DNA from: Piromyces finnis finn
Taxonomy: Eukaryota; Fungi; Neocallimastigomycota
Length of the DNA: 64,000 nucleotides
Direction: 5' to 3'
Assembly (NCBI GenBank): GCA_002104945.1
Contig: MCFH01000019.1
Location: 186,001 to 250,000, forward strand
A model generated the notes under the pieces. The model made no database searches. It was not told the DNA's origin and saw only the letters and a program-made list of their open reading frames with translations. This document shows, in pieces, positions 1-64,000 of the stretch. The position numbers and the translations under genes were made by a program. Position 1 is the first letter of the stretch, and every line of letters begins with the position of its first letter.

Positions 1-1476
1 CTTTTACTTTTTGTTAGCTAACTTGGATAACTTTTAATGTAGACAGATGCAGCAAATGCAGCAAATGCATGCAAATGCAAGCAAATGCAGCCAGCTAATA
101 ATTTAGCTAAATATGAAAAAAAAAGCTGTCTAGTTTTTATGCAAAACAACATGTCTAGTATTAGACATGTACAGCAATCTTTCTTGCAACTCTATTTTAT
201 AAATTAATAATATGATAATAATAATACAATAATAATAATACAATAATAATAATGAATATATTTCTACAATATATAGACAGATGCAGCAAATAATTAATCA
301 CTATGAATGCTCTATTTTATATATATATTATTATATATAAATTATTATATATAAATTATTTATTTAAAGCTGTCTAGTTTTGTTTAAATATATAATCAAT
401 TAATCATTGATAACAATATAATGAAATTGTAATATTTGTTAAAATTTATAAATATTTAATAATTTGCCCTTCTAATATTCAGTAACTCGAACTCTAAGAA
501 ATTCTTTTCTAATCTAGTCAAAAAAAGAAGAAAAAATAAATCTGAATTCCTATATGGCAAATGGCTCATTAAAATAATCTCAAAAGCATACTCTCATGGA
601 TATACTAAAGATATACAATCAAAGATTTATGAATATGACTTTAAAACTACCTTAAAATAAAAAGTACATCGGCAAGATAAATCATGAAATGGACAACGCC
701 TTAACTAAACAATTAAAAAATGTTTATTATTATATAATTATATAATTATAATAATACTATTATTACATTGTATGTTATTGAATTTTCTAATTTTATTAAT
801 TTTACTGAATTTTTACATTTAATTCATATAATCTAATAAATGGAAATAGTCGATCGACCTAGTTAATTTCTATTTTAATAATTAAATATGAATTGATTTA
901 AAAATATATTCATATTTTTGTTTCTATATCACAATCTCACTTGGATGTTTATAAGTATTTTTAATTAACTTGGAAAAAGTACTAATTAAAATATTTATAA
1001 CAAAAAACAATGTAATTGAATAATTAAAAAAATGAATATCAATAAAAATATACAAATTTAAAAAAAATCATTAGAATATTAGTAATATTTTTTTATTTAT
1101 AAATAAATTGAATACTTCTTTTGTTTTGTGTGTGTGTAGGTGTGGTGTGTATTAATATTTTATATTTTAATTTTTATTTTTGTTGTTATTTAAAATATTT
1201 TATAATTATAATATTTCATTTATATATAGAAATAATTTTTTAATAATATTTATATAACAAAAAAAAATAGTTTAAAATACTTTCTTAAAGTTATTTATAT
1301 TCGTTATTGTTATTATTATTGATGTTATTATTGATATTATTATTATTTCCATTTTTTTTCTTTCTACTTTTTCCTTTCATTTTTTAATTATTAGAAAATA
1401 AAGGTATAATCTTGCTTTTATACCAATATTCACTTATGAATCTATAGGTATTTTAAATTGACTTGAAAAAAAGTAC
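1..1476 (+). repeat. Arm 1 (left part; resumes at 7151-7757 after the LINE)
   Basis: Colinear with 11418-12855 and reverse-complementary to ~14379-15824. Confidence 0.93.
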
Positions 1477-1767
1477 CCTCTTGGGAACGTGCCTTCATTT
1501 ATTTAATAAATGTAGTTTCTCAAGGGGGTCTACTCATGCTCATGGTACTGAGAGAGTAGAAAGAATTAAATCCAAGTATTGCGCAATGGATGCTTGGTGC
1601 CCTCTTAGGAACGTGCCTTCATTTATTTAATAATGGAGTTTATCAAGGGGGTCTACTCATGCTCATGGTACTGAGAGAGTAGAAAGAATTAAATCTAAGC
1701 ATTGCGCAATGGATGCTTGGTTAGTCTTTAAGGGAAAATTATTAGGACTAAGCTCATGGTACTGAGC
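1477..1767 (+). repeat. Tandem ~124-bp 5' monomers of the LINE (2 copies plus a partial third)
   Basis: cctcttRggaacgtgccttc starts at 1477 and 1601. gctcatggtactgag occurs at 1538, 1661 and 1752. attgcgcaat occurs at 1578 and 1701. Confidence 0.9.
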
Positions 1768-2359
1768 GATTAAAAAACATTTTATTCATCGAATTAAGTA
1801 TTTGATGAATAAGTTGAATGTTTGATATTCAGGTAAGTTTGTATAGTATTTAATTAGAAGAGTAATACATTTTGTTGCTGTATTTTTTCTTTTATTCATG
1901 TATTCATGTAGTACTACTCTTCTCTTGTAAGAATCCAATGTAGTCAACTTTAGCATTTGCATTGTATTTTTATATTCATGTAGCTATTGTTGTATTGTTT
2001 CTTGTAAGAGACTGATTCACTCTACATCATGTAAAAATACTATTCACAAGCTTTCTGGTGTCGACATTCTTGATTCAAATTTTTTACCAATTTAAATATT
2101 TAATGAAAAGTAAAGTCAAACAATTTTAGTGTCAAAAAGCGATTCGAATTTACTAACAATAAACCAAAATTAGAATTTTTAAAGAAAATTTATAGAATTC
2201 AAAAAAAGAAACTTTAAACAAAGCATCGTAACAATTTTTGTACTATCCAGTACTTTTAAGAAGAGAGAGAGAGACAGATTTTTTTCCATATACGTTATAT
2301 TTATATTTTTTATTAGTATTTATTTTATATTCAATTTTTTTTAATTAGAATTAATTATC

Positions 2360-5300
2360 ATGTCAGTCCTTTATATTAAAGATAAGAATTATATCAGACG
2401 TGGTACCCGGTCTTATGGTATCCCCTTAGATGATATTCGCTCCTTCTTTATCCGTGGTATTCGATCATGGTCAGTAAATATGCTATGGGGAAAACTCGAG
2501 GTTATTCTAGAAGATAAATTTAATTCAGTTATTAGTGTTAAATATTTTCAGACTTTCAATGATCACTTTTTCTTAGTCAAGGTTCATGGTTCATCGAAAG
2601 ATTGTATTAAAATCTTACACATGTTAAAGAAGAAACTTTCAGTTACCTCAATTTCCTTTTCATCTCGTAGTAGAAGGAATCACAAATACACTTTTTCCAC
2701 TCTCAAACGTAAAATTTTAGTTTCTAATAAACATCAACATTCTATTCAACAATCATTCCAACAATCATTTCAACAATCAGTTCAACAATCTCATCAACAA
2801 TCCGATCTTCAACAAGATCTTCAACAAGATCTTCAACAAGTTTCCCATCATGAAAATATTCCAGATCTACAGCTAACACAATTTCAATCTCAACATTCAA
2901 CAATTAATTCTAATAGCTCTATCAACTCTGCTAACAGTTCAATAGTTGATAGTTCTTCAGTTTCACAGCCATCTAGTAATAGTTCTACTTATTCCTCTGA
3001 TGCATCATCCATTAATAATGATGACCTTGATAATAATAATAATAGCAACGATTCTTCCTCATCCAACAAGCCTAATAACTTTTCTTTTTGTCTTAGTTGG
3101 AACACCAATGGGTGGAATCATGAAAAGAGAGATAGTATTAGCTATTTCACAGCTATTTTCAAACCATTATTTTTATGTTTCCAAGAAACTGGTAATGGTT
3201 CTGGATCGAATACAGATTATCCTTGTCGTGTTACTTTGCGAAACTATAGACACTTTTTCAAGAAAGCTGACGAATCAGTTCCTGGAATGAGAGGTTTATA
3301 TTTAGGTTTTCACAATTCGTGTCAAGCCTCACTTGAAAACTTCTCTGGAAAGTATATTATTTCTATTTATACTTTTAGTCTTTGGAATAGATTCAAATGC
3401 TCGATTGGAAATGTTTATATGCCTCATAGTCATCACAACATCTATGTTGATCATGCAAAGTTAGAAGTTCGCTTGTGGTTACAAACTCATTCATCCCATC
3501 CATCGATTCTTGTTGGTGATTTTAATATGTCTAAAGTAAAATTATCCAATTGGTTATCAACTAATGGATTAGGAGATTGGGAAATTCTTCTGCTTAGAGG
3601 GTCGACTATCTCTTGGACTCGAGGTGAACAATCTTCCGACATTGACCATGCTCTTATCAATTTGAAGATGAAAGATCTTATTCACTCAGGATCATTTATA
3701 AATAATTTTTATCCTGTATCAGACCATAAGCCACTTCTTATTAATGGTAAAATTATTCCTATGGAAGATTTTTCTAATGACTTTAATGTTCCTAAGAAAA
3801 TTCTGAAATGGAATAGATTAAAATGTATTGAGGAAAAGGAATCTATTCTCAGTCATAATAAATTCCAAATTCTTTCAGCAAAATTCAACGATCCTAATGT
3901 TTCTACAGATGAACTTTCCAAAGAGTTTACTTCAACTGCTTTTTCAATTGCAGACGAGCTCAGTATTACCTCAGCTAATAATGTTATAAAGTCTTCATTT
4001 CATATTTCACAACAAATTTTTAATCTTCAAAAAATCAAAATGAAGTTGTATAAGAGATTTAAAAAAGAAAGAATTTATGATATAGATGAATTTATTAAAA
4101 GAATTAAAATCTACCGTAAGCTCATTGATTACATCCACAAAAGATGTAATGAATTTAGGAAACAAGAATATCTCCATTGGATTAAAACAGGATGTGAGTA
4201 TATGAAGAGTCATAATCCTAAGAAGGCCTGGAAATGGATTAAGAAAACTGCAAAAATTGGAAAAGATTCTTTCTTTATTGCTCAACCAATTAAAAATAAA
4301 AATGGAGAATTAGTTGTTGCTACGGAAGAACAACTAGATGTGTGGCATGATCATTTCGAAAATCTTGCATCAGATCCAAGTGGTGTAAGTCTTGATTTGG
4401 AACATTGGTATGAAGAACCAACGAATAAACGTTTTTCACTTCCTATGCTTGATGAGTGGGATATCAACCAAGATATTAGTATTGATGAAGTCAAGTCAGC
4501 TATCCTCACTACTCCAAATTATAAAGCATCAGGTCCGAATGGTATTCCAATTGAATTTTACAAAGCATTAATTCCATCAAGTAATGATTCTAATAATGCT
4601 ACAGATAATAATTCTTCCGGTAATACCACTTCAGATAATGATGCTCATGGTTTAAATTTTATTCTTAAATTATTCAACCGTATTTGGGATGGAGATTTCC
4701 CCAACTCATGGAATGAATCCAGTATTGTTTCTATTCCTAAGAAGGGAGATTTGACAGATTGTGATAACTATCGAGGTATATCACTTATCAATAATGGCAT
4801 TAAGTTGATTTCCAAAATTGTCACCACTAGAATCTCAGAATATGGTCTAAAGAATAATTTCATTAGACCTGAACAATTTGGTTTTCGAAAAAAGGAAGAA
4901 AGTATCAGTCTTTTCATTTCAATCCAAGAAATATGCCGTAGACGTCAATTAGATAATAAAGAGACATATTTGGCCTTTTTAGATCTCAGGAAAGCATACG
5001 ATTCAGTCCCAATCGGTAATATTCTCCATAAATTAGATTGTTTAGGAATCCGAGGTAAGAGTTTACAATTTATCAAAAATTTATATTTAACATCTAAGGC
5101 TAATGTCAAATTAGATGGTCAATTCTCGAAATCTTTTGATGTGAAGAAAGGAGTCCGTCAAGGATGCCCTCTTTCTCCTATTCTCTTTAATCTCTTTATT
5201 AATGATATATTTAGAGAGTGCGAAGATCTTGGAGTCAGTTTAGGTGACACTCGATGCTGTGGTGGACTTTTTGCAGATGATATAGTTATTTGTGCTCCAA

Positions 5301-6886
5301 CAAGAGGATGCTTAAAAAAGATGCTTAGAAGAGTTAATGAATGGGCATTGTATAATGAAATGGAATTTGGTATCCAGAAGTGTTCAACGATGGTGATTCG
5401 TCCTGAATCAATAGAAAATCAGAACAAGAGAGATCCAACATTTTACTTAGCAGGACAACCCATTCCAACTACTGATTGCTATACTTATCTTGGTGTTCCA
5501 TTTGATAAGAATTTGTCCCTTAAACCAGTAATTAAAACTCTCAATAACAAGGTTTTGAAAGGACTTTTCTCAGTCAGTAAATTCTTAAGAAATCCTAATA
5601 TTCCTATTCCCTTCAAAAAACTAGTACTTAACTCACAAGTGATTAGCAGAGTTTCATACTTTGCACCATTACTTGGATCCAACAAAGCTAGGTCTAGGAT
5701 TGCTCAGAAGCATGTTAACAAAGGAATACGATGGATTGCCGGAGTTCATAAAGCTGTATCGTTTATATCTTTATACTCTATCTCAAAAGATTTGAATATT
5801 CCTCCATTGTCAGCCAAATGTGCTTTAGCTCAGGTTAGATGTTTTAACAAATGGAAAAACTCAAGTTGTATTATCTCACACCTTGTCAATTACATTCCTA
5901 AATTTAGAAAATACACGTGGTGCAAATCAAGTAGGACACTTGATAAAAAATTAAAGAAGCATGGAGATGTCAAAGCAGTTAAAAACTTTTATTGGAAAGA
6001 TCTCAAAGGGAATTCAATCAAAGCGCAATATTATGATGATAATAAATTTATTGAAACTAAAGATTTTATTAAATTATGTTATGAGTACCCAGAGTTTGCC
6101 TATGGCTTCTACTGGCTATTGAAAGCAAGAAACGGATACAAGTTGGATGCTAGAGTTGCCAAAGCTGCTAAATTTGTTGATCCAGTTTGTCCTAACTACT
6201 GTCCATGTTGCAAGTGTGGAGATCAAAGTATTAAACATTGGTTATTAGATTGTCCAACATTTAGAGATATCCGTATTAAACATTATGATTCCATAGTCCA
6301 TCTATTAAATTTTTTCAGTCAACGTAATTCCAATAGTCCTATCAATAATAATGAAAATGTTAATATCAGTAGAGATAGCAATAACATTAATAGTAATAGT
6401 AACAATAGTAGTAATAACAATAGTAATAGTAACAATAGTAATAATAACAATAGTAGTAATAGAAATAATAATATTAGTAATGATAACAATAGTGAAGATA
6501 ATAATTCTAATTTAGATAGTAATTTAGTTAATGATAGTAATAGTTCTAATAATCCGGTGAATATTAATGTGTATGATTATTCTAGTGTGTGCAGTAAAAT
6601 ATTTAAATTCCTTCTTGGGGGAAGAAGTTTTAACAATATCAATTACAATTCAAGGGAATGGAAAGAACTTTGTAAGCGTCAGATTCAATCTGGTACTAAT
6701 GAAGGAACACCATTCTTGACGGTAACCGCGGAACTTCTAACCAAAATCATGCCTTTTGCTATTGGCCAGCAATGGTCAATGTTCAAAAGGTTTGAAGCAA
6801 CATCCAAGAGCGTCAATGCTGAAGAAACAGTAAGACAGGCCAGGAGAGCCAGCGCAACCAATGGAGATCATAATTTTGTTCCATGA
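2360..6886 (+). CDS. LINE polyprotein, 1508 aa: N-terminal RRM-like domain, Q/S/N-rich linker, APE endonuclease, reverse transcriptase, C-terminal CCHC zinc finger
   Basis: APE motifs: SWNTNG, FQET, NVYMP, VGDFN, IDH, SDH. RT motifs: KASGPNGIP, NYRGISL, EQFGFR, AFLDLRKAYDSV, GVRQGCPLSPILF, LFADD, YTYLG. Zinc finger: CKCGDQSIKHWLLDC preceded by CPC. Confidence 0.97.
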   Translation: MSVLYIKDKNYIRRGTRSYGIPLDDIRSFFIRGIRSWSVNMLWGKLEVILEDKFNSVISVKYFQTFNDHFFLVKVHGSSKDCIKILHMLKKKLSVTSISFSSRSRRNHKYTFSTLKRKILVSNKHQHSIQQSFQQSFQQSVQQSHQQSDLQQDLQQDLQQVSHHENIPDLQLTQFQSQHSTINSNSSINSANSSIVDSSSVSQPSSNSSTYSSDASSINNDDLDNNNNSNDSSSSNKPNNFSFCLSWNTNGWNHEKRDSISYFTAIFKPLFLCFQETGNGSGSNTDYPCRVTLRNYRHFFKKADESVPGMRGLYLGFHNSCQASLENFSGKYIISIYTFSLWNRFKCSIGNVYMPHSHHNIYVDHAKLEVRLWLQTHSSHPSILVGDFNMSKVKLSNWLSTNGLGDWEILLLRGSTISWTRGEQSSDIDHALINLKMKDLIHSGSFINNFYPVSDHKPLLINGKIIPMEDFSNDFNVPKKILKWNRLKCIEEKESILSHNKFQILSAKFNDPNVSTDELSKEFTSTAFSIADELSITSANNVIKSSFHISQQIFNLQKIKMKLYKRFKKERIYDIDEFIKRIKIYRKLIDYIHKRCNEFRKQEYLHWIKTGCEYMKSHNPKKAWKWIKKTAKIGKDSFFIAQPIKNKNGELVVATEEQLDVWHDHFENLASDPSGVSLDLEHWYEEPTNKRFSLPMLDEWDINQDISIDEVKSAILTTPNYKASGPNGIPIEFYKALIPSSNDSNNATDNNSSGNTTSDNDAHGLNFILKLFNRIWDGDFPNSWNESSIVSIPKKGDLTDCDNYRGISLINNGIKLISKIVTTRISEYGLKNNFIRPEQFGFRKKEESISLFISIQEICRRRQLDNKETYLAFLDLRKAYDSVPIGNILHKLDCLGIRGKSLQFIKNLYLTSKANVKLDGQFSKSFDVKKGVRQGCPLSPILFNLFINDIFRECEDLGVSLGDTRCCGGLFADDIVICAPTRGCLKKMLRRVNEWALYNEMEFGIQKCSTMVIRPESIENQNKRDPTFYLAGQPIPTTDCYTYLGVPFDKNLSLKPVIKTLNNKVLKGLFSVSKFLRNPNIPIPFKKLVLNSQVISRVSYFAPLLGSNKARSRIAQKHVNKGIRWIAGVHKAVSFISLYSISKDLNIPPLSAKCALAQVRCFNKWKNSSCIISHLVNYIPKFRKYTWCKSSRTLDKKLKKHGDVKAVKNFYWKDLKGNSIKAQYYDDNKFIETKDFIKLCYEYPEFAYGFYWLLKARNGYKLDARVAKAAKFVDPVCPNYCPCCKCGDQSIKHWLLDCPTFRDIRIKHYDSIVHLLNFFSQRNSNSPINNNENVNISRDSNNINSNSNNSSNNNSNSNNSNNNNSSNRNNNISNDNNSEDNNSNLDSNLVNDSNSSNNPVNINVYDYSSVCSKIFKFLLGGRSFNNINYNSREWKELCKRQIQSGTNEGTPFLTVTAELLTKIMPFAIGQQWSMFKRFEATSKSVNAEETVRQARRASATNGDHNFVP

Positions 6887-7126
6887 TAAAATTTTGATCT
6901 TTGGCTCGGTGTCCCATTGGAAGTCAAATACAATTATTATACTTTAGTATAATAGTGGCTTTCTTACTTTAATTAAAATTACTAGAATACATTATACCCA
7001 ATTTTTATTCATTTGTGTTTATTTAAACATATTTTTTTTTATTTTTATTTTAATTTTAATTTTTTTATTACATGTATTATAATTTTAATTAAATTAATAA
7101 TAAAGTTTAAAATATTTGATGCCGTT

Positions 7127-7157
<31 letters not shown>

Positions 7158-7757
7158 AAAAAATCAATATAACTGAATATTTAAAAGAAGAGTATATCAA
7201 TAAAAATATCATTTTAATAAAATATTTAAAAATATGTTTAAAAAAATATTTAAAAAACATGAATAAATGAAATATTAATGGTTTATGTGTATATATTAAT
7301 GGTTTTAAATTGCATCTTTATTAACAAATATTATTTTAGTATTAATTTTATTTTATTTTATTTTTATACTTATTATGTATAATGTATTATAGAATGAAAA
7401 TAATATAATATATATAATTTTTATTATATTAACAATAATTAGATAATAATTGAAAATAAAAGAAAACCATTTTTTAAACTATAATTTATTTAACTAATGA
7501 TTTTAAACACAATTTCAAAAAACTAAAATGTTAATTTCACCTTTTTTTTTTTTCTAAATAAAATTTCTATATTAAAAAAGAAGCTAGTTCATTTTTAATT
7601 TATAAATACAATTCATTAATACAAATAAATTTTAACAGAAAAGGTTATATAATGTTATTTTAAAAAAATAATAAAAAACTATTTTTTACAAATATAAAAA
7701 ATTAACTCTTTTATTTATATAAACCATTAATCCTTTTGATATATTAATATTATAACT

Positions 7758-8023
7758 TTTATATATAGTAAGACTTTTATAAAAATTTAAACTAAATTTT
7801 TTAATTCTTTTTTTTCATCTTCATTGCAATATTACAATATGTGATAATTCAAATAATCTTTTAATATTGATCTTTTACTCATATCAGCTTTAATATATAA
7901 TAACATTTTGATTATACTAATGTAAATAGTAAATTAGAATTTGTGGTTAATAAAAATTAAAATATAAATTAAGGAATATAGTGGTATAGTAAAAATTTCA
8001 AATAAATATTTTTTATTAAAGAG
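7758..8023 (+). repeat. Loop S1 between arms 1 and 2; its reverse complement recurs at 13489-13754
   Basis: Flanked by ttataact (7750-7757) and agttataa (8024-8031). The same sequence is inverted in the next unit. Confidence 0.85.
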
Positions 8024-10590
8024 AGTTATAAAAATGTTATTAATATATCAAAAGGATTAATAGTTAGTATAAATAAAAGGGTTAATTTTTTATATTTTTA
8101 AAAAATAGTTTTTTTTATTTACTTTTTGCTTATTTTTTATTTTTTTTTTCGAAAATAACATTATATAACCTTTTCTGTTAAAAATTATGTGTATTTATGA
8201 ATTGTATTTATAAATATATAATGAAATAACTTCCTTTTTTAATATAGAAATTTTACTTACAAAAAAAAAGGTGAAATTTACATTTTAATTAAATAAAATA
8301 TAGTTTAAAAATAGTGTTTTCTTTTATTTTCAATTAGTATTTCTATTAGTATCTAATTATTGTTAATATAAAAAAATTATATATATTATATTATTTTCAT
8401 TCTATAATACATTATACATAATAAGTATAAAAATAAAATAAAATAAAATTAATACTTAAATAATATTTGTTAATAAAGATGCAATTTAAACCCATTAATA
8501 AATACACCTAAACCATTAACATTTCATTTATTCATGTTTTTTAAATATTTTTTTAAATATATTTTTAAATATTTTATTAAAATGATATTTTTATTGATAT
8601 ACTCTTCTTTTAAATATTCAGTTATATTGATTTTTTTGTTAAAAATATTTATATTAGTACTTTTCCTCAAATTAATTTAAAATATATATAGATTCATAAG
8701 TGGATGTTGGTATAAAAACAAGATTATACTTTTATTTTCTAATAATTAAAAAATGAAAGGAAAAAGGAGAAAGAAAAAAAAGTAAATAATAATAATAATA
8801 TCAATAATAACATCAATAATAATAACAATAACGAATATAAATAACTTTAAGAAAGTATTTTAAACTATATATTTTTTTTTTCGTTATATAAATATTATTA
8901 AAAGATTATTACTATATATAAAAATAAAAATTAAAATATAAAATATTAATACACACCACACCTACACACACACAAAACAAAAGAAGTATTCAATTTATTT
9001 ATAAATAAAATATTACTAATATTCTAATGATTTTTTTTTAAATTTGTATATTTTTATTGATATTCATTTTTTTAATTATTCAATTACATTGTTTTTTTTT
9101 TTTATAAATATTTTAATTAGTATTTTATTCAAATTAATTAAAAATACTTATAAACACCCAAGTGAGATGGTGATTTAGAAACAAAAATATGAATATATTT
9201 TTAAAATCAATTCATATTTAATTATTAAAATAGAAATTTAACTAGATCAACTATTTCCATTTATAAGATTATATGAATTAAATGTAAAAATTCAGTAAAA
9301 TTAATAAAATTAGAAAATCCAATATCATATAATATAATAATAGTATTATTAAAATTATATAAATATATAATAATAAACATTTTTTTAATTGTTTAGTTAA
9401 GGTGTTGTCCATTTCATGATTTATCTTGCCGATGTACTTTTTATTTTAAGGTAGTTTTAAAGTCATATTCATAAATCTTTGATTGTATATCTTTAGTATA
9501 TCTAGATAGTATGCTTTTGAGATTAATTTAATGAGGCATTTGCCATATAGGAATTCAGATTTATTTTTTCTTCTTTTTTTGACTAGATTAGAAAAGAATT
9601 TCTTAGAGTTCGAGTTACTGAATATTAGAAGGGCAAATTATTAAATATTTATAAATTTTAACAAATACTACAATTTCATTATATTGTTATCAATGATTAA
9701 TTGATTATACATTTAAACAAAACTAGACAGCTTTAAATAAATAATTTATATATAATAATTTATATATAATAATTTATATATAAAATAGAGCATTCATAGT
9801 GATTAATTATTTGCTGCATCTGTCTATATATTGTAGAAATATATTCATTATTATTATTGTATTATTATTATTGTATTATTATTATCATATTATTAACTTA
9901 TAAAATAGAGTTGCAAGAAAGATTGCTGTACATGTCTAATACTAGACATGTTGTTTTGCATAAAAACTAGACAGCTTTTTTTTTCATATTTAGCTAAATT
10001 ATTAGCTGGCTGCATTTGCTTGCATTTGCATGCATTTGCTGCATTTGCTGCATCTGTCTACATTAAAAGTTATCCAAGTTAGCTAACAAAAAGTAAAAGA
10101 GATAAAGTGATTGCAGTGCATGTCTAATACTAGACGTGTGGGTTCTCGTTGTTGATAAGTTTAAAATCATTATAACGATATAATATTATAATATTTGAAT
10201 GAATATTAAAATATTATAAAGCTATAACAATACTATATAAAATGATAATTATGAAATAAATTCATTTGAATTATCTTTTTTTGTTTTTTTTGTTTTTTGT
10301 TAAATTCTTTTTATATTTCTTTCTTTTCATGGATAACATGATTTTTCAAATTTATTTGATTCCTTTTTTTTTCTTTTATACTTTTTTTTTTATTTTAATA
10401 AAATTTTAAATTATCTTAAAAAAATTTTATTTATTTGATAATAATTAAATTACTTGACCTTGACAATATGACATTTATAACATGTACCACCTTTTCATAA
10501 TTAAAATATTAATAATTTATATTATGTTGTTAATATATAATTTCTCTTTTTGGTTATTTTTTCTATTAAATATAATTAAAGTTTAATTAT
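8024..10590 (-). repeat. Arm 2 (inverted)
   Basis: Reverse complement of 10931-13488. Confidence 0.92.
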
Positions 10591-10930
10591 TTTATATTAT
10601 TAATTAGTATAGTCTTACACCAAAAAATAATTATTATAATAATAATAAAAATGTTTCAGGTAATCCTTTTAATAATTATTTTTTATTCATGAAAAGATAA
10701 AAGTTTATATATTTTATATATATAATGAAATTTTTATTGTACACAAATTTAAAAGTAAATATATAAAAAATATATAATATATTTATTAAATTTATTAAAT
10801 AAAAAAAAAAAACATTTTCATTTTGTTAATTCAATATACTATTAATGATTAATGTAAATAACGAATTTAAATTTTGTAGTTAATAAAAATTAGTGAATTG
10901 AGGTGGTAGAGTTAAAATTTTAAATTTAAT
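10591..10930 (+). repeat. Loop S2 (centre of the giant palindrome); direct copy at ~16313-16653; boundaries approximate
   Basis: gtcttacacc occurs at 10612 and 16334. gaggtggtagagtt is present in both copies in the same orientation. Confidence 0.85.
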
Positions 10931-13488
10931 TTTTAAATTGTAATATAATTTAATAGAAAAAATAACCAAAAAGAGAAATTATATATTAACAGCATAATAT
11001 AAATTATTAATATTTTAATTATGAAAGGGTGGTAAATGTTATAAATGTTATATTATCAAAGTCAAGTAATTTAATTATTATCAAATAAATACTTTTTTAA
11101 AATAATTTGAAAATTTATTAAAATAAAAAAAAAAGTATAAAAGAAAAAAAAAAGGAATCAAATAAATTTAAAAAATCATGTTATCCATGAAAAGAAAGAA
11201 ATATAAAAAGAATTTAACAAAAAACAAAAAAAACAAAAAAAGATAATTCAAATGAATTTATTTCATAATTATCATTTTATATAGTATTGTTATAGCTTTA
11301 TAATATTTTAATATTCATTCAAATATTATAATATTATATCGTTATAATGATTTTAAACTTATCAACAACGAGAACCCACACGTCTAGTATTAGACATGCA
11401 CTGCAATCACTTTATCTCTTTTACTTTTTGTTAGCTAACTTGGATAACTTTTAATGTAGACAGATGCAGCAAATGCAGCAAATGCATGCAAATGCAAGCA
11501 AATGCAGCCAGCTAATAATTTAGCTAAATATGAAAAAAAAAGCTGTCTAGTTTTTATGCAAAACAACATGTCTAGTATTAGACATGTACAGCAATCTTTC
11601 TTGCAACTCTATTTTATAAGTTAATAATATGATAATAATAATACAATAATAATAATACAATTATAATAATGAATATATTTCTACAATATATAGACAGATG
11701 CAGCAAATAATAATCACTATAAATGCTCTATTTTATATATAAATTATTATATATAAATTATTATATATAAATTATTTATTTAAAGCTGTCTAGTTTTGTT
11801 TAAATATTTAATCAATTAATCATTGATAACAATATAATGAAATTGTAGTATTTGTTAAAATTTATAAATATTTAATAATTTTCCCTTCTAATATTCAGTA
11901 ACTCGAACTCTAAGAAATTCTTTTCTAATCTAGTCAAAAAAAGAAGAAAAAATAAATCTGAATTCCTATATGGCAAATGGCTCATTAAATTAATCTCAAA
12001 AGCATACTATCTAGATATACTAAAGATATACAATCAAAGATTTATGAATATGACTTTAAAACTACCTTAAAATAAAAAGTACATCGGCAAGATAAATCAT
12101 GAAATGGACAACACCTTAACTAAACAATTAAAAAAATGTTTATTATTATATATTTATATAATTTTAATAATACTATTATTATATTATATGATATTGATTT
12201 TCTAATTTTATTAATTTTACTGAATTTTTACATTTAATTCATATAATCTTATAAATGGAAATAGTTGATCTAGTTAATTTCTATTTTAATAATTAAATAT
12301 GAATTGATTTTAAAAATATATTCATATTTTGTTTTTTTTATAACCATCTCACTTGGATGTTTATAAGTATTTTTAATTAATTTGAATAAAATACTAATTA
12401 AAATATTAATAAAAAAAAAAAACAATGTAATTGAATAATTAAAAAAATGAATATCAATAAAAATATATAAATTTAAAAAAAAAATCATTAGAATATTAGT
12501 AATATTTTTTTATTTATAAATAAATTGAATACTTCTTTTGTTTTGTGTGTGTGTAGGTGTGGTGTGTATTAATATTTTATATTTTAGTTTTTATTTTTAT
12601 ATATAGAAATAATTTTTTAATAATATTTATATAACAAAAAAAAATAGTTTAAAATACTTTCTTAAAGTTATTTATATTCGTTATTGTTATTATTATTGAT
12701 GTTATTATTGATATTATTATTATTATTTACTTTTTTTTCTTTCTCCTTTTTCCATTTATTTTTTAATTATTAAAAAATAAAGGAATAATCTTGCTTTTAT
12801 ACCAATATTCACTTATGAATCTATAGGTATTTTAAATTAATTTGAGGAAAAGTACTAATATAAATATTTTTAACAAAAAAATCAATATAACTGAATATTT
12901 AAAAGAAGAGTATATCAATAAAAATATCATTTTAATAAAATATTTAAAAATATATTTAAAAAAATATTTAAAAAACATGAATAAATGAAATATTAATGGT
13001 TTATGTGTATATATTAATGGTTTTAAATTGCATCTTTATTAACAAATATTATTTAAGTATTAATTTTATTTTATTTTATTTTTATACTTATTATGTATAA
13101 TGTATTATAGAATGAAAATAATATAATATATATAATTTTTTTATATTAACAATAATTAGATACTAATAGAAATACTAATTGAAAATAAAAGAAAACACTA
13201 TTTTTAAACTATATTTTATTTAATTAAAATGTAAATTTCACCTTTTTTTTTGTAAGTAAAATTTCTATATTAAAAAAGGAAGTTATTTCATTATATATTT
13301 ATAAATACAATTCATAAATACACATAATTTTTAACAGAAAAGGTTATATAATGTTATTTTCGAAAAAAAAAATAAAAAATAAGCAAAAAGTAAATAAAAA
13401 AAACTATTTTTTACAAATATAAAAAATTAACCCTTTTATTTATATAAACCATTAATCCTTTTGATATATTAATAACATTTTTATAACT
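10931..13488 (+). repeat. Arm 3 (complete, uninterrupted reference arm)
   Basis: Bounded by S2 and inverted S1; matches all the other arms. Confidence 0.92.
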
Positions 13489-13754
13489 CTCTTTAATAAA
13501 AAATATTTATTTGAAATTTTTACTATACCACTATATTCCTTAATTTATATTTTAATTTTTCTTAACCACAAATTCTAATTTATTATTGACATTAGTATAA
13601 TCAAAATGTTATTATATATTAAAGCTGATATGAGTAAAAGATCAATATTAAAAGATTATTTGAATTATCACATATTGTAATATTGCAATGAAGATGAAAA
13701 AAAAGAATTAAAAAATTTAGTTTAAATTTTTATAAAAGTCTTACTATATATAAA

Positions 13755-16312
13755 AATTATAATATTATAATAACAAAAGGATTAATGGTTTATATAAATA
13801 AAAGGGTTAATTTTTTATATTTTTAAAAAATAGTTTTTTTTATTTACTTTTTGTTTATTTTTTATTTCTTTTTTCGAAAATAACATTATATAACCTTTTC
13901 TGTTAAAAATTATGTGTATTTATGAATTGTATTTATAAATATATAATGAAATAACTTCCTTTTTTAATATAGAAATTTTACTTACAAAAAAAAGGTGAAA
14001 TTTACATTTTAATTAAATAAAATATAGTTTAAAAATAGTGTTTTCTTTTATTTTCAATTAGTATTTCTATTAGTATCTAATTATTGTTAATATAAAAAAA
14101 TTATATATATTATATTATTTTCATTCTATAATACATTATACATAATAAGTATAAAAATAAAGTAAATAAAATTAATACTTAAATAATATTTTTTAATAAA
14201 GATGCAATTTAAACCCATTAATAAATACACCTAAACCATTAACATTTCATTTATTCATGTTTTTTAAATATTTTTTTAAATATATTTTTAAATATTTTAT
14301 TAAAATGATATTTTTATTGATATACTCTTCTTTTAAATATTCAGTTATATTGATTTTTTTTTAAAAATCTTTATATTAGTACTTTTTTTCAAGTCAATTT
14401 AAAATACCTATAGATTCATAAGTGAATATTGGTATAAAAGCAAGATTATTCCTTTATTTTTTAATAATTAAAAAATAAATGGAAAAAGGAGAAAGAAAAA
14501 AAAGTAAATAATAATAATAATATCAATAATAACATCAATAATAATAACAATAACGAATATAAATAACTTTAAGAAAGTATTTTAAACTATATATTTTTTT
14601 TTCGTTATATAAATATTATTAAAAGATTATTACTATATATAAAAATAAAAATTAAAATATAAAATATTAATACACACCACACCTACACACACACAAAACA
14701 AAAGAAGTATTCAATTTATTTATAAATAAAAAAATATTACTAATATTCTAATGATTTTTTTTTAAATTTATATATTTTTATTGATATTCATTTTTTTAAT
14801 TATTCAATTACATTGTTTTTTTTTATAAATATTTTAATTAGTATTTTATTCAAATTAATTAAAAATACTTATAAACATCCAAGTGAGATGGTTATAAAAA
14901 AAACAAAATATGAATATATTTTTAAATCAATTCATATTTAATTATTAAAATAGAAATTAACTAGGTCGATCGACTATTTCCATTTATTAGATTATATGAA
15001 TTAAATGTAAAAATTCAGTAAAATTAATAAAATTAAAAAATCCAATATCATATAATATAATAATAGTATTATTAAAATTATATAATTATATAATAATAAA
15101 CATTTTTTTAATTGTTTAGTTATGGTGTTGTCCATTTCATGATTTATCTTGCCGATGTACTTTTTATTTTAAGGTAGTTTTAAAGTCATATTCATAAATC
15201 TTTGATTGTATATCTTTAGTATATCCATGAGAGTATGCTTTTGAGATTAATTTAATGAGCCATATATCATATAGGAATTCAGATTTATTTTTTCTTCTTC
15301 TTTTTTTGACTAGATTAGAAAAGAATTTCTTAGAGTTCGAGTTACTGAATATTAGAAGGGCAAATTATTAAATATTTATAAATTTTAACAAATACTACAA
15401 TTTCATTATATTGTTATCAATGATTAATTGATTATACATTTAAACAAAACTAGACAGTTTAAATAAATAATTTATATATAATAATTTATATATAATAATT
15501 TATATATAAAATAGAGCATTCATAGTGATTAATTATTTGCTGCATCTGTCTATATATTGTAGAAATATATTCATTATTATTATTGTATTATTATTATTGT
15601 ATTATTATTATCATATTATTAACTTATAAAATAGAGTTGCAAGAAAGATTGCTGTACATGTCTAATACTAGACATGTTGTTTTGCATAAAAACTAGACAG
15701 CTTTTTTTTTCATATTTAGCTAAATTATTAGCTGGCTGCATTTGCTTGCATTTGCATGCATTTGCTGCATTTGCTGCATCTGTCTACATTAAAAGTTATC
15801 CAAGTTAGCTAACAAAAAGTAAAAGAGATAAAGTGATTGCAGTGCATGTCTAATACTAGACGTGTGGGTTCTCGTTGTTGATAAGTTTAAAATCATTATA
15901 ACGATATAATATTATAATATTTGAATGAATATTAAAATATTATAAAGCTATAACAATACTATAAAATGATAATTATGAAATAAATTCATTTGAATTATCT
16001 TTTTTTGTTTTTTTTGTTTTTTGTTAAATTCTTTTTATATTTCTTTCTTTTCATGGATAACATGATTTTTTAAATTTATTTGATTCCTTTTTTTTTTCTT
16101 TTATACTTTTTTTTTTATTTTAATAAATTTTCAAATTATTTTAAAAAAGTATTTATTTGATAATAATTAAATTACTTGACCTTGACAATATGACATTTAT
16201 AACATTTACCACCCTTTCATAATTAAAATATTAATAATTTATATTATGTTGTTAATATATAATTTCTCTTTTTGGTTATTTTTTCTATTAAATATAATTA
16301 AAGTTTAATTAT
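13755..16312 (-). repeat. Arm 4 (inverted; carries the empty site of the LINE insertion)
   Basis: Reverse complement of arms 1 and 3. Shares diagnostic alleles with arm 1 (ctctcatgga, gtcgatcgac, aattgacttg). Confidence 0.92.
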
Positions 16313-16653
16313 TTTATATTATTAATTAGTATAGTCTTACACCAAAAAATAATTATTATAATAATAATAAAAATGTTTCAGGTAATCCTTTTAATAATTA
16401 TTTTTTATTCATGAAAAGATAAAAGTTTATATATTTTATATATATAATGAAATTTTTATTGTACACAAATTTAAAAGTAAATATATAAAAAATATATAAT
16501 ATATTTATTAAATTTATTAAATAAAAAAAAAAAAACATTTTCATTTTGTTAATTCAATATACTATTAATGATTAATGTAAATAACGAATTTAAATTTTGT
16601 AGTTAATAAAAATTAGTGAATTGAGGTGGTAGAGTTAAAATTTTAAATTTAAT

Positions 16654-18472
16654 TTTTAAATTGTAATATAATTTTATAGTAAGAATTAAAACAAAAAGAG
16701 AAATTATATATTATAAATTATAAATTATTAATATTTTAATTATGAAAGGGTGGTAAATGTTATAAATGTTATATTATCAAAGTCAAGTAATTTAATTATT
16801 ATCAAATAAATACTTTTTTAAAATAATTTGAAAATTTATTAAAATAAAAAAAAAGTATAAAAGAAAAAAAAAAGGAATCAAATAAATTTAAAAAATCATG
16901 TTATCCATGAAAAGAAAGAAATATAAAAAGAATTTAACAAAAAACAAAAAAACAAAAAAAGATAATTCAAATGAATTTATTTCATAATTATCATTTTATA
17001 GTATTGTTATAGCTTTATAATATTTTAATATTCATTCAAATATTATAATATTATATCGTTATAATGATTTTAAATTTATCAACAACGAGAACCCACACGT
17101 CTAGTATTAGACATGCACTGCAATCACTTTATCTCTTTTACTTTTTGTTAGCTAACTTGGATAACTTTTAATGTAGACAGATGCAGCAAATGCAGCAAAT
17201 GCAGCAAATGCATGCAAATGCAAGCAAATGCAGCCAGCTAATAATTTAGCTAAATATGAAAAAAAAAAGCTGTCTAGTTTTTATGCAAAACAACATGTCT
17301 AGTATTAGACATGTACAGCAATCTTTCTTGCAACTCTATTTTATAAGTTAATAATATGATAATAATAATACAATAATAATAATACAATAATAATAATGAA
17401 TATATTTCTACAATATATAGACAGATGCAGCAAATAATAATCACTATAAATGCTCTATTTTATATATAAATTATTATATATAAATTATTATATATAAATT
17501 ATTTATTTAAAGCTGTCTAGTTTTGTTTAAATATTTAATCAATTAATCATTGATAACAATATAATGAAATTGTAGTATTTGTTAAAATTTATAAATATTT
17601 AATAATTTTCCCTTCTAATATTCAGTAACTCGAACTCTAAGAAATTCTTTTCTAATCTAGTCAAAAAAAGAAGAAAAAATAAATCTGAATTCCTATATGG
17701 CAAATGGCTCATTAAATTAATCTCAAAAGCATACTATCTAGATATACTAAAGATATACAATCAAAGATTTATGAATATGACTTTAAAACTACCTTAAAAT
17801 AAAAAGTACATCGGCAAGATAAATCATGAAATGGACAACACCATAACTAAACAATTAAAAAATGTTTATTATTATATAATTATATAATTTTAATAATACT
17901 ATTATTACATTGTATGTTATTGAATTTTCTAATTTTATTACAGTTGATTCATATAAAATAAAAAGAAATAGTTGACCTAATTAATTTCTATTTTAATAAT
18001 TAAATATGAATTAATTTTAAAAATATATTCATATTTTTGTTTTTTTTATAACCATCTCACTTGGGTGTTTATAAGTATTTTTAATTAACTTGGAAAAAGT
18101 ACTAATTAAAATATTTATAACAAAAAGCAATGTAATTGAATAATTAAAAAAAATGAATATCAATAAAAATATATAAATTTAAAAAAAAATCATTAGAATA
18201 TTAGTAATATTTTTTTATTTATAAATAAATTGAATACTTCTTTTGTTTTGTGTGTGTAGGTGTGGTCTGTATTAATATTTTATATTTTAGTTTTTATTTT
18301 TGTTGTTATTTAAAATATTTTATAATAATAATATTTCATATACATATGGAATTATTTTTTAATAATTTATAGAACAAAAAAAAAAAATAGTTTAAAATAC
18401 TTTCTTAAAGTTATTTATATTCGTTATTGTTATTATTTGATGTTATTATTTATTTTTTTCTTTCTCCTTTTC
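16654..18472 (+). repeat. Arm 5 (partial, increasingly diverged beyond ~17940)
   Basis: Matches arm 3 for ~1.8 kb, then runs into unique T-rich sequence. Confidence 0.88.
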
Positions 18473-18843
18473 TTTTTTTTTTTTTTTTTTTTTTTCAGTT
18501 TTTATCTTTTTATTTATTTATTCTATTTATTTTATTTTTTTCTTTCTTTCTATTTTTGATTTTATTTTTAATTGATAAAAGTATGTATTCGAAATTTATT
18601 TATTTATTATTCTTTGTTTTTTTATCAAAAAATTATTAAATAACAAATAAATAAATAAAAAGAAAAAAAAAATAAAAATAAAAAGAAAGAGAAAAAAAAA
18701 AAAGTTAAAAAAAAAAAAAGAAAAAAATAGAAAAAATTATTTACTAAATATAAATATAAATTTAGAATGAAATATAATGTTAAATTTTTTTTTAAAAAAA
18801 AAAATAAAAATTATATATATATTATAAACTAATTAAAATTAAA

Positions 18844-21800
18844 TTAATTTTTAAATGGATTATATCCAGGTTTGGCGGTTTTAAAGGTATTGGTAGTAGC
18901 ATCAGTAGCTTGAGTATTATTTGTTTTGATAGTATAGAAACTTTCGGCAGCAGAAGCCATACTACTAGTATCATTAAAAATATTTTGTATTGGACTGTCG
19001 TAGTCATTTCTTTTACCTGATGTTTTAACAGTATGGAAACTTTCGGCGGCAGAAGCCATACTACTAGTATCATTAAAAATATTTTGTACTGGACTGTCGT
19101 AGTCATTTCTTTTACCTGATGTTTTAACAGTATGGAAACTTTCGGCGGCAGAAGCCATACTACTAGTATCATTAAAAATATTTTGTACTGGACTGTCGTA
19201 GTCATTTCTTTTACCTGATGTTTTAACAGTATGGAAACTTTCGGCGGCAGAAATAAAACTATTGGTATCATTAAAAATGTTTTGGGATAAAGGTGAGATA
19301 CCTTCATTATCATTTCTACTGATTTCTGATGCATAAGAATTTCTTAAGAATGGATTAGTAAATTGACTGCCAACTGAAGCTGCTCTACTAATAAAGCTAT
19401 CATCAGCAGCGGATTGGAATGTTGTTGTACTTTTAATACTATCACTATGCATTATCGAATGAGGATTTCCTAATGATAAATTATCCATAGTTGGTGAAAC
19501 GACATTAGCTGAAGAGGGTAAGGATTGACTTGTCAATTGTGCTGAATTTATACTATAAAAGTTTGAACTACCAGCGGAAGAAAATTGACTACCACTACGA
19601 GAAATTATATTTTCAACTTTAATTGGTGAGGTAACTGGATTGACGCAGGAATGGAAGGAATTAATGGAGATATTGTCATTATTTGGATCATTGTATGAGA
19701 ATGACGTATGGGCAACCTCACTTGTATTATCACGTTCAACATTAGAAAAGTTAAAATCAGTAGGGACATTGTTAAATTTTCTTGTGGATTCCTTTTCGTC
19801 TAACATATCAGATGTAGCTGAATAGTAGGAAGTTCCTCCCGTCTTAACACTAGATTTTGAACCATTACAATTTGGCGTACGGAACACATTGTTCGGTTTA
19901 GGTAGTGGAGGAACAAAGAATGGATCATTTTCTAAATCAAATTCTTCCATCTTCATGTCGTCTATTGGATTAGAAGTTACTGAAGAAGCAGCTGAAAAAT
20001 ATGAAGTTTGATCACTTTCATTATTATATTTATTTTGAAGGTTATTTTGGAATTGACGGTACTTTTGTTTAATATCATCCAAACGCTCAGAATAATTGGA
20101 AGTACTGGTACTTGAACTATTCAAGGTATTTTTGGTTTTGGATGTACGGAATGAGAAATCGGATGAATTATCATTGGTCAAATTTTTAGAGGCAAACTCC
20201 GGTGTTGGTGGAGGAATAGCATCTTCATCAAAGAGTAATTCATTAAATTGAGGACGTTCCTTAAAGGTATCTGAGTCAATTTTAAGAGGATCAATACTCA
20301 TTAAGGAAGCCTTACTTTGTTTACCAAGTAGTGGCTTTTTGTATATATTTCTAATATTATTTTCCGGAAATTCCGGTATTTCAAAGCTCGTATCTTTTTT
20401 AGCACTACTAAAGGATGCTTCTGCAAGAGGAGGAAGTTCATCATTCTCAACACCATTTTTAACAGTACTACTAGTGCTATTACTACGAATGGAAATACGA
20501 TTGATAACAGGTGCTTCTTTAATTGCCTTATCAGCTAATAATTCATTTTCCTTCTTATGATCGGAAGGGAAAGTATTATCATTTCTGGCTTGTTTATCTA
20601 ATTGTTTTATTGTGTCATTAGAAAATATTGAACTGGAAGAAGTGTTATTGATATGATGTGTTTTATTATCAGGAATCATATCATAATTCTTTGAATTTCT
20701 ATTCTTTATCTTTGTAATAAATGGTGCTATATAAGGAATTGACTTTCTATTCTTTTCCAACTTAACATCCATTTCATTATCAATGAGTTCGTGATTAACT
20801 TCATCTTCGTTTGATGGACTATCAGTGAGCATTTGATTAACAACAATGATTTGTTGAGGATAAGGCTTTGGAATATTCTTTGTTTGTACAAGTCCAGCTT
20901 TAGCATCATTACTAACGTTTTGGTTCTTGCTTGAAAGAAGGGGAGCCTTACTATTTTTGTAAAGAACTTCACTAGGTGGAACAATTTCCTCTAAGCTTCC
21001 ATCGACATATTTATGAGCAGCCAACTTTTCACTTCCAAATAAAGTACTTTCATTAGTATAAGCAGGTGATGTAATATTTTTTGAATTTTCGTCAACCATA
21101 GTAGCACTGGTATCCTTAAGTTGAGTGTAATTATTATTTGTAGTAGTATCGGCATTGCGAACTTCGTTAGTTTTATTAGAATGTTCCGTTTTGATAATTA
21201 AACTTTTTTGAGATAAATTTGATTGAGTAGTAAATTTACTACTGAAGCTTTGCTTACTTTCAAGAGTTACATTACTAAATCTACTATTACTATTTCTAAT
21301 ACCTACATTTAAATCAATATCAAAATCTTCGTCACTTAATTTAAATTCTTCCCTTGAACTATGAATAGATTGTATAGATTGATCTCTATTCTTTTTCTTT
21401 TTCACCATAAAAAGAAGAGAAGCTAAAATTGCCAACAATACAAAAACACCAATACCAATTAAAATAGGCATATAATTAAATTTGTCTTTATCATTCATTT
21501 TAGCACTTTCAGCATTTTGAACAATTTTATTTGTTTCACCAAAGATATCTTTAGAAATAATATCTTTAGAAAGGGTATCATTACAATATACATTGCCATT
21601 AGCATAAAGGCGATCATTAAAAATCACTGGTGCTGAAATAAATGATGATCCAGCAGCTACAACACCAATAGATTTAATTTTTTGAATATTGAAATTCTTA
21701 TCATATTGATAGAAATTAATACCATCCTTTGTAGATGAGATAAAACTCCTATCCTTTACAAGTACAATGGAATCTTTAGAACAGGCAACAGTTTTATTTT

Positions 21801-22896
21801 CATAAACTTTTTTAGTATTAGTATCGATGATGGCAACATAACCATTTTCACCCTGATCATCTTCATTTATACAAGAAAAGAGGTGTTTTTCTTTCTTAGA
21901 ATATGCTACAAAATCAGTAGTCATACTGGAATAATCTTTAGGTAATTCCTCACCTGTAATTTTCCAAAGAATAGAAGAACTTTCTGGATCTTTACGATGA
22001 TAAAGACCAATACCGTTAGTATTGGCATAATAAAAGTCAGTACTTGACCAGTCAAAACGCTGCATTTTTATGCTATTACCTAAATACACCATAGATGGTG
22101 GGTCATAAACAATGTCTTTAACATTACCTAAAAATACGTCATAATCCGTTCCAAAATCAAAATAGGCATCCTCTTCTTTTTTTTCATTCCTTGTCTGTAA
22201 TGATGGTAAATATTGGAAAACTTCACTATTCTTTACTATCGTACATTTCTCAGTTATTTTGTTATTATTTATTTCAATAGTCATTAAATATGGATAATTT
22301 TCATTTAAATTTTTATCATTTAATGGTTTAATTAATGCATTGATAGTAGAACCGTGAATTGACAATCTAGGTTCCAATGGAATAGTATTGGTATTAATAC
22401 TATAATAATTTTCTTTTGAATCTCTAGTAATGGATTTTTCGTCAAAACTATCTATTTCCAATACGGAATTGTTTTTTGTTGATTTAATGTTATAATAGTA
22501 ACGATAAAGTTTGCCACCATCATTAACTAATATAGCCATGGTAACCCTTGAGTTACCAATTAAATATACTTTATTTTTTTGAGTATTGTCAATATTTTTA
22601 AATTCATTGTTAATATCTTGTTGAGCTAATAATTTTCCATTTGCATCAACAATTATTATTTTTAAAAATGATGCATTATTGACATTTGATTTTAATAAAT
22701 AATATGTATTACCATTAGAATCAACAACTACATTGGAATTATTTTCCCAATTAACATTTGTACCTTTTCCAACATTCTTTGGATTACTCAACACCGATTT
22801 AAACCTTTCTATTACATTATATGTTGTTGGATAGTCATTTGTTGGAAGTTGACAATTAGTATCTGTGTTATCTATTGAATAATAACCAACATTCAT
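18844..22896 (-). CDS. Single-pass membrane protein, 1350 aa: beta-rich N-terminal domain, TM helix, long Ser-rich tail with 33-aa repeats and NPF motifs
   Basis: Uninterrupted 4-kb ORF in very AT-rich DNA. The hydrophobic stretch ILIGIGVFVLLAILASLLFMV is followed by KKKK. C-terminus is GYNPFKN. No recognisable signal peptide. Confidence 0.88.
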   Translation of the reverse strand: MNVGYYSIDNTDTNCQLPTNDYPTTYNVIERFKSVLSNPKNVGKGTNVNWENNSNVVVDSNGNTYYLLKSNVNNASFLKIIIVDANGKLLAQQDINNEFKNIDNTQKNKVYLIGNSRVTMAILVNDGGKLYRYYYNIKSTKNNSVLEIDSFDEKSITRDSKENYYSINTNTIPLEPRLSIHGSTINALIKPLNDKNLNENYPYLMTIEINNNKITEKCTIVKNSEVFQYLPSLQTRNEKKEEDAYFDFGTDYDVFLGNVKDIVYDPPSMVYLGNSIKMQRFDWSSTDFYYANTNGIGLYHRKDPESSSILWKITGEELPKDYSSMTTDFVAYSKKEKHLFSCINEDDQGENGYVAIIDTNTKKVYENKTVACSKDSIVLVKDRSFISSTKDGINFYQYDKNFNIQKIKSIGVVAAGSSFISAPVIFNDRLYANGNVYCNDTLSKDIISKDIFGETNKIVQNAESAKMNDKDKFNYMPILIGIGVFVLLAILASLLFMVKKKKNRDQSIQSIHSSREEFKLSDEDFDIDLNVGIRNSNSRFSNVTLESKQSFSSKFTTQSNLSQKSLIIKTEHSNKTNEVRNADTTTNNNYTQLKDTSATMVDENSKNITSPAYTNESTLFGSEKLAAHKYVDGSLEEIVPPSEVLYKNSKAPLLSSKNQNVSNDAKAGLVQTKNIPKPYPQQIIVVNQMLTDSPSNEDEVNHELIDNEMDVKLEKNRKSIPYIAPFITKIKNRNSKNYDMIPDNKTHHINNTSSSSIFSNDTIKQLDKQARNDNTFPSDHKKENELLADKAIKEAPVINRISIRSNSTSSTVKNGVENDELPPLAEASFSSAKKDTSFEIPEFPENNIRNIYKKPLLGKQSKASLMSIDPLKIDSDTFKERPQFNELLFDEDAIPPPTPEFASKNLTNDNSSDFSFRTSKTKNTLNSSSTSTSNYSERLDDIKQKYRQFQNNLQNKYNNESDQTSYFSAASSVTSNPIDDMKMEEFDLENDPFFVPPLPKPNNVFRTPNCNGSKSSVKTGGTSYYSATSDMLDEKESTRKFNNVPTDFNFSNVERDNTSEVAHTSFSYNDPNNDNISINSFHSCVNPVTSPIKVENIISRSGSQFSSAGSSNFYSINSAQLTSQSLPSSANVVSPTMDNLSLGNPHSIMHSDSIKSTTTFQSAADDSFISRAASVGSQFTNPFLRNSYASEISRNDNEGISPLSQNIFNDTNSFISAAESFHTVKTSGKRNDYDSPVQNIFNDTSSMASAAESFHTVKTSGKRNDYDSPVQNIFNDTSSMASAAESFHTVKTSGKRNDYDSPIQNIFNDTSSMASAAESFYTIKTNNTQATDATTNTFKTAKPGYNPFKN
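18922..19296 (-). repeat. Coding 99-bp (33-aa) tandem repeat, ~3.75 copies
   Basis: gactgtcgtagtc recurs at 99-bp spacing (18993, 19092, 19191). The unit reads SPVQNIFNDTSSMASAAESFHTVKTSGKRNDYD. Confidence 0.95.
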
Positions 22897-25118
22897 TTTA
22901 TATTAATATAATGTGAATTGAATTTTAAAGTTTTTTTTTTTTTAAAAAGTATTATTAGTATTAAAAATTAATTGGATATAAAATTATAATTGAAAATTAT
23001 TTTATTTTATAATTCTTTTTTTTTTTATTTTGTATACTAAACAATAATTATTTTTGAATTTATGATACAAAATTGAATAAAGATTTAAAATTTTTATTGA
23101 ATATTGATGACATTAAATTGTTATAAAAAACAAATTTGCTATTTTTAATTATTTATTTTAAGATTTTTAGGGAATAATTTGAATCCTTAATTAATTTCTT
23201 TTAATAATGATGTATATTTATGTTTTTATGTTTAATATTATTTATCATTTATATTTTGACTATAAATAGGTATAAATTAGAATGATGAATGATTAAAAAA
23301 TGATGAATATTAGTTAAAATTTATTTAATAAAATAAATTTAAATAAATAGTAAAATAATTATGAAATTAGGTAATATAGAATGAAAACTAAAGAAAAAAG
23401 AGATAAATAAATTATAGAGTAATATATGTATTTTAACTTTAAAAGTCTAAAAAAAAAAACTTTTTTTTTTCAAATGACTGTATATGATATATAAATTATG
23501 CAATGAATTATTAATAAATAATGATTGATAATTAATAGGCTATTATATTGTCTTGCTATGATAATAATGTTGTTTTTTATACCAATGTTTTTTTTTTTTT
23601 AATATAAATAGATATATTTTTTAAAAGTTGATTATAACATCTCATAAAAAATCTTTAATAAAAAATACTTTTTTCATTGTTACTTTAAAAAAAATTATTA
23701 TAAAAATTTATTATAAAGAACTTTTTTTTATTAAAATTTTGAATTATTAAAAAAATTTTATTATATAATATTTTGCCACATTTTAATTTAATTTTATTAT
23801 ATGATAAAATTTAAGAAAAAAAAGTGCCAATAATTTTTATTCATTAAACCACAAAAATTTTTTATTATTAATAAATTTGGTATAAGACAAAGTATAATAA
23901 ATAAAAATATTCATCAACAAGGCCATGATGGATTTCATCAAAAAAAAGAAAATGAAATTACTGCTTACCTTTTGTACCAATTTAATAAAATTGAAGTCAA
24001 AGTTTTTGGGTTTTATATATACGAACTTTAGAAATATTTTAAAAAGTGTTTTTATTAAGATTAATATCTGTTATTTAATATTATGGACTTTGGATTGATT
24101 TGATGTTACTTATTTAGTATTATTATTATTACTACACAGTTTTTTTTAATAATATAATTTTTTGTTTTAATTACAATTATATATTTCTTTTTTTTTTTTT
24201 TTTTTTGTCTTATTTTTATATCTTTCTTTATTATTAGAGGATAGACGCGTTTATAAGGTTATTCTTATATGTACATTTATATATATATACGTTTTTGAGA
24301 AAAATATTTTTATATTATTCTCAAACATAAAATGTTATAAATACTTTTATTTAAAAAGTTCAAATAAATTCAATCTATAAATTAGTAATATATTATTGAA
24401 TTATTTTATTATTTATAACTTTGATATGGAATTTTAAATTGTTATTGCAGATAACAGTATTTTTTTTTTTTTTTTTTGTTTTTTTGAAAGAAATAAATAA
24501 TTGAAATTTTTTAAAAACTTTAATACTTTTTGTTATTTATTCCAATTAATAAAGTTGTTGTTGTTGTTGTTGTTCGATGATTTATAGGTTGAATTAAAAC
24601 TAAAGAATAAAATTATAATTATTTATTTATTTACTTATTTATTCATTTATTTAGTTTAATTTATTTAGTTTGTCTATACTTTTTCTGTTATCTTTTTTTT
24701 CTTTTCCTATTTATTATTTTAAATTAGTATTGACGTTGATTTTAAATTGATAAATAGTAATAATAATAATAATAATACACTTTTCTCTTTTTTTTTTTTT
24801 TTTTTAATTTTTTATCTAAAAGAGAAATATAAATGGGTCAAATTCAGTTCATAGAATAAAAAATAAAAAAAAAAAAAAAAGGGACCAAAAATAAAGCTAA
24901 ATCATAAATAATATTATTAAAAATTAAACCACTTTTTTTTAGTAAAAAAAAATGGAAATGGTGGTTGATTAGTAGTTATTTTAAAGTTTTAGAATTTGTT
25001 TTAAAATATAATATATTACAATATAATCTAATATATTATTTAATTTAATTTAATAAAAAGTTTATTCATTTATTTTTTTACAAAATGGAAATTGTATAGA
25101 CTAGTAAAGAAAATTAGT

Positions 25119-25170
25119 ATAATAAACCAAATCTAAAAATATCAAATTATTATTAGATTTGGTTTATTAT
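25119..25170. repeat. Perfect 18-bp inverted repeat with a 16-nt spacer
   Basis: ataataaaccaaatctaa (25119-25136) and ttagatttggtttattat (25153-25170). Confidence 0.8.
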
Positions 25171-28100
25171 TTATGATTTTTAATTGTAGAACTTTCAATA
25201 ACTATTAGCTTTTTTTTTTTTAATGTCAAAAACCTTCTCTATGCTTGGTATAAATGGTACCACACCAACTTCTATTTTCAATATTCTTTTTAACTATTGT
25301 CACTTGTACAATAATAACCTAAATGTATTTTAAACCTTCCTTTCCATCTAGGCCAATAATATTTTATTATTTATTAAAGTTACAGGGAGAATAGTTAAAG
25401 TATCCAATCATAATTTTAATTATTCATTTATTTTATATTAATTAAAGTTATCTATTATTTATTTTTAATATACTTTTTATTCATTGGTCCATTAATTAAA
25501 AAAATTAGATTTAAACTTTATTTATTATTATTTTTATATTATCAGAAAGTGGACTTTTTAATTAATTAAAAAGAGTGGAAAATATATTCAATAGTGTAGA
25601 AAAAGAACAGGAATGTAAAAAGAGTAAAAGTCTATATTTTACAACACAAGCTATAATAATAATGATGATGATGAACATTAATTGGGATGAAAACTTAAAC
25701 ATACTTTCTTGCAATAGACAAATGATGACTTGAAATTAGAATTAAAAATAATGTCATCATTTATAAACTCTTTTTTTTTTACCATTAGTCTTTTTAGTTT
25801 ATTTTTATATTATATTTATTATATATCAAATGATTCTTTACCTTTTTAAAAAAAAAAAAAAATAAAATTTAAACTTTTTAAAATAATATACAATAACTAA
25901 TTTGAAAATAATAAAAAAAAAAAGAGTTTGAGTTCTGTTAGTGCTTTGGTATTGACACTATTTTTTTTTTATTATTATTTTTATAATTATCGAATGAATT
26001 GTCTAAAACAATTTAATATGCCTTAATAATAAATGGTCAATATAGTTTTATTTTATTAATTTCATTATACTCAACTTGAATAAGATGAAATTCTCAAATA
26101 TAATGTCTATTTTTATTCATGTTTGGAAATAAATTGTTATATTCATAATTCTCGGGAGTTTTCATACCTTCGCAATATGTTAAAGTTATTTATCCTTTAT
26201 TTCTCTTAAAGGCATCTGATATAGTTTAAAGAATGAATGACCTTATTTTATAATAAAATGATTTAACAAATGAATATTATTATGGTACGGTAGAATTAAA
26301 ATATTTATATTAATCTCTTATAAGCAAAATTCATTGCAAAAATCATTTATTATACTAATTGTAATTTTATTTTAGTATAAATTTATGTATAATACACTTA
26401 ATTATTTGAAGTTTTTTTTTTTTTTTACTTTTTATATATCATTTACAAGAATTCTTTTTTATTTTTTCATTTAAATAGATTTAGTAATAATTAAAGCATC
26501 TTAATTTTATTTTAAATTCTTTATTATAAACCTTTAAAATGAAAGTTTTAATCATCTTTAATTATTTCTATTTTATAAAATTTGAAATTATAATAAGCAT
26601 GTACTATTATTGCCAATGATGAAAACGAAAAATATAGAGAAAAATTAAAATAGGCCCTATTTAATTTTATACTATAATAAAATGGATATATAATAAGTAT
26701 ATAACAATGATTTTTTATTATATATTGAAATACTTTATTCTACTTTATTCTATTAAAGCTTCTCATTCAATACATTTTTACTATACTCTATCAATACAGT
26801 CATTATAACAATCAATAATATATACATATACACATAAACGCCTATACATATATATATATATATGCACATATCAATATACATCTATCCTATCCTATGGTAA
26901 AAATTAAATAAAAAATGGGTAATAATGAATAGTTGACCAATGGATAATTCATTTTTTTTTTTCACTCACATTCATTTTCTAAATGGTATAATGTAATAAT
27001 AGTTGCATTCTTGATCAGATACAAAAGTAAAAAAAAATAAAAAATTAAAACAATAGTATATTATGCATTATTTTTTTTTCTATCTAATAGAGTGTTAAAA
27101 TTAAAAAATAGAATTTTATTAATGATATAATTCATATTTATGGGATGATTCTTATGAATACTATTATCTATAATATATATATATTGACCATCTTTTTTTG
27201 TATGAATCCTCTTTTTTATTTTAATGACCAATTATTTCTTTTGTTATACTTCAATAGGAAGAAAGAAAGAAAGAATAATAATAAACTTAAAGGTTAGAAT
27301 TATGCTCTTTTTTTTGTGTATTCAAACAATGTTTGATCGCCTTTTCATACCTCATTTAAAAAAGTAAAAAATTTCAAAAAAAAAAAAATAAATTAAAATA
27401 GTTAAAAGAATGTCCTATATATTATATATATATTATAATTTTATTTATATTTATTATCTTTTGAATTATTCAATTTATTTGAATAAAAAATGAATAAAAA
27501 AGATTCCATTGTTGATTTGTGCAACGTATGTTTAAATTTTATTCGTAAAATTTTAATTTAAAAAAATGTATTTGAAACTGGAATTTTGATATAAATTAAC
27601 CTTTTAACCTTTTATAGTTTAATTGAAAAACATTATTTTATATTAAAGCTTAATAATTTAAATTTTTTTATGGTTGGATAGTTAAAAGCAGTTAAGATGA
27701 AAAATTATTGAGAAAAAATAGAATATTTAAAAGATTGAAATATTTTTATAATAATGTTTTTTTAAACTAATTTATATCTTCTATATGGCATTACTTTAAT
27801 TCATAGACTTATTTAAGAATGAAAAAATGATATTTATTTTATAATCAAGTTAAATTAAAAACCAAGGAAAATTTAATAAAGAACTTCAATTTCCATGGAA
27901 TAATTTAAAGTTTTTATTGATTTTTCTATTTAAAACATTATATTAAAAAATAATCATTTTTATTAATATTTACAGTTTTGATATTATGACAAATCATTTT
28001 TAATATATGAATTAACTGTTATCTTGAAAACAAAAAAGTTTATTATTATGAATTTATTTTTAAGTAACACAAATTGCCATAAAAGGCATAATTATATATT

Positions 28101-30038
28101 AATTTTTATTCAAAAATTTAATGAAATTAATTTTTTTTATTAATTAATAAAGTTTTTATCCTCACCGTTCATTGATATGACTCTTTAATAAAAGTGATGA
28201 TTTTTTTTAAAGTTTGGATTTGGTGAGTTTTAAAAGCATTCTATAGCGTATTATTAATTAACTTTAATTAATATAAAAATAAAAGGCTTTCATTTTTTTA
28301 ATTTGTTTTTTATTAATTTTTTAAATCTATTAGTAAAAAAGTTTGAAACTTTTATTATTATAAAGTCATTTTATTATTCAATATATATTAATATATATAC
28401 CTTAATAGTTTATATATTTAATAATATAAATGAATATCATTCTCCACTACTTTATTAAAATAATTTAATTTATATATTGAATAATTAATATAAATTATAT
28501 TTATGATTTATTTTATAGTATTATACATAATTGAATTAATATATTTAATATATTTAATAAATATATAATAATATATAATAATTCATTAATAAAAATGATT
28601 ATTATTATATTGTTAATTATATTAGGTCTTTTTTTCTTTTTTAATAAAATAAGAAAAGGATGCGTAGTAATTAAAATTTTATTTAATAATTATTTATCTG
28701 ATAATATAATTTAATATTTAAATCAATATATTATAATAATATTGTAATATAAAATTGTATCAACACTCATATAATACTATTATATTATCATTTTTTTTTA
28801 TTGTTAGGAAAAATCGAAATATTAATAATTAAAGTTTTATATTTATTACTATTCTATTTTTATTAATAATTTTTTGGAAATGAATTTTTATTTGATTTAT
28901 TTACTTTCTTTTCAAAGTATACTAATAATCTTTGAAATGTTTTGATTTTAAATCAACAAATTTAATCAATTCATTGTTATAATATTTCTAATTAAGAATA
29001 TTTAAGAATAAAGAATAATAATAACAAAAAAAAAAAAAAGAATTAATTATACTTTTTTTTTTTCATTTTTTTTAAAATAATAGTATAAAGACAATTTTTT
29101 TAAGTATTGTATTTACTTAATTTTCAATAAATTCATTTATTTTGACAATAAATAATTTTTTGATTCGAATGAAACAAAAAAGTATGAATTAATCCGGAAA
29201 AATAGAAACATAATAACAAACAGATAAAAAAAATATTAAAAACAATATATTAAAACAGTTTTATTTCGACCAAAGAAACAAAATAAAACAAAAGTAAAAG
29301 TAGTTTAAAACAAAGATATTTTAAAAGTATGTCAACAAAGTAAATTATACACCTGTTTATTATTTAATTGATTAATATATTTAAAGAAGAATAATAAAAA
29401 GATACTATTTAATAACAAAAATAGAAACAAATAATTTTATTTTTAAAATATTTTATTTATATAAATAATTCAATTCATATAAATAGAACATAATTTTAAA
29501 AATAAAACCAAGGGAAAATAGTTGTATTGTGGAAATAACTGACTAAAAAAATATTATTTATTATTTTTTTTTTTAATTTTTATTTTATATTATATACTTT
29601 TTTTTTTAATTTAAATAATTTTTTATTACCATTATTGTACATAAATGATAATTGTTAATATCAATTTATAAAATATATTATCCAATTCACTCATTGTAAT
29701 ATATAGTATTCATTTATCTGTATTTTTTATTTCAATATTATTTTTTTAAAACATTGTAGCAACTCAAAAAAATAATTTTATTAATGCAATATAATTGATA
29801 AATATTTATTTTGTAAAAAAAAAAAAAACAAAACAAAATTAAAAACAAACAAACAAAAAAAAAAAAAAAACAAATCTTATTCTTTATTCTTAAATAATTT
29901 TTTTATAACAGAAAAACATTTAGATAAACAAACTTATATATATCAGTAAAATATAATAAACAAAAAAATATAATTCATAGAATTAAATTTTAGAAATATT
30001 TATTTTTTTTTAATTTTGTAATTTCAATATAAATTAAA

Positions 30039-31631
30039 ATGCCAACAAAAACAAAATCAAAAGTTAAACATAGAGTTACCTTTGCTCCAGATACTAAAAC
30101 AGAAGCTGAACAATTAGATTGCTTAATTAGAGCAATTGAATTCAAAGGTCCAGGTATTGATGAATTATCAAATATGATTCAAAATATTCATATAGGATAT
30201 TCAGGAAATGTTAATAAAAGAAAACCAAGTTTTGATAGTACTTCCATTATTGAACATTTAAGAAGTACATTGGATAAAATGTTAGATTCAGAGCTTGCAG
30301 AAGCTTCAATAAAATCTAGTTCGGATAGTGAAAGTGTAAAAGATGATGTAACTAGTAAGTCAGTTTTAAATCCAACACTTCCAACTATAGAAGAAAATAC
30401 GGAAAAAGAATTTAAAACAAATCACGATTCTGGTATTAGTGGTATGGAATTTGATTTAGAAAAAATGAAAAATAATGAAGTCACACCTCAAGCCAGAAGA
30501 CGTGTATCTGGATTAATTAATAAATTAGATTCCTGTATAAATGAACTTCAAAGAGTAACTGATACAATTGAAGAGGAGACAGCATCAGAGGTTCAAGCTG
30601 CCTTAGATGATACTGACTCTTCAAAAGAAACTTTACCACCTAAAAACGGTAAACCAGCATCACTTTCTATTGATACAAGTGTAAATATGAATAAGAATGT
30701 AAATATCAATAATGTAAATAGTAATTCTGTTGGAAATGCCTTATACTGTGAACCAAATGAATCTGTTGGATATTATACCGCTAGTACCAATGAGTACTTG
30801 TATAATGAGCCAAATATGGAACATTACAGTTTAGGCAGTGAAAATGAAATGTCTAGATTAGATTTAGCTAGTAAAGGTATATATGCCACCCCAAATCAAC
30901 CAACTGTTGTTGAAGCATGCTACTCTGGTTTTCTTCTTTCCTCAATTCTTGCCGTAGTTGCTGATGATTGTTCTGTTCTTTATTTCGGTATTCTTACCGA
31001 AGATAATCTTTATTTCTATAATTCCACCGATGATGAAGAACCTATGTTTGGTCGTATAATAATAGATCAAAATACAAAAGTTTTCCCAATTTCTAGTCCA
31101 GAAAGTCAAGGATATTTAATTGAAATTAACGGTGTATATGTTATGCCGGATGAACAAAGAATTAGTTCAAAGGTTAGACTTATGTTTAATAACAAACAAG
31201 AAAGAAATATCTGGTATAAAGTCATTAAAACCACAGTTAATGATTGGAAAATCAAGACATCTTATGTTAATAGTAATAACCCAGGTAATACTGGTGGAAA
31301 AAGAAGACTTTCCTTCCTTTCTTCTATTCAATATCAACCTGCCTATCTTTCGAGTACACCAAAGCGTTCTGATTCTTTATATACACATCAAATGAAACCT
31401 GCTACCAAAAAATCATCTGAAATTTCAGATGCTACCTTAGTAACCCCAGATTCAGCGGATACTATCAATGATGCTATTCCATCATCATCCGAAGCATCTC
31501 CTACTTCAGCTACAACCTTAGCCTCAGAGGAAAATTATGGTGGTGTTAATCCAAGTCAAAGTATTCTTTCCGCATTACATGTATTAGAAGCTCTTGAACG
31601 CAAGCGTAACAATCAAGAATTAAAAAAATAA
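30039..31631 (+). CDS. PH-domain protein, 530 aa, single exon
   Basis: PH-like segment YSGFLL...YFGILTEDNLYFY...RIII...YLIEI...VRLMFNNKQERNIWYKVI, with the typical C-terminal Trp helix. Confidence 0.8.
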   Translation: MPTKTKSKVKHRVTFAPDTKTEAEQLDCLIRAIEFKGPGIDELSNMIQNIHIGYSGNVNKRKPSFDSTSIIEHLRSTLDKMLDSELAEASIKSSSDSESVKDDVTSKSVLNPTLPTIEENTEKEFKTNHDSGISGMEFDLEKMKNNEVTPQARRRVSGLINKLDSCINELQRVTDTIEEETASEVQAALDDTDSSKETLPPKNGKPASLSIDTSVNMNKNVNINNVNSNSVGNALYCEPNESVGYYTASTNEYLYNEPNMEHYSLGSENEMSRLDLASKGIYATPNQPTVVEACYSGFLLSSILAVVADDCSVLYFGILTEDNLYFYNSTDDEEPMFGRIIIDQNTKVFPISSPESQGYLIEINGVYVMPDEQRISSKVRLMFNNKQERNIWYKVIKTTVNDWKIKTSYVNSNNPGNTGGKRRLSFLSSIQYQPAYLSSTPKRSDSLYTHQMKPATKKSSEISDATLVTPDSADTINDAIPSSSEASPTSATTLASEENYGGVNPSQSILSALHVLEALERKRNNQELKK

Positions 31632-32621
31632 AAAAAGAATTGAAAATATAAATAAAATTTGAAAGAGAAATAGGCATAAAATTTAAATCTATAATCTTTT
31701 ATAAAGATTTATTATTTTAACGATTTAAAATAATATAGTTTAAACAGCGCAAATGATATCCAACTATTTATTTTTATATATATTTATCATACCTAAAATA
31801 TATTATTTCAATCGTATTATTTTTTTTTTTTTTTGATCAAAAAAAAAAAAAAAAAAAAGCCATTTTTCTTTTCTATATTTACTTTTTATTTTCTTAACAA
31901 ACCTTTTCGCAATAATAAAAAAAAAGTATTAATTAATTAATAATAATAATGATAATAATAAATGAATAAATGGAATAAAAAAAATTAAAAATTAAAACGT
32001 ATTTAGAGTCAAAGAATAATAGTCCTAGTCTTTTCATCGTAGGGTTAAAAAGAACTTTTTTTATTATTATTATAATGATAAGATTATGTGTAATATTTTA
32101 TCTTTATAGATGAAAAAAAAAAAAAAAAAAGGATAGTATTTTGTATAAGAAATAAAATAGGAAATAAAAGAGAAAATAAAGGAATATATTAATGTATAAA
32201 CTTATTATTGAATAATAATAAAAAAGAAAAAGAATAAAATCAGCCAGTTTTTTTTTTGCTTGAAACTATTTCATTAGCCTTGAATAATTCTGGCCAAAAA
32301 AAAAATTTAATCCATAAATTTTAGATAAAAAAAAAATTATTAGAAAAAAAAAAATTATTCTTTTCATTTTTTTTTCTTTTAAAAAATATTTATATTTTAT
32401 TCAAAAAAAAAAAAAAGTTTTCTCTTGATAATGTCAAAGTAAAAAAAAAGAAATGTACTGAAATTCATGGTTAAATTTAATAATTATAAAATTTTTAAAT
32501 AGGTATTTTTTTTTTTTTAAAAGTTCAAATTTGTAAACTTTATAATAAAAATGAATAATAAAAAAAAAAATAGAACATTTAGAAATTACAATTATTTTCT
32601 TATAAAAAATATTCTTATTTG

Positions 32622-32654
<33 letters not shown>

Positions 32655-33468
32655 TTTTGTAATTGATTCAATATATATATCAATAAAATGTATAATATAA
32701 ATGATATATATTGAAAAAAAAAAAGAGTTTATTATAATGAATAAATTTGAAATTTCTTTTCTTTTTATATATATTAAAGTATTAAAGCATGAATACTAAC
32801 TTTTCAATTTATATTCTATCCATTATTATTATATATTTAATTTCAATTTTGTAAAATAAAAAAAAAAAAAACTTTTACAAATTAATAAATACGTTTATAA
32901 TAAATAATATTAAAATTATAGAAAAAAGAAAAAAAAGAAACCATTTTATTTTTCAATTAGTTTAAATATTTTTATATATTTTCCATAACTATTTCATTGA
33001 TATCAATAAGTGTTTTTTCTACTACTACTACTACTACTACTACTATTATTATTTTATTATTCCTTGCAATATAATAATATTCATTAATTTTGACAAGATA
33101 TCAATATTATTTCGATTTTTAAATTCAATTATTCAACTCTATTCATATTAAAAAAATGTTAAAATATTTTATATAATAAATACATACATAGGATTATTAA
33201 AAATAATATAAGCATAAATCTTTTTTTTTTTATTGTTAATTTTTATTTCTCAAAGTAAAGAAAGAAAGAAAGAAAGAAACCCTTTATAAATTCACTAATT
33301 TTTAATATATGTTAATAAATAACAATATAATAATTCTATAAATATTAAAAAATATCGGTAAATCAATAAAACAAAATAAAATAAAACAATACATACATAT
33401 ATATATAAACAATGAAAACAATATAAAATATATACACATAATATATAATAATAATAATAAAAAGACTA

Positions 33469-35528
33469 ATGGAATTTAGAAAAAATAAATATAAATTTCC
33501 ATCAGGAAAAAATCTCAGCACTTATCCTTATTATAACAGAAATGCTTTATATAATAATAAAAGTAATACAAATAATGATGGTACAACAACGAGAAAAAAT
33601 AAATCTTTTGAAAGAAAAGAAAATAATTGGCATTTCACTTCAGAAGAATTAAATACCAATACACCATCAATTAAAGATGGATATACCCTAAAGGAAGAAT
33701 TAAAACAACGCTGGAAAGCTTGTGCATTTATTATGTCCATTGGAATAACTATGAAAATGTAATATATATTATATATTTTTTTAATTATGTTTTTTGGATA
33801 TTAGAATAGATTAAAATTATATATATTATATTATATATTATTTTATATACATTTTATATTATAACATTATACATAATATATTATTATTTATTTTCTCTCT
33901 CTCTTTCCTTCTTTTTTGTTACTGACTTTTTTTTTTTTTTATTATTTATATTGGTTAAATAAAATCTATTTCTTTTTCATTATTATTTATTATTGAAATA
34001 AATAAGACCTCAAACCACTATTGCTACAGCTTGTACTTTTCTTCATCGATTTTATTGTAGAAAAAGTTTAAAATATTATCCATCCTATGTAAGTTAAATA
34101 TATATTATATTATATTATATTATATTATATTATATTATATTATATTTATTTATTATAGCTTATAATAGAAATAGATGCGTCGTTTCTATTATTATTATTA
34201 TTATTATTATTATGTTTATTATTACTATTATATTAATTATTATGATAATAATGTTTAAAATATATATATTCCTATTCCTATACCTATTCCTTTAAATATT
34301 ATAAATTTTATTTAAATAATAATAATAAAAAAATAAAGGAAATTGCTGCTGCTTCATTATATTTAGCATCAAAAGTAACGGATACACAGAGACGTCTAAA
34401 AGATATTATTATAGTATGTATTTCAAAAGCTCAAAAGAATGCTCATTTAAATATCAATGAAAAAACACATGTAAATATTAATAAATCAATGATAAATTAT
34501 ATTATTATTATTATAACAATAACAACATTAAAAAAAAAATAGTTTTATATAAATTTAGTAATTCTTAATATACCTATTAAAAAAAATATTTTTCTAGGAA
34601 TTTGAAAAATGGAAACAAACCATTCTTTTTCATGAATTGGAATTACTGGAAATTATTTGTTGTGATATTATTGTCGATCATCCTTATACTTATTTATTAA
34701 ATATGGCAGAAAAATTTAATGGTAATTATTAAAGAAAAAAAGAGAATAAAAACAAAAAAAAGTAAAATATAAAAGAGCAACAACAACAACAAAAAATAGA
34801 GTTTAAATTAATCATTTTTTTTTTTTTTTTATAAATTATTATAATTAATTATATATATAAAAGATACCGATTATTCTCATATAATAAAATTAGCATGGTG
34901 TTTTATTAATGATAGGTAACATAATAAAGTATTTCAAAATTTTATATAGGCTTCATTGTTTCTAATTTTTTTTTATATTATCTAATAATATATGTATATT
35001 ATGCATATATATAAATATTTTTTTTTTTACATGTATTTTTTTATTTAGTTTTAAAACGACAATGTGCTTGAAATATTCACCACAAGTTATTGCGGCAAGT
35101 GCTTTATATATGGGTAAATATAAGGATAAAGATATTATAAAAAAAAAAAAAACATTTAAATAATAATAATAGTTTAATTAAATTTATTTTTAATAAATTA
35201 ATAACAACAAATATTATGATTATTACTCTATGCTTATAAAATAATATTAATACTTAAAAAAGCATGTAAATATAATAAATCAGAATTAGTTTCTAAAAAT
35301 ACCCAAATGTCATGGTGGAAAGATTTCAACATTAATGAACAAGAATTATTAAAAGCAACACTTGAATTATCCGATGTCTATCTTCGAATCATAGAAAAAA
35401 ATAATCCAGAAAATCTAGGGAATGATAAATTACCATCATCGGTAGCAGAACCAGCAAAAGAAAAAATGCAAAGTACTTTACAAAATTCAGAGAGTAAAAA
35501 TACACCTTCTTTAACACCATCACCATAA
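33469..35528 (+). CDS. Transcriptional cyclin (cyclin K/T, Pch1-like); 7 exons: 33469-33758, 34007-34088, 34339-34470, 34598-34721, 34864-34915, 35049-35113, 35263-35528
   Basis: Manual GT-AG splicing keeps the frame and gives TIATACTFLHRFY, EIAAASLYLASKV, ELELLEIICCDIIVDHPY, LAWCFINDS and YSPQVIAASALY, all cyclin K/T/L-family motifs. Confidence 0.87.
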
Positions 35529-35538
35529 AAATAGTTTA

Positions 35539-35573
<35 letters not shown>

Positions 35574-36043
35574 AAATATTATAATAATAATAGTAATAAA
35601 TAATAATAAATAATATATAAATAATAATAAAAAATATTATATATATTGCCATCCAATAAATCATTTATGCAAAAAAAAAAAAAAAAAAAATAGTTTTTTT
35701 TTTTAATTTTAAATATTTTTATTATTATATTTCTTTATCCTAAAATACACAAAAAAACAAAAAAACAAAACATACCAAAAAAAAAAACTCACAATATTAT
35801 AAATCAGGAACTATTAACCCTATAATTACCTTTTTTTTCTTAAAAAAAAAAAAGTGACCTAATTATTGTATTCATTTCAATTAATATTCTAAAATAAATT
35901 CTTTTATACATTAAAAAAAAAAAAAATTTTTTTTTTTTTATACTTGCTTCCCTTGTTAATTATCTTCCCAATAAGTTTTTAAAATCGATAGAAATTTTAT
36001 TTTATTATTTATTTATTATTATTATTATTTATAATTAAACTTT

Positions 36044-36290
36044 TTAAAAACGTAAATCCCATAAAGATAAATTGACAGAATTGGCTGTCCAAAATCCAAA
36101 TAAATTATTACTATGGTCTAATTGAACCATGGTCTTGGTATTATTAGTATAATTTGGTAAATGTTTACTTAGAATCATTTCACCATTACTGATATTCCAT
36201 GCTCTTACTTGACCATCCTGACCAGCTATTTAGAAAATATATATAATATATAATATATTTTTATAAAAAAAAATATATATATATATATTA

Positions 36291-36340
<50 letters not shown>

Positions 36341-38267
36341 TTTTATTTTTATTTTTTATTTTTATTTTTATTCTTACCTGTGACGACAATATTTTTATAC
36401 GGGTCCACCACTATATTATTCATTAAATATTCATTATGATTACCATAAAGTTCCTGAACTACCCAATGATGATTTTGATTCATTTTAGATTGTCGAGATG
36501 ACGTTCCTCCTCGTATATCCCATATATAAATCTTTTAATATATATAAAGAATTAATATCTAATTAATATCTATTATGATATATATGATAAATATAAATAT
36601 ATATAGTTCATTTATTTTAAAATAGGAGTGATTATTAGTAATAATTTATAATTTATATCATGATCCCATTTTTTTTTTTTTTTTTTTTCCATTTGGCATA
36701 CTTACTTCTCCGTCCATAGAGTTAGATATAAATAATGAAGAATTAAGTTGTTGTATATCACATATTGATAATTTATGTTTAATAAAATTTTTATGGGTAT
36801 TAAGCTTTAAATTGTGTAAATCTATAACTTCAATACTGCCATTTCGACATCCATTATATAATAAATGATTCTAACATTGTAAATAATACCAAACAAATAT
36901 CATCATTATCATGGAATAGTAATAATAATTATTACAGTAAATATTTTTTAGAGATAGATAAAATAAAAGTATATATATTATTAGTAATAGTATAATATAT
37001 TATATAAAATATATTATTATTATTTATTTATTTATCTGTAGATAATTTATTTAGAGGTTATTCATACTTTTGTATTTTTCTGGACTAATATATCTGTTTT
37101 AATTGGCATGGGTATAGTATGATGTTTAATATCAGAACAAATACTTTGGAAGTTTTGATGTATTAAGGCATTTGATCGATCACCTAATAATAAATAAATA
37201 AATAAATAAATATAAATAATATTTTATGTCATTATAATAAGAGCATATGAATGTAAATTAGTGTGTATGTTTTACCTATCGTTATATAAGATTCTAAAGA
37301 ATCAGAAATACTACAACATTGAATAGAAGAATTTTTATACGGTACTTTTTTAATTAATGCTGTTGATTAAATTAAAAAAAAAAAAGGAATAAAAATAAAA
37401 TTAATATCAATATATATATAGTTTAATCGTCACTACACTAAGAAAAAAAGTAAATATATATATATATATATTTCATTGATGAATTTCATTAAAAAAATTA
37501 ATTATTACATACACATTATTGGAATGGATTCTTCATTAATATTATTTAATATATATTTATAAATGATTAATGTTCCAGGTTCAGATTCTCCTCCTAAAGA
37601 CGTTGCACTTTTATTTCATTTTATAATAAATAATATATATATATAATACATAAAATAAAATACATACATGTTATATAATAAAAAATTATAAATAAAAAGT
37701 ATAAATAAATGTGTGTTAATAAAATGACTTTTTTTTTTTTTTTAGATCTATAATATTAATATAATTAATATATATATATTTAATTATATTTGTAAATAAT
37801 ATTTACAACATATGATAATTAAAGGGATCATGCTCAAAAATATTGATAGCACTAACTTTGGATGAAGCAATTTTTGTACAGGACGAAATTGAATTTTCAT
37901 TATTAATTCGTTCTCTTATTTTTATACTTTTTTTTTTTTTTTTCATTTATAAAAAGTGATCATATACCAAAAAAAAAAAAAAAAAAAAAAGGTAAAATAA
38001 AAAATAATGAATTAGATAATTGAAATGAAATTTAATAGCAATTACTATATAATTAATATTATAAAATAAAAAAGTGATGTAAAATAAATAAATAAATAAA
38101 TATATAACTTGGAAAACAAAAAGGAATACCTTGCATATCCATTAACATGACCGAGAGCTATAAATTTTCCTGATTGAGAAAGTGATAAATTTGATATTTC
38201 TCTATGACGAGTTGTTTGTCGACATTTCATATTTGAAAGTAATTTATTATAGATATAGCTATTATTG

Positions 38268-38299
<32 letters not shown>

Positions 38300-38785
38300 A
38301 ATTGAGAACATTTATTTTAAAAAGTTTGATTAATTTTTCTTCCTCTTCTTCTTATTATGATAATTTTTTTTTTTTTTACCTTTCAATATTATTATTCCCA
38401 AGGATACATCCCATTTCTCGATTCATCAAAAGTGAATTTATACTATTATTTTTATTATTATTCTTTTTAAAGTACGAAATAAAAAATTATATATATATAT
38501 ATATATTATTTTTTTTTAAAAAATTATTATTTATAAATGGTATATACTTTTGACATCTATACAACAACAACAACAACAACAACAAATTATGAATTATAAA
38601 AAAGTAATTTATACCTTTATTTTTAATTTTTCCATATCTTGTTGTAGTTTTATTTTTTCTTCTTTTTTTTTTTGTATTACCGAAACTTGTGAATATTCGC
38701 TGGTTGAAGGTCCGTTTTTCAATACTTTGAAATATTTCTTTTTTTCTTTATCATAATAATAACCGGGTATATTAACTATTTCATT

Positions 38786-38816
<31 letters not shown>

Positions 38817-39438
38817 GATTTCATAGTACAATTAGTAATGAAATTTCTAATTTCTAATTTATAAATATGACGAAAAAAATTTATTCTTTTTCTTGTTATT
38901 TAATTTAAAAATTTTATAGTAATTGAATATGGTGAAAATAAATGAAATAGCGATATTTACGAATATTTGGTTCGTTATTATTATCATTATCATTATCATT
39001 ATTTCTATTGTCGCTCGTTGAGGAATTTGAAAGAGTATGCTGAGAAGTGGATGACGACGAAGTATGACTAGGAGGAGAATAATAACTGGAACTTGCTTCA
39101 TAATTTGAATTTCGAAATTTTTTATTATAATTACTTTTATTATCTTTTTTTTTTTTTTTATGTGGAAAAAAAAAGTTTTAAATTAGATGTAAATGAAATA
39201 TTCTATAATTTATTTAAATTACCCTTTATATAAATAAAATTAGCTACTTACATTTATTTTTTTTAAACGAATGTTCATTATTATTATTATTTGAGTTCTC
39301 CCTTTCATTTCTATCGTTGTTAGGTTTTCTAAAATGTTTGAAATTTTTTTTATTATTGCCTGAATATGAATTGCCCGAATTTGTTCGGTTTCGTTTATAA
39401 TTAAAAGGTTTTTTACCTTTACTGTTACATCTTTCCAT
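36044..39438 (-). CDS. WD40 protein, DCAF4/WDR21-like; multi-exon (first exons 39438-39253 approx., 39143-38961, 38775-38615, 38462-38370 approx.; last exon ends at 36044)
   Basis: IPGYYYDKEKKKYFKV resembles the DCAF4/WDR21 N-terminal motif, and LLMNREMG is H-box-like. WD repeats include LSLSQSGKFIALGHVNG and AGQDGQVRAWNI. Internal exons are only partly resolved. Confidence 0.72.
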
Positions 39439-40339
39439 TTTTATAATATAATGTACTGCTTTAAAATTTAAATTTTTTTTATTTTACTTGAAATTATATA
39501 AAGATTTAAAAATGTCTAAATGGTTTAAAAAAATATTTATTAAATGTCTTTTTTCTTTTTTTTTTTCTTTCTTTCTTTCTTTTTTTTTTTTTTTTTTTTT
39601 TTTTTTTCAAAGCAACATATTAAAATGTAATATAATTTGTTAATTTGGTTTTAGGATTTGAAATTTCAAAAAAAAAAAAAAAGTCTAATGTTATATTATT
39701 AAATTGTTATGAATTTCTTATTTTTTTTTTTAACGATAGTTTATTCCTTTTTTCATTTTAAATATAAATATATGAACATATAAAATAATGAATATTTTTT
39801 TTTATTGTTAAACTTTTCCTTTTTTTTTTTTTTTTTCTCTTACTTTAAAAGTGAAAAAATTTTAGGTTGGTAAAGGGTAACATTTAATATTTTTTTTAAT
39901 CTAAAATTTTTTGGAAAATATTAATAATAAAAAAAAAATTTACTGCTACTCTGCTGCTTAGTAAAATATTTAATGAAATCTTAAAAAAAAAGAATCACAT
40001 CAATCCTCTCAATTAAAGAAAGCTCATTAAAAGTATTTCATATTAAAAAATAAATCATTTCTTTATTCTATTCATAATAAAACATTATTGTTTTTATATT
40101 TATAAAATTGTGATTTCTTTCTTTTTTTTCAACTTTTAAAAAGAAATTACAAAATTACCAAAAAAAAAAAAAGAAAGAAATAAAACGGGGACAATGTTAT
40201 TAAATAATTAAAAGTTACCCTACAAGTAAATAAAATTAATTTATTTTAATATTTTTCAAAAGTTTTTTTTTTTTTATTATTATTATAAAACAGAAAGAGT
40301 TACAATACTAGTAATAAAAATTTAAATATTTCTGTTATA

Positions 40340-42118
40340 ATGAATAATAATAGAAATGATTTAATTTCAATAAATCAACAAGATAAATATCCATATTCCA
40401 TCAATTTATATGACGCCATTCCTGAATTTGAAATACCCATACAATGTTTTGAAGAATATGCTACCCGAAGAATTAATATTTATAATACTATCACTAAAGT
40501 TAAGAAAGAAAATATAATTAATCCCATAAATAGTAATGAAGTTTATCGTTGTGTAAGAGAAAACTTACCTCTTTTTAGTAATGATTATGAGATACCACAG
40601 TCTCTTGAAATCTTTAAACAACAACAAATTAAAATACAAGAGAATTTTAAACAACGTCAAATTGACCATGCTAGTTACTACATTTTATTATTGTTATGTT
40701 GTCGGGATGTGGAAATGCAAGAATGGTTAATAAAATGTGAAATGTCACTTTTTCAACTACGACTATATAACTTGGAACAAAAAGAAAAAGAGGAATTTAT
40801 ACAATCATTACATTTAAAGTATCAAAGAGCAACACGACAAGAATGTCAAGAATGTAGAAAATATATTTATTATACCAATTCAAATGAGATATACAAAGTA
40901 ATTATTATTTCTTATAATTTATAACAATAATAGCAGTAGTAGCAGCAGCAGTAGTAGTAGTAGTAGTAATAGTAGTAACAGTAGTAGTAGTAGTAGTAGT
41001 AATAGTAGTAACAGTAGTAACAGTAGTAGTAGTAGTAGTAGTAGTAGTGAATAACATTAATAATAAACTAGTATTAAAGACGTATCTTTTAAATTTTTTT
41101 TTATAAAAAATAAAAATAAGTTATTAATATTCATAATTTTATTTATTTAAATATATATATATATATATATATGTATTTTTTTTTTTAAAAAAAAAAGGTA
41201 CCTTTTGAATTAGTTTCAGAATTAGTAAGGAATAGAAAAATTATTATAAAGAAAGGGACAGCTTTTATTAAAAAAAATGATATAGATATAATAGTAATTG
41301 ATTTATTTAAAAAGAATATTCAAAAGCATCTGGAATTAGTAGAAAAATTAGTAGGTTTGATACAAAATGATTTTGATTATGTTTTTTCTTTATTAGATAC
41401 CTTGAGAAGTAAATGCCATTATCAAGTCACTACCCATTGGAAGAATAGTAGTATTTTAAAAGAAAATATCCAACATACTCAAGTAGAATCCTTAACGAAA
41501 TATTTCCCACCTTGCATGAATTTTTTATTTATAAAATTAAAAGACCATCATCATTTAAAATTCGCTGGACGAACTCAATTTGGTCTTTTTTTAAAATGTG
41601 GTGTAGGATTGAATCTTTTTGAATCCTTACAGTTTTGGGAAAAAGCATTTCAACCAAGATTTAATGCAATAGATTTCAAACGGGAATATGCCTACAATAT
41701 ACGTCATAATTATGGTAAAGAAGGAAGTCGAATTGATTATAAATCCTTTGACTGTGAAAAAATACAGAATTACAATGAACCAAGTAATTTTGATCATTAT
41801 CACGGTTGTCCCTTTAAACATTTTTCAACTCAAAATTTAATTGATTATTTAAATCGATATTTTGATCAATATCAATCCTTATCGTCTTCCTCGCTAAAAC
41901 CATGGAATAATCCTATTCAACGAGCAAATTGTATTGTCACCATAACCAATTTAGTCCATCAAAAAAAGTATTGTCAAGCCTGTACCTATCTTCTTTATTT
42001 TATTCAATCCAATGGTCATTCCATGGAAAATTATTTAAATTCGGATTCAACTGAAAGAAGAATTTACCAACCCGATAACTTTTTTCTTTATAATTATAAT
42101 CATTTTGTGAAAAGTTAA
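40340..42118 (+). CDS. PRI2: DNA primase large subunit; exons 40340-40897 and 41198-42118
   Basis: DHASYYIL, VPFELV, FPPCM, HHHLKFAGRTQFGLFLK, YAYNIRHNYGKEG and HGCPFKH, with all four Fe-S cysteines present. Confidence 0.9.
40932..41049 (+). repeat. (AGT/AGC)n microsatellite in the PRI2 intron
   Basis: Direct reading. Confidence 0.9.
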
Positions 42119-42467
42119 AAAAAAAAGATATATTAATATTCTATATTGATACCACAGAACAATAAATAATAAAAAAAAATTATTTCATACATATACATAT
42201 ATATAATATTATTATACATTTCAAGAAAAAAAAAAAAAAGTTTAATAATAATCAAAAGATTTTAGTAGGAATAAAAGGAATGATAATAATAATTGTCATG
42301 ATGGAAGAATGAATTTAGCCCATAATATTTAAAAAAAAAAATAAAAAATTTTTACTATTCATTGCCATTATTTTCATTGTAAATACATAACAACATAATA
42401 TTTAATAAATATTAATATATAAAACAAGTTTATTATTTATCCTTTATTGTATATCATCTAAAGAATG

Positions 42468-42503
<36 letters not shown>

Positions 42504-42862
42504 ATTTTTTATGTTTGTTTTATAATAAAAGAAAAATATATATATATATATATATATAATTTATGATATGCATAATCATGTTATAATCATATTATTCATG
42601 TGTATGTGTAAAAACTTGTTTAATTAAAGTAGAATTTAATTGAATAATTTTCAAATAAAATTTTAAAATAACAAAGCTTTTTTTTTTTTAACTTTAAATT
42701 CAATAGATCTTAATTTAAATAATTAAAAAAGAAAATGTTAAAAAAAAAAAAAAAAAGTTATTTGATATTACTTTTTTATTATTATTTTATGTTTATTTGT
42801 ATATGCCTATGTATATATTATTTTAAATTGAAAAAGAAAAAATAGATAAATAATTATGGGAT

Positions 42863-42894
<32 letters not shown>

Positions 42895-42989
42895 CAAAAA
42901 ATAAATATATTTATCAATTAGTTATTATTAGATATCGATCATCATAATTACAAAGTTTATAAAAAAAAAAAAAAAGAAAAAAAATAAAA

Positions 42990-46638
<3,649 letters not shown>

Positions 46639-47405
46639 ATTGTTCTTAACTGTATTATAATAATAATTTTTTTAAAAATAAAAAAAAAAATTAAAAAACT
46701 ATTAATTAAAATTTTTATTAAATATAAAAAAAAAAATATTGATGATACATAATAATTAAACTTTTTTACCTACTATTTTTTGGTAAAAATTTAAATTATT
46801 GATTGGGTAAATTTCATTATTTTTTCAAAGTAATGAAAAACTTTATAGCAGCATCTTTATAAGAAGAGAAATGAATAAAAGAATCTTTTAACAAACATAT
46901 ATATTATTATAAATATTTATTTATTATTCATAATAATAACTATTGCTAATATTTTACAAGATCATTGATTAATTATTTGTAGTAGATAATGTAAAAAGCA
47001 AAGATAAAAAAAAAAAGAAAAAGAAAAAGAATAAAAAAAAAAAAAAGGAATAATAATGAATGATAAAAAAAAAAAAAAGTAAATATTATATGAATATATT
47101 ACTTTTATTATATAAGTAAATTATTATTTAAAAATGTTTTTATTTTAAATATATCTGTATTATTATTGGTAATAAATTAATATAGGTATAATAAACTTGA
47201 GTATTTTTTTTTTTACATCCTAAGTTTAGACATTTAAATTTTTTAAAAAATGAAATATAAAATAAAAATATAAAGATAAAAGTTGAAAATATTTAAAATT
47301 CTATTCATTTATTGTAAAGAAAGAATGTTGTTATGATCATTAATGATTCAATTTACATATTAAAAAAAAAAATCCTTTTTTTATTATTATTATTAATTGA
47401 TATGC

Positions 47406-49459
<2,054 letters not shown>

Positions 49460-50450
49460 TTTTCTTTTAAATTTACTCTCTTTTTTTTTTAAAAAAAAAA
49501 AAAAATATTATTAAAATTCTAATCTTTTCCTAAAAAGATTTCTATTCTATTTTAAAAGGGAAAAAAAAAACATTTTTATCTTTCTATTAATATCAACTGT
49601 AATTTTATTTTATATTATTTTATAATTCTAAAAGGAATAATAAAATAATATTTTTTAATTTTAAAACTATAATAAATATATAGTATTTATTAAAGAAAAA
49701 TGTTTACTAGAATAAATAATAGATACAAAAGTATTCTTTATGATCATCAATAAAACCATTATAGTTTCAAATAAATAGCATAAAAATAAATATATAAAAA
49801 AAAAGATGAATAATATATAGTTGTCTTATCCTCTTTTTATTTCTATATTCGTATTCTTATTTTGATATAAAGAATACTTTAACAAAAAATTTTATTTTCC
49901 TAAACTTTAATAAAAGTTGGTAGGATTTACCATAATTTTATGTTTATTCCATACTCTTAATACAATGAAAACAAAACATTTCTCTCTGTTTTATTTTATT
50001 TAGATATAAAATAAAATAAAATAAAATACAATTAAAAAAGGTTTTAGAAAAATTATAAAAGAGAAAACAATTTGTCAAAAGGGTTAAGTTTTTTATTAAT
50101 ATTATATAAAAAAAAGACAATATCTTATGCTTATGTGTTCTTTTTTTTTGTTTTGTTTATTATTAACTTTACTTTTCAGAGTTAGAATATAATAATTATT
50201 AATAAAAGATAAAAATAATATTTATGGAATTAATTACTTTGTCAATTTCTTTATCCATATTATTAAAAAAAAATATTTTAAAAAAATTCCAATTTCTTCA
50301 AAGTATTAATAACAAAAATGTCTTATACCATTGAATTATAATAAAAAGATATTTAATATTTATTAATGAATATAAAAGCAATAATAAAAGTTTTACTAAT
50401 ATTATCATAAGATTTGCCATATCATTTAATATTTATTAACAACCACCCAC

Positions 50451-50840
<390 letters not shown>

Positions 50841-51290
50841 AGTTTTATTATAATAAATTACTATTGTTGATTACTACTACTGTTGTTGAATACTAATAAA
50901 ATGAATAATAAATGAATAATATTTAATAATATTTAATACGAATATTAAAAAATAAAGGTTGCGGTCTTTCAAAAAGTTTTTTTTTTTCTTTTTAATAGGC
51001 TATAAATTAATTTATTTGCGGTTTTTTTTTTTTTTAAATAACAAAAAGATTTATTTTTTAATTTAATGTTTACTCTTAATATGCTGAAAACCATATCATT
51101 ACCGTTGTTATTATTATGATATTATTAATATTATTGTGGTATTGTCACTATTATTAAATAGAAAGAAAAGATGGCATCCGTACAAACAATGGTTTTATTT
51201 TTTTTTTGTCGTTACCTTTAACACATCAATTAAGCCATTAATAAACAATGAATAAAATAAATAAATGATGAAATATGAAATTGTCATTAT

Positions 51291-51490
<200 letters not shown>

Positions 51491-51831
51491 CTTTTTACAT
51501 TTTCCACTTTTTTTCCTTTTTTTATTGATGGCGGTGGTGGAAGGAGTGGATGAATTGGAATCCTAAAAAAAAAAATTTAAAGTTTTTAAAGTTGAAAATT
51601 TCTTAAAATTAAAAAAAAAACTTTTTTTTTTTTCATGCAATAAAATCACCAAACAAAAAAGAAAATCAAAGGAAGAATCAAGGCAAAACTTTTTTTTTTA
51701 TTATTTTAATGATTTTCAATGATTTTCATGAAAAAAGAAAAGAAAATTTTTGATGGAATATTATCATGACACATGATCAATAAAAAGAAAAAAAAATTGA
51801 ACACTAAAAAATGAATCATTTGAATATTCCA

Positions 51832-51864
51832 CAATGAACCTTTCGCAATGAACCTTTCGCAATG
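51832..51864 (+). repeat. 14-bp tandem duplication caatgaacctttcg (x2.4)
   Basis: Direct reading. Confidence 0.8.
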
Positions 51865-52876
51865 CATTTATGTCATTTAAATATCTTATTAAATATTTTA
51901 TTGAATAATAATAATTAGCTTTTTTTAACTTTTTTTTTTTGATTTCTTTACTTTAAAAGAAAACTAAAATTTATTTATTTTTTAATTTTGTTCATTTAAA
52001 TAATGTTTCCAAAATTTTAATTAATAATTTAATTTATTTCAATTTAATCTATTTAAAAATAAATTAATTATTATAAATATTATTATAAATATATAGTATG
52101 CATATATTATAACTGTATTGTGATATATACATCCAAATTTTTTATTGTAAATTAAAATGATTCATCAATTTTTATTTAGTATTATGAATTTCATTATATT
52201 GTAATATATGTACAAATAAATTGAAATATATATTAATAGAAAAGAGAATAATATTAATTTTTTTCATTATTAAAATTTTAAAATTTATTTAAAATCATAG
52301 AATATTCTTTTATTTTTATAATAAAAAATAAATGAATAAATTAATTAATTAATTAATAAATAATTATTTATGGCATCTAGAAGTGGTAAAAGTGGTGGTG
52401 GTGGTGGTGGAAGAATGTGAAAGTGGAAAGTATACATGTAAAAGGAAAGAGAGAATAACTTTTTATTTCTACTCAACATAGCATCATTGATATGTTATTA
52501 TGAAAGGAAAAATTATACCATTTATGATGATGTTGTGTTAATTAATCAGATTAGAATATTAAAGTTTTTAGAATTTTTTTTTCATTAAACTCTAATCGTT
52601 GTTGTTGATAAAAAATTTAGATTTTTAAGAATGGGTAAAGGATGAATTCATCTTTATTAGATGAACCACCGCTACATTTTATGTAGAGGAAGAATTAAAA
52701 TAACGTAAAATAGAATATAAAATGTAGCCATAAATAATGTAGAACAATAATATATAACCTATGTCAATTGTATGTTGCTATATGTTGCTATATGTTTCTT
52801 TTTTCTTGTCAACTTTAACATAATAAAAAAGTTTGTATTATGTGTTTGAGGTATCAATACTTTGTTCTTGTTTACG

Positions 52877-52996
52877 TTAGGGTTGAATTGATGATGATGG
52901 TGAAGTGCGCATTAAAGGAACAAACAAAATCCATCTTGAAAAGTCTTGTTGTTGTGCTGTGTGATAAAATTCATTTTCAATGGTGTAAAGGTTCAT
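52877..52996 (-). CDS. Candidate small ORF, 39 aa (MNLYTIENEFYHTAQQQDFSRWILFVPLMRTSPSSSIQP)
   Basis: ATG-to-TAA frame that coincides with a locally less AT-rich island; no homology recognised. Confidence 0.25.
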   Translation of the reverse strand: MNLYTIENEFYHTAQQQDFSRWILFVPLMRTSPSSSIQP

Positions 52997-53140
52997 TCAA
53001 AATTAATTTTACCTTTTCACAAATAAAATATTTAATTAAAAAACTATATAAAGTTTAATAATTATAAAATAGAAAGATAATAATTTCAAAGAGAAAGAGA
53101 TGAACCAAGCATTTCCTCATCAATACATTCAAATACATAC

Positions 53141-53185
53141 TAACAGATGCTAATAGGTGCTAATAGGTGCTAACAGATGCTAACA
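53141..53185 (+). repeat. 10-bp tandem repeat, variants in A-B-B-A order (taacagatgc/taataggtgc)
   Basis: Direct reading. Confidence 0.85.
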
Positions 53186-54415
53186 ATACACATACGACAT
53201 ACCTTTTAATAGTTATAGAATGATGATGCCAAATCAATTCATGAGGTCTTGTTGATTTATTTATTTTATTCATTTAATTGTTAATAATTTATTTATTTAT
53301 TTCCATTTGTATTATCCATTTAATTATTAATCATCATGTTATTTATTTAATTCAATGTGTGTTCATTTATATATTAATATAATATTTATTCATTTTCATT
53401 TATTCTATTCATTTATTAAATTTAGGATTCCATAAAGTAAAATGGAAATTCTTTTGTTTTAAATTTTTTTAAAAAATTTCAAAAAAACTTTAATTTATTC
53501 AATACAAATTAATATATGGTAGAGTTAATTTATTACAATATATAATTTTAAATTATTTTCATTTATTAGACATTTCATGATGGTATAATACTAAATAGAA
53601 ATTTCAAAATACTAAGGATATAACTAAAAACACATTCCAGGTTTCATTCATTCCCACCATCCTATTCCCATTATGAATTCAAATGATATTAACATGATCC
53701 TTTTTTCCATACCTTTCGCCATCATTACTTTTTTTTTTGCTTAGTCACTATTTTTTCTTGGGTAAAATAATGAAAAGGTGTTTATTTTCTTCATTCCTTA
53801 GTTTTAATATATTGTAGATTACAATATATTGTAAATATATCCTTATTATATATTATTTATTTACTGGTTTTATATTATTTTTATCATTTATATTATGGAA
53901 AATGTTATTTTCACCTATAAATTTCCTTGTACGATTTAATTTATTTTTCTGAACTTTAATTCATTGATTTTCCATTTTAATATATTAATAATATATAATT
54001 AATATATGTAATAATCAATTATCGAATTTATAATTTTTAATTAATTTGTCATTTTTTTAAAAAAAAGGATCGTTTATTATTATGATCAAAATGATATATA
54101 TTTGTCATAATTGTAATATATTAGAATATATTATAATATATTGTATTGTTCCTTTTCTTATTATTTAAAGTTGAAGGAAATAGCAACGTTTAAAATGTAT
54201 AATCCTATTAAAATAAATAAATAAATGAATGTATAAATAAAAAGTAAATAAATCAATTGTTCAAATTCAATATAGGCATTGTAATAATTAAAGGAATAAC
54301 AATTTATAAAGTAACCTTATTCTTACTAAACAAACGAACAACTAAACAAATAAATATAAATTTAAATAAATTATTATAATAGATAATGATAAATTAGCTC
54401 TGTTAATTAAACGAC

Positions 54416-54708
54416 TGAATAATTATAGCTTTAAATAAATATCTTTTACTAATTAAATAAATGAATAATTATAGTTTTAAATAAATCTCTTTTAATTAGA
54501 TGAATGAATAATTATAGTTTTAAATAAATCTCTTTTAATTAGATGAATGAATAATTATAAATTTAAATAAATTCTTTTAATTAAATGAATGAATGAAGGA
54601 ATAATTATAAATTTAAATAAATTCTTTTAATTAAATGAATGAATAATTACATTTTTAAATAAATTCTTTTAGTTGAATGAATGGATAATTATAGCTTTAA
54701 ATAAATTA
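54416..54708 (+). repeat. ~42-50-bp AT-rich minisatellite, ~7 copies
   Basis: The unit gaataattatagttttaaataaatctcttttaattagatgaat recurs with variants. Confidence 0.85.
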
Positions 54709-55842
54709 TTAAAAATATTATTTTTTAATCTAAACAAAATAGTATATATTACTTTATACTATCAAGTATATTAATTTATATTATTCATATATATTATTTG
54801 AATGGATAATAAATTATTCCTTTTTTTAATTAAAATCATTTTATTATAAAATAAAATTTAATAGAAATAACTTTAATAATTATAAAAATCTATTCCTAAT
54901 CCAGTAAAACTAACGAAATTCAAATTTTATAAATAAAAATTATAAAAAATCAAATGAATATTTAAATATGAAAATTTCAGTACTTTTTTTAAAGTATAGC
55001 TTTTTTATTTTTTGAATTATTTCATTATATATAATTATGTCTTTTTAAAAAAAAGAAAAGAAGAAGAAGAAATACTTTTTTTTTTTATTTAAATAAAAGT
55101 GAAATAGAAAGACAGTTTTAGCTCTTTTATATTAATTATATATAATTGACTTATATATATAAACCAATGAAATAATTTATATTTTTGTAATTAATTTGAT
55201 TCAATTGATACTCTTTCATTTATACAAGCTTTTTGATAAAGTGATATAACATATACACTTTTTTTTTTTTAACAAATAAAAAAGAAAGCAAAAGAAATAT
55301 TTAAAATTACTACTATTTATTCAAAAAATATAATATTTATATTATCTGGAGGAATAAATAAATCATTTTAAATATCGTATTATTCAATTTTTATATATAA
55401 AAAAAATACAAATTTATTTACAAAAGTAAAAACAAACAAAAAATATAAAGCTATTTATTAAAGAAAAGAATAGAAAAAAAAAAGATTCAATACAAATTCA
55501 TATCTCTAATAAAAACTATTTACGAATAAAAAAAAAAAAGCAACTAAATTTTTTTGCAAATTATTAATTGATTTAATAATTCTATTATCAAAAGATATAA
55601 AGTCTATAAGCGTCAATTCCTATTTATTACTTCTTTTATATTTTTTTATTATATTTTATTTTTTATTTATTATTATGTAAGTAAAAATAAATAGTTGTAG
55701 TTATTTTGATATTATTATTAATAATAAGGTAATATTAAACTATTGTTCAAACATTAATTTTTTTTTTTAAAAAAAATTATATTTTATAATAATTTTAATT
55801 GTATTTGTGTATGCGGATACGGTAGAAACTTATATATATATA

Positions 55843-57630
55843 ATGCAAGTAGTACAAGAATCACATCAATTTTCTAGCCCAGTTACTAACTGGAAATCAA
55901 GGAACAGAAGAAAGCAACATTATCTTAATGTCAACAGTATTGGCAGTAAGATACAAAAGAGAGATTCATTAAAGTTAAAGTCTTCTAAATCTGTAAAGAG
56001 TCAACAAAACCCAAAGAATATTCCAGAAAGAAGTCAATCATTTAAATGCCCTCCTTCAAAAAAGGTTTCTCCATCGGCTACTTCAAATCCAATTACTATC
56101 CCATCAAATAACAAAAAGGTTAAATTTGTTGAAAATGAAAAAAGTTTGGTAAAAGATAACGATTTTTCCAATACTTCTTTTACTTTATCTTCTTCATTTT
56201 CAGCACCAAAATTTGCTACTCTTGATCATGCTCCAAGAAAGGCAGATACCTCTTTTAATGGCATCTATAGAAATATAAGTGTAAAGGAATCTTTTAAGGA
56301 AAAAAAGATTAACCTCCCAAAAATAAACACTTCTAACTTGACTAAAATTTTGGAAAATAAAATGAACTCTTACGATACTTCTTTTGAAATGAATAAAAGA
56401 TCTCCAACTGGTACAAAATCTCATGAATTTACTTGTAGTAGTGCCTCTACTCTTTGCCAATCTCCAAGCTTTGCTTCCATTAGCTTAAGTCAAGGTACTG
56501 CTAATTTAAGTCAAGAAATCGAATCTTGTTCCTACACTACCCTTTGTAATAGCCCAGAAGCTGATTGTAGTCAATTCTACTCTATGAGTAATGATCAACT
56601 CTTTAAATTATTACCAAAGAAAATTATAAAGGCTATCGATGATTACAAGGCTCAAAGTACCACTGAAATTTCTTATGAAAAGGGTGACTTTTTCTTTGTT
56701 GTCTCTGAAAATGAATCTTATTACTTTGTTACCAATCCATCAACCAAATCAAGTGGTAAATAATAAAAGAAAAAAAAATAATAATCCATAAAATATTTAT
56801 TTATTATTAATAATATTTGTTATACTTTAGGTTATGTTTTAAAGTACTCTTTTGAACAAGTAGATAATTTTGCTAAACCAAACCCAAATAAGATTTTAAC
56901 TGGTTTATCCCCAATTGTTGAAAAGGAAGATAGTATTTTATTAAAAGAATCAGATCCACTTTCAGATAGAGTAATGACTGCTAGCATTACTGAAGATATT
57001 ATCTCAAGAAATTCTCAAAATGCTTTTCCAATTGAAATTTCCAAAATTGATGGTACTGTCGCTGTATTAAACCGTTCCTACAATGATATTTGTCAACTTC
57101 ATCACGCTCTTTTGGAAAACTTCCCAGAAGATTCTGGAAGCGAAGATCAAGAAAGAATTTTACCATTTCTACCTTCACATGATGCCATTTTCAACCATCC
57201 AAAAAAATCACCACGTCAAATTTTGAATACTTACTTACAATTATTAACACAATTACCAAATGATATCCAATTTTCATATCCATTTGAACATTTCTTTAAT
57301 ATTCGTAAAGATGACATTTTATCTTCAATTTACGTTGTTTCACAGTTAAATTTCTTTGAAACTGAAAAGGAACAAGAAGAACAAACCGTTAAAGTTAAAG
57401 TTATTGTTGAAAATAAGGAATCTGTTAAAAATGAAATACAAATTATTCGTGTCTCACCAAAAATTAAGTATTTCGATTTATTTGATGATTTAGAAGAAAG
57501 ATTCCAATGTACCTTTGTAAATTTTTACTTCTGTAACGAAAACAATGAAAAGGTCAAAGTATTTGGTGACCGTGATTTAAAGCTTTTCTTCAATTCCAAC
57601 AGTTTAAGTTATGTTTTATACGCTAAATAA
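55843..57630 (+). CDS. SH3-PX-PB1 scaffold (Bem1/Scd2-like); exons 55843-56755 and 56831-57630
   Basis: SH3: KAIDDYKAQSTTEISYEKGDFFFV...SGYV. PX: LNRSYNDICQLHHALLENFP...ILPFLP. PB1: VKVKV...NENNEKVKVFGDRDL. The GT-AG intron keeps the frame. Confidence 0.85.
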
Positions 57631-59402
57631 ATAAAATAATTACGCCGAGAAAAAAAAATATTTAAAAAGAAAAAAAAGTACATATCAAAAATTTTTCTTT
57701 AGAAAAAAACGCTCCATGAAATTATTCTACCATGAAAAAGACTAGTCATGACAACAAAATTTGTTGTAAAAATAAAAACAAAAAAAATTTCAAGAAAATG
57801 ATAATTAAAAAAAAAAAAAAAACAGTACAAAAAATTAAATGACAAGTAATTTCCTTATCTTTCTAAAGGCAAGGTATTATTTATCATATGTGAGCAATTG
57901 ATATTTTTTTTTCTATTTTTTTTTTCCAAAAAAAAAAAGGAAAAAAGGAATTAAAATTCAAACTTGTTATTTTTGGTTAGTTTTTTTTTTTTTAATAAAC
58001 TAAGACTAATCAAAATTCTAGGAAGGATTAAAATTTCTATTTCTATTCATATGTTTATTTATTTACACAATAATGCTTTCTCATTTATTTATCTATCTAT
58101 ATATATATATATTGGTATTTAAAAAAAAAAAAAAAGCAAAAGTAAAAACATAATAGTTATAGAATATATAAGAATATATAAGATTTATCCTTTATATATA
58201 ATTAAATATTTTATAATGCAAGAAAAAGCAAAATAAACAAATAATTTTTTTAAAAAAAATATTGTAATAACAATTTACAATAATGATATATTATCGTTAC
58301 AAAAAAGAGTAAATGTTATTTACAAAAACAAAACAAACAAAAAACAAAACTTTAACTTTTAAAAGCAAAAGCGATTTTAATTTTTAAAACTGTTTATACA
58401 AAACTATCCAACAAGAAATATTTAATATTAGTTTAAAAAAATAAAAAATTAAAATTAAGCAAAGCAAACAAAGCAATTTAATGGTTTTTATAAGAAAAAG
58501 AAAAATTTTCAAATTATAATCTTAATATCAATGTAATAAGATTATAACATTTTGATCATTAGCAAGAAAATGATTATCCATTCCATTTTTTTTTTTAATC
58601 TTAAAAAACCAACCAACCAACCAACCAAAAAAAAAAAGAAATTTAGATTATTTATTATTTCAAATTAGAAATTGATAATCCAAATTTTAGTTTAATAGGT
58701 TTAAAAAGAAAATATTTTCATATAATTTTTTTTTTTTAACTGGTTAAGCAATTTTGTAATATATAAAAAAGAATATTTTTATTTTTAGTCTAAACGAATC
58801 ATACCCACAAAGCATATCTATCTTTTCTTTTTTTTTAAAAAAAAAGAAAAGAAAAATAATTAAAAATACACTTTTACTTTATATATATATATGCATAAAT
58901 AATAAGTAGAAATCGATAAAATTCATTAAAATTACAATAAAAAAAAAAATTTTTTTTTTTTCCAATTTGACAAATTAAAATACCATTCAACCCTTTTTTT
59001 GAATAATAAACATATATAAAAAAAAAAGAAGTAATGAAAAAAAAAAAAAATTATTATTAGAATTATATATAAAAAAAAAAAATAAAATAAAAAAAAAAAA
59101 AAAGCACAGAGCAAACTATTATTATTCCCTCATAAATAAAATAAAAAAAAAAAATATTAAAAAACAAAAATTTATTTTATTTGCCTTTTATGTAAAAAAA
59201 AAAAAAGGGAAACAATGTCAAGTGTATATTAGAGTGTTTTTTTTTTTTTTATAAAATTTTAATAATTTTTATTTTTAAAAGTAGGTCAATAGAGGTAATG
59301 ATATAGAAGAGTTTTATAGGAATATTTTTTTTCTTTCTTGATATATAGAAGGGTTAAATTGCGATTTTACAACCACAAAAGCTTTATCCATAGACCATCA
59401 TG

Positions 59403-60740
59403 CGATGCTATGGTGGGCTTTTTTTTTTTTTGTAGATGATATAGTCCATCAAGAAGATGTTTAAAAAAAAAATAAAAAGTTGTTCAAAAGAGTTAATAAA
59501 TGGGCTTTGCCTAATGAAATGGAATTTGATATTTAGAAAGGATGGTGATTCATCCTGATTCAGTAGAAAATCCGGACAAGAAAGATTCAACATTTTTTTT
59601 TTTTTTTTACTTTACAGGAAAACCTATTTTCAACTACTGATTGCTGCTGTTACACGTTTGGTATTCCATTGGATAAGAATTTGTCTCTTAACCCTAGTGA
59701 TTAAGACCTCTTAATAATAAGGTTTTGAAAGGACTTTTTTTTTTTTCAGTCAGTAAATTCTTAAGAAATCCTAATATTCCTATTCCTTTCAAAAAAAATA
59801 GTACTTAACTCCCAAGTAGTGATCATCAGAGTTTCATACTTTTCATCATTATTTGGATCCAACAAAGCTAGGTCTAGGATTGCTCAGAAGTATGTTAACA
59901 AAGGAATACGATGGGTTGCCAGAGTTCATAAAGTTGTATCATTTATATCGCTATACTTCTAACTCAAAAGATTTGAATATTCCTTCATTGTCGGTCAAAT
60001 GGGCATTAGCTCAGGCGAAGATGCTTTTAACAAATGGAAAAAAAAATCAAATTGTATTATTTCAATACCTTGTCAATTACATTTCTAAATTTAAAAAAAT
60101 ATACATGGTGCAAAATCAAGTAGGACACTTGATAAAAAATTAAAAAAGCCCTGAAGATAGTTAAAAATTTTTATTGGAAAGATCTCAAAGGAAATTCAAA
60201 CAAAGCCCAATACTATGAAGATAATAAATTTATTGAAACTAAAGATTTTATTAAATTATGTTATGAGCGTTTGCCTATGATTTCTACTAGCTATTGAAAG
60301 CAAAAAGTGTCCGATTCAATCGGACATTTACGAAGGAACACCATTCTTGATGGTAACAACGGAACTTTTAATCAAAATTATGCCTTTTACTATTGGCCAG
60401 CAATGGTCAATGTTCAAAAAGTTTGTGAAGTAATAGCCAAGAGTGTCAATACTGAAGAAACAATAAGACAGGCCAGGGGGGGGCCAGCGCAACCAATGGA
60501 GATCATAATTTTGTTCCATAACAAAGTTTTTGATCTTTTGACTCTGTGTCCCATTGGAAATCAAATCCAATTATTATACTTTAGTAGAATAGTGGCTTTC
60601 TTACTTTAATGACTAGAATACATTATACCCAATTTTTTATTCAAATGTGTTGATTTAAGCCTATTTTTTTTAATATTTTTATTTTTTTTTATAGCATGTA
60701 TTATAATTTTAATTAAATTAATAAAGTTTAAAAATAGTTG
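59403..60740 (+). mobile_element. Decayed, 5'-truncated copy of the same LINE family with an internal deletion
   Basis: Colinear with ~5252-6132 and then ~6673-7118 of the intact element. Contains frameshifts and stops, and lacks a poly(A) tail. Confidence 0.92.
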
Positions 60741-61349
60741 ACTATTTTTTTCAAACGCCATTTCCTCCAAAAATCTATTCTTACTACCTTTATGAAATTT
60801 AAATAAAGATCAGAAATTCTTTGTATATTACAATATAAAATTTAAAATTAAAGGATAAGTATTTTTTTTTTTTTTGAATCCTATATTTACTTACTTTGAA
60901 TTATTATAATCTTAAAAAAATTTTTTTTTTCTTTTTGGTTATTAAACAAATATTCGTTTATCTTTAGTTAAATTCTTCACAATTTCCACTTACTTCATTT
61001 TGAGTAAGATATGGACTCACTTCTAGTACAGTAGGGAAATCATTTCCTATACTTTTTTTTATTATATATATAAAAATAAAAAATTCTATTCCTTATTGCA
61101 TTATTGTGTATAAATAATAATCATATTCTATTCTAGTCATAAAATATTAATTATTAACAAATAATAAATAATAATGATTATCCATTACATAGTTTTATAT
61201 AAAATATATATGTATGTATTATAAAATGAAATATTACTTTACTATATAAAATACTTTTTTTTTTTATTTAATTAGTTTGTAATTATGAATAATCAATTAA
61301 AATACCAATGCTTTTTTTTTTTTTTATTTACTTGATCTTATACTTTCAA

Positions 61350-62011
61350 TTAGTTTATCATTTTTACTAAAGATACAAATAAAATAAAGATTACTAATGA
61401 ACATAGTATTAAATTTTATTGTAGGTCGGATACGTGTGTGTGTATATGTAAATAAATTTAATAATTCATTTTATTATATTGATTTCCCAAATGAAAATGG
61501 AACTTTAAAAACTTTTACTGTTGAAAATTGTTCTTATGATAACACCATATTAGTATTAGAAAATTGGGAAACTAGCACCTATCATTATGATAATAATCAG
61601 ATTGCTTTTCCAATCGATGCAAAAATAATTTTTTGTGTTTTTAATAAAGATAATCCAATAATTTGTTGTGCTGTAATTTATACTCATTCAATACTATTTA
61701 GAAAAAGACATTCATAAATTGGGTTAAAACTCCTAATGAACCATGTATGTAGTTATGAGTTTTATAATACATAACTACATACATATGTATTATAAAATAT
61801 ATATGTCTGTAGTTATGATGACGAATGTCCTTTTAAATTGTGCGATATAAAAGAGAAAATATGTAATAGATATATGGATGGTCCTTTTAAATTGTGCGAT
61901 ATAAAAGAGAAAATATGTAATAGATATATGGATGGTCCTTTTAAATTGTGCGATAACAACAGGAATTCAAATCTACATATGGATTATTGTATTCGTATGC
62001 CTATGCTCTAG
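61350..62011 (+). pseudogene. Probable disrupted coding sequence of unknown family, ending in an 18-aa Cys-containing repeat
   Basis: Protein-like frames are offset around a (tg)n tract at ~61432. The 106-aa ORF at 61397-61717 is followed by an open frame 61814-62011 (YDDECPFKLCDIKEKICNRYMDGPFKLC...). Confidence 0.35.
61827..61955 (+). repeat. 54-bp tandem repeat (2.4 copies)
   Basis: gtccttttaaattgtgcgata at 61827, 61881 and 61935. Confidence 0.92.
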
Positions 62012-63642
62012 TATATATATTATTGTATACATAAAAATAGAAATATAAAAAATAATTAAACCAGAAAGTAATTCGAATGCACATCTTTTTAAGTAATATA
62101 TATTTTTTAACTTTTATAAAATAAAACATTATTATTTATTTTTTTTCAATAAAAGTGTATAAATAGTATTAATTATATACAAATATTAAATCAATAATAC
62201 AACTAATAAAAAATGGATCATAAGTACTTTATAAAAACAAAACCTGTACCATTTATATCTAAAAAAATCTACAACATCAAAAAAAAAAAAGGACAATTTT
62301 GACTTTATAATAATCAGCATATCAATATAATAAATAAATATATTTTTATATGTTATTGTTGTTATTGTTGTTGTTATTGTTCAGTATTCTGTTAATAAAA
62401 ATTTTTTTTTTAATTCGTATTGTTCGGTTCTATTACCTTATAGGAATAATTTTAATAAGGTGAAAAACAAAAAAAAAAAAAAGTCCATAGAAACTTTTAT
62501 TCCTAGTGTAACCAATACTAATACTAACAACAGTAATAAAAAAAAAAAGTAAAGAATAATAACAACATGAAAAAGACTATTTCATGAAAATTAGGAAAAC
62601 CTTTTTTAAAAAGTTCAAAAATAAAATGTAAAATAATGTAATTGTAATTGTAATTGTAGAATTTTGAAATTATGTATGATCCATTTTTTATTGAAAAAAA
62701 AGAGTAGGAATAATGAATTATTGTAAATCCATATAAGAAAAAGAAAGAGATTACTTCTTTCTTTATTATTATATAAAAGTACTCTTTTTTTTTTTTTTTT
62801 TTCAGCTTTAGACACGTCAAAAAAAAAAAAAAAACCCATTAAAAAGTGGTCTTTTCAAAGTAAAAAAATAGATATCACAATATATACACGTGCAATAATT
62901 TATTTATGTAATTTCACATAGATCAATTTTTCTGTGGCTGAAATTCATGATCGAAAAAAAACTCGGATAAAATTCTTTGAACATGATAGAGTGTCATTCT
63001 TTAATAAAAGTTTCCATTCGCCTTTTATTATTTATTTATTATAAAAAATGAAAAAAAAAAAAAAAGTTTCTTCTTTCCCAGTGCTTCTTCAAACCATTTT
63101 TATTTTTCTTGCCTTCACCACCTTTCTTTTTTTATATTTATTAAAAAAAAAAAGTTACACTTTTTTTCAAGAATTAAAGTTTTCTTTTTGACATTTTTCT
63201 TTCTTTGATAATGTTTTTTATTAAAATTCAATATATTAGAATATATTGTAATATATTAAAATTAAATATTTAAAATAAAAAAAAGGATTTCATTCCATTT
63301 TGACTTTTAAAAAAATGACACCATTTCCATTTTTTGGAAAATATATGAAACTATATTATCCATTATAATCTAATATATTGACGCCATTTATTTGAATTTT
63401 TTTTTATTATATAATCAAAAAAAATTATTCCTTTTTTTTTTTTAATTATTCATCTTTTCAAATAAAAAATATTTTATTTATTATTTTTTTATATATAAAA
63501 CTAATCGATTAAAAAAAAAAAAGATTATTATTTATAAATAAAAAAAGATTGAAATAAACGTTCCATCTCTATTATTTATTAAAAAAAAGGAAATATCGTT
63601 TCAATAATAATTTAAAAAAAAGAAAAGAAATAATAATACAAA

Positions 63643-64000
63643 ATGCCAGCTATTGTTGATCCAAGTACCATGGAATACATGGATGTCAAGGGTAATGTCC
63701 ACTCTACTGAAAGTTTAGCTTGTCTTGAAGGTCCAGGAAACAGATTCCTTTTATTCTTAAACGGGTATGCATTTAAATATTTTACTTTTTTGATACAATT
63801 AATGAAAAAAAATAATTTTCAATAATTGGAAATTTGTTTTTCATTCATGGTTTTTTTTTTTTTTAAGAAAAGATACTCATTTTATATATATATATATATA
63901 TAAATATTAATTACATATGTATATCAATGATATGTTAAAAAAAGTTGTGCTGCTCGTTGTTTATATTGTTCTAACCCAGATACTTGGGATGAAACTATTG
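63643..64000 (+). CDS. pflA: Pyruvate formate-lyase activating enzyme (radical SAM), 5' part; exons 63643-63764 and 63945->64000
   Basis: The spliced product [40 protein letters not shown] matches the PflA N-terminus with its CxxxCxxC motif. Confidence 0.93.

Follow-up and report, generated by a model that had tools for sequence, protein, structure and literature searches.

The locus lies on contig MCFH01000019.1 of the anaerobic gut fungus Piromyces finnis, where a stretch of 64 kb (about positions 186001–250000), referred to below as the window, was analysed. The left part of the window is occupied by at least five copies of a 2.55-kb AT-rich sequence, the arm, in alternating orientation. 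Self-BLAST together with a repeat search gave the order arm1(+) / S1 / arm2(−) / S2 / arm3(+) / S1 inverted / arm4(−) / S2 / arm5(+, truncated) across window positions 1–18504, reproducing the alternating arms and the two types of spacer, one of them flipped, described in the original prediction. That prediction had bounded the block at 1 and 18472; its layout stands, with different limits. Arm1 enters the window at alignment column 490, arm and array both extending leftwards past the window edge, and the right end falls at about 18504. The features of the array and its right flank are as follows.

1–1476, plus strand: arm1, proximal part, 92–94% identical to arms 2–5
1477–7150, plus strand: full-length L1-like LINE within arm1, 5.67 kb, splitting the arm
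7151–7763, plus strand: arm1, S1-proximal part, the most decayed arm segment, its last 400 columns 63–77% identical to arms 2–4
7764–8026, unstranded: spacer S1a, 263 bp, head-to-head junction
8027–10586, minus strand: arm2, 2560 bp
10587–10932, unstranded: spacer S2a, 346 bp, tail-to-tail junction and centre of the through-spacer palindrome
10933–13485, plus strand: arm3, 2553 bp
13486–13748, unstranded: spacer S1b, reverse complement of S1a (260/263)
13749–16308, minus strand: arm4, 2560 bp
16309–16655, unstranded: spacer S2b, direct copy of S2a (346/347)
16656 to about 18504, plus strand: arm5, truncated at about column 1900 of 2553, with divergence growing towards its end
18505–18843, unstranded: right boundary zone, a T/C-rich tract, then a complementary A/G-rich tract (18640–18740), then the stop codon of the neighbouring gene
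18844–22896, minus strand: flanking single-exon gene, 1350 aa, without a Pfam domain, outside the array

Arms 2–4 are 97.8–98.0% identical at aligned bases and the outer arms 1 and 5 are more diverged (5–10%), giving an overall range of 90–98%. Kilobase arm matches at 92–98% identity cannot have arisen by chance. The array also shows a direct period of 5722 bp, with 8027–12633 matching 13749–18342 at 96.3% in self-BLAST, and the two copies of S2 are identical except for one indel. Immediately around S1a the inverted repeat has decayed to about 75% identity over the adjoining 400 bp, and the homology of arm5 fades inside the T/C-rich tract at the right end. When the LINE is removed, a palindrome of 2 x 4.9 kb becomes apparent, running through S1 on both sides of S2a and pairing LINE-free coordinates 1–4912 with 10151–5259 (94.7% over 4966 columns), its left side being bounded by the window edge. 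Its centre, at about 10759 in the window, agrees with the nested palindrome previously placed at ~10758, and the LINE that had been noticed within the block is confirmed at 1477–7150, in arm1.

At about 11300–11600, arm3 contains a slightly GC-richer island in which a (ATGCAGCAA)n repeat lies between two copies of the 24-mer GTCTAGTATTAGACATGYACWGCA. This 24-mer is arm-specific, occurring nine times in the arms against zero expected by chance. Furthermore, S1 and S2 may share an 87-bp segment, with a score of 58 compared with a dinucleotide-shuffle mean of 40 ± 5.5 and maximum of 61. The similarity lies only marginally above the shuffles, and any common origin of the two spacers would be tentative.

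The insertion in arm1 was identified as an L1-like LINE from its coding region and its 3' end. A single intact open reading frame of 1508 aa (2360–6886) encodes an APE endonuclease (PF03372, aa 245–456, E = 1.2e-5) and a reverse transcriptase (RVT_1, aa 792–1047, E = 1.6e-35), two copies of a 123-bp repeat lie at the 5' end (1476–1721), and the element finishes in a poly(A) tail of 24 nt (7127–7150). No clear target-site duplication was seen at the insertion; instead, about 11 bp of the target are missing. We found no gene record for the LINE protein, and the homologues of the LINE that were found lie on contigs of 5.6 kb or less.

Apart from the LINE, the block had been described as having no coding capacity, and our searches bear this out. 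No ORF in the arms exceeds 72 aa, a Pfam search of the arms gave no significant match, an Rfam search gave none at the gathering threshold and none at E ≤ 1, and neither tRNAs nor telomere repeats were detected in them. Ten small arm ORFs had no match in a collection of 15 billion proteins. The P. finnis genome is among the most AT-rich eukaryotic genomes known, and at 16.2% GC the array has a host-like composition, two neighbouring intergenic regions having 15.3% and 16.9%. An ODIRA amplicon is expected to include a replication origin. We know of no replication-origin model for the Neocallimastigomycota; an AT-rich origin consensus of any kind would match array sequence at 16% GC.

Searches for relatives in mobile-element collections were equally empty. 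GTCTAGTATTAGACATGYACWGCA had no match in JGI metagenome contigs or IMG/VR, and a BLAST search with the 5.7-kb unit returned nothing meaningful from plasmids or phages. These results bear on the idea that the array is an integrated concatemer of a small non-coding episome, either hairpin-ended (‘dog-bone’) or an inverted dimer. In such a molecule S1 and S2 would have closed the two ends of a 2.55-kb duplex stem as loops, the equivalent of an inverted-dimer circle of 5.7 kb, and it would once have replicated autonomously before recombining into the chromosome. Replication of a molecule built in this way yields exactly the unit [arm S1 arm' S2], an intermediate also included in the ODIRA model (PMC4689423). 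One loop, S1, is found in both orientations, the right junction cuts the arm at an arbitrary point, as illegitimate integration would, and the 87-bp segment is possibly common to both loops. However, this S1/S2 similarity is marginal, a replication gene is absent, the composition is indistinguishable from host intergenic DNA, and the plasmid, phage, viral and metagenome collections hold nothing similar. Moreover, the 2–10% divergence of the arms and the LINE insertion imply long chromosomal residence. We consider an episomal source improbable, and one derived from this very locus would merge with the explanation favoured below. With a composition equal to that of neighbouring intergenic DNA, no relatives in mobile-element or metagenome collections and no gene of its own, the array is more readily taken for intergenic DNA of the host, amplified in place, than for a foreign element of unknown kind. 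The anatomy originally proposed is upheld; the unknown-element interpretation attached to it finds less support.

The divergence between the arms was examined further. Pairs of inner arms differ by 51–56 substitutions (about 2%), about half of them transitions, and by only 8–16 indel events. Variants shared among arms 1–4 support all three possible groupings in clustered tracts, with 14 sites joining arms 1 and 4 against 2 and 3, 10 joining 1 and 2 against 3 and 4, and 9 joining 1 and 3 against 2 and 4. Arms 1 and 5 share nine sites, and a further pattern of 16 sites sets arms 2 and 4 against arms 3 and 5. Divergence of about 2% between inner arms, combined with clustered and conflicting variant tracts, indicates that the arms are real paralogues shaped by gene conversion rather than the product of chimeric reads or assembly.

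An assembly or library artefact could take two forms, namely missed-adapter palindromic PacBio reads, which look like alternating inverted copies, or a mis-resolved copy number or orientation within a genuine repeat. The assembly is an early PacBio one, from a period when reads may not span 18 kb, and assembly errors could affect how many copies there are and which way S1 points. Against this, polished missed-adapter or chimeric reads would not yield arm differences so rich in substitutions and so poor in indels, nor do they account for the phylogenetically structured mosaic of variants, for outer arms diverged by 5–10%, or for a complete LINE with its poly(A) tail in exactly one arm. The spacers consist of ordinary sequence, 263 and 346 bp long, without an adapter, and the array as a whole contains no SMRTbell-adapter-like sequence. 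In addition, the locus lies 186 kb inside an 857-kb contig. Given the spectrum of divergence and the mosaic of variants that the arms share, we rejected an artefact as the principal explanation and regard it as very unlikely; the array looks to be a genuine chromosomal feature of P. finnis.

An inverted pair around a short loop is also the architecture of foldback elements, and the array might represent a non-autonomous transposon of the foldback type whose terminal inverted repeats are very long, or a satellite descended from such a transposon, tandemly amplified here and with copies elsewhere in the genome. Other taxa are reported to have satellites composed of inverted elements, and the more diverged monomers at the edge, as satellite arrays show, and the extension of the array past the window would suit such an origin. 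However, arm-like DNA is absent both from the other 45.5 kb of the window and from 47 kb fetched from three related genomes. The identity of the S2 copies shows that the units were duplicated jointly and not inserted independently, and neither a terminus nor a target-site duplication can be defined, arm5 ending within the arm. Foldback terminal repeats typically carry internal tandem sub-repeats, which the arms lack. We consider this origin unlikely.

To the right, the array is followed after 340 bp by the end of the 1350-aa gene, which is apparently intact and is conserved in Piromyces sp. E2, Anaeromyces robustus and Neocallimastix californiae. Orthologous neighbourhoods were fetched from Piromyces sp. 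E2 (L002, more than half of it N gaps) and A. robustus (L003), and in both the orthologue is cut by the end of the locus. The N. californiae contig stops at the orthologue, and orthologues of the gene were located on contigs of at most 5.6 kb.

The array, a gene-free interval of at least 18.5 kb, was also considered as an inverted-repeat centromere of a P. finnis chromosome, or as part or core of one, in which kinetochore chromatin would occupy spacers and arms and the inverted repeats would contribute to specifying or preserving the domain. This reading is drawn solely from resemblance to the inverted-repeat centromeres of Komagataella, Candida tropicalis and Schizosaccharomyces pombe. Centromeres of that kind would be defined by a single such locus on each chromosome, by occupancy with CenH3 or kinetochore proteins and by a cold spot of transcription. 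The 2.55-kb arm is close in size to the 2–2.7-kb inverted repeats of K. phaffii, and the spacer flips as the K. phaffii mid regions do (PMC5010909). The absence of genes and the presence of a LINE insertion would fit, and the roughly 93 kb of anaerobic-fungus DNA that was sampled contains no other inverted repeats of 300 bp or more, which shows that the structure is not ubiquitous. Our literature search found no published centromere description for the Neocallimastigomycota, hence none that contradicts the reading, and the claim that a centromere of this kind would be new for the group stands.

Set against these points are features of the array itself. At least five arms are visible where an inverted-repeat centromere has a single near-identical pair; the candidate cores measure 263 and 346 bp, compared with a unique core of at least 1 kb in that class (about 1 kb in K. 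phaffii, 2–10 kb in C. tropicalis); and arm identity, at 90–98%, falls short of virtual identity (PMC5010909). In composition the array matches ordinary intergenic DNA, the end of an intact conserved gene is only 340 bp distant, and the LINE-free array, at 12.8 kb, is little longer than the nearby intergenic regions of 6.5–7.1 kb. Furthermore, with a genome that we take to be about 56 Mb, the prior chance of a 64-kb window holding a centromere is a few percent. We therefore judge a centromere at this position to be unlikely.

The explanation we favour, and to which we give roughly an even chance, is an endogenous inverted amplification arising through fold-back or ODIRA-type replication template switching, with unequal exchange (the 5.72-kb period), conversion between arms and inversion of S1 taking place afterwards. 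Both the origin in a replication error and the order of events are inferred. The amplification would have started from some 2.55 kb of unremarkable AT-rich intergenic DNA that was copied in alternating orientations, S1 and S2 being the loops of the inverted junctions. The number of copies may then have grown in 5.72-kb increments, each a unit [arm- S2 arm+ S1], through unequal homologous exchange between like-oriented arms; this duplication of units is supported by the 5722-bp period at 96.3%, the near-identical S2 copies and the 16 sites that unite arms 2 and 4 against 3 and 5. Gene conversion would later have exchanged sequence among the arms, and a crossover between the inverted arms flanking S1 probably flipped one copy of that spacer, the two processes together producing the 10-kb palindrome around S2a. 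The edge arms would have escaped homogenization and decayed, with the LINE landing in arm1 after that.

Products of ODIRA are described as inverted triplications at interstitial sites ‘or multiples of 2n+1’, in which all head-to-head junctions are of one type and all tail-to-tail junctions of another (PMC4689423). Both junction types are present here, S1 twice (260/263, one copy flipped) and S2 twice (346/347), and five arms are visible in the order + − + − +, with the array running off the left window edge. The count 2n+1 = 5 refers to the visible arms, the left end lying beyond the window; we predict that the array stops no more than about 1 kb from the start of the window, which would bring the total to five arms. 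Co-linearity with the flank is lacking, as arm5 ends at about column 1900 of 2553 without passing through S1 into flanking sequence, which is unlike a pristine ODIRA product and would call for a subsequent deletion or another course of events. ODIRA junctions lie at short interrupted repeats whose loops are generally shorter than 263 or 346 bp, so that spacers of this length count against an ODIRA origin, as does the absence of any amplified gene that would explain retention. We assign no cellular function to the array and prefer to view it as a structural variant that is tolerated and active in recombination, in an interval free of genes.

If the array did arise by local inverted amplification, it would be a preserved natural example of an ODIRA or fold-back event in a very AT-rich eukaryotic genome, old enough for later events to have left their traces in it, namely a mosaic of converted tracts, an inverted spacer, decayed edges and a captured retrotransposon. 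In a fungus of interest to biotechnology, it would moreover mark a locus that is prone to recombination and difficult to assemble. Should the centromere reading prove true, this would be the first centromere for the Neocallimastigomycota and an independent origin of the inverted-repeat architecture outside the Ascomycota. It would offer a first handle on chromosome segregation and on stable vector design in the anaerobic gut fungi, which to our knowledge have no such genetic tools.

Compared with known systems, the array resembles ODIRA or tandem-inversion-duplication amplicons such as yeast SUL1 and human DUP-TRP/INV-DUP, which are likewise interstitial, consist of alternating copies with a single junction type of each kind and can expand further by homologous exchange (PMC4689423). 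As in those amplicons, the visible copy number is odd and the outer copies share one orientation, being here also the most diverged. Unlike them, the array contains no selected gene, has junction loops of 263 and 346 bp and a truncated right outer copy, and is old, having diverged by 2–10% and received a LINE.

With the inverted-repeat centromeres of K. phaffii, C. tropicalis and S. pombe it shares kilobase inverted repeats (2–2.7 kb in K. phaffii), a flipping middle, which in K. phaffii is documented to flip by recombination between 2-kb inverted repeats, and an absence of genes (PMC5010909). Those centromeres each have one repeat pair, cores of at least 1 kb, near-identical arms and demonstrated CenH3 binding (PMC5010909), whereas the present array has at least five arms, spacers of 0.26–0.35 kb and 90–98% identity.

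Mammalian sex chromosomes likewise carry large palindromes with long inverted arms around a unique spacer, and the mosaic in which variants are shared among the present arms suggests the same arm-to-arm gene conversion. Mammalian palindromes carry genes in arms that are at least 99.9% identical, kept similar by conversion, and range from tens of kilobases to megabases, whereas the arms described here are non-coding, 2.55 kb long and arranged in a tandem series. Finally, the opposite orientations of S1a and S1b recall, as a comparison from general knowledge, the flip-flop of the yeast 2-micron circle and of plastid genomes, in which a unique segment between inverted repeats occurs in both orientations; unlike these, the array is chromosomal and has neither a recombinase nor genes.

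Repeat searching and BLAST self-comparison recovered the layout of the original prediction, in which 2.55-kb AT-rich segments (arms) alternate in orientation and are joined head-to-head across a spacer S1 and tail-to-tail across a spacer S2. An array of at least five such non-coding arms is almost certainly real.

Features of the array, located by repeat search and BLAST self-comparison (window coordinates)
1-1476 plus 7151-7763: arm1, split by an L1-like retrotransposon (LINE)
7764-8026: spacer S1a
8027-10586, minus strand: arm2
10587-10932: spacer S2a
10933-13485, plus strand: arm3
13486-13748: spacer S1b
13749-16308, minus strand: arm4
16309-16655: spacer S2b
16656 to ~18504, plus strand: arm5

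S2b repeats S2a directly (346/347 identical), and S1b matches S1a in reverse complement (260/263 identical), so that symmetry about S2a extends through S1 on either side. In coordinates counted with the LINE taken out, 1-4912 pairs with 10151-5259 at 94.7% identity over 4966 columns; the centre of this palindrome falls at window ~10759, in agreement with the ~10758 predicted, and its left extent is limited solely by the window end. BLAST self-comparison also shows the sequence repeating directly every 5722 bp (8027-12633 versus 13749-18342, 96.3%). Position 1, where the interval given originally starts, is no boundary of the array; its left end lies outside the window, which begins at column 490 of the arm1 alignment. 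On the right, arm5 is cut at approximately column 1900 of 2553, and the boundary (18449-18740) carries a T/C-rich tract with a complementary A/G-rich tract ~150 bp on. These low-complexity tracts are capable of pairing as a hairpin, and fold-back events have been proposed to start from such pairs; coincidence in a 16% GC genome could equally explain them. The inverted repeat around S1a has decayed to ~75% identity adjoining the spacer. An 87-bp segment of 72% identity is common to S1 and S2 (7918-8003 versus 10850-10925), adjoining the following arm in each case, with a marginal local score of 58 (dinucleotide shuffles, 40 ± 5.5, maximum 61); if this similarity is real, both junction loops would share a common origin.

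Over aligned bases, arms 2, 3 and 4 are mutually 97.8–98.0% identical; the identity of arms 1 and 5 to these three is 90–95%. The inner pairs differ by 51–56 substitutions, around half of them transitions, and by just 8–16 indel events, whereas long-read error would be expected to consist mostly of indels. Shared variants, lying in clustered tracts, support all three pairings of arms 1–4 (1+4 versus 2+3, 14 sites; 1+2 versus 3+4, 10; 1+3 versus 2+4, 9); a further 16 sites group arms 2+4 against arms 3+5, and 9 common sites set arms 1+5 against the inner three. Judged from sequence, this mosaic is the product expected from repeated duplication and gene conversion between paralogues. It would not arise from read chimerism or from the collapse of an assembly. 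The locus lies 186 kb inside MCFH01000019.1 (857,073 bp), and no sequence resembling the SMRTbell adapter query used was found in the spacers. The array is thus very probably a real feature, its exact copy number and spacer orientation being those of the assembly.

The lack of coding capacity in the arms, as predicted, was borne out. The longest ORF within 7145-18600 is 72 aa, and the array ORFs tested gave no significant Pfam match; Rfam gave none in the window at the gathering threshold, nor in one full unit at E≤1, and no tRNAs or telomere repeats were found. The arm is plain 16% GC DNA with one small GC-richer island (~11300-11600 in arm3, up to 35% GC), where a 24-nt motif occurs on either side of an (ATGCAGCAA)n repeat.

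The LINE within arm1 (1477-7150) is a complete non-LTR retrotransposon with a 123-bp repeat in two copies at its 5′ end, a single intact ORF of 1508 aa (APE-type endonuclease, aa 245-456; reverse transcriptase, aa 792-1047) and a 24-nt poly(A) tail. On these features it looks potentially active. Approximately 11 bp of target are missing at the insertion site, which shows no clear target-site duplication. Its presence in one arm only implies that the arms were already separate genomic copies before it arrived. Homologues in the protein collection also carry both domains; the nearest are at most 63% identical, on contigs of ~2.6–5.6 kb, and GCA_002104945.1 has no gene annotation for any copy. 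A related fragment at 59474-60741, 5′-truncated and internally deleted, is 83–85% identical to 5315-6132 and 6674-7119 of the LINE, with no arm sequence alongside.

The MCFH accession is that of Piromyces finnis strain Pirfi3, a horse isolate among the anaerobic gut fungi of the Neocallimastigomycota (PMC6712302). DNA of the window is nuclear and eukaryotic (GC 13–33% in 2-kb bins), with pieces of apparently intron-split genes for a WD40 protein, a PX/PB1/SH3 protein and the large subunit of DNA primase. Long (AAT)n/(ATT)n microsatellites of 65–130 units (47926-48169, and in opposite orientation 50451-50841 and 51293-51486) flank exons of a TPR-like gene and cause most of the self-BLAST noise. 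One further gene lies beside the array:

18844-22896 (record 204844-208896), minus strand: single-exon ORF of 1350 aa, sole record MCFH01000019.1

This match places the window at record ~186001-250000. The 1350-aa product lacks any Pfam domain and is fast-evolving (orthologues 46–57% identical); a 99-bp tandem repeat (18922-19284, minus strand; 3.7 copies, 95% identity) encodes 33-aa repeats near the C-terminus. This gene and a 530-aa gene are divergent in P. finnis (18844-31631), whereas both orthologues in Anaeromyces robustus MCFG01000281.1 share a strand, 8.3 kb apart (10001-11542, 19872-21542), indicating rearrangement adjoining the array position.

The GC content of the array without the LINE (16.2%) is close to that of the two adjoining intergenic regions (15.3% and 16.9%). 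No arm-like DNA was found in the other 45.5 kb of the window, or in loci from Piromyces sp. E2 and A. robustus, where the flanking-gene orthologue is cut by the locus end, and Neocallimastix californiae, whose contig ends at the gene. The AT-rich intergenic DNA of Piromyces sp. E2 is largely unassembled (12,021 of 21,563 bases of KZ151112.1 are N), so arrays of this kind would be invisible there. An arm-specific 24-mer went unmatched in IMG/VR and in the JGI metagenome contigs, plasmids and phages offered nothing meaningful for the 5.7-kb unit, and genes for replication or transposition are absent from the array. Within the window, the related-genome loci and these collections, there is thus no sign of a foreign origin for the arm. 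An integrated hairpin or inverted-dimer episome would be structurally equivalent to an intermediate of ODIRA, a replication-based inverted amplification, the sole difference being the source of the DNA; the host-like composition and the absence of relatives point to a local source and argue against the episome. A foldback-type transposon or satellite is likewise disfavoured, the S2 copies being identical, termini lacking and further copies absent from the DNA examined (the rest of the window and the related-genome loci).

Arm size, the flipping spacer, the gene-free interval and the LINE resemble an inverted-repeat centromere. The other DNA sampled from anaerobic fungi (~93 kb) contains no inverted repeat of at least 300 bp. 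Structures of this sort are therefore not found everywhere, and the centromere reading retains some probability. Published inverted-repeat centromeres have one repeat pair, cores of at least 1 kb and virtually identical arms (PMC5010909), none of which is seen here; their further defining features are CenH3 occupancy and a single locus per chromosome (PMC5010909). No literature on centromeres or Hi-C maps in Neocallimastigomycota was found. On structure we consider a centromere improbable; unproven as it is, the possibility makes up most of the remaining interest.

The most economical explanation of the array is an old inverted amplification of endogenous DNA, later reshaped by recombination. 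Under the ODIRA model, regressed forks become ligated where short interrupted inverted repeats lie, and the hairpin-capped 'dog-bone' so freed replicates to form an inverted-dimer circle; when the circle integrates by homology, the outcome is inverted triplications 'or multiples of 2n+1', and origin-independent fold-back models give the same structures (PMC4689423). Replication-based inverted amplification is the class of event from which alternating copies joined by one head-to-head and one tail-to-tail junction arise. The outer arms are the most diverged and the inner three homogenised, a pattern consistent with this class. Inverted amplification would have been followed by expansion through unequal exchange with a 5.72-kb period, supported by the identical S2 copies and the sites grouping arms 2+4 against 3+5; we put the chances of this origin at about even. 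One crossover between the flanking 2.5-kb inverted arms would suffice to flip S1, the process that flips the mid regions of Komagataella phaffii centromeres (PMC5010909). As each spacer is present twice, it is unremarkable for one pair to agree in orientation and the other to be opposed.

Five arms are visible here, the outer two of these in one orientation. Unlike in a pristine ODIRA product, the spacers of 263 and 346 bp are longer than ODIRA junction loops are known to be, arm5 ends inside the arm at a T/C-rich tract, and there is no amplified gene to account for retention. The array is a fresh example of an already known kind of structure rather than a new kind.
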